Positions 1 to 54,488 of a stretch of DNA of 54,488 nt are shown here, in pieces. The position numbers and the translations under genes are program-made. The notes beneath the pieces are model-generated. The model searched no databases, was not told where the DNA came from, and saw only the letters and a list, made by a program, of their open reading frames with translations. How positions within the stretch are numbered: position 1 is the first letter of the stretch; each line of letters opens with the position of its first letter. Source of the stretch: an uncultured Candidatus Saccharibacteria bacterium (GTDB taxonomy: Bacteria > Patescibacteriota > Minisyncoccia > Phycocordibacterales > Zambryskibacteraceae); contig CAYIKP010000002.1 of the NCBI GenBank assembly GCA_964364225.1, positions 1-54,488 of the forward strand. Reading direction: 5' to 3'.

Positions 1-55
1 GGTAGAATAACAGTTTTCCAAACTGTGGGTGGGAGTTCGATTCTCCCATCCCGCA
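1..55 (+). tRNA. tRNA-Gly (anticodon UCC), 5' part cut off by the window edge
   Basis: Anticodon stem acagt(10-14)/actgt(22-26) leaves the 7-nt loop tttccaa (UCC at 17-19). T-arm is gggag-ttcgatt-ctccc (31-47). The 3' acceptor strand atcccgc (48-54) implies a 5' GCGGGAT typical of tRNA-Gly. No CCA is encoded. Confidence 0.75.
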
Positions 56-106
56 CAGCGAGGAGTGAGTCGTCTCGCAAAGGGGAGCTTTAGCTCTCAA
101 CTAGGA

Positions 107-146
107 ATGCAAATAATATAAAAATTTATTTTTATATTATTTGCAT
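107..146. repeat. perfect 18-bp AT-rich inverted repeat (hairpin, 4-nt loop)
   Basis: atgcaaataatataaaaa-ttta-tttttatattatttgcat; the two halves are exact reverse complements. No T-run follows, so it is not a classic terminator. Confidence 0.7.
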
Positions 147-225
147 GACGAAGTTGTATAGCGAAGCGGCCTTATGAGACGCGAACGACAAAGATGTATC
201 GGTAATCCGATACAATAATAGCAAC

Positions 226-972
226 ATGAAATTTAAGATTTTAATTTTAAGCCTTATATTAATTCCAAGTCTTGCTTATGCAGACTCTAGCTTTTTCTCC
301 TGGATAACTAACCTAAAAGTAGTTCCAGAATTAAGAAACAAACAAAAAATAATAAAAGAAATAAAAAAAGAAGCGGTCATTGAAATTGCGTCAACTAGCA
401 CACCAATTGCCACATCAACCGCTTATTTTTCTACAACCACAACAGCCACCACGACCTTCTCTCAAATAAAAGATAAGTTGGTTAATGCATCCAAAAATCT
501 GGTTCAAGATGTAAATTCTGAAGAATTATTAATTCAGATCACTAAATTAAAAGCTGAAAATGATGCTTTAAAAAGAACTGTATCTGGATTGCAACAAAAA
601 ATTATTACTCTTACAAACGAAAATAGTTCTTACATACAGAATATAGAGAAAATTAAACTTCAATCCACCCCTAAAGTATTGGCTAGAATAAAGGAGATAG
701 AATGGCTTATTAAGGGCCTTTTGGATAACAACTATAGAAATAAAATTGATGCAGAAGGTAATAAACAAGGCGAAATGGTTGTAAATATGGCATTTTTTAG
801 AAGTACTGGCGCAGATCAATTTAGAAGTTTGATAAAGGAATATGATGATCTAACAGGGACTTCGCTCGCTTTAAAATTTAAAGAAGTTGTTAATACCAGT
901 TCTTCACTGGAGCTGAAAAAGTTTGAAGAATTTTATTATTATTTTCTTTCTATAAGAAAATATCCGAAATAA
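226..972 (+). CDS. secreted coiled-coil protein, function unknown
   Basis: N-terminal signal-like peptide MKFKILILSLILIPSLAYA, a Thr/Ser-rich linker, then a heptad-like segment (LIQITKLKAENDALKRTVSGLQQKI). Followed by a terminator. Confidence 0.6.
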   Translation: MKFKILILSLILIPSLAYADSSFFSWITNLKVVPELRNKQKIIKEIKKEAVIEIASTSTPIATSTAYFSTTTTATTTFSQIKDKLVNASKNLVQDVNSEELLIQITKLKAENDALKRTVSGLQQKIITLTNENSSYIQNIEKIKLQSTPKVLARIKEIEWLIKGLLDNNYRNKIDAEGNKQGEMVVNMAFFRSTGADQFRSLIKEYDDLTGTSLALKFKEVVNTSSSLELKKFEEFYYYFLSIRKYPK

Positions 973-977
973 AAACA

Positions 978-1003
978 TAAAACTCCCCGAAAGGGGAGTT
1001 TTA
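978..1003 (+). terminator. intrinsic terminator
   Basis: aaaactcccc-gaaa-ggggagtttt directly after the 226..972 stop. Confidence 0.7.
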
Positions 1004-1039
1004 TGTTGAAGCGGGTCTTTCCGCTAAATCGAAGCGAGA

Positions 1040-1315
1040 TTACTTAACTGCGTCCTTTAATGCTTTTGCTGCTCTGAATTTTGGTACACGCATTGCTGGA
1101 ACAGAAATGGCAGCCCCTGTGCGTGGATTTCTTGCTTGTCTTGCAGCTCTAGTCTTCGTTGAGAAGATACCAAGGCCTGCAATTGAAACTTCGCCATTCT
1201 TTTTCAAAGTATTTACGATGCAGTCGATCATAGTTTCAACTGCTTGTTCGGAAGAAACTTTTGTTCCTCCAATCTTTGCGTGAACTTGTTCAACGATTGA
1301 TGCTTTATTCATCAT
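1040..1315 (-). CDS. hup: HU/IHF-family DNA-binding protein
   Basis: 91 aa. GLGIFSTKTRAARQARNPRTGAAISVPAMRVPKFRAAKALKDAV matches the HU beta-arm (RNPxTG) and C-terminus. Confidence 0.88.
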   Translation of the reverse strand: MMNKASIVEQVHAKIGGTKVSSEQAVETMIDCIVNTLKKNGEVSIAGLGIFSTKTRAARQARNPRTGAAISVPAMRVPKFRAAKALKDAVK

Positions 1316-1465
1316 TTTGTAATTTAACTTTTCTTATAAACGACCCGCTTTCCTAGTTTGTTTTACACAAACTAAAGATGCTCCAATTATAGACCTATCA
1401 AAAAAGACCGCAAGCAAGCCACATTTTGTAGTTAATGCTTGCCAAAATATGTATAATGTTTTCTA

Positions 1466-2995
1466 TTATCTAGCGAATTCTGTAATTCTAGTCTCTCTAA
1501 TGACAGTTACTTTTATTTCACCGGGGTATTTTAGGTCGTGCTCTATTTTCAAGGCTATATTTCTCGCCAAATCTTTCGCTTCCATATCTCCAATTGCTTC
1601 AGGGGATACAAAAACTCTTATTTCACGGCCAGCCTGTAGTGCATAGGCCTTTTCTACGCCGGTAAATTCTTGGGCTATTGCCTCTAATTCCCTTAATCTC
1701 TTTACATAGTTTTCAGCGGTGTCTCTTCTGGCCCCTGGTCGTCCGCCTGAAATCTGGTCCGCCACCTGCACAATTATTGATTCAATAGTTTCATATGGAT
1801 ATTCACCATGATGTGCCTGCATGGCCTTTACTATGTCTTCACTCACTCCAAATTTTTGCAGAATTCTTCTTCCTATTTCCACATGTGTGCCTTGAACCTC
1901 ATGATCCAATGCTTTGCCTATATCGTGAAGCAGGGCGCCTGTTTTTGCTACGTTTTCATCTGCGCCAAGCTCTTCCGCAAGCATTCTCGCGATGTGGGCC
2001 ATCTCTATAGAGTGTTGTAAAACATTTTGTCCGTAACTAGTGCGGAAGTGTAGGCGCCCAAGAACGGCTATTACTCTTTGATCAAGATTAAATACCCCAC
2101 ACTCATATGCAGCCTCCTCACCCTTTTGTTTAATTATTTGTTGAACTTCTAATTTGGCTTTTTCGACAACCTCTTCAATGCGCGCTGGTTGGATTCTGCC
2201 GTCTTTGATCAATTCTTCTAAAGCGACACGAGCTATTTGTCTGCGTACTGAGTCAAAAGAAGATAGGGTAATGGTTCCAGGGGTATCGTCAACGATTACC
2301 TCCACACCCGTTGCCCTTTCAAATGTTTTTATATTTCTTCCTTCTTTTCCAATAATTTTTCCTTTTATTTCTTCAGATGGAATAGGAACTGATGTTGTCA
2401 TTAATTCTGCCGGCACATCTGTTGCTAAACGCTGAATAGATGTAGCCAAAATCTCTTTTGCCCTACTCTCAAGCCTTTCACTGCCCTCCATTTCGAGCTT
2501 CCGTAGCCTTACTTCTATATCGCTTTCTGCATTTTTTTCTGCAATTTTTAAAACCTCTAATTTTGCCTCCTCTTTGCTTAAGCCAGATATTTTTTGTAGC
2601 TTGTCATGTCTTTCAGACAATAAAATATCCGTTTTTTCTTTAAGAATATCAATTTCTTTTATTTTTTCTTTAATATTTTCACTTTCAGAATCTAAGTCTG
2701 TTTGCCTGTTATCCAAAAATTCTTCACGCTTTAAAAGACGCTCTTCTAATTTGAGCGTTTTTTCTTCTTTTTCTTTTATTTCTTTTCTCGCAGTCTCTAA
2801 AATCTCTTCAGCTGTTTTTTCTGCCTCCGTTCTTACGCGAGATGCCTCTTCTTGGGCCTCAAGCATTTTTTGCTTGATATCAAGCTCCACTGAACCACGA
2901 CGGCCAAGAGAGATAATCCATCTCAAAAAATAACCAAAAGCAATACCAGCTGCAGCAGAAAGTGCTACAGCGAGAAGTACTAATCGTAATGACAT
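1466..2995 (-). CDS. rny: ribonuclease Y
   Basis: N-terminal TM helix, long coiled coil, KH domain (GKIIGKEGRNIKTFE) and HD domain (LLHDIGKA...HH). Confidence 0.92.
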   Translation of the reverse strand: MSLRLVLLAVALSAAAGIAFGYFLRWIISLGRRGSVELDIKQKMLEAQEEASRVRTEAEKTAEEILETARKEIKEKEEKTLKLEERLLKREEFLDNRQTDLDSESENIKEKIKEIDILKEKTDILLSERHDKLQKISGLSKEEAKLEVLKIAEKNAESDIEVRLRKLEMEGSERLESRAKEILATSIQRLATDVPAELMTTSVPIPSEEIKGKIIGKEGRNIKTFERATGVEVIVDDTPGTITLSSFDSVRRQIARVALEELIKDGRIQPARIEEVVEKAKLEVQQIIKQKGEEAAYECGVFNLDQRVIAVLGRLHFRTSYGQNVLQHSIEMAHIARMLAEELGADENVAKTGALLHDIGKALDHEVQGTHVEIGRRILQKFGVSEDIVKAMQAHHGEYPYETIESIIVQVADQISGGRPGARRDTAENYVKRLRELEAIAQEFTGVEKAYALQAGREIRVFVSPEAIGDMEAKDLARNIALKIEHDLKYPGEIKVTVIRETRITEFAR

Positions 2996-3114
2996 AATTT
3001 AATTTTTAGGGGATTTTTTGGCCTGACTTCCGTTACTTTCGTTCTGATTTTCAGCTTTTTAAGGGAACTTTTACACTCTACTCTTATTTATAAAGAGAGT
3101 CAAATTTAACCAAC

Positions 3115-3699
3115 TTACTTGTTTTTACCAGTAAAAACTTTGTCTATTATTCCGTATTTAACACCTTCTTCAGCATCCATAAAGAAATCACGATCAACAT
3201 CCTTTTCTATTTTTGATAGAGGTTGGCCAGTATTTTTTGAAAGGATTTTATTCATTGTTTCTCGATTTTTTACAATGCGCTTTGCACTTATTTCAATGTC
3301 TGATGCTTGTCCTTCTACTCCACCAAGTGGTTGATGAATCATTATTTCTGCGTTTGTTAAAGCAAATCTTTTTCCTTTTGCTCCGGCAGACAAAATTATT
3401 GCTCCCATTGATGCAGCGATACCAACTGCCACAGTAGATACGTTTGGCTTTATGTGGTTCATGGTGTCTAAAATTGCAAGACCTGCCGTCACGGAACCTC
3501 CTGGGGAATTTATATAAAGGGAAATATCTTTTTTAGGATCTTCTGATTCCAAAAACAATAGTTGGGCAATTATAAGATTGGCAACATGGTCGTCTATTGG
3601 GCCACCAAGAAAAATAATCCTTTCTTTTAAAAGTCGTGAATAAATATCGTAGGCGCGCTCGCCTTGGGGCACTTTTTCTATGACAGTTGGTATAAGCAT
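3115..3699 (-). CDS. clpP: ATP-dependent Clp protease proteolytic subunit
   Basis: 194 aa with [24 protein letters not shown], the active-site context GIAASMGA and MIHQPLGG. Confidence 0.93.
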
Positions 3700-3767
3700 G
3701 TCGGTAGTTTACTCAATCAAACAAATTTTGCAAAATTACCAAGACTTCGCGTATAGTTATTAAGCAT

Positions 3768-4466
3768 ATGAAATTTCACCGATTTTTCGTAAAAGATTCC
3801 CTTGCGGGAGCAAAACACATCCTTATAAAAGATGCGGATTTAATTCATCAAGTAAGAAATGTTTTGCGTATGACGGTAGGCGGTCAAATTGTTCTTTTGG
3901 ATGGCACGGGGCGTGAATATACGGCCTTTATCACTGATATAAATTTCAGAGGCATTACTTGTGACATTTTGAAATCTGTAAAAAGTTCCACTCTTCCTCG
4001 TCGCGAAATTACTCTCGCATTTTCTTTGATAAAAAAAGACAAAATGGAGTGGGTATTGCAAAAGGGGACCGAGCTCGGTGTTACACGCTTTCTTCCATTT
4101 ATTTCTGATAGATCAGAGAAGAAAGGCTTTAATAGAGAAAGATCGTTAGCAATTGTAAAAGAGGCGGTAGAGCAGTCTCAAAGAGCGTCAGTCCCTGTTG
4201 TGCGTGAGCCAGTTTCATTTGAAGAAATATTTTTTGAATGTAGAGGAATGGATATTTTTCTTTTTAATCCAAAAGGTCAGGAGGTTTCAACTGAAACAAG
4301 GGAAGGGGAGACCAGTGCGTGTTTAGTGGTGGGGCCAGAGGGCGGTTTCACAGACCAAGAAATTTTCATTGCAAAAAAACAGGGCGCACACATTTCATCG
4401 TTGGGCTCTGGAGTTTTGCGCGCAGAAACTGCAGCGGTTGTCGCCTCAACGATTTTTTTGGTATGA
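3768..4466 (+). CDS. rsmE: 16S rRNA (uracil1498-N3)-methyltransferase
   Basis: 232 aa. MKFHRFFV start, LIKKDKMEWVLQKGTELGV and the C-terminal GPEGGF...LGSGVLRAETA SPOUT motifs. Confidence 0.82.
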   Translation: MKFHRFFVKDSLAGAKHILIKDADLIHQVRNVLRMTVGGQIVLLDGTGREYTAFITDINFRGITCDILKSVKSSTLPRREITLAFSLIKKDKMEWVLQKGTELGVTRFLPFISDRSEKKGFNRERSLAIVKEAVEQSQRASVPVVREPVSFEEIFFECRGMDIFLFNPKGQEVSTETREGETSACLVVGPEGGFTDQEIFIAKKQGAHISSLGSGVLRAETAAVVASTIFLV

Positions 4467-4534
4467 CTTGCTAAATTTTATTTAGCGCGTTTAATACTCC
4501 GAAGATGTACATTCCCACTTTCCTTGAGGTTTAA

Positions 4535-4801
4535 ATGCGAATGGTTTCCACAGCGAAGTATCGGGCCGGAGAGGATATTGGCACTTGGGTCCGCGCAGTC
4601 ATCGTAAATGAGCTTGCGATTGAGGAGGGGGTATTAAAACCCGACGCTCGATTTGGACACGAAATCAACTCCGACAGTCTGGATTTGATTGAGCTTGAGC
4701 TTGAGAGGGTCTTCGACATCTGCATCTCTGATGATGATATCGATGGAATTAGAACGGTCCAAGACATGGTTTGGTATGTGGAAGGCAGACTTCCACACTA
4801 G
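4535..4801 (+). CDS. acyl-carrier-protein-like small protein (orphan)
   Basis: 88 aa. ELAIEEGVLKPDARFGHEINSDSLDLIELELERVFDICISDDDIDGIRTVQDMVWYVE matches the ACP helix II DSLD motif. GC is visibly higher than the flanks and the gene has its own terminator. Confidence 0.55.
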   Translation: MRMVSTAKYRAGEDIGTWVRAVIVNELAIEEGVLKPDARFGHEINSDSLDLIELELERVFDICISDDDIDGIRTVQDMVWYVEGRLPH

Positions 4802-4822
4802 GGGCCGGGTTTAGTTATTTAG

Positions 4823-4858
4823 AAACCGCGCGACATTTCTGTCGCGCGGTTTGTTTTT
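4823..4858 (+). terminator. intrinsic terminator
   Basis: aaaccgcgcgac-atttct-gtcgcgcggttt followed by gttttt. Confidence 0.75.
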
Positions 4859-4911
4859 ATTTTTGTTTTTCTAAGAATTCAAATAGGCCAAGTTAGACGC
4901 CGTTATGGCAC

Positions 4912-4940
4912 TTGACAAACCATGTGATAGGGTGTATACT
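4912..4940 (+). promoter_or_regulatory. near-consensus sigma70-type promoter upstream of the DGR target gene
   Basis: TTGACA (4912-4917), 17-nt spacer, TATACT (4935-4940). Confidence 0.55.
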
Positions 4941-4973
4941 AAAAAGAGTTAAGTCCTTTAAGAAAACCACCAC

Positions 4974-5026
4974 TTCGCCATAGCTTTTAGCACTCCATTT
5001 CTTGGAGAATTAAAAGCTATGGCGAA
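4974..5026 (+). promoter_or_regulatory. 16-bp perfect stem-loop in the 5' UTR of the DGR target gene
   Basis: ttcgccatagctttta (4974-4989) pairs with taaaagctatggcgaa (5011-5026). The loop carries ctcc..ggag. A second ctcc-tattt-ggag hairpin overlaps the GGAG just upstream of the ATG at 5077. Confidence 0.6.
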
Positions 5027-5076
5027 ACACACTCGGTGTTAGTCCTCTAGCAGGCTCCTATTTGGAGAAATAGACC

Positions 5077-5736
5077 ATGTCCACAAAAGACATGCTCGGT
5101 CCGCTTCCGCGGGCACTCGTCGGTGTGCCGAACAATCGGCAAGGTATCATCCTCGACATCGCCAACCGTCTCAACACGGATAGCGAATCGGGTGAAGTAT
5201 TCCACGGAGACCTCGCGAAGTTCGTGCGGTCGTGGAAGAAGACAGCGACCACGAAGCCCCGCATCCTCTCCCTCATCTCGGCTGGGCAGTCAATCGAGAT
5301 TGGTGAGATGGACGGCAGGGAGACGCTCGCCAAGGCGAAGGACGTCTTCACTGGCTACGTTGACCCAGATTTCAAAAACTACTGGGGACTCGACGTCGCT
5401 GGCAAGGCGACTGCGAAGACGCAAGTCGAGGTTCACGAGATGGTTGGCGATGCAGATTTCAATGGCATCTTCAACAGTCTCGAGCGTCCTCTCGACGAGC
5501 TTTGCTTGACGCAGGCACAGATCAAGCGCTTCGCTCGCGACAACCGCAACTGGTTGCGCACGGACGGCTTTGCCACAGTCTTCCTGTTCAAGGAAAACGG
5601 CGAATTCTTCGTCGCGCGCGTGGACGTCAGCGGCGGCCGGCTTAGGGTGTTCGTGCGCCGGTTCGAGGACGACGATGTCTGGAGTGCCGAGAGTCGTCTT
5701 CGTGTGGTGGTTCCGCAACAGACGCTTGGGGTCTAG
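5077..5736 (+). CDS. DGR target (variable) protein, 219 aa, no recognisable family
   Basis: The C-terminal 40 codons are the VR. A sample line hand-counts to about 62% GC against AT-rich flanks. GGAG lies 9 nt upstream of the ATG. No signal peptide or TM segment is visible. Confidence 0.85.
   Translation: MSTKDMLGPLPRALVGVPNNRQGIILDIANRLNTDSESGEVFHGDLAKFVRSWKKTATTKPRILSLISAGQSIEIGEMDGRETLAKAKDVFTGYVDPDFKNYWGLDVAGKATAKTQVEVHEMVGDADFNGIFNSLERPLDELCLTQAQIKRFARDNRNWLRTDGFATVFLFKENGEFFVARVDVSGGRLRVFVRRFEDDDVWSAESRLRVVVPQQTLGV
5600..5719 (+). repeat. DGR variable repeat (VR)
   Basis: Ungapped match to 6029-6148 (offset 429). It differs at 21 positions, 20 of which are adenines in the TR. It ends in the shared A-free 16-mer tcgtgtggtggttccg. 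Confidence 0.88.
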
Positions 5737-5766
5737 TACTCTTGACCCTTGGGTGCCCTGGCACTT

Positions 5767-5793
5767 GGGCCCTCGGAGAAATTCCGGGGGCCC
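5767..5793 (+). terminator. GC-rich stem-loop downstream of VR (terminator and/or homing-associated hairpin)
   Basis: gggccctcgga-gaaat-tccgggggccc (11 bp with one G:T), 31 nt after the target stop and 48 nt after the VR end. Only a weak T-run follows. Confidence 0.5.
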
Positions 5794-6028
5794 AATTCAT
5801 TTGTATAATAAATATGTGTTCATAAGAATGCTTCGGCTAAGGCTTGAGCGACGTGAATACATGAAGATATTTTTGAGAGTTTCGTCGGGTATGCCTTGCG
5901 AAAGAGTGGAAATATTTTTCATAACAAAAAATAATTTAGTTGGTGTTGTATGTTGGTGGACTTATATGTCCCAAGTGAGATTCAATCCTGAGACTATTCG
6001 AAGGATGGTGGTATGGATGGCATACAAC

Positions 6029-6148
6029 ACAAAATCTTCGTCGCGAACGTGAACGTCAACGACGGCCAGCTCAAGGTGAACGTGAACCGGTTCGAGAACG
6101 ACAATGTCTGGAATGCCGAGAATCGTCATCGTGTGGTGGTTCCGAAAC
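6029..6148 (+). repeat. DGR template repeat (TR)
   Basis: Read in the target frame it has six AAC and three AAT codons (..ANVNVNDGQLKVNVNRFENDNVWNAENRH..). It lies in a decayed, start-less copy of the target 3' end (open frame about 5992-6189). Confidence 0.88.
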
Positions 6149-6159
6149 TAAGGCTATTT

Positions 6160-6185
6160 CTCCCGCTATTTTGGCGGGAGTTTTG
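6160..6185 (+). terminator. hairpin plus T-run immediately after TR
   Basis: ctcccgc-tattttg-gcgggag then ttttgc. The avd-like stop codon (6166-6168, minus strand) overlaps the 3' end of the 5' stem arm and the start of the loop. Confidence 0.5.
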
Positions 6186-6547
6186 CTAGAAGACCTTTTT
6201 TCCATCCACCAAGCTGTCTGCCAATTTCTCCAAGCTGTATTAAAAAGGAGGAGTATTTTTCTGTTGGTATGAGTTTATTTTCCCACGCAAGTTGGCTAAA
6301 AAATTTTAATATATCGAGTTTAGTTATTGCTTTGTTGAGTAAAGGAATTTTATGCTCTAGTGATAAATAGCTTAGGCAAAACGTGAGTTCTAGTGTTTCA
6401 ATAAATGTTTGTTCGATTTTATTTCCAATTCCGAAACGTTCAACTTTCGGAAAATCACGATGTAAAGCTAGCCAGACCTGATATGTTTCTTTTATTTTGA
6501 GAATTACCTGTGGTAATTCTCGGGGGGGGGGTAGTATTTTGATACAT
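6166..6547 (-). CDS. avd: Avd-like four-helix-bundle accessory protein; frame lacks a start codon unless the C10 tract shifts
   Basis: The minus frame is open from 6552 to 6166. The product (..LPQVILKIKETYQVWLALHRDFPKVERFGIGNKIEQTFIETLEL..LDILKFFSQLAWENKLIPTEKY..LGEIGRQLGGWKKG) resembles Avd/23S-IVS four-helix-bundle proteins. No ATG, GTG or TTG occurs in frame. The ATG at 6547-6545 is out of frame by one nt across the homopolymer. Confidence 0.7.
6499..6531. repeat. 10-bp hairpin abutting a G10 homopolymer
   Basis: gagaattacc-tgt-ggtaattctc (6499-6521) followed by gggggggggg (6522-6531), in the avd/RT divergent region. Confidence 0.85.
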
Positions 6548-6560
6548 ATGTATCAAAATA
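6535..6560. repeat. 26-bp perfect palindrome containing both divergent ATGs
   Basis: tattttgatacat|atgtatcaaaata is centred on CATATG. The plus-strand ATG at 6548 starts the RT. The minus-strand ATG at 6547-6545 starts the short frame upstream of avd. Confidence 0.85.
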
Positions 6561-7522
6561 TCATATCAGTAGAAAACCTGCTTGTTTCGTGGAGGGAGTT
6601 CTTGCGTGGGAAAAGAAAGCGTGCAGATGTGGCGGAATTTTCTTTGAGATTTTCAGAAAATATACTCCTTTTGTATAAGGATTTAATGGATAAAACATAT
6701 AAGCACTCCTTTTATTCAGCCTTCAACGTTTCCGACCCAAAACCTAGAAATATACACAAGGCCAGTGTTCGAGATAGGCTTCTTCATCACGCAATATATA
6801 AAGTTTTGTATCCATATTTTGATAATAGATTCATTTACGATTCCTATTCGTGTAGGAATTTCAAAGGAACACACAAGGCAATGGAGAGATTTAAACAATT
6901 TGGATATACAGTCTCAAAAAATAATACAAAAACTTGTTGGATTTTGAAGTGTGATGTTAAAAAATTCTTTGCTTCAGTCGACCAAAAAATACTCATTGAA
7001 ATTTTAAAGAGACATATTAAAGATGAAGATACAATTTGGCTTCTTGAGAAAGTAATAAACAGTTTTAACTCAGGAATAGCTGGAAAGGGTCTACCTCTTG
7101 GAAATTTGACCTCACAGCTTTTGGTAAATATCTATATGAATGAATTTGACCAATATGTTAAACATAAACTCAAAGTTAAATACTACATAAGATACGCAGA
7201 TGATTTTTTAATACTTCACCTAGATAAACAATATCTAACCGCTAATTTACGATATATAGCAAATTATCTAAATCAAGAATTAAAACTTCAATTACATCCA
7301 AACAAGGTGTTTATAAAAACCCTATCTTCAGGAATTGATTTCTTAGGTTAGGTTCACTTTCCGAATCATCGAGTTTTAAGGACATCAACCAAACGGAAAA
7401 TGATACGAGAGCTAATGGAGACAGATAACAACTCTGAAACAATGCAGTCCTATTTAGGAATGCTTAGGCATGGAAATACTCACAAGATAGAGCGCGATTT
7501 ATTCGATATGTCGAACAAATAA
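6548..7522 (+). CDS. DGR-type reverse transcriptase, interrupted by an in-frame TAG at 7349-7351
   Basis: Motifs PKPRNIHKASVRDRLLHHA, YSCRNFKGTH, LKCDVKKFF, GLPLGNLTSQLLVNIYMNEFD ((I/L)GxxxSQ) and IRYADDFLIL (YADD). GIDFLG-TAG-VHFPNHRVLR continues in frame to a TAA at 7520-7522. Confidence 0.88.
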
Positions 7523-7523
7523 G

Positions 7524-8564
7524 TTATTTTTGTTTTTCTAAAAACTCAAAGACAGAACGATTAGTGAAGATAGAGCGGACATATTCTTCTGCGCGCATTG
7601 GGTCTGCGTTAGTGTGAACTTTCATTATTTTTTCCACTTCAGATTTTATTTCTTCTGCGTTTGGTTCAAATTTTTCTTCGCGGGCGATTTTTGCCACAAT
7701 CATTTCCAGTTTTACTCTTTTTTCTGCATCGGGGCGTACATCTTTCAATATTTCTTCTTCTGTTTTTTTAATATTTCTTAAATATTCGTCCCATTTTATT
7801 CCTGCATTCCCCAGATCAAACTTAAGCCTTTCAAGAAGAGCGCGAGATTCCTCCACTACTAGCCCTTCTGGTATTTCACCATTTGTATCCGATATTAATT
7901 TTTCTGCAATTTCAGAACGTCTTTTATCTTTCACGCGCAAAGTTTTTTCCATCTTTATATTTTCACGAACATTTTCTTTAAGTTTTTCCAAACTATCAAA
8001 ATTGCCAACTTTTTTTGCAAACTCGTCATTTATTTCTGGATGTCCTTCGTTGCTGTGCCCCCCAGGACCTCCAGCTTTGCCTTCGGCATTCATTATCTGG
8101 TGTTGTAGGTTATGCAGTACAGTTTCTATTTCATCATCTTTTACGGTGTCGTCTGCTTTTTCTTCCTTTATCCCTCCTGCAATTTTTTTGTAATCAGGAA
8201 GGGTAATTTCGGGCATTGTTTCAACCTCTATTTCAAATTCCAAATCATTTTTAGGGGCGATTTTAGTAATACGAATTTTAGGTCTAGAAATAGGCATAAA
8301 TTTTTCTTCCGCAACAATTTCTGGATACGCATCTGCGATGGCTCTTTCGGCGCCCTCCTCAAGAATTGTGAGCTCTCCAACTTTTTCTACAAACATATCT
8401 CTTGGAACCTTTCCCTTTCTGAATCCCGGCAATTCTGCTTTCGTAAGCATTTCATCAAGGGCTATTTTTGATTTTTCTTCAAGGATTTTCCAATCAATAA
8501 CCGCGCTTATGGTAATGCGCATTCCGTCTTTTTTTGATGTGGCTTTTTTATATGTATTACTCAT
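7524..8564 (-). CDS. tig: trigger factor (short form)
   Basis: The N-terminal ribosome-binding motif LPGFRKGKVP is present. At 346 aa, no FKBP-type PPIase segment is apparent between the N- and C-terminal domains. Confidence 0.8.
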   Translation of the reverse strand: MSNTYKKATSKKDGMRITISAVIDWKILEEKSKIALDEMLTKAELPGFRKGKVPRDMFVEKVGELTILEEGAERAIADAYPEIVAEEKFMPISRPKIRITKIAPKNDLEFEIEVETMPEITLPDYKKIAGGIKEEKADDTVKDDEIETVLHNLQHQIMNAEGKAGGPGGHSNEGHPEINDEFAKKVGNFDSLEKLKENVRENIKMEKTLRVKDKRRSEIAEKLISDTNGEIPEGLVVEESRALLERLKFDLGNAGIKWDEYLRNIKKTEEEILKDVRPDAEKRVKLEMIVAKIAREEKFEPNAEEIKSEVEKIMKVHTNADPMRAEEYVRSIFTNRSVFEFLEKQK

Positions 8565-8600
8565 TGTCTTTAGGAGGATACTTTAGAGATATAATTTTTG

Positions 8601-8632
8601 CAACAAAAAATCCACGGCTAAGTGGATTTTTT
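8601..8632 (-). terminator. intrinsic terminator (bidirectional shape)
   Basis: aaaaaatccac-ggctaa-gtggatttttt downstream of the minus-strand CDS 8654..8926. Confidence 0.65.
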
Positions 8633-8653
8633 GTTGAGCACTACTCCAAACAA

Positions 8654-8926
8654 TTATTGAATTTGAAGTTCTGCGTCCAGAGAATTTAAGTCCGCATCTA
8701 CTGAAGTATCAGTAGAATTTAAGTCTGATTCAATAGCATTCACTTCTTGTACAGCGGCAGCATTGGTTTCTGCTGGAGTTTGATTGGCTGTTCTCTTGCC
8801 CCAGAAGTAAACACCCCCCAGAACAATTATTGCGACTATTAGAATAATTCCAATAAGTGATCCTACTGAGCCTCCTTCTGTTGGTTCGTTTTGCATCATA
8901 GCGTTGTTGTAATTAGGTGTATACAT
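8654..8926 (-). CDS. small single-pass membrane protein
   Basis: 90 aa with one hydrophobic helix (SLIGIILIVAIIVLGGVYFW) and an acidic C-terminal tail. Confidence 0.5.
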   Translation of the reverse strand: MYTPNYNNAMMQNEPTEGGSVGSLIGIILIVAIIVLGGVYFWGKRTANQTPAETNAAAVQEVNAIESDLNSTDTSVDADLNSLDAELQIQ

Positions 8927-8942
8927 TTTTAATGTCTATTAA

Positions 8943-9740
8943 TTATGGAGTTGTGGTTGTGGCTGTTGTTCCGGTTTCTGTTTTGTCTGTTGCTGGCGTA
9001 ATTATTGGCCCAAGACCTTTAACATTACCGATTGCCTTTGAAAGGTCATCTCTAGCGGCCTTCAAATTCAACCCTATTTCTTTTAGGGCTATCTTTAATT
9101 GAACTAGGCCCTCTGATAGTTTTTCTGCTGTCATGCTGTCTGTTTGGACTGCTGGTAGTTTTGCGATACCGTCTTTTGCTAACTGAATTTTTGCCTTGGC
9201 ATCAGCAATAAATCCTTCCGCTGTTGTTGTGTTTTTTTCGGCTGCTTTTAATACAGCGACTCTTTCTTCTATTCTTTTAGAAACTCCCTCAAGCTTTGAA
9301 ATGCTTTCATTCAAGCGCTCCACGGCCTTTCCAGCAATTTTTCCTAAGCGACTCTCAAGATCTTTTCTTTTTTCATCCCTTTTTTCCCCCTTTATCTTTT
9401 GAAATTCGATCTTTCTTTCTGCCTTTAGGGCCTCTATTTCGTTTTTCTTATTTTCTTTCAATGCCTCAATTTCATTTTTTTTACCCTCCCTTAGGGCATC
9501 CAATTCATTTTTCTTGGTTTCTCGTAAAACCTCAGCTTTATTTTTGGCGGACTCTCTTTCATTTTCAATGTTTTGTTTTACCGCTTCGGCACGCTCCTTA
9601 ATGAGTTGCTTTGTGTTTTCGATTGCTGTTTTTTGGGTGTTAGTAGTTGTATTTTCTTCTGCAAACACAGTAGCAGAGAACATTAGCGATAGCGCCAACC
9701 CTAATACCAATCCAGAAATATTTTTTAGTGTCCTATTCAT
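8943..9740 (-). CDS. secreted coiled-coil repeat protein
   Basis: Signal-like N-terminus (LVLGLALSLMFSATVFA), K/E-rich coiled coil and a T-rich C-terminus. Confidence 0.6.
   Translation of the reverse strand: MNRTLKNISGLVLGLALSLMFSATVFAEENTTTNTQKTAIENTKQLIKERAEAVKQNIENERESAKNKAEVLRETKKNELDALREGKKNEIEALKENKKNEIEALKAERKIEFQKIKGEKRDEKRKDLESRLGKIAGKAVERLNESISKLEGVSKRIEERVAVLKAAEKNTTTAEGFIADAKAKIQLAKDGIAKLPAVQTDSMTAEKLSEGLVQLKIALKEIGLNLKAARDDLSKAIGNVKGLGPIITPATDKTETGTTATTTTP
9417..9515 (-). repeat. three tandem ~33-nt (11-codon) repeats inside CDS 8943..9740
   Basis: The protein reads KKNELDALREG-KKNEIEALKEN-KKNEIEALKAE. Confidence 0.7.
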
Positions 9741-9823
9741 TATTTAGTTATTAATTTTTAAACCAAGCCAATCAAGGGTTTGGTAGCACTATTATATATC
9801 TCTTTCTACTTATTTTTTCAACC

Positions 9824-9857
9824 ACAAAAAAACGCCCATTTTTGGGCGTTTTTTTGT
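9824..9857 (-). terminator. intrinsic terminator (bidirectional shape)
   Basis: aaaaaaacgccc-attttt-gggcgttttttt downstream of 9880..10077. Confidence 0.65.
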
Positions 9858-9879
9858 TTTTTCTTATATGTGAAAAATT

Positions 9880-10077
9880 TTATTGAGCTACTGGTGCTGT
9901 TACTGGGGCCTCTGCAGGTGTTGCAGGGGCTGTCTCTGTAACTGCTGTGGCCGCAGCAGTGTTATCTACTGGAGCGGATGTTCCTTTTGTCCAGTTCCAG
10001 ATTGCCCAGATAACGATAATAACAACCACTGCTATAACGATATTTGTTGTTGTAGAACCTTTTTTGTTGCTAAGCAT
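9880..10077 (-). CDS. small membrane protein
   Basis: 65 aa with one TM helix (NIVIAVVVIIVIWAIWNW) and an A/T/P-rich tail. Confidence 0.45.
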   Translation of the reverse strand: MLSNKKGSTTTNIVIAVVVIIVIWAIWNWTKGTSAPVDNTAAATAVTETAPATPAEAPVTAPVAQ

Positions 10078-10170
10078 GCTTTTTAACTTTTTATTTCTTA
10101 TAAATTAGAACTAACTCTAGTATATATTTTTTTTGTTTCTCAAGCTAAGATTTTGTACACAAACCAGCCC

Positions 10171-10695
10171 TTATTTGGGGTATTTTTCAAAATATAGCCT
10201 TAATCCACCCTCAAAAACGTCTTCAGCCTCTTTTTTGCTCTTATGTCCAGAAACTACCACTACTTTTTCTTGCAAATCTTTATATGTTTCAAAAAAATGT
10301 TGTATTTCTTTTAAGGTATGTTCGTTAACGTCTTCTATGTCTTTGACGTTATTAAACCGCGGGTCTTCTTTGGGTACTGCGATTATTTTGTCATCCCTAT
10401 CTCCGTGGTCAACAATATGCATTAGGCCCACAGGACGTACCTTAACGAGTATTCCAGGTGCAAATGGATAGGTGGAAAGGATTACAACATCTACAGCGTC
10501 TCCGTCGTGCCATAGTGTCTGTGGAACAAAGCCATAATCAAACGGGTAATCTTGACCGGTGTGCATCACTCTATCCAAAGCAATTAATCCGGTTTTTTTA
10601 TCTATTTCGTATTTATTCTTAGAGCCCTTTGGAATTTCGACAATTACGTTTATTGCCTCTTTTGTTCCAGGTTCTATTTCGTGCCACAGATTCAT
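10171..10695 (-). CDS. ppa: inorganic pyrophosphatase
   Basis: 174 aa with KYEIDKKTG, DYPFDYGFVPQT, DGDAVDVV and DDKIIAV motifs. Confidence 0.92.
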   Translation of the reverse strand: MNLWHEIEPGTKEAINVIVEIPKGSKNKYEIDKKTGLIALDRVMHTGQDYPFDYGFVPQTLWHDGDAVDVVILSTYPFAPGILVKVRPVGLMHIVDHGDRDDKIIAVPKEDPRFNNVKDIEDVNEHTLKEIQHFFETYKDLQEKVVVVSGHKSKKEAEDVFEGGLRLYFEKYPK

Positions 10696-10726
10696 TTAAG
10701 TTTGGTAGTGAATAAGGAATAATGGA

Positions 10727-11971
10727 TTATGATTCGGGTTTAATTTCAGGCACTTCCTCTATAACAGGAACTTCTGATTTTTCTTCAGTTTTTATTTCTT
10801 CTACTGGAGATTCTGTAATCACTTCTGCCTTTACAGAATTAGCCTCAGCATGGGCCAATTCTTTACCTTGCATTGATTTGATATCGATTTTCCAACCAGT
10901 AAGTTTTGCCGCGAGTCTAACATTTTGACCGCCACGACCAATGGCTAAAGATTGTTGATCTTCAGAAACCTCGACTGTTGCACTTTGGTTTGCCTCATCT
11001 ACAACAACCTCCATTACTTTTGCGGGGGAGAGAGAGTCTTCAATAAATGTTTTTGGGTCTTGAGACCATTCGATAATATCTATTTTTTCTCCGCCCAATT
11101 CAGACATAACAGTGGACACGCGCACTCCACGCTGACCAACAAGAGAACCAACGGGATCTACATGAGAATCGTCGGAAAATGCCGCGATCTTTGTACGAGA
11201 ACCAGCCTCACGAGCAATTGCCTTTATCGCTACGGTTCCATTTTGTACCTCAGGAGATTCAAGTTTAAATAGTTCCTCAACAAATTTTGGATGGGCACGA
11301 GAAAGCCTCAAGAATACTCCACGAGGTGTTTCTTCCACTTTATATAAGTATGCACGCACCCTTTCGCCTTGGCTAAAATGTTCACCGGGTATTCTTTCAT
11401 CATAGGAAAGAAGTCCAGTTGCTCGTCCTAGGTCAATAAAGATGTTTCCACGCTCAATCCTTTGCACTGTTCCGGTGATAATTTGACCTTCACGTTTGCC
11501 AAATTCACCAACAACAGAAACCTTTTCTGCTTCACGAATCTTTTGCATTATTACTTGCTTTGCAGTTTGGGATGCAATGCGCCCGAAGTCTGCTTTCGCC
11601 TCTAGTGGGAAAATTATTTCGTCATCAATTTGTGCATCTTTTTTTATAAGACGCGCATCGTCTAGCATTATGTCGTGTTCGGTATTGAAGAGAACACGCA
11701 TTGATTCAGGACTATCAGTCCTTTCTATTGAAAGATCTTCCTCTGTCATAACAACACGAGTGTCATCAACCACTGTTTTTACTTGGAAAAAGTCTACTTT
11801 TCCAGAAGAAAGATCAAATTTTGCACGGATAATTTGCCCGCGCTTTCCAAATTCTTTTCTGTAAGCGGTGGCTAACGCAGCTTCTATTGCTTCAATGACC
11901 CTTTCTTTTGGAATACCTCTTGTTTCCTCAAGTTCTGCAAGTACTGAATTGATGACTTTTAGATCAAACAT
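10727..11971 (-). CDS. nusA: transcription termination/antitermination factor NusA
   Basis: N-terminal domain, S1 domain (GTVQRIERGNIFIDLG) and two KH domains (GQRGVRV, GRGGQNVRLA). Confidence 0.92.
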   Translation of the reverse strand: MFDLKVINSVLAELEETRGIPKERVIEAIEAALATAYRKEFGKRGQIIRAKFDLSSGKVDFFQVKTVVDDTRVVMTEEDLSIERTDSPESMRVLFNTEHDIMLDDARLIKKDAQIDDEIIFPLEAKADFGRIASQTAKQVIMQKIREAEKVSVVGEFGKREGQIITGTVQRIERGNIFIDLGRATGLLSYDERIPGEHFSQGERVRAYLYKVEETPRGVFLRLSRAHPKFVEELFKLESPEVQNGTVAIKAIAREAGSRTKIAAFSDDSHVDPVGSLVGQRGVRVSTVMSELGGEKIDIIEWSQDPKTFIEDSLSPAKVMEVVVDEANQSATVEVSEDQQSLAIGRGGQNVRLAAKLTGWKIDIKSMQGKELAHAEANSVKAEVITESPVEEIKTEEKSEVPVIEEVPEIKPES

Positions 11972-12126
11972 GTTGTTTATTTATTATCTTTTAACAATAA
12001 CGGCCCGCCTTTTTGAGGCGAACCGTTATCTTGTAATAGAGCAAGTCTACACCATAAAGCATTTTTTGGCAAGTTTGGCTATACAGAGCCAAACATTAAT
12101 CTAATGTTTGCTAGAATGATGTTTAG

Positions 12127-13887
12127 ATGCAATTAGACGAAAAAAAATTTAGTGAATTTGCCTTTGATTCTGGGCTAGTTTCCAAGATGGAACTTTTAAA
12201 AGCCCAAAAAGAGGCACAAAAAACGGGAACTGGCCTCGGGGAGGTTTTAATTAAGGACGGACTCATAACAGAGGATGACCTTAGACGTATAAACGCAAAC
12301 CTTTCTGGAGTACCATTTGTTGATTTAAAAAATAAAAACATAAGTTTAGAAATTTTACAGATAATCCCGGAACCAATATCAAGAAAACATAACATTATTG
12401 CTTTCGATAGAGATGAATTTTCTGTAGAAGTGGCACTTCTTCATATGGAAGATTTTTCTTCAATAGATTTTTTAGCCAAAGAATATAGACTCAAGTTTTT
12501 GCCAAGATTTACAGATAGGGAATCAATGAGAGAAGGACTTATTTCATATCAAAAGGGCCTTAAAAAAGATTTCGGAATAAAAATAGAAAAAGAGGCAGAA
12601 AAACTAGCAAAACATTTTAAATCTTTTGGAGACGATACTTCTGGCTCAGCAGACTTAAAGAAAATTGCTGAAGATAAGACAATTTCTCATCTAGTTGATT
12701 TATTTTTAAAACACGCGATATCTCAAGGCGCCGTTGATATTAATTTAGAGCCCCAAGAAGAAGAAACCCTTGTTAGGTATAGGATTGACGGTATTTTAAG
12801 AGAGGCTTTTTCGCTTCCTATAATAATTCATCCACTTATTGTTTTACGACTTAAGTTTCTAGCCGGACTAGATTTAGTAAGCAAATTACCCCAAGACGGC
12901 AGATTCAAAATGGAAACAGGGGACAGATCTTCAATAAAATCGTCTTTTAGGATTAACACTCTACCAACCTCTTTTGGAGAAAAAATGGTTTTAAGAATTA
13001 TTCAAGCGGGGGCACTTGGTTTCAATTTAGAAACACTAGGATTTTATGGTGATGGCCTTGAGGATTTGCACAGAGGCCTAAGGTCTCATTCGGGGCTCAT
13101 AGTTTCTTGTGGTTCTTCACAAACAGGAAAAACAACCACTTTATATACAATTCTTGATGTCTTAAATAAACCAAGCGTTTCTATTTCAACCATTGAGTCT
13201 CCAGTTGAATATCCAATGAGAAGAATTAATCAAACTGAAGTAAAAGAAGATCTAGGATTAACTTTTGTTGCCGGATTAAGGGCCATTCTTAAACAGGATC
13301 CAGATGTAGTGATGGTTGGAAATATTGAAAACAATGAAACCCTCAAACTTTCTATAAATGCATCCGCCTCTGGGAAATTAGTTCTCGTATCCATAAATAC
13401 AAGGACTCCAGATGAAGCGATAGAAAAAATTTTGAATATGGGAGTTGATTCCTTTTCTCTTGCTTCTTCACTCAAACTTTTAATAGGGCATTTTTTGGTA
13501 AAACATTTAAGTGAAGACAAGCAAGAGTATGTTCTTTCAGAAAAAGAGATATCTAAACTAAATAGAGTGGTCGACACTGAAAAAGTTTTAGAGAGGCTTA
13601 AATCAGAAAAAATAATTCCAAAAAATACTTCTTTGGAGAATCTAAAGTTTTTTAAACCTTCGGATGAAACAAAGGAGAATGCCTATACTGGCTTTACTGG
13701 GGTTTTTGAGGTCTTAAATGTTTCCGAGACAATTAAGGAGCTTATTCTTAAGGGCGGATCTCCCGAAGAAATAAGAAGTCAGGCTTTAAAAAATGGAATG
13801 TTTTCTTTTGCTGAAGACGCTTTATTTAAGGCCGTGCAAGGCCTTACCACAATTGAAGAGGTATTTAGGGCGTCATCCGAGATATAA
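12127..13887 (+). CDS. PilB/GspE-family type IV pilus / type II secretion ATPase homologue with degenerate catalytic boxes
   Basis: T2SSE N-terminal domain and Walker A GSSQTGKT. The Asp-box reads IESPVE, Walker B reads DPDVVMVGNIEN (usual GEIRD) and the His-box region reads SGKLVLVSINT (usual TGHLVLSTLHT). Confidence 0.8.
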   Translation: MQLDEKKFSEFAFDSGLVSKMELLKAQKEAQKTGTGLGEVLIKDGLITEDDLRRINANLSGVPFVDLKNKNISLEILQIIPEPISRKHNIIAFDRDEFSVEVALLHMEDFSSIDFLAKEYRLKFLPRFTDRESMREGLISYQKGLKKDFGIKIEKEAEKLAKHFKSFGDDTSGSADLKKIAEDKTISHLVDLFLKHAISQGAVDINLEPQEEETLVRYRIDGILREAFSLPIIIHPLIVLRLKFLAGLDLVSKLPQDGRFKMETGDRSSIKSSFRINTLPTSFGEKMVLRIIQAGALGFNLETLGFYGDGLEDLHRGLRSHSGLIVSCGSSQTGKTTTLYTILDVLNKPSVSISTIESPVEYPMRRINQTEVKEDLGLTFVAGLRAILKQDPDVVMVGNIENNETLKLSINASASGKLVLVSINTRTPDEAIEKILNMGVDSFSLASSLKLLIGHFLVKHLSEDKQEYVLSEKEISKLNRVVDTEKVLERLKSEKIIPKNTSLENLKFFKPSDETKENAYTGFTGVFEVLNVSETIKELILKGGSPEEIRSQALKNGMFSFAEDALFKAVQGLTTIEEVFRASSEI

Positions 13888-13894
13888 TCCTTTT

Positions 13895-14659
13895 ATGGCT
13901 TTTATTTTTGCTGGTAACTGGAAAATGAACCCCTCGTCTGCAAATGACGCAAAGAATTTATTTAATTCTTATAAAAAGATTTCTAAAAAGTTTATAAGGC
14001 GTGGGGTATCTGTGATTTTTGCTCCAGCCACCCCCCATATTGGTCTATTTTTTGGAACTAAATTTCCCAAAAATTTAAAAATGTCGGCCCAAGATACTTC
14101 TATAGAAAGCCAAGGCGCTTTCACGGGACGTATAAGTCCAGTACAGGTTTTTGGTTTGGGTGTTGATTACGTAATCCTTGGGCATTCAGAACAAAGAGAG
14201 TTTGGCGATACTAGTACGCTTATTTCACATAAAATTAAAAGCGCTTTAAAAGCAAAATTAAAACCAATTGTGTGTATAGGAGAGTTAAAGAGGGAACTTG
14301 ATGGAGAGTTTTGGCATGAACTTAAAAATCAAATAGAGGAAACAGTTTTTGGATTAACAAATAAAGACATAACAAACATTATTATTGCCTATGAGCCAGT
14401 ATGGGCCGTAGGGGAAACCTCAAGTGGCCCAATGAGCCCAGAGGACTTACACGAAACAGTTTTGTTTATAAGAAAAGTTTTTTCTAATTTATTTGGTGGA
14501 AAAATAAGTAAAAATTTACTAATTCTTTATGGTGGTTCAGTATTTTCCCACAATGCTAATGATTTATTTAGAATAGGAAATGTTTCTGGGTTTTTGGTTG
14601 GGCGTGAAAGTTTGAATAAGATTGAAGTAGAAAAAATTATCCAAGCGGCGCTTGGATAA
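13895..14659 (+). CDS. tpiA: triosephosphate isomerase
   Basis: MAFIFAGNWKMN start, ILGHSEQR, IAYEPVWAVGT-like and GGS motifs. The track ORF start at 13793 overlaps the upstream gene and is not conserved. Confidence 0.9.
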   Translation: MAFIFAGNWKMNPSSANDAKNLFNSYKKISKKFIRRGVSVIFAPATPHIGLFFGTKFPKNLKMSAQDTSIESQGAFTGRISPVQVFGLGVDYVILGHSEQREFGDTSTLISHKIKSALKAKLKPIVCIGELKRELDGEFWHELKNQIEETVFGLTNKDITNIIIAYEPVWAVGETSSGPMSPEDLHETVLFIRKVFSNLFGGKISKNLLILYGGSVFSHNANDLFRIGNVSGFLVGRESLNKIEVEKIIQAALG

Positions 14660-14671
14660 AATGAATCCCGT

Positions 14672-14944
14672 ATGAAATTACTTATGTTTTATACATACGT
14701 ATTACAGAGTAAAAGAGATGGAAAATATTACACTGGCTCCACAAGCAATTTACGGAAGCGCTTATGGGAGCATCAGAACGGAAAATCTTTGTATACAAAG
14801 GGTAGAGGACCATATAAACTTGTTTATTATGAAGCATGTGTTGATGAAAAAGATGCTAGGTCGAGGGAAACTTACCTTAAGTCAGGCACAGGTAAGCGTT
14901 ATTTGGCTTCGAGACTAAAGCGCTTCCTATTTCATTCGGGATGA
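14672..14944 (+). CDS. stand-alone GIY-YIG nuclease-domain protein
   Basis: FYTYVLQSKRDGKYYTGSTSNLRKRLWEHQNG...YYE...A..RE..LK. The stop overlaps the pgk ATG (ATGA). Confidence 0.8.
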   Translation: MKLLMFYTYVLQSKRDGKYYTGSTSNLRKRLWEHQNGKSLYTKGRGPYKLVYYEACVDEKDARSRETYLKSGTGKRYLASRLKRFLFHSG

Positions 14945-16062
14945 AGCTATTAAGTAAAAATAAAAGCGAGTTTGCTGGAAAAAGAGTGCTTCTTCGCGCC
15001 GATTTGAACGTACCAATAGATTCCGGGATTTTAGAAGATAAATACAGAATTGAGGTTATTCTTCCTACAATAAATTTTTTAATTGATGTGGGAGCAAAAA
15101 TTATAATTATTAGTCACATAGAATCTAATCACTCATTTGGGGAACAAACATTGAAACCAGTTGCAGACATTTTGAGCAAGAGTTTCCCGCTATTTTTTGT
15201 AGAGAACTATTTTCCAGAACATAACAAAGAGGTTGATGAGCATTTAAATTTGGGACAAATAGTTTTGCTAGAAAATTTACGCAAATATGATGGAGAAAAA
15301 GATAACAACGAAGAATTTGCAAAGGCATTGGCTTCATATGCTGATATTTATGTGAATGATGCATTTTCAACTTCTCATCGCGAACATGCGTCAATTGTTT
15401 CAATACCAAAATTTTTACCAAGTTTTGCAGGTATTCAATTTGAAATGGAAATAGAGGGGCTTTCAAAGGCCTTTATGCCGGAAAAACCATTTGTTTTCAT
15501 TCTTGGGGGAGCAAAATTTGAAACAAAGCTACCAATTCTTAGAAAGTTTTTTGCCAAAGCAGATGCGACTTTTGTAGGAGGCGCCATTGCCAATGATTTT
15601 TTTAAATCCAAGGGCTACGATGTGGGAAGGTCTCTTGTGTCTGTAATTCCTCCACACCTTCATTCTTTTGCTGAACCACCACTTTATCTTCCAACAGACG
15701 TTATTGTTGGTGGTGGCGGAGATCGTTCAACCGAAGTAAGCGACATTAGATCAGAAGAAACAATTTTAGATATTGGTCCCCAATCAATTGATGTTTTGCG
15801 AGATATTATTTTTGGAGCAAAAACTATCATCTGGAATGGTCCGATGGGGAATTATGAAAGGGGATACACAGAAGGTACGAGAGCTTTGTCAAAGATGATT
15901 TCAGAGACAAAGGCACAATCTATTGTTGGTGGTGGAGATACTGTGGCATGTATAAGAAAATTGGGTCTTCAGAAAAACTTTTCATTTCTCTCAACCGCTG
16001 GGGCGGCAATGCTTGATTTTCTAAATGACGAAACTCTCCCAGGTATTAAGGCCCTTAACTAA
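14941..16062 (+). CDS. pgk: phosphoglycerate kinase
   Basis: 373 aa with RADLNVP, NDAFSTSHR, GGAKFETK and GGGDT motifs. Confidence 0.92.
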   Translation: MKLLSKNKSEFAGKRVLLRADLNVPIDSGILEDKYRIEVILPTINFLIDVGAKIIIISHIESNHSFGEQTLKPVADILSKSFPLFFVENYFPEHNKEVDEHLNLGQIVLLENLRKYDGEKDNNEEFAKALASYADIYVNDAFSTSHREHASIVSIPKFLPSFAGIQFEMEIEGLSKAFMPEKPFVFILGGAKFETKLPILRKFFAKADATFVGGAIANDFFKSKGYDVGRSLVSVIPPHLHSFAEPPLYLPTDVIVGGGGDRSTEVSDIRSEETILDIGPQSIDVLRDIIFGAKTIIWNGPMGNYERGYTEGTRALSKMISETKAQSIVGGGDTVACIRKLGLQKNFSFLSTAGAAMLDFLNDETLPGIKALN

Positions 16063-16478
16063 GCAGGCATTTTTATAGCAATTTTTGCTCTAAGTTTTTC
16101 AAATTCCTCTGGTGTCATTTTAGGTTTTGGTAATTCTGGGGAGTCGAGATGTTTTGGTATGAGATGAATATGAAAATGTTCGATATCAATACCTGCAATC
16201 ATTATCATTATATAACTAGACTCGGTTACCTCTTTTAATACTGGGATTATTTTGTCTACTGCCTTTAACATTTTTATTCTTATTTCATCAGGCGTGTTAG
16301 ATAGGTGCGAGAAATGTTGTTTAGGAATTACTAGTGTATGCCCTACAACAGTTGGAAAAGCATCTAAAAACGCTAAAACATCACCATCCTCATAGACGGG
16401 GAAATGGGGCACAAGTTTGTTTGCCACTTTGCAAAAAATGCAGTTGTCCATAACTTCATTATAATACCCCCAATGCAT
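16059..16478 (-). CDS. HIT-family (histidine triad) hydrolase
   Basis: CIFCKV at the N-terminus and HFHIHLIP as the histidine triad. The real start is probably the second ATG (16451). Confidence 0.85.
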   Translation of the reverse strand: MHWGYYNEVMDNCIFCKVANKLVPHFPVYEDGDVLAFLDAFPTVVGHTLVIPKQHFSHLSNTPDEIRIKMLKAVDKIIPVLKEVTESSYIMIMIAGIDIEHFHIHLIPKHLDSPELPKPKMTPEEFEKLRAKIAIKMPA

Positions 16479-18089
16479 CCTGTAATTGAAGAAATTTTAT
16501 CTAAGCGTGGGTTTACCAAAGAAGAAAAAGAGGATTTTCTTAATCCAAAATACGAAAATCTTCATGACCCACTTCTAATGAAAGACATGGAAAAAGCAGT
16601 CTCTCGTATTAAAAAAGCATTTGATAGTGGAGAAACTATTGCTGTATATAGTGACTATGATGCAGATGGTATTCCGGGTGGTGTAATGCTTCGCAAAGCA
16701 TTAGAGCAAAGTGGCGCAAAGGTTTTTGCATTTATTCCAGACAGACATGTTGATGGTTTTGGATTTCATGCCAATTCAATTGCGGGATTAAAAGAAAAAG
16801 GGGTAGGCCTCATAGTCACAGTTGATTGTGGAATTGCTAATCTTGAGGGGGTGAATTCTGCAGAGGAAGCTGGGATTGATGTAATTATTATTGATCACCA
16901 TGAGGCACAGGGGGAATTGCCAAAAGCATTTGCCATTTTAAATCCAATGCAACCAAATTGTACGTATCCGTTCAAAGGTTTGTGTGGCGCTGGTGTTGCA
17001 TTCAAGCTAGTGCAAGCGCTTCAGCAGAAAAATGTTTTGAAATTGGCAGATGGCCAAGAAAAATGGCTTTTGGATTTGGTAGCAATTGCCACAATTGCGG
17101 ATATGGTGCCACTAACGGACGAGAATAGAATTTTTGCGCACTTTGGTTTAAGGGTTTTACAAAAATCTCGTAGAAAAGGTTTGCAGGCGCTTATTAATTC
17201 ACTTCGTTTGAGAAATATTACAGAAGATGATGTAGCTTTTTCAATTGCGCCTCGCATAAATGCGGCCTCACGAATGGGTGAAGCTAGGCTCGCATATGAT
17301 TTGCTTAATACAGAGGACGATAAAGAGGCGATTCTACTAATGAAAGAACTTGAGGGTGTAAATAATTCTCGTAAAGGAGTTGTGGCGTCAATTGTAAAAG
17401 AAGCACATTCACGAATTGTTGACGGTGGTTTAGCTGAAAAACCAGTTTTGGTTTTGGGTTCTACGCATTGGCGCCCATCATTGCTCGGACTTGTTGCAAC
17501 GAATTTAGTTGAAAAATACGGCGTGCCAGTATTTTTGTGGGGCGAAGATGGGTCAGGAGAAATTCGCGGCTCGTGCCGTGGTAATGGAATAATTTCGGTT
17601 CACGACTTAATGCAGGAAGCAAAAGATTCATTTATGCAATTCGGCGGACACAAACAAGCGGGGGGATTCACTGTAGTGAAAGAGCAAATTCATCATTTGG
17701 GAGATGCGTTAGTTTCTGCAAAAGAAAAATTAATTCATAAAGACAAAGGAGAAAAGGATTTGGCTGATGCGGTTGTTTCGTTAACAGATATTAATAGTCA
17801 TTTTTTGAAATCTCTTTTTAGTTTGCGTCCTTTTGGACTGGCTAACGAGAGACCACTTTTTCATTTCCCAAAAATATGGACAGAAGAAACAAAAATGTTT
17901 GGAAAAACCATGGAACATTTAGAAATTATTTTTAGTCAGGGTGAAAAGAAAGCGAGAGCGATTAAATTTTTTGCAGGGGATTTAAAAAAGAAAACAGATG
18001 CTGGAACTATAGATATTTTCGGAAATATTGAAGAAGATCCGTTTAAGGGAAGGGATGCGTGGAGAGTGAGAATTATTGATATTATTTAA
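16473..18089 (+). CDS. recJ: single-stranded-DNA-specific exonuclease RecJ
   Basis: DHH motifs (YSDYDADG, VDCG, IIIDHH) and DHHA1 (GGHKQAGG). Start taken at MHPVIEEIL. Confidence 0.9.
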   Translation: MHPVIEEILSKRGFTKEEKEDFLNPKYENLHDPLLMKDMEKAVSRIKKAFDSGETIAVYSDYDADGIPGGVMLRKALEQSGAKVFAFIPDRHVDGFGFHANSIAGLKEKGVGLIVTVDCGIANLEGVNSAEEAGIDVIIIDHHEAQGELPKAFAILNPMQPNCTYPFKGLCGAGVAFKLVQALQQKNVLKLADGQEKWLLDLVAIATIADMVPLTDENRIFAHFGLRVLQKSRRKGLQALINSLRLRNITEDDVAFSIAPRINAASRMGEARLAYDLLNTEDDKEAILLMKELEGVNNSRKGVVASIVKEAHSRIVDGGLAEKPVLVLGSTHWRPSLLGLVATNLVEKYGVPVFLWGEDGSGEIRGSCRGNGIISVHDLMQEAKDSFMQFGGHKQAGGFTVVKEQIHHLGDALVSAKEKLIHKDKGEKDLADAVVSLTDINSHFLKSLFSLRPFGLANERPLFHFPKIWTEETKMFGKTMEHLEIIFSQGEKKARAIKFFAGDLKKKTDAGTIDIFGNIEEDPFKGRDAWRVRIIDII

Positions 18090-18092
18090 ACT

Positions 18093-18779
18093 ATGAAATT
18101 AGAAAAATACATAATTTTTTGTGATGGGGCGGCAAAGGGGAATCCGGGGCCGGGGGGTTGGGGCGCAATTGTTGCAGGAGAAAAACACGTAAGAGAGTTT
18201 GGGGGTAATCACATAAAGACTACAAACAACAGAATGGAATTAACTGCTGCTATCCATGCGCTAAAACCCCTAAGGAAAGGAGATACGGCAGAAATTCATA
18301 CAGATTCTTCTTATGTAATAAATGGAATTACAAAGTGGGTAAAAAATTGGATGAAGAATGATTGGAAGACAATGCAAAAACTTCCTGTTTCAAATAAAGA
18401 ACTATGGATTGAATTAGAAAAAGAAGCTGGAAATAAAAAACTTAAATGGATTTTAGTGAAAGGTCATTCGGGGGTTGCTGGAAATGAGAGGGTAGACGAA
18501 ATAGCATCGGGCCTAGCAGTGGGCGATCAAGTTAGTTTGTACGATGGCCCGACAAAACTTTATACAGTTAATTTAGCTGGAAAAGCTACTGTCGCGGCAT
18601 CATTATCAGGAAAAAAAGGAAAAGCATATTCATATATAAGTATGGTAGGTGGTGTAATTAAAACCCATAAAACTTGGGCAGAGTGTGAAGCTAGAGTAAA
18701 AGGAAAACATGCTTCATACAAAAAAGCACTATCAAAGGTAGAGGAACAAAAAATTATTAAGGAATTTGAAGATAAATAA
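18093..18779 (+). CDS. rnhA: ribonuclease HI with a C-terminal hybrid-binding-like domain
   Basis: RNase H catalytic core (CDGAAKGNPGPGGWG, TNNRMEL, HTDS, GNERVDEIA). The C-terminal 60 aa (YSYISMVGGVIKTHKTWAECEARVKGKHASYKKAL) resemble the RNase H1 / caulimovirus-type HBD. Confidence 0.85.
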   Translation: MKLEKYIIFCDGAAKGNPGPGGWGAIVAGEKHVREFGGNHIKTTNNRMELTAAIHALKPLRKGDTAEIHTDSSYVINGITKWVKNWMKNDWKTMQKLPVSNKELWIELEKEAGNKKLKWILVKGHSGVAGNERVDEIASGLAVGDQVSLYDGPTKLYTVNLAGKATVAASLSGKKGKAYSYISMVGGVIKTHKTWAECEARVKGKHASYKKALSKVEEQKIIKEFEDK

Positions 18780-18781
18780 AA

Positions 18782-20236
18782 ATGAGTACGCGGGATATAT
18801 TACTCGCATTTTTGTTCACAATTTTCGGAGTTTGGGTTTATGAATTTTTTAGCACGGGTGCAATTTTGCTTTGTTTAATTTCGATTTTCGCAATATATTT
18901 TCTAACCAAACAAAAACTCACAACCCTTGCTGTTTTAATCGGAATTGTTTTAGGCGCTACTTCCTTATGGGTGTGTGAAAATGTACCCAATCGCGTTCTT
19001 TTTAACACACCTAACATAGGAGAAAAAATTTCTGGTATTGCGGAAATTAAATCTGCGAAGCAAAGTTTGTTTGGCATTCAGTATGTGGCCGAAATTGAGA
19101 TAAATGGTGAGAGTACAAGAGTAATATTAGAAACCACTGATGCAAAGGCGCTTTCTATTGGCGATACTGCAAATTTTTCTGGGACGCTCACGGAACCTGA
19201 AGATTTTGTAGGTGAATATGGAAAAACTTTTCACTATAAAAACTATCTGCGTGCCAAAGGAATTTTATTTGTTATTAAAAATGCAAAGCTTTCAGATGTT
19301 CAACAACATTCTGGGTTTTCAATATTAAAAATTCTAGAAAATATCAAAAATAGTTTTGAAGAAAACTTAGAACAAGTTTTACACGAGCCAGCCGTCTCAT
19401 TAGTGGAAGGGACAATTTTAGGAGATAAGGGTGCTATGACAAAAGCTGATACGGAAAACTTCAGAAAATCTGGACTCATTCATATGATTGTTCTTTCTGG
19501 ATACAACATTTCTATCGTCATAGCATTTATTTTGGCAGTATTAAGGCCGTTTCCAAGAAAAATTTCATTAATTTCTGCTGTTATTGCTGTTGCGCTGTTT
19601 GTGCTTATGTCTGGGGCATCAACTACCGCAATAAGAGCTGGTGTTATGGGCTCTCTCGTTATAGCAGGCAATTTTGTGCACAGAAAATTAGACGTTTTGC
19701 GACTGCTTTCTATAACAGGAATTTTGATGACGATTTTTAGTCCACTTTCTGCTCTTTATGACCCATCATTCCAACTTTCTTTCTTAGCTACATTTGGACT
19801 GATTTCATTTGGACCATGGGCACAAAGAAAATTAGGATTTATTACAGAGAAATATGGTTTACGCGAAATTGCATCTGCAACAATAGGGTCACAAATAATG
19901 ACCCTACCGTTCCTTGCATATTCAATGGGTGCGGTTTCTGTTGTTTCTTTTTTTTCTAATATTTTAGTTTTGCCTTTGGCACCCTTATTAATGCTTTTTG
20001 GATTTCTAACCGGGTTACTTTCATTCATGCCAATTATTTATATTCCTTTTGCATTTATTACACACATAATTTCTTCTTACATTTTCAAAATTAGTGAATT
20101 TTTTGCCAGTTTGCCATTTTCAATGCTCGCAACACCACTTGCGAGTTCAATAATTATTTTTTCGCTTTATATTTTCCTAATTATTTATGGATTTAAAATT
20201 TATCAAGAAGATAAACTTAGAAGCTTATCTACTTAA
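18782..20236 (+). CDS. comEC: ComEC/Rec2 competence channel, membrane part only
   Basis: 484 aa polytopic protein with N-terminal OB-like region and the Competence-domain motif SGLIHMIVLSGYNI. No C-terminal metallo-beta-lactamase domain. Confidence 0.8.
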   Translation: MSTRDILLAFLFTIFGVWVYEFFSTGAILLCLISIFAIYFLTKQKLTTLAVLIGIVLGATSLWVCENVPNRVLFNTPNIGEKISGIAEIKSAKQSLFGIQYVAEIEINGESTRVILETTDAKALSIGDTANFSGTLTEPEDFVGEYGKTFHYKNYLRAKGILFVIKNAKLSDVQQHSGFSILKILENIKNSFEENLEQVLHEPAVSLVEGTILGDKGAMTKADTENFRKSGLIHMIVLSGYNISIVIAFILAVLRPFPRKISLISAVIAVALFVLMSGASTTAIRAGVMGSLVIAGNFVHRKLDVLRLLSITGILMTIFSPLSALYDPSFQLSFLATFGLISFGPWAQRKLGFITEKYGLREIASATIGSQIMTLPFLAYSMGAVSVVSFFSNILVLPLAPLLMLFGFLTGLLSFMPIIYIPFAFITHIISSYIFKISEFFASLPFSMLATPLASSIIIFSLYIFLIIYGFKIYQEDKLRSLST

Positions 20237-20264
20237 GTAAGAAACAAATACAAAATATAAATTT

Positions 20265-22058
20265 TTATCCTCGGAATGCTTTTGCTTGGTCTTCAAATAT
20301 TTTTTTGTAAATACCGCCGTGTTTAATTAGTTCTTTGTGGTTTCCAACTTCTTCAACCGTACCTTTTTCTAATACAATAATTTTGTCCATATTTTGTGTT
20401 GTGTTAAATCTGTGCGTGATCACGATTAGCGTGTTTTTTCCAACTGCTTTTTCCATCGCTTCAAATATTTTTGTTTCTGAAAGCGCATCTATGGCAGCGG
20501 TTGGTTCATCGAGTACCATTATGAAGCCGTTTCTATATATAGTTTGCGCTAGTGCAATTTTTTGTTTCTGTCCTTTTGATGGCTCTATACCACCCTCAAA
20601 CTCTTTGCCGAGTTGCTGATCATATTTATGTTCCCACTCCTCTATAAATTCATTGGCACCACTAAATTCTGCAGATTTTTTCACTAAATCTATATCAGTT
20701 GGTTTTTCTGTTCTACTCATTGCTATCGAGTCTTTTACAGGTAGGTCATAACTAATATAATCTTGAAGCAGAACTGAAAGATATGAAGTCCATTCGTTAA
20801 TATCTAACTCCTTTAAGTCCACTCCATCTATAAGAACGGTCCCCTCATTTGGATCATAGATTCTTGATAAAAGTTTTATTAATGTAGATTTACCCGCCCC
20901 ATTCATTCCAACTAGCGCAATTTTTTCACCAGGATTAATTATTAAGTTAACATTTCTTAAAATCCAATCATCTCTTCCCTCATATTTAAAACTCACATTT
21001 TTAAATTCGATTGTTGGAGGCCCAGAAAGGTTTAAAATTACGGGGTTTTCAGATCGTTTTATAAATGGTTTTGTGTCTAGTACAGCAAAAATGTCTGTGG
21101 CGTAGAGATTCTTTTCTAATAATGTGGCAGTTTGTGCTAGAAATTGATTTATTGATCCGACCAATTGACCTAGTGCACTAATTATGAAAACCATAGAGCC
21201 AACAGAAATTAAACCAGCTAAAACATTTTTGGAAATTAAGAAGAGGGCAAATCCGTATCCAATGGCACCAATAATAATTGCGATTGTTTGATAAAAAAAT
21301 CTGTTTCTATCAGTCTTTCTTATGTCGTTTTGATAAGAAACAAGAGTATCTTTTATATATTCAAGAATGCGTTCTCCCGATTGAAGAATTTTTGTTTGAG
21401 TAATACCAAATCGCCCCGTTATATGACTTCTCATGTGGTAGTAATGTTTTTGTCTTTCGCTGTGCTCGGCCCATATACCCCAAGATTTGTAGCCGTATTT
21501 TAATTGAACTATGAAACCAGGAATTGATGAAACGATAACAATTGCATACACTTGCCAGCTAATAACGGAAGTTATTATTGATGAAGCCAAAATAACGGCA
21601 ATATTTCCGAAGTTATCAAATTGGGCCTGAATGATTTCATATACTGGCCAGATACTCCTATCCAGAGCTCTATGGAGGAGGTTTTGAAAACTAGGGCTTT
21701 CATGGTGACCAAGGTCAATTTCGAGCCTTTTTCTAAGAACAGCCATTTCTAACCCGAGTTCATTTTCTGATCTCCATAATTTACTCAAAAATGAGCTAAA
21801 AGAATTTAAAATTCTAATTCCTCCATAAATAGCCGCATAAGTTAAAACAAAAAAAGTTATTTGTTCAATTGGTTTTGCGTCTTTAATAGAGGCAATCATT
21901 GCGTTCACTATATTTCCAAGAATTTTTGACTGAAGTAGTGGCGCTAAATTGGTAATTATTGTTAGAACAAATAGGCCAATGGTTAAACCAGGGGCAAAAT
22001 CAATCGCCATTCCTATTCCACGACGTACGTTTTTTACAAGAGATAACAGTTTATTCAT
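20265..22058 (-). CDS. ABC exporter, fused permease/ATPase (MsbA-like)
   Basis: Six-TM N-terminal half, Walker A GMNGAGKST, signature SKGQKQKIALA and Walker B MVLDEPT. Confidence 0.88.
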   Translation of the reverse strand: MNKLLSLVKNVRRGIGMAIDFAPGLTIGLFVLTIITNLAPLLQSKILGNIVNAMIASIKDAKPIEQITFFVLTYAAIYGGIRILNSFSSFLSKLWRSENELGLEMAVLRKRLEIDLGHHESPSFQNLLHRALDRSIWPVYEIIQAQFDNFGNIAVILASSIITSVISWQVYAIVIVSSIPGFIVQLKYGYKSWGIWAEHSERQKHYYHMRSHITGRFGITQTKILQSGERILEYIKDTLVSYQNDIRKTDRNRFFYQTIAIIIGAIGYGFALFLISKNVLAGLISVGSMVFIISALGQLVGSINQFLAQTATLLEKNLYATDIFAVLDTKPFIKRSENPVILNLSGPPTIEFKNVSFKYEGRDDWILRNVNLIINPGEKIALVGMNGAGKSTLIKLLSRIYDPNEGTVLIDGVDLKELDINEWTSYLSVLLQDYISYDLPVKDSIAMSRTEKPTDIDLVKKSAEFSGANEFIEEWEHKYDQQLGKEFEGGIEPSKGQKQKIALAQTIYRNGFIMVLDEPTAAIDALSETKIFEAMEKAVGKNTLIVITHRFNTTQNMDKIIVLEKGTVEEVGNHKELIKHGGIYKKIFEDQAKAFRG

Positions 22059-22074
22059 TTAGACCAGTTTAACC

Positions 22075-22671
22075 CTAGAGAAGGGCGTTTGCATAGTTTG
22101 TTTCCACTGTTTGCCAATTTAGATTTGCAAAGAAGTCTTCAACATATTGTTTTTTTCCAGAAGGAAAATAATCTGCCACAAAAGAATGTTCCCACATATC
22201 AAGTACAAGAATCGGTTTGGTTGAGGATAGTTGCCCCAAATGTTGTTCGTCTACCCAATGTGTTAAAAGACTTCCTGTTTGTTTGTCGTAAGAGAGCATT
22301 GCCCAACCAATACCTCTGGTAGTGGCCAATGATTTGAAGTAAATAAGCCATTTGTCAAAACTACCCCATTCTTTTTCAATTTCTGATTTTAGTGGACTAC
22401 CCTCAACAAGCTGTATTGGTTCACCCTCTAAATGGGCAAAATAGTATTCATGATTTCTCATTCCATTGAATTCAAATTGCAGGCGACGATTTAACCCACT
22501 CAAAATACCCATATTTTCTTCAGCATTTTCCGACAGCTCACTAATTTTTTTAATTACTAAGTTAGTGTGGTTTACATATCCTGAATAAAGTTTTAAATGC
22601 TCTTCAATTGTTTTGGCCGATATTCCTTTTAGGGGAGGAATAGCGAAAATTTTTTCTTTAAATGGTGTCAT
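22075..22671 (-). CDS. Fe/Mn superoxide dismutase-like protein
   Basis: FNGMRNHEYYF and DMWEHSFVADY match SOD metal-ligand motifs. Start set at MTPFKEK. The longer track ORF runs through a terminator and hairpin. Confidence 0.75.
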   Translation of the reverse strand: MTPFKEKIFAIPPLKGISAKTIEEHLKLYSGYVNHTNLVIKKISELSENAEENMGILSGLNRRLQFEFNGMRNHEYYFAHLEGEPIQLVEGSPLKSEIEKEWGSFDKWLIYFKSLATTRGIGWAMLSYDKQTGSLLTHWVDEQHLGQLSSTKPILVLDMWEHSFVADYFPSGKKQYVEDFFANLNWQTVETNYANALL

Positions 22672-22679
22672 GAAATAAT

Positions 22680-22757
22680 TATACCCCGTAGTGAATTTTG
22701 GCGTCAGCTTCGCCATAGTGCCTTTGGCACAACGCCAAAATCTACTATCGGGGTATA
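22680..22757 (-). promoter_or_regulatory. long imperfect hairpin in the SOD-like gene leader
   Basis: tataccccgtagtgaattttggcg (22680-22703) pairs with cgccaaaatctactatcggggtata (22733-22757). An inner gtgcc-ttt-ggcac stem is present. It ends 9 nt from the ATG. Confidence 0.6.
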
Positions 22758-22760
22758 TAC

Positions 22761-22789
22761 AAAAAGCGGCGCCACAATGTGTGGCGCCG
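22761..22789 (-). terminator. intrinsic terminator (minus strand)
   Basis: The minus strand reads cggcgccac-acatt-gtggcgccg followed by ctttttgt. Confidence 0.7.
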
Positions 22790-22802
22790 TTCTCTTTTGT
22801 GC

Positions 22803-22964
22803 TTACCTTCTTCCGTGTTGCATTGTCCGCAAGCGACCGCGGACTTTGCGGGAGTTTCTGTATCCCTTGTATCCGCGCCGAACTGGTTTTGGCCATTCTG
22901 AAAGTTGACGGACGATGTCCTGGATTCGTAGAGTGAACCACTCCTGCGAACCTACAGCTATCAT
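22803..22964 (-). other. unassigned GC-rich unit: a 53-codon basic ORF or a structured ncRNA, ending at its own terminator
   Basis: Minus-strand ORF MIAVGSQEWFTLRIQDIVRQLSEWPKPVRRGYKGYRNSRKVRGRLRTMQHGRR. Alternative stems cgcgga/tccgcg and gtccgc/gcggac are possible. GC is clearly above background. No family recognised. Confidence 0.35.
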
Positions 22965-23020
22965 AGCCCTTGCCATATACCTCGCTGTTTAGAGACTTTT
23001 ATATAATATCAAAAGCTAAT

Positions 23021-23893
23021 ATGGATTTCTTTAAAAATCACCACAAAATTTTTTTACTCTCTTTTTTGGTACTTCTTAATCTGATTGTTTGGGTTCAGAT
23101 TTTCTCATACAAAAACAAAAACCACTTGAGGGTGGTGTTTTTAAATGTTGGGCAAGGTGATGCTATTTATATAAGAGCGCCCAGTGGAAACGACATGCTT
23201 ATAGATTCTGGACCAAGAGACAGGTCGGTGCTTCGTGAATTGGGCGCAGTGATGCCGTGGAATGATAGTGATTTAGATGTAATTTTGGAAACCCACGCAG
23301 ATGCGGACCATATAGGTGGTTTTCCAGATACTTTAAAAAGATTTAAAGTCGGCGCCCTTATTGAAAGTGGGAATCATTCCAAAACAAATACCATTGACGC
23401 TTTAATTGAGGAAATTGTTTTTGAAAAAAAAATTCCTGAAGTGATTGCTAAAGCCGGAATGAAAATTGATTTGGGTGACGGGGTTATTTTTGAAATTCTT
23501 TTTCCAGATAAAAATGTTGTTGGTTGGGAAACAAATAAAAGCTCAATTGTAGGAATTTTGTCTTACGGAGACAGAAAATTTTTATTTACAGGAGATTCTC
23601 CTACACAAATTGAAAATTATTTAGGTTCGTTAAATGAAAATGGTTTAGAGGCTGATGTTTTAAAACCGGGACACCACGGTTCAAAAACATCATCAAGTCA
23701 GTATTTTTTAAACGCAGTTAAGCCAGAATATGCAGTAATTTCTGCAGGAAAAAATAATCGTTATGGACACCCAGCGCCTGAAATTATAAGTAGGTTAAAG
23801 GCACAAGATATTGAAATTTTTCAGACAGCAATAAATGGACGGGTGGAATTTAAGACAAATGGTATAAATTTAATTCCGGTTTTAGAATTTTGA
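23021..23893 (+). CDS. ComEC-type metallo-beta-lactamase domain protein (separate gene)
   Basis: N-terminal TM helix, then VVFLNVGQGDAIYIRAP..MLIDSG and HADADHIGG, as in the C-terminal domain of full-length ComEC. Confidence 0.8.
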   Translation: MDFFKNHHKIFLLSFLVLLNLIVWVQIFSYKNKNHLRVVFLNVGQGDAIYIRAPSGNDMLIDSGPRDRSVLRELGAVMPWNDSDLDVILETHADADHIGGFPDTLKRFKVGALIESGNHSKTNTIDALIEEIVFEKKIPEVIAKAGMKIDLGDGVIFEILFPDKNVVGWETNKSSIVGILSYGDRKFLFTGDSPTQIENYLGSLNENGLEADVLKPGHHGSKTSSSQYFLNAVKPEYAVISAGKNNRYGHPAPEIISRLKAQDIEIFQTAINGRVEFKTNGINLIPVLEF

Positions 23894-23895
23894 AA

Positions 23896-24141
23896 TTATT
23901 TAATCAATCCAGCTTTCTTGAGTGTTTTGTATGCACCGTTTTTCTGCATAGTTTTAAGACCGCGCGCAGAAACTGTTATAACTACAGTTTTATTTATTTC
24001 AGGTATGAAAATACGCTTTTTTTGTAGGTTTGGATAAACCCTTTTCTTTCCAGTGGGGTTGTATTGGGTTGCACGGGTTCGGTTGCTGTAACCGCCCTTC
24101 ATAATTGAACCCTTTTTAGTTATTGCACAAATCTTTGCCAT
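23896..24141 (-). CDS. rpmB: 50S ribosomal protein L28
   Basis: MAKICAITKKG...YPNLQKKRIF...VSARGLKT pattern. Confidence 0.88.
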   Translation of the reverse strand: MAKICAITKKGSIMKGGYSNRTRATQYNPTGKKRVYPNLQKKRIFIPEINKTVVITVSARGLKTMQKNGAYKTLKKAGLIK

Positions 24142-24198
24142 AGGCTCAAAATCCTAACATGGTTAGCCAAAACCCTCAAGCTATACGATAATAAGGAT

Positions 24199-24795
24199 AT
24201 GGTAGCAATTATTTCATTAATAATTCTTATTATTTCTGTTGTAGCGCATGAAGTGGCACACGGCTATGCTGCTAAATGGGAAGGAGATGAGACGGCAAGC
24301 GCATTGGGAAGGCTCTCTATAAATCCAATTCGTCATATAGATTTATTTGGCTCAATTATTTTGCCGACGCTCACTTATATGCTCGGAGGTTTTGTAATTG
24401 GTTGGGCAAAACCAGTACCAATTAATCCAAGAAATTTTAAACATCCAAGATGGGGCGAAGCACTTGTATCTTTTGCTGGCCCTGCCACAAATATTATTTT
24501 GGCAATTGTTTTTTCTATCTTAATTCGCACCACAAATTTAGACTTTTCATCAGAGATGGTGGCACAGTATATTGTCCTTATAAATATAGTCTTGGCTGTA
24601 TTTAATCTTATTCCAATACCGCCCTTAGACGGTTCGCACATTATTTCTAGCGTCTTCCCTAACATAAAAACCTTCTTTTATAAGATAGAAAGATACGGTT
24701 TGTTTTTTCCACTTATTTTTGTTCTTTTTGTATGGCAATTCTTTTTCCCTGTTGTTGGGCTTATATTTAAACTCTTTACCGGTGTTGCCTTATAA
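24199..24795 (+). CDS. site-2 protease family (peptidase M50) membrane protein
   Basis: HEVAHG zinc motif in the first TM helix and LNLIPIPPLDG near the C-terminal half. Confidence 0.85.
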   Translation: MVAIISLIILIISVVAHEVAHGYAAKWEGDETASALGRLSINPIRHIDLFGSIILPTLTYMLGGFVIGWAKPVPINPRNFKHPRWGEALVSFAGPATNIILAIVFSILIRTTNLDFSSEMVAQYIVLINIVLAVFNLIPIPPLDGSHIISSVFPNIKTFFYKIERYGLFFPLIFVLFVWQFFFPVVGLIFKLFTGVAL

Positions 24796-24846
24796 AAACG
24801 CTTAATATATAGTAGCGAGGCGCGTTTAATCGCGTTTTTTCATTAA

Positions 24847-25260
24847 ATGGCAACAATCAATCAACTTATAAGAAGAAAAAGAAATATTCTCCACCGAAAA
24901 TCCAAATCGGTGGCTCTAACTCGTGGTTTTAATACAATCAAAAATCGCCCAGTTTTTTACAATTCACCATTTAAGAGGGGGGTTTGCATAAAAGTAACTA
25001 CAAAAACGCCTAAAAAACCTAACTCAGCTATTAGAAAAATCGCTCGTGTTCGTTTAACAAATGGTCATGAAGTTACAGCGTACATTCCAGGAGAGGGGCA
25101 TAACCTACAAGAGCACTCAGTGGTAGTGCTTCGTGGTGGCCGTGTAAAAGATGTAGGACTTCGCTACACTATTGTTCGCGGAGTATTGGACACACAGGGG
25201 GTAGAAAAGAGAAGAAAGGGTCGTTCTCAATACGGTAATAAGAGACCAAAAGCTAAATAG
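24847..25260 (+). CDS. rpsL: 30S ribosomal protein S12
   Basis: [19 protein letters not shown] and [11 protein letters not shown] motifs. Ends in TAG. Confidence 0.95.
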
Positions 25261-25288
25261 TTCGATATACTCACCATAAATAATAATC

Positions 25289-25759
25289 ATGAGAAGAAAA
25301 TTAAGAGAGGGTGAAAAGAGAAAAGTTATAGCCGATTTACAATACGGTTCTGAAAAGCTTTCTAAATTCACAAACCATTTAATGTTTTCAGGTAAAAAGA
25401 ATACTGCACGCACAGTTTTATATGACGCAATGAATATAATCAAAGAGAGTGGAACAGATCCACTAGAAACTTTTGAAACAGCAATAAGAAATGCAGGACC
25501 AACAGTTGAAGTGCGATCTCGTAGAGTTGGAGGCGCAAACTACCAAGTTCCTCGTGAAGTGCGACCTGAAAGAAGACAGGCGCTCGCCATGAAATGGATT
25601 GTTGAAGCAGCTCGTGGAAAGAAGGGAAAGCCAATGGCAAACAAACTCGCAGATGAAATCATTTTAGCTTCTAAAAATGAAGGTGAAGCAATAAAGAAAA
25701 GAGAAAATGTTCATAAGATGGCAGAAGCCAACAAGGCATTTGCGCACTTCACTTGGTAA
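25289..25759 (+). CDS. rpsG: 30S ribosomal protein S7
   Basis: VEVRSRRVGGANYQVP and ANKAFAHFTW at the C-terminus. Confidence 0.95.
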   Translation: MRRKLREGEKRKVIADLQYGSEKLSKFTNHLMFSGKKNTARTVLYDAMNIIKESGTDPLETFETAIRNAGPTVEVRSRRVGGANYQVPREVRPERRQALAMKWIVEAARGKKGKPMANKLADEIILASKNEGEAIKKRENVHKMAEANKAFAHFTW

Positions 25760-25763
25760 CAAA

Positions 25764-25792
25764 CAAAAAAACTCCCAGTTGGGAGTTTTTTT
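25764..25792 (+). terminator. intrinsic terminator between rpsG and fusA
   Basis: aaaaaaactccc-agtt-gggagttttttt. Confidence 0.75.
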
Positions 25793-25858
25793 GTTTGTAT
25801 TGAATTTTTTGTTTAAATAAACTAGTCTTACGTTTAGAACCCAGAAAGGAGATTTTTC

Positions 25859-26050
25859 GTGCCCAGTAACGTAATCATGATTGAGGTAAGCGAACAACAC
25901 CGGATCATGTATGGCCTGCCAAGCACAAGGGTTGAAGCTGTGGTCCAAGGGACTGCTTGTAATCCTTGGTTTGTCATCAAGACAATGAGCGGAACCACTC
26001 ACGTTTTGAATGGAAGAGATCTTCTGGGTGCAAAGATCCTTAAGTCTTAA
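25859..26050 (+). CDS. hypothetical 63-aa protein (higher-GC mini-cassette)
   Basis: GTG start 7 nt after AAAGGAG. A sample line hand-counts to about 55% GC. The gene has its own terminator. No family recognised. Confidence 0.45.
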   Translation: MPSNVIMIEVSEQHRIMYGLPSTRVEAVVQGTACNPWFVIKTMSGTTHVLNGRDLLGAKILKS

Positions 26051-26070
26051 AGAAGGGTATAGGGGATATA

Positions 26071-26100
26071 ACAGGAGCGCTTTGCGCTCCTGTTTTGTTT
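26071..26100 (+). terminator. intrinsic terminator
   Basis: acaggagcgc-ttt-gcgctcctgt then tttgttt. Confidence 0.7.
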
Positions 26101-26219
26101 ATGATATCTTTTCAATGCCTGACAGGGCTTTTTTTTATCCCCATTTAAAACAGCGGAACCAAGCTTATCAGTCGCTTCGCGAGTTCCTGTTTTAAACGGG
26201 GCAGGCACTATAAACAATT

Positions 26220-28373
26220 ATGGAAAGAGATTACCCACTAGATAGAGTTAGAAATTTTGGAATTATCGCGCATATTGATGCTGGAAAAACCACCACATCA
26301 GAGCGTGTTTTGTATTACACGGGCTCCCAACACTCAATTGGAGAGGTTCACGAGGGAGAGACCACCACAGACTGGATGGAGCAAGAAAGAGAAAGGGGGA
26401 TTACCATAACAGCGGCTGCTATTACTTGTTTTTGGGCACCAACATATCTTCCAAAAGCAGAGCGTGCGAAAAAAGAAAATAAAAACCGTTTTAATATCAT
26501 TGATACCCCGGGACACATTGATTTTACCGTTGAAGTGAAGAGGTCTTTGCGCGTTTTGGATGGAGCGGTCGTGGTATTTGATGGGGTTGCCGGAGTAGAA
26601 CCACAATCAGAAACAAACTGGCGTTATGCAGAAGAGGCAAAAGTGCCAAGAATTTGTTTTATAAATAAATTAGATAGAACAGGTGCATCTTTTGAGCGTT
26701 CATACGCTTCAATTTTGGACAGACTTTCAAAAAAGGCCGTAAGGGTTCAAATTCCAATTGGACTTGAAGAGAAGCACGAAGGAGTTATTGACCTTCTAAA
26801 AATGAAAGCATATTTTTTTGAAGGAAAGTTAGGGGAAGATGTTATTGAAAAAGAGATTCCAGAGGAATACATGGCTGATGCAAAAAAATATCATGCCGAA
26901 TTGGTTGAAAAAATTGTTGAAAACGATGAAGGCCATATGAATGATTTTCTAGAAGGAAAAGAAGTTCCACACGATGAATTAAAGAAAACTCTTCGCAAGG
27001 CGGTTATCACAAATGCAATTTTTCCAGTGTACGCAGGTTCTGCCCTTAAAAACAAAGGTGTCCAACTAGTTTTGGATGGGGTAGTGGACTTACTTCCATC
27101 GCCCTTAGACATTCCTCCTGTAAGAGGAATTAATCCAGAAACAGACGAGGAAGTATTTCGTGCGCCATCTGATTCGGAACCATTCGCTGCTCTTGCTTTC
27201 AAACTCCAAGCTGATCCGTTTGTGGGGCAACTCACATTCTTTAGGGTTTATTCAGGAACCATTGAGGCCGGCTCTTATATATACAACGCAACTACAGGAG
27301 ATAAGGAAAGGTTGGGTAGAATTGTGCGTTTGCAAGCAAACCAAAGAGAAGAGGTGAAAAAAGTTTTTGCGGGAGAAATTGCAGCTGCTGTAGGCTTGAA
27401 AACTGCCCGCACCTCGCACACATTTTGTGATGAAGCAAATCCAATTATTTTGGATCCTATTAAATTTGCAGAGCCAGTTATTTCACTTCGTATTGAACCA
27501 AAAACAAAAGCCGATCAAGAAAAAATGGGCATGGCGCTTAAGAGACTTTCTGACGAAGATCCAACATTTAGAATTAAATCAGACTCTGAAACAGGCGAAA
27601 CTGTGATTATGGGAATGGGCGAGCTTCACTTGGAAATTATTGTGGACAGAATGAAAAGAGAGTTCGGAGTGGAAGCAAATGTGGGCGCACCACAGGTGGC
27701 ATATAAGGAAACAATTACAGGCGAAGCCACCGTTGAAAATAAATACATTAAGCAAACAGGAGGAAAAGGCCAATACGGACACGTAAAGATTTTAGTCAAA
27801 CCATTTGTGAAACCTGATCCAGAAGAAAAAGTACCTAAAAACGTGGAACGTGAAGACGGCTTTGAATTTATAAACTCAATTAAGGGGGGCGTTATTCCAC
27901 AAGAGTTTATTCCTGCAGTTTATAAGGGCGTTAGAGAAGCAATGGATCGTGGAATTTTGGCTGGCTACAAAATGACAGATATTTCTTGTGAGCTTTTGTA
28001 TGGTTCTTATCACGATGTGGACTCTTCGGAAATTGCATACAAAATTGCAGCATCACAAGCCTTTCAAGAAGCGGCAAAATCTGCACGACCAGTTATTTTG
28101 GAACCTATTATGAAACTAGAGGTTGTTGTTCCACAAAAATTCATGGGTGATATCACTGGAAATCTTTCATCAAAGCGTGGGCAAGTAGAAGGGATGGAAG
28201 ACAGAGGGGACTTGAAAGTGATTAGTGCCAAGGTACCTCTTTCAGAAATGTTTGGATATGTGACAACTCTCCGTTCAATGACAGAAGGCCGTGGTTCTGC
28301 AAGCATGGAATTTGATCACTACGCAATTGTTCCTCCGAACGTTGCGACAACAATTATTGAATCTCGTAAATAG
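26220..28373 (+). CDS. fusA: elongation factor G
   Basis: 717 aa with AHIDAGKTT, DTPGHIDF, NKLDR and C-terminal domains IV/V. Ends in TAG. Confidence 0.95.
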   Translation: MERDYPLDRVRNFGIIAHIDAGKTTTSERVLYYTGSQHSIGEVHEGETTTDWMEQERERGITITAAAITCFWAPTYLPKAERAKKENKNRFNIIDTPGHIDFTVEVKRSLRVLDGAVVVFDGVAGVEPQSETNWRYAEEAKVPRICFINKLDRTGASFERSYASILDRLSKKAVRVQIPIGLEEKHEGVIDLLKMKAYFFEGKLGEDVIEKEIPEEYMADAKKYHAELVEKIVENDEGHMNDFLEGKEVPHDELKKTLRKAVITNAIFPVYAGSALKNKGVQLVLDGVVDLLPSPLDIPPVRGINPETDEEVFRAPSDSEPFAALAFKLQADPFVGQLTFFRVYSGTIEAGSYIYNATTGDKERLGRIVRLQANQREEVKKVFAGEIAAAVGLKTARTSHTFCDEANPIILDPIKFAEPVISLRIEPKTKADQEKMGMALKRLSDEDPTFRIKSDSETGETVIMGMGELHLEIIVDRMKREFGVEANVGAPQVAYKETITGEATVENKYIKQTGGKGQYGHVKILVKPFVKPDPEEKVPKNVEREDGFEFINSIKGGVIPQEFIPAVYKGVREAMDRGILAGYKMTDISCELLYGSYHDVDSSEIAYKIAASQAFQEAAKSARPVILEPIMKLEVVVPQKFMGDITGNLSSKRGQVEGMEDRGDLKVISAKVPLSEMFGYVTTLRSMTEGRGSASMEFDHYAIVPPNVATTIIESRK

Positions 28374-28382
28374 AAGATATTC

Positions 28383-28410
28383 AAAAAAACTCCCGAAAGG
28401 GAGTTTTTTT
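28383..28410 (+). terminator. intrinsic terminator after fusA
   Basis: aaaaaactccc-gaaa-gggagttttttt. Confidence 0.75.
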
Positions 28411-28479
28411 GAATTATGTATTTGTAATAAATTTATTTGGTAGTAGATTACTTTTTAGACCGTATAACAGGGAGAACTG

Positions 28480-28755
28480 ATGAACAAAGAGGAAGTGAGG
28501 GCGGAAATAGTCAAAGGCGAATGGTCTGAGTCATTTCTGAATATGCTCCTCAGGCTTGCAGATTCGCTTGGTGAGCCCGTGTCTGTGAAAGAGCTCTCAA
28601 CTATTCTTCACCCACTCAGGTTCTTAACAACGACCTTGAATTCGGTAAATAAAATTTTTGAGGCGCGAAGAGTGCCGATAAGGCTTGAGTTTGTTGATGA
28701 AGATCCCAAGATCCTATGGTTTGATCTTGAAGTCAGGATGATTTTGCTCACATGA
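28480..28755 (+). CDS. hypothetical 91-aa protein (higher-GC mini-cassette)
   Basis: GGGAGA lies 6 nt upstream of the ATG. A sample line hand-counts to about 47% GC. The gene has its own strong terminator. No family recognised. Confidence 0.45.
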   Translation: MNKEEVRAEIVKGEWSESFLNMLLRLADSLGEPVSVKELSTILHPLRFLTTTLNSVNKIFEARRVPIRLEFVDEDPKILWFDLEVRMILLT

Positions 28756-28762
28756 AAGATTA

Positions 28763-28795
28763 GCGCCCCGTATACTCGGGGCGCCTTGTTTTTTT
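28763..28795 (+). terminator. intrinsic terminator
   Basis: gcgccccg-tatact-cggggcgc then cttgttttttt. Confidence 0.75.
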
Positions 28796-28819
28796 ATAGG
28801 TTTTCTGTAAAGTGCTCTC

Positions 28820-28960
28820 TGTAAGGCTAAAGACAGTGGGCAGGCGCCCGAAGGGCGCGGAATGTGGAATAAGGAATAGTGAATGAAGAATAAAATCTTA
28901 ATTCATTATTCAAAATTCATAATTCTGCGCTGAAAGCGCCAAAAGACCCACCGAGGCGGA
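28820..28960 (+). promoter_or_regulatory. candidate rplJ (L10) leader structure
   Basis: gacagtggg (28832-28840) pairs with cccac in cccaccgagg (28947-28956). This encloses the hairpins gcgccc-gaa-gggcgc and gcgc-tgaaa-gcgc plus a GAAT-heptad palindrome. Position upstream of rplJ matches known L10 autoregulatory leaders. Confidence 0.4.
28866..28925. repeat. GAATNNN heptad palindrome, copy 1
   Basis: GAATAAG GAATAGT GAATGAA GAATAAA - atc - TTAATTC ATTATTC AAAATTC ATAATTC. Confidence 0.8.
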
Positions 28961-29032
28961 AATGTTTTTAACATTTTCTTTTCTCAATCTCGGCCCTTAC
29001 AAGGTCGATTTTTTAGTTTAAGAACTAAAACA

Positions 29033-29527
29033 ATGGCATTAACAAAACAAAAAAAAGGAGAAATCTTAAAAAATCTTGAAAGCGTTTTAAAGGATGCCAA
29101 GTCTTTGGTGTTCGTAAATGCTAAAGGCTTTCCAGTAAGCGAACAACAAAACCTTAGGCGTGCTCTTAAAACAGAGGCTGTGTCCTACACAGTTGCTAAG
29201 AAAACTCTCATTAGAAAGGCTTTAGAGGGCTTGAAGGCACAAGGGGAGATCCCAGAGCTAACAGGAGAGCTTTCAATTGCTTATGGAGAGGATTTAGTAG
29301 CTCCAGCTAGGGGCGTATTCGGATTTCAAAAGAAATTTCCTGAACAAGTAAAAATTCTTGGAGGAATTTTTGATGGCAAATATATGAACAAGAGCGAGAT
29401 GGAAGGAATTGCAACAATTCCGGATCTACACGCTCTTCGTGGAATGTTTGTAAACATTATAAATTCTCCTATACAGAGATTCGCTATTGCTCTTGATCAA
29501 ATAGCAAAACGTGGGAATAAGGAATAG
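29033..29527 (+). CDS. rplJ: 50S ribosomal protein L10
   Basis: 164 aa, the L10 fold pattern (SLVFVNAKGFPVSEQQNLRRAL) and position upstream of rplL. Confidence 0.9.
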   Translation: MALTKQKKGEILKNLESVLKDAKSLVFVNAKGFPVSEQQNLRRALKTEAVSYTVAKKTLIRKALEGLKAQGEIPELTGELSIAYGEDLVAPARGVFGFQKKFPEQVKILGGIFDGKYMNKSEMEGIATIPDLHALRGMFVNIINSPIQRFAIALDQIAKRGNKE

Positions 29528-29581
29528 AGAATAGTGAATAAAGATATAAATCATAATTCTTTATTCCTAATTCATTATTCG
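29514..29581. repeat. GAATNNN heptad palindrome, copy 2 (overlaps the last rplJ codons)
   Basis: GAATAAG GAATAGA GAATAGT GAATAAA GATATAA atc ATAATTC TTTATTC CTAATTC ATTATTC. Confidence 0.8.
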
Positions 29582-29616
29582 AAACCAAAAAATTAATTAA
29601 AATAAATTTAAAAACT

Positions 29617-30009
29617 ATGAACGAAGAAAATTCAGTAGTGGTGCCAGAAAAATTTCAGAAGATTGTTTCAGAAATCGAAAAGATGTCTGTGATTGATTTA
29701 AACGAACTTGTGAAGGTGTTTGAAGCAAAGTTTGGAGTTTCAGCTACAGCAGTAGCGGCCCCTTCGACAGGCTCAGGGCAAGTAGCCGAAGAAGAAAAAT
29801 CTTCTTTTGCAGTTGAGCTTACTGATAGCGGTGCAAATAAAATTGCAGTTATCAAGGTAATTAAGGAGGTTTTGGCACTAGGCTTGAAAGAAGCAAAAGA
29901 TCTAGTGGACGCTGCTCCTTCAGTACTTAAGCCAGACATGAAAAAGGAAGAAGCAGATGCCTTCAAAGCTAAAATTGAAGAAGCCGGAGGAAAAGTTACC
30001 TTAAAGTAA
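29617..30009 (+). CDS. rplL: 50S ribosomal protein L7/L12
   Basis: Ala-rich hinge, VIKVIKEVLALGLKEAKDLVD and EEAGGKVTLK at the C-terminus. Confidence 0.95.
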   Translation: MNEENSVVVPEKFQKIVSEIEKMSVIDLNELVKVFEAKFGVSATAVAAPSTGSGQVAEEEKSSFAVELTDSGANKIAVIKVIKEVLALGLKEAKDLVDAAPSVLKPDMKKEEADAFKAKIEEAGGKVTLK

Positions 30010-30043
30010 CTTTTCTGGAGGTCCTGAACTTGTTGAAGGGCAA

Positions 30044-30067
30044 GGAGGTAAAGTTACACTTAAATAA
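30044..30067 (+). repeat. second copy of the rplL 3' end (GGKVTLK-stop)
   Basis: gga ggt aaa gtt aca ctt aaa taa against gga gga aaa gtt acc tta aag taa at 29986-30009. Differences are synonymous and the frame differs. Confidence 0.75.
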
Positions 30068-30172
30068 GCGAAGCTTTTTAAGGAACTTTACAGCCGGAGC
30101 GATGTTTCGCTAGCAAAGCGAAACTGCGAGGCGGGGACGCGGAAATTTCTGAGCGACGGCGAAGAAATTATC

Positions 30173-30196
30173 TGTGGAAAAGTAACACTCAAATAA
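30173..30196 (+). repeat. third copy of the rplL 3' end (CGKVTLK-stop)
   Basis: tgt gga aaa gta aca ctc aaa taa, in the same frame as copy 2. The frame stays open between the copy 2 stop and this stop. Confidence 0.7.
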
Positions 30197-30213
30197 ACTA
30201 AGTTTGTTTGAAG

Positions 30214-30252
30214 AACGAAGCCGCCGCGCATATTGCGCGGCGGCTTCGTTTT
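30214..30252. terminator. strong bidirectional terminator
   Basis: aacgaagccgccgcgca-tat-tgcgcggcggcttcgtt then tt, between rplL (+) and 30251..30541 (-). Confidence 0.8.
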
Positions 30253-30541
30253 AACTGTTCCTACTAACCATTACATAAAGTGTAAACATCGCGGTTAGGA
30301 ATATAAACAGATCATTGACTGCAAATCTGTCTATATAAACCTTAAAACCACGAGTCAGTATTCGAAACAACATCATGACGGCTGTGACAAATATCACATT
30401 CTCAAACAGAAAGTCGTAGGTCGTTTTTGGGGATGTCCATTTCAAGAGCATCAAGACTAAGAAGTAAAAACAACCAAAAACTATTCCTGCTGATGCCTGT
30501 GCTAGCACCTCAGTGGTTTCACTTGGCTTTTTATTGGCCAC
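30251..30541 (-). CDS. small polytopic membrane protein
   Basis: 96 aa with three hydrophobic helices. Confidence 0.45.
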   Translation of the reverse strand: MANKKPSETTEVLAQASAGIVFGCFYFLVLMLLKWTSPKTTYDFLFENVIFVTAVMMLFRILTRGFKVYIDRFAVNDLFIFLTAMFTLYVMVSRNS

Positions 30542-30662
30542 GATTGCTCCAGAGTGAGTTCTGTTTGTTTTATAACAGATTTAATTTTTTTGTCAATAAA
30601 TTTTCTTGTTTTATATACAGAGCTTGCATACATTTTTAATATGATTAAAATCCGCAGTATAT

Positions 30663-31301
30663 ATGTCAGATGTAATTCTAGAGAAGCTATTTGGTGGTGA
30701 AGCTACAGTAAAAGTACTTCGTTTGTTTCTTTTTAATGAAAACCTCGCTCTTACCCAAGAGGAAATTGCCTCAAAGGTACACACAAACTTTGAATGGACA
30801 AAAAACGCTATTGATTACCTCGAAAAACTTGGTTTTTTTAAAAAAAGGAGTGGTTTTAGGGATTTTCCTATAAAAAATGGCAAAAAAGGACATAAAACTG
30901 TAAAAAAAAGAATGGCTGTATGGCTGGTAAACCCAAACTTTCCCATGACAGATGCATTGAGACAATTTTTTCACAGAGCAAATATCGTTTCCCCAAAAGA
31001 AGTTATTTCAAAACTTTCCAGTACTGGTAATTTGAAATTGATAACAATTTCAGGAATGTTTTTAGAAGATAATGAAGCAAGACTAGATCTTTTAGTTGTT
31101 GGTGATAATTTAAAAAAAGCGTCTTTTGATAAAGGAGTTGGTGCAATTGAAGCGCTTTTAGGAAGGGAAATTCGCTACGCTACATTTGAAACTCCTGAAT
31201 TTTTATATAGATACGGCATGTATGACCGCCTCGTTAGAGATGTTTTTGACTACAAACACGAGAAAATACTCAACAAGCTAGCCGTTTTTGGAGAAAATTA
31301 A
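30663..31301 (+). CDS. putative winged-helix DNA-binding protein
   Basis: The N-terminal 60 aa (VKVLRLFLFNENLALTQEEIASKV...AIDYLEKLGF) look like a wHTH. The C-terminal domain is unknown. Confidence 0.45.
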   Translation: MSDVILEKLFGGEATVKVLRLFLFNENLALTQEEIASKVHTNFEWTKNAIDYLEKLGFFKKRSGFRDFPIKNGKKGHKTVKKRMAVWLVNPNFPMTDALRQFFHRANIVSPKEVISKLSSTGNLKLITISGMFLEDNEARLDLLVVGDNLKKASFDKGVGAIEALLGREIRYATFETPEFLYRYGMYDRLVRDVFDYKHEKILNKLAVFGEN

Positions 31302-31414
31302 ACTTTTTATTGTTGTCCACAATAAATCCCCTAATTCAAAACATATGGCTCATTGAAGCGGTATAATTTGGGGTAGGGTCTCAAAAATTATTAAAATAAA
31401 CATAAGTTAACAAT

Positions 31415-32101
31415 ATGTTAGTGCAGACATGGGGTGATGTTTTAACAACATCTTTCCAAGATGTGTGGATGGGAGTTGCAAGGTTTTTACCAAATCTTGT
31501 TGTTGCCATTATCATTGTAATCTTGGGATGGCTCATCGGTTCAGTTATTGGTAAAGCGATATGGCAAATTTTCCGTTCTATTCGCGTAGATGAAGCTCTT
31601 AGAAAAACAGGAGCAGAAGATTTGATGAGAAAGGGCGGTATGACTCTTAATTCAGGTGGCTTTATTGGTGGCCTTATTAAGTGGTTCATTATCGTAGTCT
31701 TCTTTATCGCAGCATTTGAAGTTTTGGGTCTTTCACAGGTAAACGCCTTCCTTTCACAGGTGGTATTGGGATACCTTCCACAAGTTATTGTGGCAGTTCT
31801 AGTACTTCTAGTGGCAGGGGTGGTGGGTGATGTTGTTCAGAAAATCGTCAACACTTCAGCTCGTGCAGCAGAAATTCGTTCTGCTCATACATTAGGCACA
31901 TTGTCACGATGGGCTATTTGGATTTTCGGTCTTTTGGTGGCTCTAAGCCAACTAGGAATAGGAGTTCAAATTATCCAGACCCTATTTATGGGAGTTGTAG
32001 TTGCTTTGTCTCTTGCTTTTGGCCTTTCATTTGGCTTGGGCGGACAAGAAGCTGCTTCTCAATGGATAAGCAAGGCTCGTGATGAAATGCAAGGTCGATA
32101 G
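31415..32101 (+). CDS. membrane protein with conserved-TM-helix repeats (mechanosensitive-channel-associated type)
   Basis: Repeated units of the type LPNLVVAIIIVILGWLIG..., YLPQVIVAVLVLLVAG and LSRWAIWIFGLLVALSQLG. Confidence 0.5.
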   Translation: MLVQTWGDVLTTSFQDVWMGVARFLPNLVVAIIIVILGWLIGSVIGKAIWQIFRSIRVDEALRKTGAEDLMRKGGMTLNSGGFIGGLIKWFIIVVFFIAAFEVLGLSQVNAFLSQVVLGYLPQVIVAVLVLLVAGVVGDVVQKIVNTSARAAEIRSAHTLGTLSRWAIWIFGLLVALSQLGIGVQIIQTLFMGVVVALSLAFGLSFGLGGQEAASQWISKARDEMQGR

Positions 32102-32152
32102 TCTTTAAAAAAGACCAGAGCGATCTCGCATACAGGTATCCGGAGAAAACAG

Positions 32153-32177
32153 AAAAACACCCGAAAGGGTGTTTTTC
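32153..32177 (+). terminator. intrinsic terminator
   Basis: aaaaacaccc-gaaa-gggtgttttt. Confidence 0.75.
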
Positions 32178-32191
32178 TGTTGGTAGGTTGC

Positions 32192-32311
32192 TCCCGTACG
32201 AAACAGGTTGCGATCACTAAGATAGTTTCTAATATAAGTTTAAATTTAGCCCTTATTTATGAAGCATAAGTTTAGCTTATTTATAAACTGCGACCGCGGT
32301 TTCGTTCGGGA
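32192..32311. repeat. CCCGTACGAA...TTCGTTCGGG inverted-termini element, copy A
   Basis: 5' arm tcccgtacgaaacaggttgcga and 3' arm ctgcgaccgcggtttcgttcggga, with an AT-rich interior. Flanked by ttgc on both sides. Confidence 0.7.
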
Positions 32312-32481
32312 TTGCAATTTTTATGTCTGCCTGTATTATATTCAAACCACCTTTGTGGCTTTTTTCTTTCTGTATCTTAGCCATTTGGGGAAGTTAGTGC
32401 GTTTTGTCTATTCAAGCTCTCGCGCGATAGACTAAGCGCGTTAAAATTAGCATCTAATATTAAACTTAATAATTTATTAAC

Positions 32482-33678
32482 ATGGCAGATTTTGATCGTT
32501 CAAAACCACACGTTAACGTAGGTACAATTGGCCACGTTGACCACGGTAAAACAACCTTGACCGCCGCTATCTTGAAATGTCTTGATAGACAAGGTGATGG
32601 CTACAGCGCAAAAGTTGTAGGCATTGATGGTATTGATAAAGCACCTGAAGAAAAAGCTCGCGGTATTACAATCGCACTTTCTCACAACGAATACGCAACG
32701 CCAACTCGTCACTATGCTCACATTGACGCTCCAGGACACGCTGACTACATCAAGAACATGATTACTGGTGCAGCTCAAATGGATGGTGCGGTTTTGGTGG
32801 TAGCAGCAACTGATGGAGTGATGCCACAAACTCGTGAACACATTCTTCTTGCTCGCCAAGTTGGTGTGCCTAAGGTCTTAGTTTTCCTTAACAAATGCGA
32901 TATGGTTCCTGATAAAGAACTTATCGATTTAGTTGAAGAAGAAGTACGTGAGCTTTTGACCAAGCAAGGTTATGACGGCGCAAACGCTCCTATTATTCGT
33001 GGTTCAGGACTTAAAGCGTTGGAGTCAGCATCAAATGATGATGAATGGGCAAAGAAAATCTTAGAGCTTGTAAATGCTCTTGATACTTACATTCCAATTC
33101 CTGAAAGAGAGATAGATAAACCATTTCTTATGCCCATTGAGGACATCTTCTCAATTGAAGGCCGTGGAACTGTAGCAACAGGAAGAATTGAAAGAGGAAA
33201 GTTAAAGGTTGGTGAAGAAATTGAAATTGTTGGATTAAAAGATACAGCGAAGACAACTGTTACTGGTATTGAAATGTTCAACAAGAATCTTCAAGAGGGT
33301 ATGGCAGGAGACAACGCAGGTATTCTACTCCGCGGTACAAAGAAGGAAGATCTTACTCGTGGACAAGTGTTAGCAAAAACTGGCTCTGTAACCCCTCACA
33401 CAGAATTTGAAGCAGAAGTATACATTTTGAAGAAAGAGGAAGGTGGTCGCCACACTCCATTCTTCTCTGGATACAAGCCTCAGTTCTATGTAAGAACGAC
33501 AGACGTAACAGGAGAAGTTACACTAGCAGCAGGCGTTGAGATGGTAATGCCAGGAGACACAGTTACCTTTAAGGTAAAACTTGTTGCCCCAGTTGCACTT
33601 GAAGAGAAACAAAGATTTGCTATCCGTGAGGGTGGAAAGACAGTAGGTGCGGGTGTTGTTACAAAAATCGTAGCTTAA
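32482..33678 (+). CDS. tuf: elongation factor Tu
   Basis: [17 protein letters not shown] and NKCD motifs; 398 aa. Confidence 0.96.
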
Positions 33679-33696
33679 GAAAAATAAGTTCCTTAC

Positions 33697-34065
33697 ATGG
33701 CACCAAAAGCAAAAAAAGCAGAAACACCAAAAAAATCCTCCAAAAAAGAGGAGGTAGTAGTATCGCGCCTAAGAATTCGTGTACGCGCGTACGAAAACAA
33801 AATTTTGGATGTCTCGGTAAAGCAAATCATTGATACGGCTTTACGCTTTGACGCTGTTGTTGCGGGACCAATACCTTTGCCAACTGAGTTCAAAAAATAC
33901 ACAGTTAATCGTTCGGCCTTCGTCTACAAAAATGCGCGAGAGCAGTTTGAGATGAGGATTCACAAGAGATTAATTGATATTTTGAACCCAACACCAAAAT
34001 TGATTGAATCTTTGACCAATCTTTCTCTTCCTTCGGGAGTGATGATTGACGTTAAGATCGTGTAG
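33697..34065 (+). CDS. rpsJ: 30S ribosomal protein S10 (about 20-aa Lys-rich N-terminal extension)
   Basis: LRIRVRAYENKILD...GPIPLPTE...HKRLIDI core preceded by MAPKAKKAETPKKSSKKEE. Confidence 0.92.
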   Translation: MAPKAKKAETPKKSSKKEEVVVSRLRIRVRAYENKILDVSVKQIIDTALRFDAVVAGPIPLPTEFKKYTVNRSAFVYKNAREQFEMRIHKRLIDILNPTPKLIESLTNLSLPSGVMIDVKIV

Positions 34066-34088
34066 CTTGAAAGTTTAGTGTGACTTAA

Positions 34089-34119
34089 GAAATTTTGCGG
34101 AGTATTTCCGCAAAATTTC
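34089..34119 (+). promoter_or_regulatory. 13-bp perfect hairpin between rpsJ and rplC
   Basis: gaaattttgcgga-gtatt-tccgcaaaatttc with no T-run, 11 nt upstream of the rplC ATG. Confidence 0.55.
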
Positions 34120-34130
34120 GCATCAATAAA

Positions 34131-34751
34131 ATGAAATTTATTCTGGGAGAAAAAAAGGAAATGACACAGATCTTCGACAATGACGGTCATGTTCAACCTG
34201 CAACAATAATTGTCGCTACCCCCATGACAGTTACACAAGTAAAATCTTCTATTACAAAAGATGGTTATGACGCTATCCAAGTTGGTGCCGGTGAAAGAAA
34301 AGCAAAAAATATTTCTAAAGCGGTAAAGGGGCACACAAAAGAACTTGGTAATTTCAAAACTCTAAAAGAGTTCAAAGGAAAAAAAGGAGAAGTTTTAGAT
34401 TTTGCGAAAGGCGCAAAAATTGATGTTTCTGCTTTCTCTGTAGGAGACTCTGTGAGAGTTACATCAATAACTAAAGGAAAAGGTTTTCAAGGAGTTGTAA
34501 AAAGACACGGTTTCCATGGTGGTCCACGTTCACACGGCCAGAAACACTCAGAGAGAGAGCCGGGTTCTATTGGAGGCGGTCTTCGTTCAAAAGTGCCTAA
34601 AGGAAAAAGGATGGCTGGCAGAATGGGGGGCGTTAATGCTACCGTGATGAACCTAAAAGTTCTACAAATAATTCTTGAAACCAATGAAATTCTTGTTCGT
34701 GGCGCAGTGCCAGGTCGTAGGGGAACCATGGTAGAAATCAGAGGAATGTAG
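34131..34751 (+). CDS. rplC: 50S ribosomal protein L3
   Basis: MKFILGEKKEMTQIFD start, KGKGFQGVVKRHGF and GPRSHG motifs. Ends in TAG. Confidence 0.94.
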   Translation: MKFILGEKKEMTQIFDNDGHVQPATIIVATPMTVTQVKSSITKDGYDAIQVGAGERKAKNISKAVKGHTKELGNFKTLKEFKGKKGEVLDFAKGAKIDVSAFSVGDSVRVTSITKGKGFQGVVKRHGFHGGPRSHGQKHSEREPGSIGGGLRSKVPKGKRMAGRMGGVNATVMNLKVLQIILETNEILVRGAVPGRRGTMVEIRGM

Positions 34752-34873
34752 TCCCGTACGAAGCCGCGGTCGCAGTAAAGACCAAAGCAAAATCAAAGCA
34801 ATGGAAACACAAATTAAAAAACAAGATAACGAAGAGAATGTACCTAACAGACCGCGACCTGCTTCGTTCGGGA
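34752..34873. repeat. CCCGTACGAA...TTCGTTCGGG inverted-termini element, copy B (fills the rplC|rplD junction)
   Basis: 5' arm tcccgtacgaagccgcggtcgcag starts the base after the rplC stop. The 3' arm gaccgcgacctgcttcgttcggga ends on the A of the ATG at 34873. Confidence 0.75.
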
Positions 34874-35640
34874 TGGAAACATCTGTATACACAAAAGAAG
34901 GAAAGGAAGCACGAAAAATTGCAATGCCAGTTAAGCTTTTTGGCGCAAGAAAAAATGCTGACTTAGTACACCAAGTAGTTGTTTCCCAGACATCATCTGC
35001 TCGCTCAAATATCGCCCACACAAAAACTCGTGGAGATGTATCTGGAGGAGGCAAAAAGCCATGGCAACAAAAGGGAACAGGGCGTGCTCGCCACGGCTCC
35101 ACACGTTCTCCTATATGGGTTGGTGGAGGTGTTGCTCATGGACCAAGAAACGACAAAAACTATTTCAGAAAAGTTAATAAGAAAATGAAGGTCGCTGCAC
35201 TGGTTAATGTGCTATCACAAAAAGTAAAAGCAAACGAAATTATTTTGGTAGAAAATTTTGCATTAGCCGGCAAGACTCGTGATGGCATGGCTGTTATAAA
35301 AGCACTTTCTAAGGGAACAAAAATGACCGGTTTGGTTGGAAAGAAAGAAAATGCAGGATACATTTTATTTGCAGTTAAAAACCCCCTTACAGAAAGGGCG
35401 TTAAGAAACATCGGTAACATTTCAGTAGGTGAAACAAGAAACTTGGATATTGTTTCGGCCCTTAAATATAAATACATAGTGTTCGTTGATCCAGAAAAAT
35501 CATTTGAAATTTTGAATGCAAAGTTCGGTGAATCAAAAGTTGTAGAAACTACAGAAAAAGAATTAAAGCCAAGGCCAAAACCAAAGGCAAAAAAAGCAGT
35601 CAAAAAAGCCATAAAAAAGTCTGCCAAAGCAAAGAAATAG
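34873..35640 (+). CDS. rplD: 50S ribosomal protein L4 (possible upstream in-frame start at 34801)
   Basis: METSVYTKEG... aligns with L4 N-termini. GGGKKPWQQKGTGRARHGS motif and a Lys-rich C-terminal tail are present. Confidence 0.92.
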   Translation: METSVYTKEGKEARKIAMPVKLFGARKNADLVHQVVVSQTSSARSNIAHTKTRGDVSGGGKKPWQQKGTGRARHGSTRSPIWVGGGVAHGPRNDKNYFRKVNKKMKVAALVNVLSQKVKANEIILVENFALAGKTRDGMAVIKALSKGTKMTGLVGKKENAGYILFAVKNPLTERALRNIGNISVGETRNLDIVSALKYKYIVFVDPEKSFEILNAKFGESKVVETTEKELKPRPKPKAKKAVKKAIKKSAKAKK

Positions 35641-35641
35641 C

Positions 35642-35938
35642 ATGAAAAAGAAACTAAACACAAGTACAGATATTTTTACACTAAAATCTCCTCGTATTAC
35701 AGAGAAGGCCTCTATGCTTCAAGAGAAGAATGTTTTTGTGTTTAATGTACCTCTCACAGCCACAAAAAGAAGTGTAGCGAAGGCGGTTGAAGCTCAATAC
35801 AAAGTACATCCCGTGAAAGTAAATATGGTTAGGGTATTAGCAAAAAACGTTATTGTAAGAAACAAAGCAGGAAAAACCAATCGTGGTAAAAAAGCTTATG
35901 TGTTTTTGAAAAAAGGAGAAACCATAAAGTTGGTATAA
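35642..35938 (+). CDS. rplW: 50S ribosomal protein L23
   Basis: PRITEKAS...VFVFNV...KKAYVFLKKGE pattern. Confidence 0.93.
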   Translation: MKKKLNTSTDIFTLKSPRITEKASMLQEKNVFVFNVPLTATKRSVAKAVEAQYKVHPVKVNMVRVLAKNVIVRNKAGKTNRGKKAYVFLKKGETIKLV

Positions 35939-35948
35939 GAATAATTAT

Positions 35949-36791
35949 ATGAAAAAATTTAAACCAACAACAAAATCTCGTAGACACATGACAGTCCTTC
36001 CTTTCAAGGACAACATAACTACAAATGAGCCGGAAAAATCTTTAACAAGTGGATTTAGAAGGGGAACTGGCAGAAACCACCATGGCCGTGTCACTGTTCA
36101 GCACAAAGGTGGCGGGCACAAGCGCCTTTTCAGAGATATAGATTTTTCATATGATAAATTTGATATTCCTTATACATTAAAATCTGTTGAATACGATCCA
36201 AACAGAACTGGATACATTGGTTTGGTTTTCTATAAAGATGGTGCAAAGCGTTATGTTTTGATTCCTCGTTCTGTAAAAGTGGGAGACACGTTTATGACTT
36301 CAGAGAATGCCCCTGAAACTCCTGGAAATAGACTTCCACTACACAAACTTACTGTAGGAACATTTATCTATAACATTTCTCTTAAAAAGGATGGTGTTGC
36401 GAAGATTGCTCGTTCAGCAGGATCGTATGCTGAAGTGGTAGCTAAAGATGGTGATTGGGTAGACATAAAAATGCCATCAACTGAAATTAGAAAAATTCAC
36501 AAAAATGCGTGGGCAACAGTAGGTGAAGTTTCAAATCCAGAAAATCGACTAGTTAATCTCGGAAAAGCAGGTCGCTCAAGATGGCTTGGTATTCGTCCAA
36601 CAGTTCGTGGAACTGCCATGAACCCTGTAGACCACCCACACGGCGGAGGTGAAGGAAGACAAGGAAGAGGGCACCGTCGAGCAAGAACTCGTCATGGCAA
36701 GCCAACGGGCAAGGGTCAGAAGTCTCGCCGTGCAAAGAAATACTCAAATGTTTTCTTGGTTTCAAGAAGAAGAGTAGGAAAGAAAAAGTAA
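35949..36791 (+). CDS. rplB: 50S ribosomal protein L2
   Basis: HKGGGHKR, GTAMNPVDHPHGGGEGR motifs. Confidence 0.96.
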   Translation: MKKFKPTTKSRRHMTVLPFKDNITTNEPEKSLTSGFRRGTGRNHHGRVTVQHKGGGHKRLFRDIDFSYDKFDIPYTLKSVEYDPNRTGYIGLVFYKDGAKRYVLIPRSVKVGDTFMTSENAPETPGNRLPLHKLTVGTFIYNISLKKDGVAKIARSAGSYAEVVAKDGDWVDIKMPSTEIRKIHKNAWATVGEVSNPENRLVNLGKAGRSRWLGIRPTVRGTAMNPVDHPHGGGEGRQGRGHRRARTRHGKPTGKGQKSRRAKKYSNVFLVSRRRVGKKK

Positions 36792-36884
36792 TAAAGAGTA
36801 GCTTGGTATTTTTCAGCCCAACTACCGCTAAATAAATTTCAAAATTATAGTCGCTTCATTTAACGGAAAATTCAAAACTTCCAG

Positions 36885-36916
36885 AAAAAACACTCCAGTA
36901 TGCTGGAGTGTTTTTT
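36885..36916 (+). terminator. intrinsic terminator inside the S10 cluster (after rplB)
   Basis: aaaaaacactccag-tatg-ctggagtgtttttt. Confidence 0.75.
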
Positions 36917-36918
36917 CT

Positions 36919-37341
36919 GTGTTTGAACAGTTGAATTTTCCTATTTCGCTCGTTAATTTTGGAATTTATCACGCGAGGGCTGAAAAATACCAAGCTACTC
37001 TTTATAGAGAGAGAAAGAGGGCAAATAATGGCTCAACAGTGGTGTTTGCTGGCATCAACCTACTTATTGCGGTTGCGCTCACCGTCTACGGTGGGGCAAA
37101 ACTGCAAGGTAGCATTGGGGTCGGCATCGCTGCTGGCGTTATCGGTGCTGTGGGCCTTACGGCTTTCAACCTGATGCTCTCGAAGTCAAAACCGACAGAG
37201 GTTGGCTCACTTTTCGTTCTCATGGTCATGGCTCAAATCGCGGTTCCCGCGGTTTACCAAATGGTCATGTCGGGCGACGTGTCACTCAAGAAGGTTGCGG
37301 GTTTTCTTGCAGCATTCGCTGCCACCGTGCTTCTCGGCTGA
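36919..37341 (+). CDS. hypothetical membrane protein (high-GC cassette, start uncertain)
   Basis: Three predicted TM helices (INLLIAVALTVYGG, IAAGVIGAVGLTAF, VAGFLAAFAATVLL). A sample line hand-counts to about 60% GC. Candidate starts are GTG 36919, TTG 36931 and GTG 37039. Confidence 0.5.
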   Translation: MFEQLNFPISLVNFGIYHARAEKYQATLYRERKRANNGSTVVFAGINLLIAVALTVYGGAKLQGSIGVGIAAGVIGAVGLTAFNLMLSKSKPTEVGSLFVLMVMAQIAVPAVYQMVMSGDVSLKKVAGFLAAFAATVLLG

Positions 37342-37360
37342 ACCCATTCAAGGAGTGGTT

Positions 37361-37597
37361 GTGAGACAGCTTGAACCAAGAATTGGTAGGACTATCGAAG
37401 ATGCAGCCAAGTCGGCAGTTGCACTGGCTCGCAAGCACACGTGCCCAGTTAGGGTGAAGTTCAATCATGTTACGATGATCGTAGTACCCAGCGATACCCC
37501 GAAGTCCGTAGAGAGGTATTACGGGCTTGCGTCGTTGGTGGACAGCAAGCACATCCGATTCCTCGCTAAGTGGGTCAACACGAGGCCCAAGCGTTAG
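37361..37597 (+). CDS. hypothetical 78-aa protein (high-GC cassette)
   Basis: GTG start 5 nt after AAGGAG, 17 nt after the stop of the preceding ORF. Followed by a 13-bp terminator. Confidence 0.5.
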   Translation: MRQLEPRIGRTIEDAAKSAVALARKHTCPVRVKFNHVTMIVVPSDTPKSVERYYGLASLVDSKHIRFLAKWVNTRPKR

Positions 37598-37630
37598 TAG
37601 TAGTTCTGTTGGTACGAACACGTCGTGTAT

Positions 37631-37664
37631 AAAGGGGCGAAACGCTTGCGTTTCGCCCCTTTCT
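37631..37664 (+). terminator. intrinsic terminator
   Basis: aggggcgaaacgc-tt-gcgtttcgcccct then ttct. Confidence 0.7.
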
Positions 37665-37719
37665 GCTATAGTATTTCGCCAAGCTCTTACCGAGCTTTTT
37701 CGTTTCAAAGGGAAGAAAA

Positions 37720-38064
37720 ATGACAAGATCATCTCACAAAGGTCCATATGTTTACGAAAAACTCCTAAAGAAAATAGGAGGAAAAAAGCCCGCAGAAGCT
37801 GGGGTTATTAAAACATGGGCAAGGGCATCTCAAATTGCTCCTGAAATGGTGGGCTTCACCTTTGGAGTACACAATGGAAAAGATCACATTGAGGTTTTTG
37901 TTACAGAAGATATGGTCGGTCACAGATTGGGAGAATTTTCACCAACTCGTAAGTTTATTAAACACGGAGGAAAGATGCAGAAGGAATTAGAAATGGCCAA
38001 GAAACAAGCTGAAATAACAGCTGCTCAATCTGCAAAATCAGCCCCTGACGCTAAGAAGAAATAA
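37720..38064 (+). CDS. rpsS: 30S ribosomal protein S19 (C-terminal tail)
   Basis: [40 protein letters not shown] motifs. Confidence 0.94.
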
Positions 38065-38075
38065 TTTTTAATACC

Positions 38076-38453
38076 ATGGCGGAATCTAAGGCAGTTTTAA
38101 AAAGTTTGAGACTCTCTCCTCGCAAAGTCCGTACTGTGGTTTCTTTAGTAAAAGGAAAGTCCGTAAGTGATGCATTTAACATTCTAGATTACGCAGTGAA
38201 GCGTTCTGCTCTTCCTGTAAAGAAACTTTTAATATCAGCTGTTGCTAACGCTAAATCCCAAGGCTTAAAAGAGGATGGTCTATATATAAAAGATATAAGA
38301 GTTGATCAAGCACAGACATTGAAAAGAACTCGCCCTGCTTCTCGTGGTTCTGCTCACCCAATAAAGAAGCGCTCTTCCCACATTATGGTAGTTTTAGCCA
38401 CTGAGAATCCTAAACCTAATAAAAAGGTTAAGATAAAAAAAGCTAAAGAATAA
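38076..38453 (+). CDS. rplV: 50S ribosomal protein L22
   Basis: LRLSPRKVRTVVSLVKGKSV and RPASRGSAHPIKKRSSHI motifs. Confidence 0.94.
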   Translation: MAESKAVLKSLRLSPRKVRTVVSLVKGKSVSDAFNILDYAVKRSALPVKKLLISAVANAKSQGLKEDGLYIKDIRVDQAQTLKRTRPASRGSAHPIKKRSSHIMVVLATENPKPNKKVKIKKAKE

Positions 38454-38454
38454 T

Positions 38455-39141
38455 ATGTCACACACAGTCCACCCATATTCACATAGACTAGGCATCATAA
38501 GAGATTGGAAATCTCGCTGGTTTGCTACAAAGAAAAATTATCCGAATACTTTGCGTGGAGATTTAATAATTAGAAATTTTATAGATAAAAAACTTCGTGG
38601 CTCATATATTGCAGACGTTCAGATTGAGAGATCAGAAAAAGCACTAAGAATTATTTTAGAGACATCTCGCCCAGGAGTAATTATCGGCAGATCTGGAGAT
38701 GGTACAAATAAAATCAAAGAAGAAATTTCAAAACTTTTAAGAGAGAAAGGTCTTTTGGGCAAAGTGGAAGTAAAGCTAGACATCAAAGAAATTAAGTCTC
38801 CAGAATCAAACGCTATGATTGTGGCTCAAATGGTGGCTGAGGGCCTTGAGAAGCGCCTTCCATACAGAAGAGTTCAAAAGCAAATGGTTGAGAAGGTTAT
38901 GGCAAACAGAGATGTTAAGGGAATAAAAATCACAATTGGCGGTCGTTTAGCTGGCTCTTCAATTGCTCGTTCTGAAACAAGAAAGCTTGGAAGAATTCCT
39001 CTTCAAACAATGAGAGCCGACATTGATTACGCTCACTACGAAGCAAAGCTGGCTTATGGAAAGCTTGGCATTAAAGTATGGATTTATAAGGGCGACATTT
39101 TTGCTAACGATTTAACCAATAGTTCAACGAATTCAATATAA
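38455..39141 (+). CDS. rpsC: 30S ribosomal protein S3
   Basis: HPYSHRLGI, KH domain RPGVIIGRSG, GRLAGSSIARSE motifs. Confidence 0.95.
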   Translation: MSHTVHPYSHRLGIIRDWKSRWFATKKNYPNTLRGDLIIRNFIDKKLRGSYIADVQIERSEKALRIILETSRPGVIIGRSGDGTNKIKEEISKLLREKGLLGKVEVKLDIKEIKSPESNAMIVAQMVAEGLEKRLPYRRVQKQMVEKVMANRDVKGIKITIGGRLAGSSIARSETRKLGRIPLQTMRADIDYAHYEAKLAYGKLGIKVWIYKGDIFANDLTNSSTNSI

Positions 39142-39146
39142 ATAAC

Positions 39147-39566
39147 ATGTTGGTACCAAAGAAAGTAAAATACAGAAAGTGGCATGTGATGCGCAGAAAC
39201 CCAAAGAGAGTGGGTGTGGCTTCACGCGGAACTGAAGTTAATTTTGGACAATTTGGTTTGAAAGCAACTACTGCTCACCGTGTGCGTTCAAACCAAATTG
39301 AGGCAGCAAGAAAGGCAATTTCTAAAGCAGTAGGTAAGACAGGAAAAGTTTGGATTCGTATATTTCCAGATATGCCTTATACTCAAAAGCCTGCAGAGGT
39401 GAAAATGGGTAAGGGAAAGGGAGATATTCAGGGCTACCATGTAGAAGTATGGCCCGGCAGAGTTATTTTTGAAGTAGATGGAGTAACGCCTGAAGTTGCA
39501 AAAGAGGCATTAAGAAAGGGCGGTACAAAGCTTCCTCTAAAAACCAAGGTAGTAGAAAGACACTAG
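39147..39566 (+). CDS. rplP: 50S ribosomal protein L16
   Basis: MLVPKKVKYRK and KMGKGKGD motifs. Confidence 0.95.
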   Translation: MLVPKKVKYRKWHVMRRNPKRVGVASRGTEVNFGQFGLKATTAHRVRSNQIEAARKAISKAVGKTGKVWIRIFPDMPYTQKPAEVKMGKGKGDIQGYHVEVWPGRVIFEVDGVTPEVAKEALRKGGTKLPLKTKVVERH

Positions 39567-39600
39567 AAGATGAATATTGAATAAAGAATTATGAATAAAG
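39566..39600 (+). repeat. GAATNNN heptad array, half-element (no inverted partner)
   Basis: GAAGAT GAATATT GAATAAA GAATTAT GAATAAA spans the rplP|rpmC spacer and the rpmC ATG. Confidence 0.6.
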
Positions 39601-39794
39601 AGTTAAAGAAAAAAACAACTGATGATTTAATGAAAGACCTTAGAGATAAAAGGGAGGGCCTAAGAGCTTTTCGTTTTGCTATTCAAGGATCAAAAACAAG
39701 AAATGTTAAAGAAGGAAAAATGTTAAGAAAAGAAATTGCCCAAACTTTAACTGAACTCAATTCACGAAATAATAGTTCGACAGGTTCACTATAA
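39591..39794 (+). CDS. rpmC: 50S ribosomal protein L29
   Basis: 67 aa; pattern LRDKREGLRAFRF...KEIAQTLTEL and operon position. Confidence 0.9.
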   Translation: MNKELKKKTTDDLMKDLRDKREGLRAFRFAIQGSKTRNVKEGKMLRKEIAQTLTELNSRNNSSTGSL

Positions 39795-39800
39795 AATAAT

Positions 39801-40040
39801 ATGGAAAAGAAATCTAAAAAAAGAATTTTGAAGGGGGTGGTGGTGTCAAATAAAATGAAAGATACGGTTGTTGTGGCTGTAAAAAATTTCAAAAAGCATC
39901 CACAATATGGAAAATATATTTCTACTACCAAAAAATACAAAGCCCATGATGCAGGAAATACAAAAATAGTAGGGGACAAGGTGGAAATAATTGAATGTCG
40001 TCCGATTTCTAAAACTAAGCACTTCATGATAGTCTCTTAA
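39801..40040 (+). CDS. rpsQ: 30S ribosomal protein S17
   Basis: KGVVVSNKMKDTVVVAV...HPQYGKY...VEIIECRPISKTKHF. Confidence 0.94.
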   Translation: MEKKSKKRILKGVVVSNKMKDTVVVAVKNFKKHPQYGKYISTTKKYKAHDAGNTKIVGDKVEIIECRPISKTKHFMIVS

Positions 40041-40050
40041 TCTCAATAAC

Positions 40051-40422
40051 ATGATCCAACCACGCTCAATAGTAAAAGTAGCAGATAACTCAGGCGCCAA
40101 AATAGCGAGAGTTTTCAAAGTACTAGGCTCTTCAAAAAAGCGCTACGCAATGATAGGCGATATTTGTGTTCTTTCAGTACAAAAAGCAGAGCCAAGAAAG
40201 CCTGTTAAAAAGAAGGATGTGGTTTATGGAGTAGTAGCAAGATCAAAGGTGGCTACAAGACGCGCTGACGGTTCCTATATTCGTTTTGATGAGAATGCAG
40301 TTATTTTGGTAGATAAAACAAAGCACGAGCCAATTGCAGGACGTGTGTTCGGGCCAATACCAAGAGAATTAGGAGAGAAAGGTTTTCAATCAATAATTTC
40401 TCTTGCTCCCGAAGTTGTATAG
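40051..40422 (+). CDS. rplN: 50S ribosomal protein L14
   Basis: MIQPRSIVKVADNSGAK and GPIPRELGEKGF motifs. Confidence 0.96.
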   Translation: MIQPRSIVKVADNSGAKIARVFKVLGSSKKRYAMIGDICVLSVQKAEPRKPVKKKDVVYGVVARSKVATRRADGSYIRFDENAVILVDKTKHEPIAGRVFGPIPRELGEKGFQSIISLAPEVV

Positions 40423-40441
40423 ACAGCTTGTATAAAAATAT

Positions 40442-40747
40442 ATGAAAATTAAAAAAGGAGACAACGTAATAGTAATTTCGGGAAAAGATAAGGGCAAAAC
40501 CGGTGCTGTTGTTAGAGCTTTTCCTAAAGAAAACAGGGTTTTGGTGGAAGGGGTAAACATTAAATTTATTCACAAGAAACCAGGAAAAAATATTCAAAAA
40601 GGTCAAAAAATTGAAAAAGCCCTACCGGTACACATTTCAAATGTGATGATAGTAGACCCAAAAACAAAAAAACCAACGAGAGTAAAGTTTTCTATGGAAA
40701 AAGGAAAAAAACTTAGAATAAGTTCTAAGAGCGGAACAAAAATATAA
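40442..40747 (+). CDS. rplX: 50S ribosomal protein L24
   Basis: KIKKGDNVIVISGKDKGKTG KOW motif. Confidence 0.94.
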   Translation: MKIKKGDNVIVISGKDKGKTGAVVRAFPKENRVLVEGVNIKFIHKKPGKNIQKGQKIEKALPVHISNVMIVDPKTKKPTRVKFSMEKGKKLRISSKSGTKI

Positions 40748-40768
40748 TGGTTCAATAAATTCACCACA

Positions 40769-41305
40769 ATGACAAATCCTATTAGAGAAAAACAAAATAT
40801 GGCTTTTGAGAAAATGAAAGGACGATTTCATTACAAAAATACTATGCAGGCCCCAAAACTCATGAAGGTTGTTATTTCTGTTGGAGTTGGCTCGTTTAGA
40901 GATAAAAATAAAATAAAAATTGTTCTCGATCGTTTAGCAAAAATTACTGGACAGAAAGCGGTTGAAAGAGGAGCCAAGCAATCCATTGCGACGTTCAAGA
41001 CGCGCCAAGGGGACGTTATTGGCCTACAAGTTACTCTTAGGGGTTCAAGGATGAATGATTTTATAGAGAAGCTTATTCATATCGCCCTTCCACGTACCAA
41101 AGACTTTAGGGGAGTCCCTAAAACTTCAGTAGACGATATGGGAAATCTTACTATGGGCATTAAGGAGCATACGATTTTCCCAGAAACTGCAGACGAAGAA
41201 TTGAAAGATGTTTTTGGCCTTGCAATTACACTTGTTTCCACGGCTAAGAATAAGGCGGAAGCACAAGAATTCTTCTCTATATTAGGTATTCCTTTTAAGG
41301 CCTAA
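40769..41305 (+). CDS. rplE: 50S ribosomal protein L5
   Basis: MQAPKLMKVVISVGVG, LPRTKDFRG, GIKEHTIFPE motifs. Confidence 0.95.
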   Translation: MTNPIREKQNMAFEKMKGRFHYKNTMQAPKLMKVVISVGVGSFRDKNKIKIVLDRLAKITGQKAVERGAKQSIATFKTRQGDVIGLQVTLRGSRMNDFIEKLIHIALPRTKDFRGVPKTSVDDMGNLTMGIKEHTIFPETADEELKDVFGLAITLVSTAKNKAEAQEFFSILGIPFKA

Positions 41306-41374
41306 AAAGGCTTGCTTTGTGGCTTTTTCTCATATAAAATCTCGGAACGCTCTTAAGGAGCTTTTTTGTTAAAT

Positions 41375-41560
41375 ATGGCTAAAAAGTCTGTAATCGCTAG
41401 ATCACAAAAAACACCTAAGTTCTCTACTAGGGCTGTTAATCGCTGTTTTAGGTGCGGAAGAAAGAGGGGGTTTATGCGAGATTTCGGACTTTGCAGAATA
41501 TGCTTTAGAGAATTAGCAAATGAAGGTAAAATCCCAGGAGTTAAAAAATCATCATGGTAA
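41375..41560 (+). CDS. rpsN: 30S ribosomal protein S14 (61-aa zinc type)
   Basis: [46 protein letters not shown] with a CxxC...CxxC pattern. AAGGAG lies 14 nt upstream. Confidence 0.94.
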
Positions 41561-41946
41561 GCGACAGAATTGGAGATATGTTAAATAGGTTGAAGAATGC
41601 AGGCGCTGTAGGCCATAAGTCTGTTTCCGTGCCTTATTCTCGTCTAAATCTAGAAATCCTAAAGCTGTTGGCTGAATATGGTTTTATAGTTTCTTTTGAA
41701 AAGAATGCCGAGAAGGTAACAAATTTTATTGATGTTGTTCTTGCCTATAAAAACGACAAACCTCGTATAAGAGGAATTGAGCGTGTTTCAAAACAATCAA
41801 GAAGGGTTTACAAGGCGGTTAAGGATATAAGACGCGTAAAGGAGGGTTATGGAATGGAAGTTATTTCTACACCAAAAGGTTTGAAGACTGATAGCGAAGC
41901 AAAAAAAGAAAAGGTCGGAGGGGAGGCTCTATTTAGAATTTGGTAG
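41554..41946 (+). CDS. rpsH: 30S ribosomal protein S8
   Basis: [13 protein letters not shown] and GGEALFRIW at the C-terminus. Confidence 0.95.
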
Positions 41947-41975
41947 TTCAATCTGTTTGATATAAATAATAAAAA

Positions 41976-42509
41976 ATGTCTAGAATTGCAAAAAAAGGAA
42001 TAAAAATACCACAGGGCACAAGTGTTTCTGTGTCAGGGAATGCAGTTTTAGTTAAGGGTCCACAAGGCGAATTGTCTAGAAATTTTTCTCCAACAATAAG
42101 CCTCACCATTATTGATGATATGGTTATGTTTGAAAACAAATCTGGCTCATTGGAATCTAAGGCAGCTCTCGGCACCATTGCAGCTCACCTAAAAAATATG
42201 GTTAGTGGTGTTAATAATAAGTTTTCAAAAAAGCTTATCCTTGAAGGAATAGGTTATAAAATGGAATCCCAAGGAGATAAAATAAAATTTGCTCTAGGTT
42301 TTTCTCACCCAGTAATTGTTGAAATACCAAAAGGAATTACTGTTGAAATAGAAAAAGCCAACCTAATTGTTTCTGGAATTAACAAAGATGATGTGGGTGA
42401 ATTTGCCGCTCGCATTCGTGATTTTAAAAAACCAGAGCCATATAAGGGAAAAGGTTTTAGATATGCAGATGAAATTATAAAACGTAAGCAGGGCAAGAAA
42501 TCGGTATAA
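41976..42509 (+). CDS. rplF: 50S ribosomal protein L6
   Basis: MSRIAKKGIKIP, PEPYKGKGFRY motifs. Confidence 0.95.
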   Translation: MSRIAKKGIKIPQGTSVSVSGNAVLVKGPQGELSRNFSPTISLTIIDDMVMFENKSGSLESKAALGTIAAHLKNMVSGVNNKFSKKLILEGIGYKMESQGDKIKFALGFSHPVIVEIPKGITVEIEKANLIVSGINKDDVGEFAARIRDFKKPEPYKGKGFRYADEIIKRKQGKKSV

Positions 42510-42511
42510 AC

Positions 42512-42865
42512 ATGAAATCAATTCCCGCAAAAAAAACAGCCAAGAGACAAAGAAGACACGCTCGTATCAGAGCTAAGGTTATTGGTGATTCTCTCAGGCC
42601 TCGTCTAGCTATTTACAAATCAAACAAATTTATTTGGGCGCAGATTATTGATGATACTAAAGGTGTTACAATTGCTTCCTCAACAACAAAAAATGTGAAA
42701 GGGAAGACAGAGACAGAGCGTGCTCATATAGCGGGTGGGGCAATAGCAAAACTTGCTGTTGCAAAAGGAATAAAGTCCATCGTTTTTGATAGAGGGGGCT
42801 TTATATACACTGGTCGAGTTCGTGCTTTTGCAGATGGAGCAAGAGAGGGTGGATTAACTTTTTAA
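42512..42865 (+). CDS. rplR: 50S ribosomal protein L18
   Basis: RRHARIRAKV, LAIYKSNKFIWAQIIDD, FDRGGFIYTGRVRAFADGAREGGL motifs. Confidence 0.95.
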   Translation: MKSIPAKKTAKRQRRHARIRAKVIGDSLRPRLAIYKSNKFIWAQIIDDTKGVTIASSTTKNVKGKTETERAHIAGGAIAKLAVAKGIKSIVFDRGGFIYTGRVRAFADGAREGGLTF

Positions 42866-42870
42866 TACAC

Positions 42871-43617
42871 TTGCCCCGTACGAAACAGCGGGAAACACAA
42901 AAAATTAAAATGACAAAGGATGAAATAAAAAATACAGAAAACGAAATTCAGGAAGGAGTTATTGCGCCGACTGTTTCGTTTGGGGTGGACGAAAATACAA
43001 TAAAAACAACAGATATAGTAGCTGATGTAGTTCCGACCCATTCTGAGGCCGTGCCCGCTGAAGCTCCAAAAGCAGTTGCTCCAAAAGATACAAAAGACCA
43101 AAAAAATTACGAAAAAAATCCTCGTCGCAGTCGTCGTGGGGGGCCTCGTCGTGAGGAAAAAGTTAAAAGTGAATTTGATCATAGGCTAGTTGGCATAAGA
43201 AGAGTTTCAAGAACAGTTGCCGGAGGCCGTCGTTTTTCTTTTTCGGCACTTGTTGTGGTAGGGAATAGAAAAGGCAAAGTTGGGGTGGGGCAAGGTAAAT
43301 CAGGAGATACTCCTATTGCCATAGAAAAAGCTGTAAGAGATGCAAAGAAGCGTTTAATAACTGTTGAACTTACAAAAGAAGGACGCATTCCTCACGAAGT
43401 ACAAGCAAAGTATTCAAGCGCAATTGTGAAAATAATGCCAGCAAAAGGTAGAGGTATTTTGGCTGGTTCTGCAACGCGTTATGTATTGGAACTTGCTGGA
43501 GTTAAAGAAGTGAATGCAAAAATTCTTTCTGGTTCAAAAAATGCTTTAAATATTTCAAAAGCAACAATAAAAGCACTACAAATGCTGACCGGTGCGGAAA
43601 AAGTAAATAAAAAATAA
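42871..43617 (+). CDS. rpsE: 30S ribosomal protein S5 with long N-terminal extension (start uncertain: 42871 TTG, 42910 ATG or 42985 GTG)
   Basis: The conserved core starts at FDHRLVGIRRVSRTVAGGRRFSFSALVVVGN. The preceding 90 codons are K/E/A/P-rich and partly encoded by repeat copy C. Confidence 0.9.
   Translation: MPRTKQRETQKIKMTKDEIKNTENEIQEGVIAPTVSFGVDENTIKTTDIVADVVPTHSEAVPAEAPKAVAPKDTKDQKNYEKNPRRSRRGGPRREEKVKSEFDHRLVGIRRVSRTVAGGRRFSFSALVVVGNRKGKVGVGQGKSGDTPIAIEKAVRDAKKRLITVELTKEGRIPHEVQAKYSSAIVKIMPAKGRGILAGSATRYVLELAGVKEVNAKILSGSKNALNISKATIKALQMLTGAEKVNKK
42874..42985. repeat. CCCGTACGAA...TTCGTTTGGGG inverted-termini element, copy C (fills the rplR|rpsE junction)
   Basis: 5' arm ccccgtacgaaacagcgg and 3' arm ccgactgtttcgtttgggg (15 bp pairable, with one T:T and one G:T). 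The interior shares ggaaacacaaa with copy B. Confidence 0.75.
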
Positions 43618-43621
43618 ACCC

Positions 43622-44056
43622 ATGCAAATGCACACACTAAAAAGAAAGAGTGCCCTAAAAACATCTGCAAGAGTAGGTCGTGGAGGAAAGCGTGGCAAAA
43701 CTGCTGGAAGGGGAACAAAAGGCCAGAATGCTCGTTCTGGAAGAAAGAAGCACCCTGAAGAGAGAGATATGATTAAGAAAATTCCTAAGATGCGTGGTCG
43801 TGGAAAAAATTCTAATACCACGATTCAAACAAAAGCGTTTGCAATACCTGTAATGGCACTAGAGACTCTTTCAAAGGGTGAAGTGAATGTACGTACTCTT
43901 ATCGCAAATAAAATAATTCAACTTCCTAAAAGACAAAGGCCAGTTGTTAAAATTTTGGGTACAGGAAAATTGTCAAAGGCCTTCACTTTGAAAGGCATTG
44001 AAGTTTCAGCAACTGCAAAGAAGGCTATAGAGGATGCGGGCGGTGCGGTAAAATAA
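43622..44056 (+). CDS. rplO: 50S ribosomal protein L15
   Basis: RVGRGGKRGKTAGRGTKGQNARSG motif. Follows rpsE directly, with no L30 gene between them. Confidence 0.94.
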   Translation: MQMHTLKRKSALKTSARVGRGGKRGKTAGRGTKGQNARSGRKKHPEERDMIKKIPKMRGRGKNSNTTIQTKAFAIPVMALETLSKGEVNVRTLIANKIIQLPKRQRPVVKILGTGKLSKAFTLKGIEVSATAKKAIEDAGGAVK

Positions 44057-44060
44057 ACCA

Positions 44061-45332
44061 ATGACAAATTTTGTTCAAAAAGTAAGACTTTTACTTGAAG
44101 ACCGAGTAATGAAAAAGCGTATTCTCTTTGCTTTTTTTATACTTCTTTTATTTAGAATTCTTGCCGTTATTCCAATCCCCGGCATTGATCCACAAAGGAT
44201 AGCTGAATTTTTTGCACAAAACCAATTTCTAGGTTTGATTAATGTCTTTACAGGAGGAGGACTCTCTTCTCTTTCAATTGTAATGCTTGGTATCGGTCCA
44301 TATATTACAGGGTCAATTATTATGCAACTCTTGACCATTATTTTCCCTAAATTGAAAGCAATGTATCAGGAAGATGGAGATATTGGCAGAAAAAAGTTTG
44401 CTCAATATTCAAGAATGCTAACAGTGCCTTTAGCAATACTCCAGTCTTTTGCATTTTTGACGCTTCTTTCAAGACAGGGTGTTTTAGGTACTTTGAGCAC
44501 AACCCAACTCGCTATAAACATTGTAGTGGTTACTGGAGGCTCTGTGCTCTTGATGTGGTTAGGTGAGCTAATTTCTGAATATGGAGTAGGAAATGGAGTT
44601 TCGCTCATTATCTTTGCCGGTATTATTGCAGCGCTACCTCAAAATATTGCCCAACTACTTGTTTCTTTCCAACCATCTTATATTCCTGTTTACCTAGCAT
44701 TTTTAGTTGCATCAATTCTTATTATTTTGGGCGTTGTAATTGTGACAGAGGCGGAAAGACCAATACCGGTTACTTACGCAAAAAGAATTCGTGGGAACAA
44801 AGTTTTTGGTGGTCTTTCAACATACCTTCCAATCCGTATAAACCAAGCGGGAGTTATTCCTATTATCTTTGCACTTTCAATCCTTTTGTTCCCACAAATG
44901 ATTTTTAACTTCTTCAAGACATCTTCAAACTCTCTTATTCAAGGAATAGCAGAAACCGGCACCACTATATTGGCCAATCAGTGGGTTTACGGAATTTCTT
45001 ATTTCGTTTTGATTTTCCTTTTCACATATTTCTATACAGCAGTTACATTTGATCCTGATCAAATGTCTAACAATCTTCAGAAAAATGGGGCGTTTATTCC
45101 AGGTGTTCGCCCAGGGCCTTCCACATCTGAATATTTAGGAAAGATAATCACACGCCTTACTCTGGTAGGAGCGGTGTTTCTGGGCCTCATTGCAGTCCTT
45201 CCACTCGTTATGCAGGCACTCACTGGCATTCAAGCACTTGCAATTGGCGGTACCGCGCTTCTCATTGTTGTTTCTGTTGTGCTAGACCTAGTAAAGAAAT
45301 TAGACGCACAGGTTACTGCTCGAGAATATTAA
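44061..45332 (+). CDS. secY: preprotein translocase subunit SecY
   Basis: 423 aa, 10 TM pattern, GIGPYITGSIIMQLL and GVGNGVSLIIFAGI motifs. Confidence 0.95.
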   Translation: MTNFVQKVRLLLEDRVMKKRILFAFFILLLFRILAVIPIPGIDPQRIAEFFAQNQFLGLINVFTGGGLSSLSIVMLGIGPYITGSIIMQLLTIIFPKLKAMYQEDGDIGRKKFAQYSRMLTVPLAILQSFAFLTLLSRQGVLGTLSTTQLAINIVVVTGGSVLLMWLGELISEYGVGNGVSLIIFAGIIAALPQNIAQLLVSFQPSYIPVYLAFLVASILIILGVVIVTEAERPIPVTYAKRIRGNKVFGGLSTYLPIRINQAGVIPIIFALSILLFPQMIFNFFKTSSNSLIQGIAETGTTILANQWVYGISYFVLIFLFTYFYTAVTFDPDQMSNNLQKNGAFIPGVRPGPSTSEYLGKIITRLTLVGAVFLGLIAVLPLVMQALTGIQALAIGGTALLIVVSVVLDLVKKLDAQVTAREY

Positions 45333-45409
45333 ATCACGCTCGGGGTAATATTTCTGAAATCAACCTCCACTCGGCTGAAAATTACTAAATAGATAAGCTT
45401 CATAGACGA

Positions 45410-45450
45410 AAAACGCCAAAACTCACTTCGTTCGAACAGTTGGCGTTTTT
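45410..45450. terminator. bidirectional terminator between secY and 45512..45940
   Basis: aaaacgccaa-(20-nt loop)-ttggcgtttt with A-run and T-run on opposite sides. Confidence 0.55.
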
Positions 45451-45511
45451 CTATTTCACTAAGTCTATTTTGGAATAGCCTCGTGAGCTTTCATAAATAT
45501 TACCCCTCGCT

Positions 45512-45940
45512 TTAAAGTCTGTCGCCCTTCATTTTTAGTTTGTATGGAATTGAAATAAACAAAATAGACCATAAAGCCATACATGGTATGAGAAAGAAGA
45601 AAAACAAGTTTTCAGTAGCCAGGGAAAGTTCTATAGCTTTCCAAATAAAGATAACATATAAACTTGTTGATATATAAAATAGATATTCTTCTATGGGCAA
45701 ATCAAACACTTTTATTCCAAGCGTATCTTTAATATTGAATTGCCAAAGCCACACAGTATCCTTTTTACCGTGGCGAGTTGCCCAAATGTCCCAAATTGCA
45801 CCGAGTATTGTTATTAGGACTACAAATATTAGAAAGTGTTGCCAAACAATACTTTGCCAAACAAATAGTCCGGCAACAATCATAGGAATCACAAATACAA
45901 AAATCAGGGACAAAAGATAATAAAATTTACTAGGAATCAT
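45512..45940 (-). CDS. lycopene-cyclase-domain-like polytopic membrane protein
   Basis: 142 aa with five hydrophobic helices, IWDIWATRHG and the PIEEYLFY motif characteristic of the CrtYc/d-type domain. Assigned from memory of the motif only. Confidence 0.45.
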   Translation of the reverse strand: MIPSKFYYLLSLIFVFVIPMIVAGLFVWQSIVWQHFLIFVVLITILGAIWDIWATRHGKKDTVWLWQFNIKDTLGIKVFDLPIEEYLFYISTSLYVIFIWKAIELSLATENLFFFFLIPCMALWSILFISIPYKLKMKGDRL

Positions 45941-45979
45941 TATTCCAATTATATAAAAAGAGAGTGTACAATACTATTA

Positions 45980-46693
45980 ATGGATAAAGATGTGTTCATT
46001 TTTATTGGGCGTTCCGGATGTGGAAAGGGGACCCAAAAAGACCTTTTAATAAAAAAATTACAAGATATTGGAATGCCCTTTCTCTCTATTTACACAGGAG
46101 ACTCTTTAAGAAGTTTCATCTCTTCTCATAGCTTCGTTGCACAAAAAGTTAAGTCTGCTGTTGCAACTGGGGACTTGGCCCCATCTTTCGTTGCTAGTAC
46201 TATGTGGTCACAGATTTTGATGGACCAATATCAAGAAAATCAAAGCCTTATTTTTGACGGCTCCCCAAGAACTTTAGATGAAGCACAAGAATTAGAGAAT
46301 GCTATAAAATTTTTAGGTTTTATAAGCCCAGTCGTAATAAATTTAAATGTTTCTAACTCTTGGTCAAGAGATCGCTTATTAGCTAGAAAAAGAGAAGATG
46401 ATAGTGTTGAAGCCGTAAACAAACGCTTGGCTTGGTATGAAGCTTCTGTTTCTCAAGTTGTAAGTTATTATCGAAGCAATAGTTTCTATTGTTTTAAAGA
46501 AATAAATGGTGAGCAAACAATTCCAAAAGTGGCCGAAGATATTTTGAGCGCTCTTCCTTACTTAAAGCAGGCTCCTGTTGCAAATAGAATGAAGTCCCTT
46601 CAATATGTGAACACAAAGGATTCGTTAGAAACATCAATACAACAAAATGGCAAACTTGAGACTCAAAACTTTATCCGAAGTCAAAACCCTTAG
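45980..46693 (+). CDS. adk: adenylate kinase (non-conserved C-terminal tail overlapping map)
   Basis: P-loop FIGRSGCGKGTQ, LIFDGSPRT and the LID-less short-form pattern. Confidence 0.85.
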   Translation: MDKDVFIFIGRSGCGKGTQKDLLIKKLQDIGMPFLSIYTGDSLRSFISSHSFVAQKVKSAVATGDLAPSFVASTMWSQILMDQYQENQSLIFDGSPRTLDEAQELENAIKFLGFISPVVINLNVSNSWSRDRLLARKREDDSVEAVNKRLAWYEASVSQVVSYYRSNSFYCFKEINGEQTIPKVAEDILSALPYLKQAPVANRMKSLQYVNTKDSLETSIQQNGKLETQNFIRSQNP

Positions 46694-47423
46694 AGAGGGG
46701 GGCAAAAGACACGCTCAAATTCTAAAAGAGCTTGCCGACATGGTTAAACCAGGGGTTTCTACTAATGAGCTAAATGAATACGCTTTGAAGCGTATAAAGG
46801 AATATGGAGATGTGCCAGCTTTCTTAAATTACAAGCCAGAAGGGGCAAAAAGCCCATATCCAGCCGCGCTTTGTGTGTCTGTGAATGATGAAATAGTGCA
46901 TGGAATACCCAACGGTAAACTGAAAATTCTTAATGAGGGAGATATTGTTTCTCTAGACCTTGGCGTACGTCACGAAGGCTTAATTACTGACGCTGCGATA
47001 ACTGTCGGTGTCGGAAAAATATCCCACGACGATGAAATGCTCATATCTGCAACAGAAAGAGCTTTGTATGCTGGAATTGATAAGGCGGTTTTGGGTGGAA
47101 GAATTGGTGACATTGGATTCGCAATTGAAAATATTGCAAAGCGCGCACGATTTAATAATTGTGAAGGATTGGCGGGGCACGGTGTAGGGTATGCGGTGCA
47201 TGAAGATCCCTACGTTCCAAATACAGGAAATAAAGGGGACGGGGAACTTTTGAAAGAAGGTTTGGTAATTGCGATTGAGCCAATGCTAACATCTGGTTTA
47301 GGAGAAATAACTTTAGCTCGTGATGGTTTTACTTACAAAACGTTTGATGGAAAAAAATCGGCACACTTTGAGCACACTATTGCCATAACAAAAGAAGGAC
47401 CGATAATTTTAACAGCACTGTAG
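46647..47423 (+). CDS. map: type I methionine aminopeptidase
   Basis: VHGIPN, DLGV..EGLITDAA, GHGVG, IEPM, EHT metal-ligand motifs. Confidence 0.93.
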   Translation: MANLRLKTLSEVKTLREGGKRHAQILKELADMVKPGVSTNELNEYALKRIKEYGDVPAFLNYKPEGAKSPYPAALCVSVNDEIVHGIPNGKLKILNEGDIVSLDLGVRHEGLITDAAITVGVGKISHDDEMLISATERALYAGIDKAVLGGRIGDIGFAIENIAKRARFNNCEGLAGHGVGYAVHEDPYVPNTGNKGDGELLKEGLVIAIEPMLTSGLGEITLARDGFTYKTFDGKKSAHFEHTIAITKEGPIILTAL

Positions 47424-47436
47424 TGCTGTTAAAATT

Positions 47437-47525
47437 GGAATAAAGAATAATGAATTTAGAATTATGAAAAATCAAAACTCCTGCTATAATCATTATTCAT
47501 AATTCCTTATTCTAAATTCTATTCA
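47437..47525. repeat. GAATNNN heptad palindrome, copy 3
   Basis: GAATAAA GAATAAT GAATTTA GAATTAT GAAAAAT - 19-nt spacer - ATTATTC ATAATTC CTTATTC TAAATTC TATTC. Ends 5 nt before the ndk ATG. Confidence 0.8.
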
Positions 47526-47529
47526 AAAC

Positions 47530-48135
47530 ATGCATCCAAAAAAAGAAAGAACATTTGTAATAATAAAACCGGATGGCGTTCAAAGAACACTCATCGGTGA
47601 AATTATAAAGCGTTTTGAAAGAACTGGGCTTAAACTTATTGCTATGAAGCTCGTTGTTCCTACTGAAGAGCAATGTGCTACTCATTACTATAAAGATGAT
47701 GAGTGGTTTTTGAAAAAGGGAACAAATATTTTAGAAAATAAAAAGAAACTAGGTTTACCGATTGAAAAAGAAGCCATTGAATATGGAAGAGATATTATTC
47801 GTGCCATCACTAAATTTATGACAGTGGGTCCTGTAGTACTTATGGTTTGGGAGGGAAATCAGGCAGTTGGTGTTATAAAGAAGTTAGTTGGGGGAACAGA
47901 ACCAACAACATCTGATGTTGGAACAATTCGTGGAGATTTTACTATAGATTCTTATTATCTTTGTGATGTTGATGGATCTCGTGGAATGAGAAATCTAATT
48001 CATTGTACAGATGGAGATCAAAAAGAGGCAGAAAGAGAAATAAATATATGGTTTAAGCCTGAAGAGATAATAAATTACCGTTTAGTACAAGATGAAATAT
48101 TGTACGACGTAAATCTAGACGGCATCTTAGAATAA
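47530..48135 (+). CDS. ndk: nucleoside-diphosphate kinase (long form with internal insertion)
   Basis: ERTFVIIKPDGVQR, GPVVLMVWEG, TIRGDF and NLIHCTDG (active-site His). 201 aa, longer than typical NDKs. Confidence 0.88.
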   Translation: MHPKKERTFVIIKPDGVQRTLIGEIIKRFERTGLKLIAMKLVVPTEEQCATHYYKDDEWFLKKGTNILENKKKLGLPIEKEAIEYGRDIIRAITKFMTVGPVVLMVWEGNQAVGVIKKLVGGTEPTTSDVGTIRGDFTIDSYYLCDVDGSRGMRNLIHCTDGDQKEAEREINIWFKPEEIINYRLVQDEILYDVNLDGILE

Positions 48136-48289
48136 AACCCTCGCTTTAAATAAAAACTACAGAAAAATTGTAAGTTAGAAAATGCCTAATATACGCTGTG
48201 TTTTTAACTTTTTTCTTGCGTGAAGCTCGTTTTTCGTTTCACTATTGGCTATCCACCCTTTTCTTAGTTTTTAGTAGTTCTATAATTCT

Positions 48290-48480
48290 TATTAGGGTCG
48301 CTCTGGCAAAATTTCCGGATACCAAATTCTTAGGGATTCCAATATTGCTGAGACCTGTTGAATCCGAAAGGAATCACTTAGTCTCATAGCTGAGGAAACC
48401 CACTTGCTAACAAGCAAAAGGGAATTATTGCCGCGGCCCTACGTAAGGGTCCCGCGTTAGCGGGACTTTTACGTAGGGTA
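48290..48480 (+). other. unassigned structured region (candidate ncRNA or leader) ending in a 17-bp composite hairpin
   Basis: Stems tgagac/gtctca and ttgct/agcaa, plus ccctacgtaa-gg-gtcccgc-gtta-gcgggac-tt-ttacgtaggg (48437-48478). GC is above background. The only overlapping ORF (48198..48389) looks spurious. Confidence 0.35.
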
Positions 48481-48508
48481 AATACACTTACTTTGGTATT
48501 ATTGTTTT

Positions 48509-49897
48509 GTGAAGGAAAAAAATACAAACTCAAATTTTAAACTCATTGCTTGGGGAGGAGCTTCTACCGTTACTGGTGCTAATTTTGAATTAAGAACACC
48601 CCATTCACGTATTTTGGTTGATTGCGGACTAATTCAAGGAACGCCAGATATGGAAATTCTAAACAGGGATAATTTTGCGTATGATCCAAAAGCCTTTCAA
48701 GCCCTATTGGTGACACATTCCCACATGGATCACATTGGAAGAATTCCCAAACTTGTCAAAGAGGGTTTCAATGTGCCTATTTATTCCACGCCAGAAACAA
48801 AGGCGATTGTTGAAATAGTTTTACATGATGCATGTAATTTAGAATTTGAAAGAGCTAAAGAAGAAAATCGTGAACCAATGTATGCAAAAGAACATTTAAA
48901 TAAAGCAATATCTTTATGGCAAACTTTTTCATATCACCAAGAAACTATTATTACAGATGATATTTCCGTTTTTGCTTATGATGCGGGACACATACTAGGT
49001 TCTGCTACTCTGTGGATTTCACTCAAAGACGGTGCACAGCATAAATCAATTTTAATGTCTGGGGATTTGGGTAACTCACCATCACTATTACTAAAAGATA
49101 CAGAAATTCCACCAGGGCCAGATTTTGTTTTGATAGAAAGTGTTTATGGTGATCGTAATCACGAAGGAGCAGAAGAAAGAGAGGAAAATTTTAGAGGTGC
49201 TATCAGAGAGAGAATAGAGGCAGGCGGAACTGTACTTATACCAGCATTTTCTTTGGAGAGAACACAGGTCATATTGGCACTTTTAAATAATATGTTTGAT
49301 CAAGGCCTTTTGCCAAAGGTCCCAATCTTTTTAGACTCTCCTTTGGCCATACAAATCACCGCTGTTTACGAAAGAATGTCAGCGCTGTTTAACGATGAGG
49401 CGAGGGATGCCATGAAAGAGAAAGATGGTTTGTTTAGGTTTAAAACCCTGGAGCAGACGGCTAGAAGAGAAGATTCCAGAGCCATAGCCGGTGTTTATGG
49501 ACCGAAGATTATTATTGCTGGCTCAGGTATGTCTTCTGGAGGAAGGGTTGTATCGCATGAAAAAAGATACCTTCCAGAAGAAAACACATCATTACTTTTG
49601 ATGGGTTATCAAGCACCCGGAACGTTGGGTAGACTCTTAGAGGAGGGTGCAAAAATAGTAAGAATTGATAAAGAAGATGTACAGGTAAGAGCTAAGGTTA
49701 TTTCAATACATGGTTTTTCAGGACATAAAGACTCTGACCACTTGGTAGACTTTGTAAATCAGCTTACTCCCGCCCCTAAGAAAGTTTTTGTAGCAATGGG
49801 GGAAGCAAGGGCGTCAAACTTTTTAGCTCAAAGAATTCACGATAATCTAAATCTAGAAACTCAAGTAGTAAATCTCAAACAGGGATATATTTTATAG
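48509..49897 (+). CDS. metallo-beta-lactamase / beta-CASP RNA-processing nuclease (RNase J/CPSF-like)
   Basis: HSHMDHIG motif, beta-CASP region (LIESVYGDR..H) and C-terminal HGFSGHKD. GTG start. Confidence 0.85.
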   Translation: MKEKNTNSNFKLIAWGGASTVTGANFELRTPHSRILVDCGLIQGTPDMEILNRDNFAYDPKAFQALLVTHSHMDHIGRIPKLVKEGFNVPIYSTPETKAIVEIVLHDACNLEFERAKEENREPMYAKEHLNKAISLWQTFSYHQETIITDDISVFAYDAGHILGSATLWISLKDGAQHKSILMSGDLGNSPSLLLKDTEIPPGPDFVLIESVYGDRNHEGAEEREENFRGAIRERIEAGGTVLIPAFSLERTQVILALLNNMFDQGLLPKVPIFLDSPLAIQITAVYERMSALFNDEARDAMKEKDGLFRFKTLEQTARREDSRAIAGVYGPKIIIAGSGMSSGGRVVSHEKRYLPEENTSLLLMGYQAPGTLGRLLEEGAKIVRIDKEDVQVRAKVISIHGFSGHKDSDHLVDFVNQLTPAPKKVFVAMGEARASNFLAQRIHDNLNLETQVVNLKQGYIL

Positions 49898-49931
49898 TTT
49901 TTCGTAATTGTGTTTTTCGGCGAACGCGCAT

Positions 49932-49954
49932 AAAACCCCCAGCGGGGGCTTTTG
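49932..49954 (+). terminator. weak intrinsic terminator
   Basis: aaaaccccc-agc-gggggctttt. Only a 5-bp GC stem. Confidence 0.45.
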
Positions 49955-50254
49955 CTATGCTCATCTCGTCAGAGTAAAGAGTCCTTCGACAAGCTCAGGA
50001 CAGATTGACTCACCATGCTGACTCGATTCCGCAATGCTCGGCGAAAGACACAATTACTTCACTTTTCTCCTATAAACCTAGAAATTATATTTTCAACACT
50101 CGTGAAGAAATTTGAAAATTAAGGAGCGGAATAGGAAAATTTGACTGTTTGAGGAGGTGGGCTTGTCGACGAGTTTCAAATTTTCCGTCAAATATAGCGA
50201 CTATAATTTTAAAATTGAGGAACGGCAGTTGGGTTGAAAATATAATTTCTAGGT

Positions 50255-50599
50255 TTATTTCACCTTCTCTACGATTGAAGCAAACGTTGAAGGAGATTCT
50301 GCTGCCACTTGAGCCAGAACTTTTCTATCTAAATTTATTTTTACTTTCTTCAAGCCACCAATAAATTTGCTGTATGAAATTTTGTGAGGGGCGAGCGCTG
50401 CAGATAGGCGAATCATCCAAAGCTGACGCATATCATTTTTCTTGTCCCTTCTATGAGCAAAGGCATAAGCACCCGCATGCATTAATGCTTCGTAAGCGGC
50501 TTTTTCTTTAGTGGAACGACCAAAACGAAAGCCTTTTACCTGTTTTAGGACATTCCTTCTTGTTTTTAGTGCATTTACTCCTTTTTTAACTCTTGTCAT
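50255..50599 (-). CDS. rplT: 50S ribosomal protein L20
   Basis: MTRVKKGVNALKTRRNVLKQVKGFRG-like start and AFAHRRDKK motif. Confidence 0.95.
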   Translation of the reverse strand: MTRVKKGVNALKTRRNVLKQVKGFRFGRSTKEKAAYEALMHAGAYAFAHRRDKKNDMRQLWMIRLSAALAPHKISYSKFIGGLKKVKINLDRKVLAQVAAESPSTFASIVEKVK

Positions 50600-50635
50600 G
50601 GTGGTTGTTTAATTACTCGTAGTGAGTCGGCTTAA

Positions 50636-50821
50636 CTACATATTTACCAAAAATCGGCTAGCAGCCTTGTTTGTAAGCTTAATTGTTGAAGATCTCTTCT
50701 TACTAAGCTGGCTTCTACGTGTCTCCTTAGCGTTAAAATGGTTCTTGCCGGGTAGGCGAGATACCAATTTACCATTACGGGTAAGCTTTATACGCTTCGT
50801 GAACGACTTGTTGGTTTTCAT
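50636..50821 (-). CDS. rpmI: 50S ribosomal protein L35
   Basis: MKTNKSFTKRIKLTRNGKL...GKNHF pattern; 61 aa. Confidence 0.93.
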   Translation of the reverse strand: MKTNKSFTKRIKLTRNGKLVSRLPGKNHFNAKETRRSQLSKKRSSTIKLTNKAASRFLVNM

Positions 50822-50836
50822 AATTTGAGTGCCTAA

Positions 50837-50942
50837 TATACCCCGTTAGATAGGATATATCAAGCTTTTTGGTATACAAAAAAGCTTTAGTCTATGGGCC
50901 CAAAATACCATCTTTTATCCTTTTATTATCTAACGGGGTATA
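50837..50942 (-). promoter_or_regulatory. long-range 16-bp inverted repeat plus inner 9-bp hairpin in the infC-rpmI spacer (candidate L20 operator)
   Basis: tataccccgttagata (50837-50852) pairs with tatctaacggggtata (50927-50942). The inner hairpin is aagcttttt-ggtataca-aaaaagctt. It ends about 15 nt upstream of the rpmI ATG. Confidence 0.45.
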
Positions 50943-51002
50943 CTCCCAAATACCTAGAGTAAGCAACAAACTAGGCCCTTTAATGAACTTCCTATAAAAG
51001 GG

Positions 51003-51521
51003 CTATTTAGTGGGGGATTTTTCTATAACAGCGGTCATTCCCTTGGGGCTCCTTTTTGGAGATTCGGCAAGTGTAAAGTTTTCTGTCACCAAAAGGAGAA
51101 ATTTATTCATCTTTTCCTTTAAAAACTTTTCATCAATACTTTTAGCTCTTCCGGGAAGAAAAAGGTCAACTTTTACCCTATGTCCTTCTTTTATCCATTC
51201 AGAGGTTTTCTTTGCTTTGAGGTTTAGGTCGTGTTCTCCGGTACCAATACGAATCTGTATGCTTTTTATCTCAATTACATGAGATTTTGTTTTTGCTTGT
51301 TTGTGTTTTTTGGCTTCAATGTATTGATATTTTCCATAGTCCATTATTTTTGCTATTGGGGGGTTTGAGTTGGGGGATATCTCTATCAAATCTGTTCCAA
51401 GTTCCGCAGCCTTAGCTAATGCGTCTAATCTAGCTAACACGCCAAAATTTTCACCCATTGGGCCTATGATGCGCAATTCTTTTGCTTGAATCTGGTTATT
51501 TATACGGAGTCTTTCTGCCAA
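51003..51521 (-). CDS. infC: translation initiation factor IF-3 (non-ATG start)
   Basis: RINNQIQAKELRIIG, IEISPNSNPPIAKIMDYGKY motifs. The track start is TTG at 51521, with an in-frame ATT a few codons upstream. Confidence 0.93.
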   Translation of the reverse strand: MAERLRINNQIQAKELRIIGPMGENFGVLARLDALAKAAELGTDLIEISPNSNPPIAKIMDYGKYQYIEAKKHKQAKTKSHVIEIKSIQIRIGTGEHDLNLKAKKTSEWIKEGHRVKVDLFLPGRAKSIDEKFLKEKMNKFLLLVTENFTLAESPKRSPKGMTAVIEKSPTK

Positions 51522-51566
51522 TTGATTTTCTAGAATATTAAACTAATTTCACTTTTTTCGCCATAG

Positions 51567-52649
51567 CTACAGTAAACGCCTAATAAGCATAGCTATTCTT
51601 TCTTGAATTTTCTCAATTAAACTACGATTTCTCCACTCAACAAGATTAACCTTTGATGCTCCAGAACAATCTTCTTCAAAATAGGCAGCCACTTGATCAA
51701 TAAACAAAGAGCTATGCGATATTACGTTTCCCTCATAGTTGAAATTGAAAGAAAGGGAATCAAAATTAAAACTTCCAACTGTTGCGAATTTGTCATCAAC
51801 AACAAGGGTTTTTGCGTGAAGCATTGCGTCTTCGTATCTATATATATCTACTCCGCTTTTTAATAATTTTCCAAACACAGAACGGCTAGCGCGGTCCACC
51901 CAAGGATGGTTTGACTGTTTAGGAATAAGTATTTTTACCTCAACCCCGCGCATTGAGGCAAGGCGTAAAATTCTAGACATTTTTCTATCTGGAATAAAGT
52001 AGGGGGTAGTCAACAGTATCCTTTTTTGAGCTCCAGCTAGCTCATAAGCCACTTTTTCATAAAGGAACCTTTTTGTTCTAGAGGGAGAATTGGTTATAAA
52101 TTGAAAACCTCTTATAAAATGTTTTGTTTTTTTCAAACGTCTAAAAAACCTTTTTTCATTTGAAAGTGCCCACATCTCTAAGAATGCGTGTCTCATTTCC
52201 TCAACTACGGGTCCAATAACTTTTAGGTGAGTGTCTCGCCAATTTTTCATATCCTCTCTAAAACCCACTCCTCCCACAAAACCGATATGTTCATCTATAA
52301 CCATTACTTTTCTGTGATTTCTAAAAAACCAAGAAAAAATAGTATCTAAACGCCAGAGTTTTACAGGATTCCAAAAAATAAGTTTTACACCACTTTCTTC
52401 AATTTCTCTTAAAAGACTATTGTCATAAAAAAGGCCGGAAACCGCTCCTCCGACCATGTCTACTATTACTTGCACCCCCAAACCCTCTCGCGCTCTATCC
52501 ATGAGGAGGTTTAAAAACTTTTTACCCACATGATCGTTTCCTATAATGTATTGTTCGCACAAAATTTCTTTTTTGGCGTCGCGTACTGCTTCAAACATTG
52601 ATTCCCACGCATCTTCGGCTTTCAAGAAGAACTGCCAGTCTGTATGCAT
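51567..52649 (-). CDS. phospholipase D-family protein (cardiolipin-synthase-like, no TM domain)
   Basis: Two HKD motifs: HRKVMVIDEHIGFVGGVG and HAKTLVVDDKFATVGSFN. Confidence 0.8.
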   Translation of the reverse strand: MHTDWQFFLKAEDAWESMFEAVRDAKKEILCEQYIIGNDHVGKKFLNLLMDRAREGLGVQVIVDMVGGAVSGLFYDNSLLREIEESGVKLIFWNPVKLWRLDTIFSWFFRNHRKVMVIDEHIGFVGGVGFREDMKNWRDTHLKVIGPVVEEMRHAFLEMWALSNEKRFFRRLKKTKHFIRGFQFITNSPSRTKRFLYEKVAYELAGAQKRILLTTPYFIPDRKMSRILRLASMRGVEVKILIPKQSNHPWVDRASRSVFGKLLKSGVDIYRYEDAMLHAKTLVVDDKFATVGSFNFDSLSFNFNYEGNVISHSSLFIDQVAAYFEEDCSGASKVNLVEWRNRSLIEKIQERIAMLIRRLL

Positions 52650-52717
52650 ATATTTTTTAGTACCCTCTATCTTACCAAAGTGCCAAGGAAAGGCTTTTAA
52701 TGTAAAGTATTACTCAC

Positions 52718-54109
52718 ATGCACCCCTTACTTCAAAGTATTGTAGATTTCGCACTTATTACCGCTGCCCCACTAAAGCACTTGGGAGTGTTTGGATATCC
52801 CACACTTTTTCTCATTGCATTTGTTGAGTCGGTGATAATAATTGGTTCATTTATTCCAGGTTCTATTGGAATAATTTTTGCAGGATTTTTAGCCCACGCT
52901 GGTTACTATAGTTTTTGGTGGCTGGTTCCGTTCGCTGTATTAGGAGGAATTCTAGGAGATTGGCTAAGTTTTTATTTGGGCGGTAAAGGAGAGAATTTTT
53001 TCAAAAGTGAAGCAAGATTTTTAAAAAAGACACACTTGGAGCGTGGAAAGATATTTTTTGAAAAATACGGAGATAAAAGCGTTCTCATTGGACGTTTTAC
53101 AGGACCGCTTCGTCCGATAATTCCTTTTGTTGCAGGGCTTTCAAAAATGAATAAGAGGGTCTTTATGTTTTGGAATGTAGTGAGCTCTTTTATTTGGATA
53201 CTTTTTCATATGTCTCTTGGTTATTTCTTTGGTACCTCCCTTAAAGCAATAGAGGGCTGGTCTTTGTGGGCAGGGGGGATACTCCTTGTACTTATTGGAA
53301 CAATTGTCGCGGGGGCGATATTGATTCAACAAAGAGAAAGAATTTTTTCTTTTCTAGACAAAAAAATCGATTTTATTTTAAAGGGAGTTTTAGAAAATAC
53401 TTATTTGGGTGTATTTTTGGAAAAACATCCTAGTTTGGGAACGTGGATAAAGGCTCGTTTTCAAAGGCATGTCTTTACTGGTTTACCCCTTACTATGTTA
53501 GTGATCTCAGCTTTTTATTTAGCCAGTTTGTTTGAGGGCGTAGCAGAAGACGTTGTTTCAACTGGTTTTTTTACAGCTATTGATGAAAAAGTTTTATCTT
53601 TCGCCATAAATCTTCATCATCCAAATTTTGCAAAATTTGTTGTTTGGGTTACATCCCTTGGAGGGGAGACAGTTATTCCAGTAGTCGCAATTGTTTCTGT
53701 AATTATTTTTTTCTTTGTTAAAAGAAAGATATTTATTCTTCCACTTATTTTTACCGGAGCATTAGCAGAAATTTTTAATTTGTCTGGAAAAGCATTTTTC
53801 CATAGAGCTCGCCCCACAGAAATGCTAGTTAATGAAACAAGTTTTTCATTTCCATCTGGGCACGCCACGCTCTCGATTGCTATTTATGGCTTTATTGCAT
53901 ATGTAATTATGCGCACAGTTAAAAGCGAAAGTGTAAAAATTTGGCTTACTGTTTTCTTTTCAATTCTAATTACTGCAATTTCTTTGAGCAGGATTTATCT
54001 TCGTGTGCATTACGCAACTGATGTCTTGGGGGGGCTTATTTTGGGGGGGATTTCTTTGATAGCCGGAATAATTTTGAGTGAGTATTTACTGTCTAAAAAA
54101 TCAAGATAA
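52718..54109 (+). CDS. DedA-family membrane domain fused to a PAP2 (type 2 phosphatidic acid / undecaprenyl-PP phosphatase) domain
   Basis: The N-terminal half has a DedA-like pattern (GRFTGPLRPIIPFVAG). The C-terminal half has the PAP2 motifs KAFFHRARP, PSGHA and SRIYLRVHYATDV. Confidence 0.8.
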   Translation: MHPLLQSIVDFALITAAPLKHLGVFGYPTLFLIAFVESVIIIGSFIPGSIGIIFAGFLAHAGYYSFWWLVPFAVLGGILGDWLSFYLGGKGENFFKSEARFLKKTHLERGKIFFEKYGDKSVLIGRFTGPLRPIIPFVAGLSKMNKRVFMFWNVVSSFIWILFHMSLGYFFGTSLKAIEGWSLWAGGILLVLIGTIVAGAILIQQRERIFSFLDKKIDFILKGVLENTYLGVFLEKHPSLGTWIKARFQRHVFTGLPLTMLVISAFYLASLFEGVAEDVVSTGFFTAIDEKVLSFAINLHHPNFAKFVVWVTSLGGETVIPVVAIVSVIIFFFVKRKIFILPLIFTGALAEIFNLSGKAFFHRARPTEMLVNETSFSFPSGHATLSIAIYGFIAYVIMRTVKSESVKIWLTVFFSILITAISLSRIYLRVHYATDVLGGLILGGISLIAGIILSEYLLSKKSR

Positions 54110-54232
54110 AAGCCTTGCAATGAACACGATTAGTGCGACTACGAGCAACGTGTGAATAAAACTGCCACCCACATCAAAACTCAAACCGAGAACCCAAAGA
54201 ACTATTAATACTACGATAATTGTCCAAATCAT
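54101..54232 (-). CDS. 43-aa two-helix membrane protein (lmo0937-like family)
   Basis: MIWTIIVVLIVLWVLGLSFDVGGSFIHTLLVVALIVFIARLLS. Below the ORF-track size cutoff and found by hand translation. Confidence 0.55.
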   Translation of the reverse strand: MIWTIIVVLIVLWVLGLSFDVGGSFIHTLLVVALIVFIARLLS

Positions 54233-54488
54233 ATTTTTAAGTGGTTAGATAAAATTTTAAGTTTTTCAAGCCCCCTGTGTGCCTGCACGGCAACCGTGTT
54301 TCTCGATTGCCCAGTAATAAGTGATATTTCTTTTAGTGATAAATCTTGTATATAACGCATTTGCATTACTTTTTGATAAGTTATTGGTAAATTTTTAATT
54401 AATAAAATTACCGCTTTTCCATCCAAAACATTAACTAAATTATCAGAATGATCTATGCTTGGCTCAACCATTTTCAATAAGAGTATCA
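54229..54488 (-). CDS. RNA polymerase sigma factor (ECF-like), C-terminal region 4; N-terminus beyond the window
   Basis: LPITYQKVMQMRYIQDLSLKEISLITGQSRNTVAVQAHRGLEKLK matches the sigma70 region 4 HTH. Confidence 0.8.
   Translation of the reverse strand, partial: ILLLKMVEPSIDHSDNLVNVLDGKAVILLIKNLPITYQKVMQMRYIQDLSLKEISLITGQSRNTVAVQAHRGLEKLKILSNHLKI

Follow-up and report, generated by a model that had tools for sequence, protein, structure and literature searches.

The prototype of the diversity-generating retroelements (DGRs), that of Bordetella phage BPP-1, consists of mtd with its variable repeat (VR), avd, a template repeat (TR), and brt. DGRs of the Candidate Phyla Radiation (CPR), or Patescibacteria, were reportedly the subject of Paul et al. 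2017. Outside the DGRs, the phase-variable genes of Neisseria, Haemophilus, Campylobacter, and Bordetella carry homopolymer or dinucleotide repeats in the promoter or the 5′ part of the coding sequence, and genes of insect endosymbionts that are frameshifted at poly(A) tracts are rescued by slippage; +1 shifts by tRNA-Pro on CCC-C are also known. An inverted repeat after the VR is a minority feature of DGRs. According to Wu et al. 2018, Avd is present in about 74% of DGRs, and a CPR set has a "B3" architecture in which avd and the TR are placed unlike in the prototype (PMC5758913). Roux et al. 2021 delineated a reverse transcriptase (RT) clade, clade 2, that is restricted to Patescibacteria (PMC8144416). 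A CPR DGR in itself is expected, because such elements are abundant and have already been surveyed.

The element described here lies in the window, by which we mean the whole 54,488-nt stretch that was analyzed, and with a probability of about 90% it is a chromosomal DGR with an architecture typical of Patescibacteria (Table 1). Its order, target(+)-TR(+)-avd(−)-RT(+), was found in 41 of 41 related loci holding the three genes, collected in a scan built on an 11-sequence alignment, and it fits the CPR B3 architecture as we infer it from the available text of PMC5758913; the element also fits the Patescibacteria-restricted RT clade 2 of PMC8144416. It resembles the CPR DGRs in host group, in its cellular chromosomal location, in the arrangement of avd and TR, and in having a small target without recognizable domains. 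The host group is considered the same because homologues of the RT and of the target trace to Patescibacteria MAGs (this is the source of every named one among the 43 target homologues). The likeness to BPP-1 extends to the RT, which is homologous over its full length to 8ub7, presumably the Bordetella phage DGR RT (bRT), to the shared Avd family, and to A-to-N changes at codon positions 1 and 2, an AAC-rich TR, a GC-rich IMH-like end, and an inverted repeat past the VR. However, some differences from BPP-1 were apparent. First, avd lies between the TR and the RT gene, on the opposite strand. Second, the TR meets a hairpin and a T-run after 12 nt and does not run on into the RT gene. Third, the element is chromosomal and not phage-borne, and its target has no detectable C-type lectin fold. 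Finally, avd contains a homopolymer, and the RT gene is interrupted by a stop codon. The available portions of the CPR DGR surveys (PMC5758913 and PMC8144416) make no mention of a simple-sequence run at the avd start, a hairpin right after the TR, or GC-rich target codons. The element type is already known in ultra-small groundwater bacteria, and a throttle at the avd start is possibly undescribed so far. The control of DGR activity is poorly understood, and the frame break at the avd start recurs in dozens of species-level genomes.

Table 1. Features of the element and its flanks, in window coordinates
Feature	Position	Strand	Remarks
27-nt direct repeat, left copy	4857..4883		Ghost of tig 3′ end; minus strand encodes FEFLEKQK*
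Promoter-like site for target gene	4912..4940	+	TTGACA, 17 nt, TATACT
Long hairpin, target 5′ leader	4974..5026	+	24-nt arms, inverted repeat 88% complementary; stem kept in sister locus L086
Target (variable protein) gene	5077..5736	+	219 aa; conserved ~155-aa C-terminal domain
VR (variable repeat)	5600..5719	+	Residues 175-214 of the 219-aa target
IMH-like VR 3′ end	5704..5730	+	A-free GC-rich 16-mer identical to TR; then CAACAGACGC versus AAACTAAGGC (TR)
GC-rich hairpin, then T-rich tail	5765..5795	+	14-pair stem, terminator-like; 3′ of VR; kept in L086
TR (template repeat)	6029..6148	+	120 nt, from alignment; same sequence in contig L001 although VR differs
Hairpin CTCCCGC...GCGGGAG + TTTT	6160..6184	+	12 nt past TR; overlaps avd stop codon
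avd	6166..6547	−	ATG 6547-6545 plus five codons, C10 run, Avd body in other frame
Hairpin abutting G-run	6499..6521	+	10-bp
G10 homopolymer (C10 on avd strand)	6522..6531		avd codons 6-9; 16 nt 5′ of RT ATG
Perfect 26-nt palindrome	6535..6560		avd ATG and RT ATG back to back (6547|6548)
DGR reverse transcriptase	6548..7522	+	324 codons; YADD, LGNLTSQ; in-frame TAG 7349-7351
27-nt direct repeat, right copy	7524..7550		Genuine tig 3′ end (tig 7524..8564, minus strand)

The adenine signature of the repeats supports this assignment. The original prediction had counted 21 mismatches between the TR and the VR by hand, 20 of them at TR adenines and only 1 at the 86 non-adenine positions, and a computed gap-free alignment of 6029-6148 with 5600-5719 reproduced these counts exactly. 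Twenty of the 34 TR adenines are altered (13 to G, 4 to T, and 3 to C), so that a tabulation of mismatches by TR base shows enrichment at adenines with a Fisher exact p of 8.6e-13. All 20 of the A-site changes fall at codon position 1 or 2 in the frame of CDS 5077..5736, and the single non-A difference, C6072 in the TR versus T5643 in the VR, is a synonymous one at a third codon position. The TR, which reads ANVNVNDGQLKVNVNRFENDNVWNAENRH, contains nine AAC/AAT codons, and both repeats end identically in the A-free tcgtgtggtggttccg (5704-5719 in the VR and 6133-6148 in the TR); these two features had also been predicted and were found again. An unguided repeat search recovered the pair as 5603-5726 and 6032-6155, and its 5′ edge is soft, with non-A mismatches starting upstream of 5600/6029. 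At 5704-5730, the VR agrees with the TR over 16 A-free nucleotides and then partly diverges from it, and by analogy with the IMH/IMH* of PMC5758913 we regard this stretch as a candidate IMH-like site. The same bias was seen family-wide, where 628 of 1169 TR adenines (54%) in 37 loci were mismatched compared to 108 of 3420 other bases (3%).

The RT and Avd point in the same direction. An RT with YADD and LGNLTSQ motifs about 400 nt downstream of the TR had been predicted and was confirmed, its ATG at 6548 lying 400 nt past the TR end, and a profile search matched it to RVT_1 at an E value of 1e-23. Its best PDB match was 8ub7_A, over the full length and with an E value of 2.8e-38; group II and retron-type RTs (~1e-18) fell behind it by about 20 orders of magnitude. 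The LGNLTSQ motif together with this match indicates that the RT belongs to the DGR clade. The avd reading frame matched Pfam bAvd (PF22296) at 9e-12, which is above the cut-off, and NCBIfam DivGenRetAVD (NF033474) at 2e-17, which is below the curated cut-off. All of the defining DGR features that could be checked were found: adenine-specific TR/VR differences at the 3′ end of a coding gene, a GC-rich IMH-like end, an LGNLTSQ RT nearest to 8ub7, and an Avd homologue. That the locus might instead combine a gene-end duplication with the RT of a group II intron, retron, or defense system is extremely improbable: NCBIfam lacks a DGR RT model and its best, sub-threshold match is a group II intron RT/maturase, and some RT homologues are named "retron-type" in databases, but 8ub7 is the nearest structural relative by a wide margin, an Avd homologue adjoins the RT gene, and an Rfam scan found no group II intron or retron RNA in the window. 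The adenine specificity (p 9e-13 in the window) recurs in the 37 loci and between the VRs of near-identical strains, where it accounts for 13 of 14 differences.

These strain comparisons directly support the prediction of recent activity, as three VR haplotypes were present among assembled contigs that are otherwise near-identical, with the differences at TR-adenine positions. Contig L001 is 99.68% identical to the window over 14.4 kb and differs from it by 35 substitutions. Fourteen of the 35 are inside the VR, at 5623-5699; 13 of these coincide with adenines of the TR, which is unchanged between the two contigs, and the remaining one returns the VR to the TR base. A third VR haplotype was found in the same 90% cluster, and all three come from near-identical assembled contigs of one aquifer. 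A further search for contigs of the locus with a 267-aa RT fragment returned the same three contigs only. As 13 of the 14 VR differences fall at TR adenines, the VR has diversified between near-identical strains. In the Rifle DGR, which is represented by ten contigs, about six VR haplotypes were found with avd out of frame.

The original prediction also called the DGR complete, and literally this does not hold: the RT gene has a premature TAG, and avd is out of frame across the G10 run. The predicted Avd-like ORF does lie between the TR and the RT gene; its minus-strand orientation and its lack of an in-frame start had gone unreported. The location of avd on the opposite strand and its frame break across G10 were additions of the present analysis, and so was the in-frame TAG at 7349-7351 of the RT gene. 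That the opposite orientation of avd arose by local rearrangement, as the 26-nt palindrome might hint, was considered and rejected, since every related locus has avd on the opposite strand.

Deletion of one C from the C10 run joins the avd ATG to the body and gives a 126-aa Avd. The G10 run is the sole G/C run longer than 7 in the 54 kb (0.007 expected). A run at the avd start was present in 36 loci, as G7-G12 or, in two of them, as (GA)n, whereas G/C runs elsewhere numbered 8 in 661 kb. In these two loci, L087 and L088, (GA)10-11 takes the place of the G-run, and in L087 the repeat, (TC)n on the avd strand, separates an ATG from the avd body. In 28 of 36 loci, an open ATG was found within 30 nt upstream of the run, whereas 27% of control positions had one (p 4e-10). 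All 36 loci have an intact avd body, but it is in frame with the ATG in only ~10 of them; ~10 need +1 nt, and ~15 need −1 nt. Where the frame is kept, M-x(2-9)-PPP-R leads into the Avd body. A hairpin next to the run was present in ~16 of 36 loci, with differing stem sequences and a mean minimum free energy of −5.4 kcal/mol compared to −2.9 kcal/mol in control windows (p 0.001). In four assemblies of the window locus, at a coverage of 4-11x, the run was G10, G10, G11, and G11, none of them in frame, and the 10/11 difference could be assembly noise. Logan contigs break inside the G-run. A sequencing artifact was rejected as a general explanation of the run, which is found at the homologous site of 36 independent MAGs, each with flanks of its own, and has a reproducible length in ten assemblies. 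In the ten Rifle assemblies, the run was G10 in 8, and a point change in or beside it was seen in 2; such constancy of run length counts against fast phase variation at the DNA level.

How such an element would work can be laid out by analogy with described DGRs. The TR would be transcribed from the plus strand into a short RNA, probably ending at the hairpin and U-run past the TR. The RT and Avd would copy this RNA into cDNA with random nucleotides opposite A, and the cDNA would replace the VR, with the GC-rich 3′ end common to both repeats as a guide. One predicted beta-hairpin face and the next loop of the target, a small, cytoplasmic-looking protein, would thereby be randomized through the nine AAC/AAT codons. 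From the arrangement at the avd start, we infer that the activity of the DGR may be throttled, in that the C-run leaves the Avd body out of the genomic frame. Production of Avd would then depend on slippage, be it in DNA (phase variation), in transcription, or in translation (for example, +1 on CCC-C), and rare phase variants or frameshifting on the C-run would act as a stochastic brake on targeted hypermutation. In the lineage of the window, the RT would also need read-through of the TAG at a tolerant position. A throttle through the avd run, perhaps with leaky stops at RT codon 268 (TAG here, TGA in L071), combined with a new target scaffold, is a reading that we hold tentatively, somewhat short of an even chance. 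If true, it would provide a simple rule for how tiny cells keep the activity of a self-mutator low or stochastic, and it would explain the avd and RT starts that gene callers mis-annotate in CPR genomes.

Because TAG is an ordinary stop and the RT and avd ORFs are broken, the element could also be dead. It would then be a recently inactivated DGR in which the TAG and the avd frameshift are lesions and the VR is frozen, and the strain differences would predate the lesions and persist via recombination. The TAG is at codon 268, the Trp position of FLG-W, which is TGG in 32 of 39 RT lineages, and it is common to all four assemblies spanning the site. This codon, although Trp is conserved at it in most lineages, is tolerant, as M, L, and Q also occur, and the only other nonsense codon among the 39 lineages is at the same place (TGA in L071; chance, ~0.009). 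Between the window strain and L001, which both have the TAG, there are 2 other RT substitutions but 13 differing VR A-sites. Similarly, none of the four assemblies of the locus has avd in frame, as a lesion would predict, but the frame break is not lineage specific: the run is found in 36 loci with intact avd bodies, including the Rifle population, which diversifies its VR although the consensus avd is out of frame. The single non-A change of the window VR (T5643) is what would be expected of a long-idle VR, and the sister locus L086, which retains the target and has lost the TR, avd, and RT gene, demonstrates that loss does occur at the locus. On balance, we consider inactivation rather unlikely. 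An alternative genetic code for the RT TAG was tried and rejected, as TAG closes 16 of 50 long ORFs in the window, and the target and avd ORFs also; it is a normal stop in this genome.

The throttle reading invites comparison with the phase-variable contingency loci. First, a G/C run of 8-12 or (GA)10-11 lies just past the start codon, where a unit change switches the frame. Second, the placement corresponds, as C7-C12 or (TC)10 lies between an enriched candidate ATG and the avd body. Third, the type of repeat varies by lineage at one position, and its length may vary, being read as 10 or 11 in near-identical low-coverage assemblies. Unlike at contingency loci, however, the ten Rifle assemblies keep the run length, and the gated gene is a mutator accessory and not a surface antigen. 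The likeness to slippage-rescued genes consists in an avd body that is conserved despite a genomic frame break at a long homopolymer in reduced genomes, in a run that encodes Pro-Pro-Pro, and in a hairpin that about half of the loci have 3′ of the run in the avd mRNA; in contrast to those genes, the run is of C/G and not A/T, and the direction of the needed shift is not constant.

Another explanation for the G-run and its hairpin is that they act on the RT gene, as a promoter, a leader, or a shared divergent control, with run length tuning transcription as promoter-located repeats do and the avd frame being solved otherwise, for example, by a non-AUG start. The run lies just 5′ of a −10-like TAnnnT, 16 nt before the RT ATG, and TAGTAT, TAGAAT, TAAAAT, and like hexamers directly follow it in many loci, but no −35-like element was found at a workable distance in the window. 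The RT gene would need its own promoter in this short region because a terminator-like hairpin comes after the TR. The folding energies of the run-adjacent hairpin are alike on the two strands (p 0.68), and its predicted stems have 22 G-U pairs on the plus strand compared to 4 on the minus strand. Gene callers often carry the RT ORF across the run, which 15 of 31 extended N termini contain as GGG(G). However, the strong enrichment of an open ATG on the avd strand just upstream of the run (p 4e-10) argues for a role in avd, and so do the in-frame loci that continue from PPP-R into Avd and the position of (TC)n in L087 between ATG and body. An exclusive role in RT control is quite unlikely, and the two roles are not mutually exclusive.

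The target belongs to a large family, with 2,677 cluster representatives of its ~155-aa domain at E ≤ 1e-3. The protein had no match in Pfam or NCBIfam, the CLec, FGE, and DUF1566 Pfam models gave nothing at E ≤ 1 for 32 members of the family, and a target profile found nothing among PDB sequences. A Foldseek search with an AlphaFold2 model (pLDDT 88) found nothing at E < 0.001 in PDB or BFVD. In this model, therefore, no C-type lectin fold or FGE-sulfatase-like fold is detectable. The variable codons, taking turns with invariant Val, occupy two predicted antiparallel strands (181/183/185 and 190/192/194) and run on past these strands into the following loop. The diversified protein may be a new non-lectin, non-Ig scaffold with one beta-hairpin face randomized. 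The family, comprising ~2,700 cluster representatives and lacking both a Pfam model and a fold match, is a candidate for a new natural scaffold for binding. The codon usage of the target gene is GC-rich. Adenine-specific depletion was not supported as the source of its high GC content, as A3 and T3 are both low, which amounts to GC3 enrichment.

The insertion had been placed between rsmE and tig. The tig side stood up, because a 27-nt duplicate of the tig 3′ end is found on both sides of the cassette, whereas the left neighbor is not rsmE: the adjoining ORF, at 4535..4801, is small and ACP-like. This duplicate, which the original prediction had not noted, has copies that are 93% identical, with both differences synonymous, and a degenerate copy is present at the cassette junction of L086. 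The Rfam scan of the window returned a tRNA fragment only, and no known RNA family covered the run or the hairpins of the leader and the TR. The promoter-like site upstream of the target is a putative one, with 11 of 12 consensus matches, the best in the region. The hairpin downstream of the VR could, from its sequence, be the terminator of the target gene, a DGR-type inverted repeat, or both. The hairpin past the TR is likely an intrinsic terminator or a 3′ structural element of the TR RNA, judging by its stem and T-run. It is present in most related loci, and RNAalifold on 35 loci gave 7 pairs, of which 4 are backed by compensatory changes; U-G pairs are numerous when the plus strand is folded.

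The window element is a genuine DGR of a known CPR type that was recently active in its population (features are collected in the table below). Gap-free comparison of the TR and VR showed 21 mismatches, 20 of which were at TR adenines; that is, 20 of the 34 adenines were changed (13 to G, 4 to T, and 3 to C), compared to 1 of the 86 non-adenine positions (C6072/T5643; Fisher p = 8.6e-13). All the A-site changes were in the first or second position of target-gene codons, and C6072/T5643 was a synonymous third-position difference. An identical adenine-free 16-mer closes both repeats. An independent repeat search recovered the same pair. The original prediction had described it exactly to the base. 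The RT ORF matched RVT_1 (Pfam) and carried the LGNLTSQ and YADD motifs. Its top match among solved structures, over the full length, was 8ub7_A (E = 2.8e-38), a 328-aa chain recorded just as "Reverse transcriptase," which we take for the DGR RT of the Bordetella phage. In the same comparison, RTs of group II introns and of the "retron type" scored ~1e-18. The Avd protein was recognized only after assembly from the minus strand, where it matched bAvd (PF22296, Pfam) at 9e-12 and DivGenRetAVD (NCBIfam) at 2e-17, the latter under the model's cutoff. Deletion of one C from the C10 run on this strand results in a 126-aa Avd. Translation revealed two features that the original prediction had left unreported, a minus-strand, out-of-frame avd and an in-frame TAG in the RT.

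Features of the DGR and its surroundings in the window
Feature	Coordinates	Strand	Description
clpP			flanking gene (Pfam/NCBIfam)
rsmE			flanking gene (Pfam/NCBIfam)
ACP-like ORF	4535-4801		small flanking ORF (Pfam/NCBIfam)
Upstream repeat copy	4857-4883		27 nt
Promoter-like site	4912-4940		near consensus
Leader hairpin	4974-5026		24-nt arms, target 5′ leader
Target	5077-5736	+	219 aa
VR	5600-5719	+	3′ end of target
TR	6029-6148	+	template repeat
Post-TR hairpin	6160-6184	+	CTCYC...GRGAG + TTTT
avd	6547-6166	-	ATG and five codons, C10 run, then Avd body in another frame
G10 run	6522-6531	+	start of avd (C10 on avd strand)
Palindrome	6535-6560		26 nt, perfect
RT	6548-7522	+	starts at ATG 6548
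Stop codon in RT	7349-7351	+	in-frame TAG
tig (trigger factor)	7524-8564		flanking gene (Pfam/NCBIfam)
Downstream repeat copy	7524-7550		27 nt, true tig 3′ end

Scanning a single genome from each species with a target alignment yielded 79 loci, nearly all titled Patescibacteria or unclassified uncultured bacteria. The order target(+), TR(+), avd(-), RT(+) was found in 41 out of 41 related loci having a target, avd, and RT. This order fits the CPR-specific "B3" architecture in the CPR DGR set of Wu et al. (PMC5758913), as inferred from the text of that paper. It also fits the RT clade that Roux et al. (PMC8144416) found to be restricted to Patescibacteria. In 37 loci of the family, 628 of 1,169 TR adenines were mismatched, compared to 108 of 3,420 other bases. 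Most loci also have the hairpin and TTTT immediately 3′ of the TR. RNAalifold analysis of 35 loci showed 7 pairs in this hairpin, of which 4 have compensatory changes, along with numerous U-G pairs on the plus strand. From these sequence features, we infer that the TR RNA would be a short transcript ending at the hairpin, which would mean that the RT needs a separate promoter within the very short region that it shares with avd. There, the avd and RT start codons abut back to back inside the palindrome. The two genes consequently share their first four codons (MYQN), with zero intergenic space, implying that their promoters lie within each other's coding regions or that the mRNAs are leaderless. 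About 35 of the 79 loci have neither an RT nor an avd within 4.5 kb and carry orphan or remote targets (L013, L014, L018, L021-L023, L026, L028, and about 25 more). Two target paralogues are present in several loci (L023, L037, L052, and L070).

Recent activity was apparent from L001, a contig from Hainich aquifer sample H51, which is 99.68% identical to the window over positions 889-15341. Of the 35 substitutions, 14 were within the VR (5623-5699), and 13 of these coincide with TR adenines; in the remaining one (5643), L001 carries the TR base. The TRs are identical. A third VR haplotype was found in the same 90% protein cluster. The VR was thus rewritten between near-identical strains. The TAG was common to all four assemblies covering the RT, and two other RT sites varied among them. 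The simplest reading is that VR diversification went on after the TAG arose, though the haplotypes could possibly be older alleles shuffled by recombination.

Of three leads, each still unproven, the repeat conserved where avd begins is the most interesting; the stop codon that recurs in the RT and the target fold without a match come next. No G/C run other than the G10 run exceeds 7 nt in the 54 kb, against an expectation of 0.007. Further analysis of the related loci showed several trends. First, a run of G7 to G12 (mode 10) was present at the 5′ end of avd in 36 loci, including the window, compared to 8 runs of at least 8 elsewhere in 661 kb of these loci. Second, an open ATG was found on the avd strand at most 30 nt upstream of the run in 28 of the 36 loci, compared to 27% of control positions (p = 4e-10), and in-frame loci encode M-x(2-9)-PPP-R followed by the Avd body. 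Third, the run was in frame in only ~10 of 36 loci, no better than chance, whereas the avd body was free of stops and frameshifts in all 36. Among low-coverage assemblies of the window locus, the run read as G10 in the window and L005 and as G11 in L001 and L006, a difference that may be assembly noise; both lengths are out of frame, and two Logan contigs stop within the run. Fourth, L087 and L088, two CPR DGRs that were reached via RT homologues and whose targets are larger and of a different kind, have (GA)10-11 in place of the G run between the avd and RT starts (4015-4034 and about 2750-2770, respectively). Translation of L087 showed an ATG, a leader, (TC)n, and an out-of-frame avd body. 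Of 31 called RT N termini spanning the run region, 15 contained GGG(G) and three contained (ER)n. A hairpin adjoins the run in ~16 of the 36 loci, and its stem sequence differs between them. A good example of a diversifying population is the Rifle groundwater DGR (L089-L098), in which ten contigs with identical RTs carry about six VR haplotypes. The ATG and the body of its avd are in different frames, and the run was G10 in 8 out of 10 contigs, with one G-to-T change inside it and one T-to-A change beside it. Taken together, the run at the same place, the intact avd bodies, and the diversifying Rifle population argue that the broken avd frame has been conserved and does not reflect decay. Slippage at the DNA, transcription, or ribosome level probably allows Avd to be made, and the RT promoter may be influenced by the run as well. 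The Rifle haplotypes were limited to a 95-nt stretch (positions 460-554), showing clean population-level DGR activity in another CPR lineage.

The stop codon replaces a Trp (FLGW) that is invariant in ten close RT homologues; the codon is TGG in 32 of 39 lineages. TAG is a regular stop here, terminating 16 of 50 long ORFs. The sole other in-frame RT stop among the 39 lineages was a TGA at this same codon in L071, an unrelated MAG whose RT is 61% identical. The chance of two independent nonsense changes at one RT codon is ~0.009. M, L, and Q also occur at this position. The two cases of a stop here hint at a tolerated, leaky stop.

Neither the target nor any of 32 family members had a match in Pfam or NCBIfam, and a profile search reached 2,677 cluster representatives. 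Some proteins have two or three copies of a ~155-aa domain, in tandem in P0169 and P0170. An alignment-based AlphaFold model (pLDDT 88 overall and >94 from residue 62) matched nothing in PDB or BFVD by Foldseek at E < 0.001, and no lectin-fold DGR proteins were matched. Wu et al. (PMC5758913) list several VR classes from CPR whose fold is unknown. In the model, the AAC codons (181/183/185 and 190/192/194) occupy every other position of two predicted antiparallel strands, with invariant Val in between, and then continue into the next loop; thus, one face of a predicted beta-hairpin is randomized. The target GC3 was 74%, far from the values of the RT (30%) and tig (28%). Across the family (L008-L085), the target mean GC was 51.5% versus 37 to 41% for RT, avd, and flanks, and the non-VR GC3 was 57% versus 38%. 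Because A3 and T3 are both low, this bias is not simply adenine loss. The leader hairpin lies between the promoter-like site and the ribosome-binding site and had no match in Rfam; its stem is kept in L086, a sister lineage.

The cassette is bounded by the two repeat copies, which are 93% identical; the upstream copy still encodes FEFLEKQK*, its differences being synonymous. L086, whose target is 74% identical, keeps the clpP-rsmE-target...tig synteny, with homology reaching window position 5961, and its locus lacks the TR, avd, and RT. This means that a target can outlive its own DGR. At the L086 junction (3182-3209), a degenerate tig-end repeat separates the orphan target from a ParE toxin gene, which is preceded by a small ORF that is presumably the antitoxin. 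With repeat copies at both the window cassette and the L086 junction, insertion seems to recur at the tig 3′ end, an att-like site by appearance; no integrase was found within the cassette. Two tight substitution clusters between the window and L001, at 12264-12315 (7) and 15087-15189 (5) in housekeeping-looking ORFs, may be recombination tracts. The ACP-like ORF, missing from syntenic L086, has a GC content of 47 to 49%, above its surroundings, carries a DSLD motif, and matched NCBIfam acyl carrier protein models at 1e-17, under their cutoffs.

Follow-up and report, generated by a model that had tools for sequence, protein, structure and literature searches.

To our knowledge, little has been established about how DGR mutagenesis is regulated, above all in the cellular DGRs that abound in CPR bacteria. 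The DGR in the window (the whole 54,488-nt stretch of DNA that was analyzed) raises a question of this kind: how can its accessory protein Avd be made, and under what control, when the avd frame holds no start codon and is separated from the only ATG by a run of ten cytosines? Three answers had been put forward in an earlier note on this DNA, namely a slipped-strand on/off switch, a programmed frameshift on the C-run and a simple error in the homopolymer consensus.

The DGR cassette was complete and had the architecture TR-(avd)-RT, which is typical of CPR and is listed as B3 in the part of Wu et al. 2018 (PMC5758913) that was available. Its features are collected in Table 1. The mismatches between TR and VR fell at TR adenines in 19 of 22 cases. 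The target gene had no sequence match in Pfam, NCBIfam or PDB, and the hairpin that follows its VR is either terminator-like or a DGR target-site hairpin. An Rfam scan of positions 4800-7700 returned nothing meaningful. The neighbor genes of the DGR were clpP, rny, tig, nusA and a pilB-like gene, indicating that the element resides on a cellular chromosome; contigs identical to the window were present in Hainich groundwater metagenomes.

Table 1. Positions and strands of the DGR features in the window
Feature	Position	Strand	Remark
Target gene, 219 aa, GC-rich (~60% GC)	5077-5736	+	
VR, 3' end of the target gene	5603-5726	+	124-nt direct repeat with TR
GC-rich 14-bp hairpin directly 3' of VR	5765-5795	+	
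TR	6032-6155	+	124 nt, 82% identity to 5603-5726
Terminator-like hairpin directly after TR, overlapping the avd stop codon	6160-6180	+	
avd open frame	6552-6166	-	128 codons plus TAG stop
avd leader: ATG 6547-6545 plus 13 nt (MYQNT..)	6532-6547	-	One base out of frame at C10
C10 (G10 on the plus strand), coding for the conserved prolines PP(P) in the N-terminal tail of Avd	6522-6531	-	Proposed hypermutable switch
Avd body (RELPQVILK...LPPK), TAG stop 6168-6166	6166-6521	-	Four-helix-bundle DGR accessory protein
Hairpin, perfect 10-bp stem plus 3-nt loop, directly 3' of the C-run	6499-6521	-	
26-bp perfect palindrome with back-to-back avd and RT start codons	6535-6560	both	
DGR RT, divergent from avd, in-frame TAG at 7349-7351	6548-7522	+	

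When the minus strand was translated, the Avd-like frame was open over all 128 codons, as the earlier note had claimed; it read YICIKILPPPRELPQVILKIKETYQVW...GGWKKGLLAKLPPK up to the stop (in a longer rendering, YICIKILPPPRELPQVILKIKETYQVWLALHRDFPKVERFGIGNKIE...IGRQLGGWKKGLLAKLPPK). The ORF listing gave no ATG, GTG or TTG start in this frame, again in line with the earlier reading. The membership test of an intact avd ORF with a start codon was met neither at C10 nor at the C11 of the sister assemblies. The sole ATG had been placed in another frame, which was correct; however, this frame does not stop after 17 codons, as had also been stated, but runs for 30 codons to a TGA (MYQNTTPPPRITTGNSQNKRNISGLASFTS) in the assembled sequence. 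The plus-strand run was exactly ten G, which makes it C10 on the minus strand. When one C was removed, the ATG was joined to the Avd body and the product (MYQNTTPPRELPQVILK..., 126 aa) passed the Pfam bAvd gathering score, upholding the claim that one C fewer (or two more) repairs the gene, of which the one-C removal was tested. Both avd and RT begin with MYQN.

The tract starts 16 nt after the avd ATG, within the 5' coding region. No other G or C run in the 54.5-kb, 38% GC window exceeds 7 nt, and base composition alone would predict approximately 0.009 runs of this kind. CCC made up only 12% of the proline codons in the window, indicating that the C-run is kept at the nucleotide level.

Several other ways of reading the locus were rejected. 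Treating TGA, TAG or TAA as a sense codon did not rescue it; TAG is a normal stop here, ending 14 of 43 long ORFs as well as avd itself, and no tRNA was found in the window. A downstream or non-canonical start of avd was ruled out because PP(P)RELPQVILK is conserved as protein with synonymous changes, and because many loci have a stop in the Avd frame just before this motif. A start at the M of the 'MKETY' calls was likewise dismissed, as that M is not conserved. The earlier note would have been refuted by orthologues that start downstream at a non-canonical codon and have no homopolymer; this was tested, and no such case was found.

The repaired protein scored 45.8 bits against Pfam PF22296 (bAvd-like; gathering score of 40) over profile positions 6-106 of 107, and 63 bits (E=2e-17) against NCBIfam NF033474 (DivGenRetAVD), below the strict equivalog cut-off of 80. 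No match was obtained when PDB was searched by sequence with the Avd profile. By contrast, the fold search did match: the AF2 model (pLDDT of 92.5, four helices) was paired by Foldseek with bAvd 4DWL (TM 0.80/0.90, rmsd 1.8) and also with the DGR RNP 8UB7, with TM values of 0.75-0.90 across the 4DWL and 8UB7 matches. The gene adjoins a DGR RT and a TR/VR pair, and this membership test was met. In the AF2 model, helix 1 begins five residues past the PPP, so that a start any later would cut helix 1. According to the same model, the C-run encodes an unstructured, tolerant tail, and the gain or loss of a proline would be tolerable at this distance from the helix. The Bordetella phage DGR cannot do without Avd, which has to bind RT for mutagenic retrohoming; bAvd is a pentamer that binds RT and nucleic acid and is needed for retrohoming (PMC5758913, as far as the available part of that paper goes).

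A total of 172 homologous Avd proteins with 58-81% identity were found, some of them named Paceibacterota. Nearly all full-length calls carried T/L-PP(P)RELPQVILK right behind a short variable leader, and many others were shortened to 101-116 aa, indicating that gene callers shorten or miss avd and that DGR surveys probably under-annotate Avd in this clade. A census of 104 loci was drawn from 80 species-representative genomes, 22 metagenome contigs, the window and two sister contigs. The check proposed in the earlier note, a comparison with orthologous DGR loci in related genomes, gave a clear answer. A run of C6-C15 (mode C10) was located on the PP(P)R proline codons in 98 of the 104 related Patescibacteria loci, and the tract-bearing loci spanned different Patescibacteria species and metagenomes, with Avd identity down to ~54%. 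When 451 kb around 80 loci were scanned for G/C runs of at least 8 nt, 71 of the 74 runs were at the avd site. A phage origin of the clade was considered and rejected, since viral contigs held only distant Avd genes (27-29% identity), which had an ordinary SD and ATG start and no run.

The frame was scored in the 81 loci with an unambiguous leader ATG. The ATG was in frame with the Avd body in only 17 loci (21%), while 30 needed one more C and 34, like the window, one C fewer; 64 loci (79%) were out of frame. This deficit of in-frame states had a binomial p of 0.01, which is not a true probability because the census loci are phylogenetically related. Identical 30-nt leaders preceded C8, C9, C10 and C11, and seven of nine groups with identical leaders were polymorphic in tract length. 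Leaders homologous to that of the window were in frame in some relatives (L017, L091 and L111) and out of frame in others. The run was absent from six loci. Four of these (L028, L036, L042 and L070) had an ordinary in-frame leader ATG; in L079 a (GA)n repeat took the place of the C-run and the gene was out of frame, and in L053 the site was masked by Ns. L070 had no tract in avd, but a G11 was present within its RT ORF and interrupts the RT frame.

Despite the broken frames, the Avd body was free of stops in 104 of 105 loci. When out-of-frame loci were compared with each other, the median dN/dS was 0.11 and the maximum 0.24, including close pairs with a dS of ~0.07-0.1; for the Avd of the window against its relatives, dN/dS was 0.08-0.18. 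Judged from these substitution patterns, the avd loci are not pseudogenes, and purifying selection acts on Avd in the out-of-frame lineages. In nearly all related loci the RT was intact, giving one continuous match.

Differences in tract length were seen directly between near-identical genomes. In four populations, assembled from different samples, the tract differed while the flanks were 99.4-100% identical. The window population was assembled independently from three samples. One assembly was 100% identical to the window, with C10 (L081); another was identical to it over 10 kb save for a C11 (L082); the third, from another well, had C11 and about a dozen scattered SNPs and was otherwise ~99.9% identical over 13 kb (L083). 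All of them were OFF (C10, C11 and C11), and no ON allele was seen among them. The second population had C9 (L091), C10 (L101) and C8 (L105), the third C8 (L099 and L103) versus C9 (L111), and the fourth C11 (L104) versus C12 (L110). Both states were thus assembled in the third population, where the C9 of L111 is ON and the C8 of L099 is OFF with identical flanks; all four differences between these two contigs were within VR.

The VR changed as well. The VR of the window and that of L083 differed at 14 positions, 13 of them at TR adenines, and the same pattern of VR diversification was observed in the three other populations. Where pairs from the same population were examined, the remaining differences were mostly in VR, indicating that tract length and VR are the two fast-changing features and that the DGRs are active. 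A/T runs and all other positions were identical between the same contig pairs. The tract lengths given here are the consensus of short-read assemblies, and coverage was low for the window population (4-11x). Illumina sequencing is troubled by G/C homopolymers. Logan contigs break at the tract, an ambiguous result that could reflect either this difficulty or heterogeneity; with no reads at hand, heterogeneity of the tract within a sample remains unproven.

Among the three candidates of the earlier note, the slipped-strand on/off switch was the best supported, by the conservation of the tract, the occurrence of all three frames, the length polymorphism and the purifying selection. We consider it probable that the avd C-run is a conserved hypermutable contingency tract that switches the translation of Avd, and so DGR mutagenesis, with the switching rate and the expression being inferred. 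Slipped-strand mispairing in replication would add or remove a C, and each such change would align the frame of the Avd body with that of the leader ATG or break the alignment. For the window lineage, the ON lengths would be C9 and C12, whereas both assembled lengths, C10 and C11, are OFF. The tract could then set, stochastically and reversibly, the fraction of cells whose DGR can rewrite the VR of the target, leaving most cells silent and a minority diversifying. Since Avd must bind RT in Bordetella, the switch would gate DGR mutagenesis if the same holds here. A high rate of length change in vivo, a low output of Avd from OFF alleles and the need of the window DGR for Avd are inferences, and it is not excluded that leaky slippage at the level of RNA or the ribosome supplies Avd from OFF alleles.

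The criteria for a contingency locus that can be read from sequence were met, including a 5' tract of mutable length (about 8 nt or more of G/C), length polymorphism and the presence of both frame states in nature; the frequent, reversible switching within a clonal population and the matching change in expression that also define such a locus are inferred. The further criterion, that the tract be maintained by selection, was also met, given its presence across species, against codon usage, in a gene that is otherwise intact. On a broader reading, towards which we lean only slightly, the clade has evolved a switch on a hypermutation machine: the C-run keeps most cells OFF as a two-tier form of bet-hedging, the (GA)n of L079 and the G11 of L070 reinvent the same logic, and the run, which also lies in the region upstream of RT, may co-regulate both genes.

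The frame could also be restored after replication. A classical programmed frameshift was disfavored because the shift that is needed varies even between close relatives; the criterion of the same offset among orthologues was not met, as offsets of 0, 1 and 2 were found in 17, 30 and 34 loci, and without a conserved offset such a mechanism is unlikely. RNA polymerase slippage, or slippage of tRNA-Pro on CCC-C (+1/-1), might instead restore the frame in a fraction of cases. The tract would then be an expression attenuator, allowing a low, tract-set supply of Avd from any length, and this would be compatible with a DNA switch. Runs of at least 9 nt permit the mismatch-free realignment of transcriptional slippage, and +1 shifting occurs at CCC-C. 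Recoding would fit the VR diversification in populations whose consensus is out of frame, the stable hairpin that abuts the run in the window's clade, and the lack of enrichment of in-frame states (21%), as expected for a tract tolerated via slippage. However, all three offsets (0, 1 and 2) are represented, even where the leaders are identical, whereas the programmed frameshifts known to us hold to a single offset. No spacer separates the hairpin from the run, and the more distant half of the family has no such hairpin. The (GA)n of L079 fits DNA slippage better than slippage of tRNA-Pro, and differences in length were seen directly at the DNA level. Recoding is possible but rather unlikely in our judgment.

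The contingency switch could be a feature of the family and the window copy nevertheless be dead. The RT of the window matched RVT_1 with E=2.7e-23, but the test of an intact DGR-type RT was not met: the in-frame TAG (FLG*VHF, the asterisk marking the stop) replaces a Trp that is conserved in 73 homologous loci. If the frameshift in avd and this nonsense codon mean that the element has decayed in the window lineage, whatever the tracts of its relatives do, then the normal use of TAG as a stop in this genome, the lack of an ON tract in three assemblies and an avd leader that looks remodelled by a lineage-specific 13-bp inverted duplication would all be in keeping. On the other hand, the TAG was shared by both wells, and VR differed at the 13 TR-adenine positions between these otherwise ~99.9% identical populations, indicating that the element was active after the TAG arose or very close to that time. 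No stops interrupted the Avd body, its dN/dS against relatives was low (0.08-0.18), and TR, VR and the hairpins were intact. We regard decay of the whole element as quite unlikely. The change of VR in spite of the TAG has three possible explanations, namely activity after or near the origin of the TAG, read-through, or recombination; the window copy may be entering decay, although the switch belongs to the family as a whole.

The run might act on RT rather than on avd, if the length of the G-run tuned the spacer of an RT promoter or the RT 5' leader and the effect on the avd frame were secondary. Because the start codons of avd and RT are adjacent or overlapping, the RT promoter must lie within the avd 5' region that contains the run, and a weak -10-like TAGTAT follows the run. 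However, a sigma-70 promoter scan of the region where avd and RT overlap detected no significant promoter for either gene, and thus no RT promoter at the avd 5' region. Further, the run was anywhere from 16 to ~45 nt away from the RT ATG, while its place on the avd codons for the conserved PP(P)R, which are translated, was constant. An effect centered on RT seems very unlikely.

An error of sequencing or assembly, by which the true tract would be in frame everywhere and the consensus off by one, could draw on the proneness to error of G/C homopolymers of at least 10 nt, the low coverage (4-11) and the disagreement between C10 and C11 in the window population, and the broken Logan contigs, but it is hardly credible, because miscalls would have to affect ~79% of 81 independent loci, which stem from many projects and assemblers, while A/T runs and every other position agree between the same contig pairs, because the dinucleotide repeat at the same site in L079 is also out of frame and, among the six loci with no C-run, four have an in-frame ATG, and because a tract kept against codon bias would still need explaining; the simple consensus error of the earlier note thus cannot account for the pattern across independent short-read assemblies.

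Poly-G/C contingency loci are known from Campylobacter, Neisseria, Haemophilus, Bordetella pertussis and the pilus genes of Bifidobacterium breve (PMC8355987, PMC5084427, PMC1891110, PMC9187656, PMC2831843). The avd tract resembles these homopolymeric loci in being a run of 8-12 G/C nucleotides in the 5' coding region, where a change of +/-1 nt toggles the frame, in its length polymorphism among near-identical genomes, in being kept against codon bias and in its location in a structurally tolerant part of the protein. It differs in that avd is an accessory gene of targeted hypermutation and not a surface antigen, restriction-modification enzyme or pilus, that the hosts are uncultivated environmental Patescibacteria and not host-adapted pathogens or commensals, and that the tract has been kept across a deep clade (Avd identity to ~54%). 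Like the dnaX, IS transposase and prfB cases of programmed frameshifting or slippage, the locus has a short upstream ORF joined over a slippery homopolymer and, in the window's clade, an adjacent stable hairpin; unlike them, its offset is not conserved, its hairpin is not universal and the length of its tract varies in DNA.

CPR-typical DGRs are described as B3 by Wu et al. 2018 (PMC5758913) and as DGR clade 2 by Roux et al. 2021 (PMC8144416), in the parts of both papers that were available. The window shares with the B3 DGRs a VR at the 3' end of the target followed by TR, a reverse-oriented avd and RT, the adenine-specific TR/VR mismatches and a cellular chromosomal site in Patescibacteria; it departs from them in the in-frame TAG of its RT and in an avd leader formed by a lineage-specific palindrome. 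The accessible portions of PMC5758913 and PMC8144416 contained no homopolymer, phase variation or frame-broken avd. A full-text literature search, of incomplete coverage, found no description of homopolymers or phase variation in connection with DGR or Avd. We rate as new a contingency locus that controls a DGR; contingency loci as such are already known.

If the switch is real, stochastic control of an essential accessory protein would account for the way cells contain the cost of continually rewriting the target, and the length of the tract would be a read-out of the DGR state that can be scored in metagenomic reads and related to VR diversity. It would then rank among the earliest contingency loci known from Patescibacteria, and the control of one hypermutable element by another would be unusual.

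Two structures flank the tract, and both were exact as given in the earlier note. The hairpin, with its 10-bp stem and 3-nt loop, abuts the C-run without a spacer, being 3' of it in the avd sense and 5' of the G-run in the RT sense. Compensatory variants were found in the window's sub-clade (L003, L023, L026, L031, L032 and L065), for example GAGAAGCACC-aaa-GGTGCTTCTC in L031 and GGAGCACC-ggc-GGTGCTCC in L023. The hairpin was absent in the more distant half (approximately) of the family, and over the whole family pairing was present in 61% of cells versus 57% in shuffles. A role as a universal frameshift stimulator was therefore rejected, and the hairpin is not required for the role of the tract; it may modulate slippage, affect the stability of the mRNA or belong to the RT side.

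The 26-bp perfect palindrome holds both divergent start codons (avd ATG at 6547-6545, RT ATG at 6548-6550). Among 97 loci it was present only in the window population; it was accordingly rejected as a family feature and has no place in the general mechanism. A local inverted duplication (13-bp) of the 5' end of RT, now supplying the start codon of avd, seems to have produced it.

The variable repeat (VR) of the diversity-generating retroelement (DGR) differed at 14 positions between the window (5623-5699) and L083, a contig of the same population; 13 of these corresponded to adenines in the template repeat (TR). Outside the VR, the two contigs, recovered from two groundwater wells, were approximately 99.9% identical over 13 kb. 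On sequence comparison alone, differences at TR adenines between otherwise near-identical contigs indicate that the DGR has recently been active in this population. The same pattern was observed in three pairs of related loci (L099/L111, L104/L110 and L091/L101), in which the differences fell mostly or only in the VR. The GC content of the target gene was higher than the 38% of the genome. No sequence match to this gene was found in Pfam, NCBIfam or PDB, and by sequence its VR did not resemble that of a C-type lectin.

Features of the DGR region, with positions in the window
Feature	Position	Strand	Remarks
DGR target gene	5077-5736		~56-63% GC
GC-rich 14-bp hairpin	5765-5795	plus	shortly 3' of VR
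Terminator-like hairpin	6160-6180	plus	directly 3' of TR; overlaps avd stop
26-bp perfect palindrome	6535-6560		avd and RT both begin MYQN owing to palindrome
In-frame TAG in RT	7349-7351	plus	Trp position of FLG-W-VHF motif

Among 97 loci, the palindrome was found in the window population only. It appears to be an inverted duplication of 13 bp from the 5' end of the reverse transcriptase (RT) gene, which would make it the source of the present start of the accessory gene avd. Given a weak promoter-like site at 5907-5935, the TR may be produced as a short separate transcript. The in-frame TAG in RT was common to every contig of the window population and absent from the other loci; Trp (TGG) was present at this position in 73 homologues, and TAG serves as a normal stop in the window's genome.

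In L079, where the leader ATG of avd was out of frame, the C-run was replaced by a (GA)n dinucleotide repeat of approximately 12 units (about 60-115, coding RERERE). Two contigs of MAG DeMMO2_29 (L068 and L072) carried an identical avd leader, with C10 (in frame) on one and C8 (out of frame) on the other; both terminated directly after avd, and they stem from separate copies of the DGR or from different strain variants. The avd of L070 started at an in-frame ATG without a C-run. The RT ORF of this locus held a G11 run (RT sense, about 2412-2422; coding GGG) at which the RT frame was broken, and which is a possible alternative location for the kind of length-variable switch proposed for avd; the coverage of this contig was low (1.3x).

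Three Logan contigs (L084, L114 and L116; runs ERR3858111 and ERR3858112) ended at the G/C run or a few bases inside it, from both sides, consistent with either mixed tract lengths or a homopolymer poorly covered by short reads. In the databases, many Avd entries from this clade were truncated to 101-116 aa, with an internal M or L as their start. Gene callers probably produced them as artefacts where the tract is out of frame, and avd is therefore likely under-annotated in CPR DGR surveys.

Seven substitutions relative to L083 were clustered within 52 nt (window 12264-12315), all at third codon positions of a pilB-like ATPase gene (12127-13887). Since the contigs were near-identical elsewhere, this cluster probably represents a short recombination tract.

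Follow-up and report, generated by a model that had tools for sequence, protein, structure and literature searches.

The three repeated elements present in the window (the whole stretch of DNA analysed, 54,488 nucleotides long) are probably non-autonomous, MITE-like members of a mobile-element family of the Patescibacteria (CPR), in which a cassette of about 275 bp encoding a GIY-YIG nuclease is the autonomous-looking form, and in which a hairpin and a regenerated start codon would allow the host gene to remain expressed. Cassette and miniature copies alike are placed, in a single orientation, precisely at the 5' boundary of open reading frames (ORFs), and their insertion duplicates 4-5 bp, typically (A)TGRA. 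Insertion leaves a relic start upstream of the element and a regenerated ATG flush with its 3' arm.

The window belongs to a 108-kb contig from 0.1-um-filtered Hainich groundwater; it is placed in the Patescibacteria (CPR) by its gene order, by the lack of L30 and by its relatives, and the host genome was analysed over these 54 kb. A sequence-only reading of this DNA had described three copies (A, B and C) of about 110-120 nt, with termini CCCGTACGAA...TTCGTTYGGG, at ribosomal gene junctions; it had missed both the GIY-YIG cassette and the exact, orientation-specific abutment on start codons. The features considered here are the following, in order of position:

14661-14665, + strand: relic pgk start ATGAA, the left target-site duplication (TSD) of the cassette; the right TSD is at 14941-14945.
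14667-14940, + strand: full-length cassette of 274 bp, the fourth copy, between tpiA and pgk, with termini matching those of the miniature copies.
14684-14944, + strand: GIY-YIG nuclease ORF of 86 aa; its TGA (14942-44) overlaps the pgk ATG (14941-43).
32188-32191, no strand: TTGC, left TSD of copy A; a single TTGC is found here in the relatives L250, L251, L253 and L255.
32192-32311, - strand: copy A, of the subfamily of B but inverted, with its canonical orientation on the minus strand.
32312-32315, no strand: TTGC, right TSD of copy A, which restores the predicted tuf -35 hexamer TTGCAA (32312-17).
34752-34872, + strand: copy B, a putative non-autonomous hairpin element, after the rplC TAG (34749-51) and before the rplD ATG (34873).
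42874-42984, + strand: copy C, a hairpin element, after the rplR TAA (42863-65); the native rpsE start is now GTG (42985).

The window contains three exact matches to CCCGTACGAA, all on the + strand (32193, 34753 and 42875), and TTCGTTYGGG lies 90-100 nt downstream of every one of them. When up to one mismatch to the motif was allowed, the window scan gave 7 matches where 1.3 were expected, a number that no shuffle out of 100 attained; two of the one-mismatch matches are explained by the cassette, whose arms are CCCGTATGAAAT / ATTTCATTCGGG (CCCGTATGAA/TTCATTCGGG). The fourth copy (14667-14940) lies beyond the reach of exact matching. On folding, A, B and C each form a long hairpin closed by its own two termini, with z values of -5.0, -4.2 and -3.3, respectively, each better than all 200 dinucleotide shuffles. 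The coordinates of the three copies and the pairing of their arms into a stem, as first proposed, were thus borne out, and the details given for the three junctions were all right.

Copy B (arms T-CCCGTACGAAGC... and ...GCTTCGTTCGGG) spans the whole gap from the base after the rplC TAG to the rplD ATG, in the canonical orientation relative to rplD, and its A-rich loop carries an in-frame ATG at 34801. Copy C, whose arms CCCCGTACGAAACAG and CTGTTTCGTTTGGGG form a G:U pair at stem position 4, begins 8 nt past the rplR TAA, and its end meets a GTG that is in frame (42985); its loop has an in-frame ATG at 42910. Copy A, flanked by TTGC on both sides, lies within the tuf promoter at its -35 box, in the interval that separates tuf from the terminator of an upstream mscS-like gene. 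According to Pfam, B is flanked by L3 and L4, C by L18 and S5, and A by the mscS-like gene and EF-Tu. The three copies can be aligned only in the termini and in a few subterminal bases, and their interiors are unlike. The segments reported as common to A and B (ccgcggtcgcag/ctgcgaccgcgg) and to B and C (ggaaacacaaa) are present. The inner-arm asymmetry of copy A is the mirror of the family pattern and the segment shared with B means that A belongs to the subfamily of B, in opposite orientation; the A/B segment is reverse-complementary because A is inverted relative to B in the inner arms.

Close relatives (L249-L255) have empty sites at all three window positions. In five syntenic relatives, at 74-85% nucleotide identity, the rplC-rplD gap measures 1-22 nt and the rplR-rpsE gap 4-23 nt. 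Around B, BLAST alignments break off inside rplC or where it ends (34752 in the case of L249, the closest) and begin again exactly at 34873, and those around A stop near 32176 and resume at 32311. Copy A has been inserted cleanly within the TTGC that is conserved in the predicted tuf -35 box, with the TTGC doubled, and no target duplication was recognisable at B or C in comparison with the relatives. The closest relative of all, L092 (90% identity), has both A and B. The comparison of the rplC-rplD and rplR-rpsE junctions among relatives, suggested in the sequence-only reading, therefore revealed presence/absence polymorphism. One MAG holds four identical composite copies at four loci, and tandem and nested insertions at a single start codon were also seen, which argues for recent mobility.

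A different explanation for B and C would be a cis-acting RNA of the ribosomal operon (an RNase III site, an attenuator or a coupling hairpin), kept by the host for regulation, as the first reading had also considered. It would account for the stable hairpins, for the position of B and C exactly between consecutive cistrons, for the covariation of the arms and for the similar elements found in other genera at rplC-rplD (with a different interior) and at rpsN-rpsH (laid out as stop codon plus T, element, ATG). We nevertheless consider it very improbable. Most copies adjoin non-ribosomal genes, the relatives at 74-85% nucleotide identity have no elements at the same junctions, target-site duplications flank copies, and the interiors are unrelated between copies. 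Copy A, moreover, lies upstream of the predicted (regenerated) tuf -35 box, which is followed by a predicted -10 box, TATTAT, at 32334-39. An Rfam 15 scan of the elements, which the sequence-only reading had suggested, gave no match at the gathering threshold, and with E up to 1 it returned only sub-threshold noise. The family is found at the starts of all kinds of genes, and the ribosomal-junction position is incidental. The elements are neither tied to ribosomal genes nor present in close relatives, and A is placed before the tuf -35 box; a dedicated ribosomal-operon RNA signal as the primary identity of the elements is already largely refuted.

The search for more copies that the sequence-only reading had recommended was performed with the pattern CCCGTACGAA-N(75-105)-TTCGTTYGGG, in one genome per species (at least 116 loci) and in metagenomes (at least 120 loci), and the results of the two scans were pooled. 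Copies are overall well over 200, almost all of them in Patescibacteria MAGs and groundwater contigs. The MAG labels among the matches listed are Nomurabacteria, Yanofskybacteria, Saccharibacteria, Doudnabacteria, Paceibacterota and others, and it is common for one MAG to have several loci. Matches in Streptomyces, Streptococcus and other non-CPR organisms miss the typical flanks and look like chance, and so do the 9 on viral contigs, none of which has an abutting gene start.

Concerning the position of the elements, among the matches listed 159 of 188 distinct elements flanked by T on the left and A on the right lie directly against the ATG of an ORF with 50 or more codons, and a further 8 of the 188 are interrupted by a contig end. 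Read along the gene, the architecture is ATGRAT, then CCCG(T/A)ACGAA ... TTCGTACGGG, then ATGRAN... and the rest of the gene, with a flank consensus of ATGRAT on the left and ATGRAN on the right. The fourth base of the relic is the same as that of the host start in all the copies (107/107) with a relic ATG 6 nt upstream (A/A 75, G/G 28, C/C 1 and T/T 3; Fisher 8e-26): the gene start is truly duplicated in the upstream hexamer, which does not belong to the element. Longer duplications were found too (ATGCAAT, ATGCCAAT), and the occurrence of non-ATG duplications (TTGC, TTAA, CCAA and TCAAC) indicates that the insertion chemistry is not strictly ATG-specific. The orientation of the element relative to the gene is fixed: asymmetric inner-arm pairs are CT in 70 copies, CC in 65 and GT in 56, and their mirror images are missing from the six commonest pairs listed at those positions.

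We also evaluated how far the target sequence itself may explain this association. The window contains 313 ATGRA sites, and ATGRA is the start of 11 of the 29 gene starts checked, so that an 85% association with starts needs either the targeting of initiation regions or a strong purging elsewhere. The enrichment at start codons could derive largely from a preference for ATGRA combined with the purging of harmful insertions.

The coding form of the family was first met in a fetched locus (L238), where a cassette of 276 bp has arms framing an ORF of 86 aa; used as a tblastn query, this ORF matched homologues in a dozen fetched loci as well as in the window, at 14684-14941. The order in the window is tpiA TAA, a, ATGAAT, CCCGTATGAAAT ... 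ATTTCATTCGGG, ATGAAG, with both neighbouring genes identified by Pfam, and the nuclease ORF continues across the 3' arm (...KRFLFHSG and stop). Compared with the miniature arms, those of the window cassette show a compensatory change from C-G to T-A, and the T:T is identical; the arms of this resident cassette and of the MITEs differ by one base pair. The layout is recurrent, with a relic start upstream, the arms around the ORF and the end of the ORF, always GGG/ATGA, on the host ATG, and the hosts vary: tpiA-pgk, dnaG-rpoD, secG-SBP (solute-binding protein), yqeY with a holin-like gene, and others. The fetched loci contain only GIY-YIG units of about 275 bp and a few bare arm hairpins, and no larger transposase framed by long TIR pairs was found among them.

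The cassette ORF matches PF01541 with 60.9 bits (Pfam cut-off 22.6, E 1.4e-16), and the motifs YxY...YxG...R..H are seen in its alignment to 1zg2. Its closest solved relatives are the UPF0213 proteins BH0048 (PDB 1zg2, E 4e-9) and EF2693 (1ywl), assigned by a phylogenomic survey of the superfamily to the bacterial Slx1 family, as minimal stand-alone GIY-YIG domains (PMC1564403). We detected 295 homologues of 85-130 aa, mostly 86 aa, to which the sources give Patescibacterial or generic names ('GIY-YIG nuclease family protein', 'putative endonuclease'). The longer homologues inspected are calls extended upstream, several of them from the relic ATG through the 5' arm ('MNPVRD...'), and without this upstream run into the 5' arm the homologues are of about 86 aa, that is the catalytic domain alone. 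The dN/dS of the nuclease is 0.09-0.22, indicating purifying selection; saturation of the synonymous sites was frequent. In eukaryotes Slx1 is a structure-specific nuclease, and the kinship may offer a lead as to how a nuclease without a DNA-binding domain could act on hairpin ends.

Homology between the interiors of A, B and C and that of the cassette was not significant (z mostly below 3), and the idea that the miniature interiors are deletion derivatives of the cassette found no support. The term 'cassette derivative' therefore rests on shared termini, architecture and co-occurrence, and, since the interiors are not significantly similar, we call A, B and C non-autonomous partners sharing the ends of the cassette. 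In the commonest miniature subfamily an apparent remnant of the nuclease N-terminus was noticed, an anecdotal observation. The elements measure less than about 300 bp and are bounded by terminal inverted repeats, and the miniature copies lack a transposase ORF; the elements make TSDs, occur as dispersed copies with presence/absence polymorphism, and have a coding element with the same termini. These are the traits of MITEs, and of the 'MITE/REP-like' element first suggested the MITE half is supported by the copies, the TSDs, the empty sites and the coding partner, while the affiliation to REP/RAYT was not sustained.

REP or REPIN sequences with a RAYT (HUH) transposase, or PATEs of the IS200/IS605 type, do resemble the elements in size and hairpin shape and in the many copies per genome, and the REPIN/RAYT system similarly consists of non-autonomous hairpins and of a single-gene element flanked by the same repeats, inverted. 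We regard such an origin as hardly credible, however, because the repeats enclose the gene of a GIY-YIG nuclease and not of a HUH enzyme, because the elements abut start codons instead of lying downstream of genes, and because they have target-site duplications, which IS200/IS605 elements are not known to produce. In the window and in the fetched loci no RAYT or TnpA gene framed by the repeats was found, the only framed ORF there being the GIY-YIG one.

The terminal stem of the elements measures 12-14 bp and their consensus is (A)T-CCCGTACGAA-RY ... RY-TTCGTACGGG-A(T). The ATG-proximal arm is nearly always TTCGTACGGG, the distal one is CCCGTACGAA or CCCGAACGAA, and the stem includes the A and the U of the regenerated AUG. 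The same T:T mismatch had been noted at first in each copy, and it is indeed present in all four window copies, but it does not extend to the family: a scan with W at both mismatch positions gave 68 T-A, 27 A:A, 26 T:T and 11 A-T, and the L092 orthologue of A has A:A. A conserved T:T mismatch is ruled out by these two results, and the pair counts indicate a perfect palindrome as the family consensus. Between the window and L092, both arm mismatch positions of copy A differ and the rest is collinear.

The arm core varies by lineage (ACGAA, ACAAA, ATGAA, TAGAG), and complementary arm lineages are CCCGTACAAAAT/ATTTTGTACGGG, CCCGTATGAAAT/ATTTCATTCGGG, CCCGAACAGAAC/GTTCTGTACGGG, CCCGTTAGAGAT/ATCTCTAACGGG and CCCACACATAAC.../...GTTATGTGTGGG. 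Since the arms are different across lineages and yet complementary, complementarity as such is maintained. In the miniature copies the 10-nt core was fixed by the search pattern, so that its conservation is partly circular; the pairs just inside the core covary, with 96 A-T and 64 G-C at position 11 and 146 T-A and 17 C-G at position 12. The cassettes, which were found by protein similarity, provide an unbiased view of arm variation. A strand comparison of G:U against A:C pairs gave 5 versus 0 at position 4 and A:C elsewhere, with few informative ungapped positions.

From these data a mechanism can be proposed for the movement of the elements and for their tolerance by the host. The nuclease would recognise the hairpin or cruciform into which the arms fold, and would cut the target at (A)TGRA with a stagger of 4-5 nt, with host repair as a possible helper in transposition. 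The nuclease would then be the mobilising enzyme, and a trans-acting factor encoded elsewhere is another possible agent. At the RNA level, the arms would pair in the mRNA and loop out the insert. In the full-length copies the nuclease ORF would be translated through the 3' arm up to a stop UGA overlapping the host AUG (AUGA), and termination-reinitiation would feed the host gene. In the miniature copies the stem, which would hide the A and the U of the AUG, may be opened by ribosomes that have initiated at the relic start or that terminate upstream: in promoter-proximal copies the relic start would send ribosomes straight into the 5' arm, and in copy B, whose 5' arm lies 1 nt past the rplC stop, the terminating ribosome would melt roughly the conserved 10-12 bp. 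Stem melting would in this way keep the downstream gene, which is SD-less, translated. An SD-like 4-mer was found at 1 of the 29 starts checked in the window, and, the genome being essentially SD-less there, initiation should require a start region that is open and A-rich. Under this model it is plausible that the hairpin takes part in the translational coupling of the downstream gene, by which the insertion would be rendered harmless.

For C, and possibly for B, the in-frame loop AUG may have been taken over as start codon, with about 25 residues added to S5 (and L4). In the case of C, considering the rplR stop 8 nt away and the decay of the native start, the loop ATG at 42910 may now be the start of S5; for B the loop ATG could equally be due to chance, because such fusions are found in only 18 of 164 copies. 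We also evaluated a more general version of this idea, that is, that B and C are exonised insertions with a coding function, extending L4 and S5 by 24-25 residues from the loop ATGs (34801 and 42910), and that the hairpin is irrelevant. Both loop ATGs are in frame, in an A-rich context like that of the normal starts of an SD-less genome, and gene callers choose them as starts. The start of S5 in relatives is ATG GAT GAA AAT, which has decayed to GTG GAC GAA AAT right after C, and in L026, of another genus, an element at the rplR-rpsE place of C is followed by GCG, with the loop-ATG frame also open. On the other hand GTG remains a valid start codon, and all close L4 homologues start at the methionine codon directly after B. 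Over the 24 codons of B, the window and L092 differ, by eye, in 2 synonymous and 2 non-synonymous changes. Considering all copies, in-frame loop ATGs are few, frame 0 is open through the element in 10 copies against 22 and 10 for the other frames, and most frames of the elements contain stop codons. We therefore judge exonisation to be rather unlikely as the explanation of B and C. The 18 of 164 copies and the lack of preference for frame 0 also led us to reject N-terminal fusion as a general solution.

It could also be supposed that the hairpin is an intervening sequence excised from the RNA, as in rRNA IVS or of the bulge-helix-bulge type, restoring the native start or producing a leaderless mRNA. 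The element is flush with the AUG, many relic starts lie 7-12 nt past a -10-like box, and in the rRNA genes of CPR bacteria non-intron GIY-YIG ORFs and short insertions are known, for which removal by RNase III is suspected (PMC11270868). Against this, no known ribozyme or intron signature was found in the elements, and the presence of both mismatch types and of several arm sequences means that no single conserved cleavage motif is evident. Joints skipping an element were absent from the DNA contigs examined; in one metatranscriptome run the matches corresponded to conserved tuf segments of other organisms, with depth 0 over the elements. RNA excision thus appears quite improbable, and a MITE-like element accompanied by a nuclease-bearing selfish cassette is the reading that we prefer.

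Several known systems are similar in part to this family. The Correia/NEMIS elements of Neisseria are of about 100-150 bp, with terminal inverted repeats, a short TSD and many copies, are co-transcribed and form long hairpins. The elements described here are likewise short, inverted-repeat, multicopy and hairpin-forming, and generate TSDs. However, the Correia/NEMIS termini are unrelated, their target is TA and their partner is an IS with a DDE transposase, whereas these elements are found on ATGRA at gene starts, in fixed orientation, with a 275-bp GIY-YIG cassette as partner. The seg genes of T4-like phages are free-standing GIY-YIG homing endonuclease genes, and they share with the cassette a small nuclease gene wedged between conserved genes, tight coupling to the downstream gene and selfish behaviour. 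The cassette differs in having an 86-aa catalytic domain alone, many unrelated genes as hosts, inverted-repeat ends, TSDs and ORF-less partners, none of which is a feature of homing. Homing genes of this type join the catalytic domain to a DNA-binding domain that recognises a long target in one conserved host gene, and they spread when a break is repaired from a homologous allele. The cassette does not behave as a classical homing endonuclease gene, considering the lack of a DNA-binding domain, the many unrelated host genes and the presence of inverted repeats and TSDs; the group-I-intron endonuclease model TIGR01453 scored 23 bits on the cassette ORF, with a cut-off of 56.

Rickettsia palindromic elements (RPEs) are short and palindromic, lie in frame inside ORFs and are translatable, and we know of no nuclease gene linked to them. 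The likeness consists in short palindromes in reduced genomes, and copy C may be a comparable coding case, but the elements of this family are at the ORF boundary and most of them contain stop codons. The Slx1-like/UPF0213 proteins (YhbQ-type; 1zg2, 1ywl) are the best sequence matches of the nuclease and have the minimal domain architecture in common with it. They have been described as single-copy, with a predicted role in repair (PMC1564403), whereas the cassette gene is framed by inverted repeats, occurs at variable loci and overlaps the start codons of its hosts. Concerning CPR bacteria, some insertions in rRNA genes encode GIY-YIG proteins, are neither introns nor homing-like, and stand among many short uncharacterised insertions (PMC11270868). 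The clade, the non-intron GIY-YIG ORF and the short ORF-less companions are the same as in this family, although those insertions lie in rRNA genes and these elements at the starts of protein genes; the likeness concerns these traits. Full-text searches of the literature found no description of the arms or of the combination of GIY-YIG, CPR, TIR, TSD and start codon.

A new class of transposable elements is a real possibility. In its most complete form, which we put forward tentatively and hold to be possible without favouring it, an 86-aa Slx1-like nuclease would act on its own hairpin ends, home to start sites in a fixed orientation and neutralise itself by start regeneration and hairpin coupling, colonising essential CPR operons and perhaps being also behind the GIY-YIG insertions of CPR rRNA genes.

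CPR/Patescibacteria have tiny, gene-dense genomes, and both their mobile DNA and their SD-less translation start, on which this element bears, are little known. The element lands on start codons even in the S10-spc region of ribosomal-protein operons, in genes that are evidently working. If our interpretation is true, it would explain a systematic mis-annotation of gene starts, with L4, S5 and nuclease calls extended into the element ('MNPVRD...'), and it would provide a compact module directed at start codons, a candidate genetic tool for otherwise intractable CPR bacteria. The catalogue of bacterial transposons, limited to our knowledge to DDE, HUH, serine, tyrosine and Cas1 enzymes, would gain a GIY-YIG-based element, and the many genes carrying a stable stem at their AUG would represent a natural experiment on how SD-less initiation faces such a structure.

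At other loci, in genomes and metagenomes beyond the window, copies of the start-codon-abutting hairpin elements are stacked in tandem at one start codon, with ATGAT between them (L045, ~2589-2830; L011, L031, L049 and L101; L167, 2205-2476), and in the same set of loci one element is also found nested within another, at an internal ATGCGT. A single Hainich MAG carries one composite element four times, and the copies are identical. Bare arm hairpins, with only a few bases between the two arms (e.g. CCCCGTACGAAGCTCTGCTTTCGTTCGGGG), were observed at L054 (~4525-4553), L057 (~2825-2853) and L210 (~2865-2901); these may represent either minimal elements or excision remnants.

Further repeats, hairpins and partial genes of the window are the following.

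Additional features of the window
1-55: 3' part of a tRNA gene (Rfam RF00005, 40 bits), the remainder cut off by the window start
5603-5726 and 6032-6155: 124-nt direct repeat, 82% identical, copies 429 nt apart
36791-37005: MITE-like unit 1, 215 bp, with a perfect 29-nt inverted repeat
50072-50258: MITE-like unit 2, 187 bp, with a perfect 26-nt inverted repeat
50842-50937: 96-nt hairpin with arms CCCGTTAGATA/TATCTAACGGG

In its arms the 96-nt hairpin is similar to one lineage of GIY-YIG nuclease cassette arms, 'SLTG' (CCCGTTAGAGAT); it may be a fifth, divergent member of the start-codon element family in the window. A TATAC repeat is present on its flanks, and it lies ~20 nt off the ATG of a minus-strand ORF, not flush with it.

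The 215-bp and 187-bp units, by comparison of their sequences, have interiors that are ~87% alike and lie in opposite orientation, while their terminal repeats differ from each other; they constitute a second MITE-like family, unrelated to the start-codon hairpin elements. The 215-bp unit begins directly at the rplB stop, and within it there is also a terminator-like hairpin. The spacing between rplB and rpsS amounts to ~930 bp (36792-37719) with no called gene and a raised GC of 0.44, and the ORFs of this gap had no match in Pfam. Since relatives also possess small unannotated ORFs at this position, but different ones, the gap looks like an insertion hot spot within the ribosomal protein operon. 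Elsewhere in the window, GC is locally high at 4001-6000 (0.48 vs ~0.37).

Upstream of tuf, a segment containing TAGTGCGTTTTGTCTATTCAAGCTCTCGCGCGATAGACTAAGCGCG (~32395-32450) is kept in all five relatives compared, while the spacer around it diverges. It includes the complementary stretches GTCTAT/ATAGAC and is possibly a structured leader; the segment had no match in Rfam.

Concerning gene starts, the host genome lacks Shine-Dalgarno sequences: an SD-like 4-mer was found upstream of only one of the 29 starts considered in the window (e.g. 29617-44061). The regions upstream of these starts are A/T-rich, and 11 of the 29 genes begin with ATGRA. The rpsE-rplO interval is without L30. Gene callers routinely prolong ORFs into the elements: in the window the calls for L4 and S5, the products of rplD and rpsE, begin at the loop ATGs at 34801 and 42910, and in nuclease homologues (P0082, P0083, P0021 and P0052) the call runs from the relic host ATG, the left target-duplication copy of the host start, across the 5' arm, giving an 'MNPVRD...' N-terminus. 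Such element-driven ORF extension is a systematic cause of wrong N-termini in CPR annotations.
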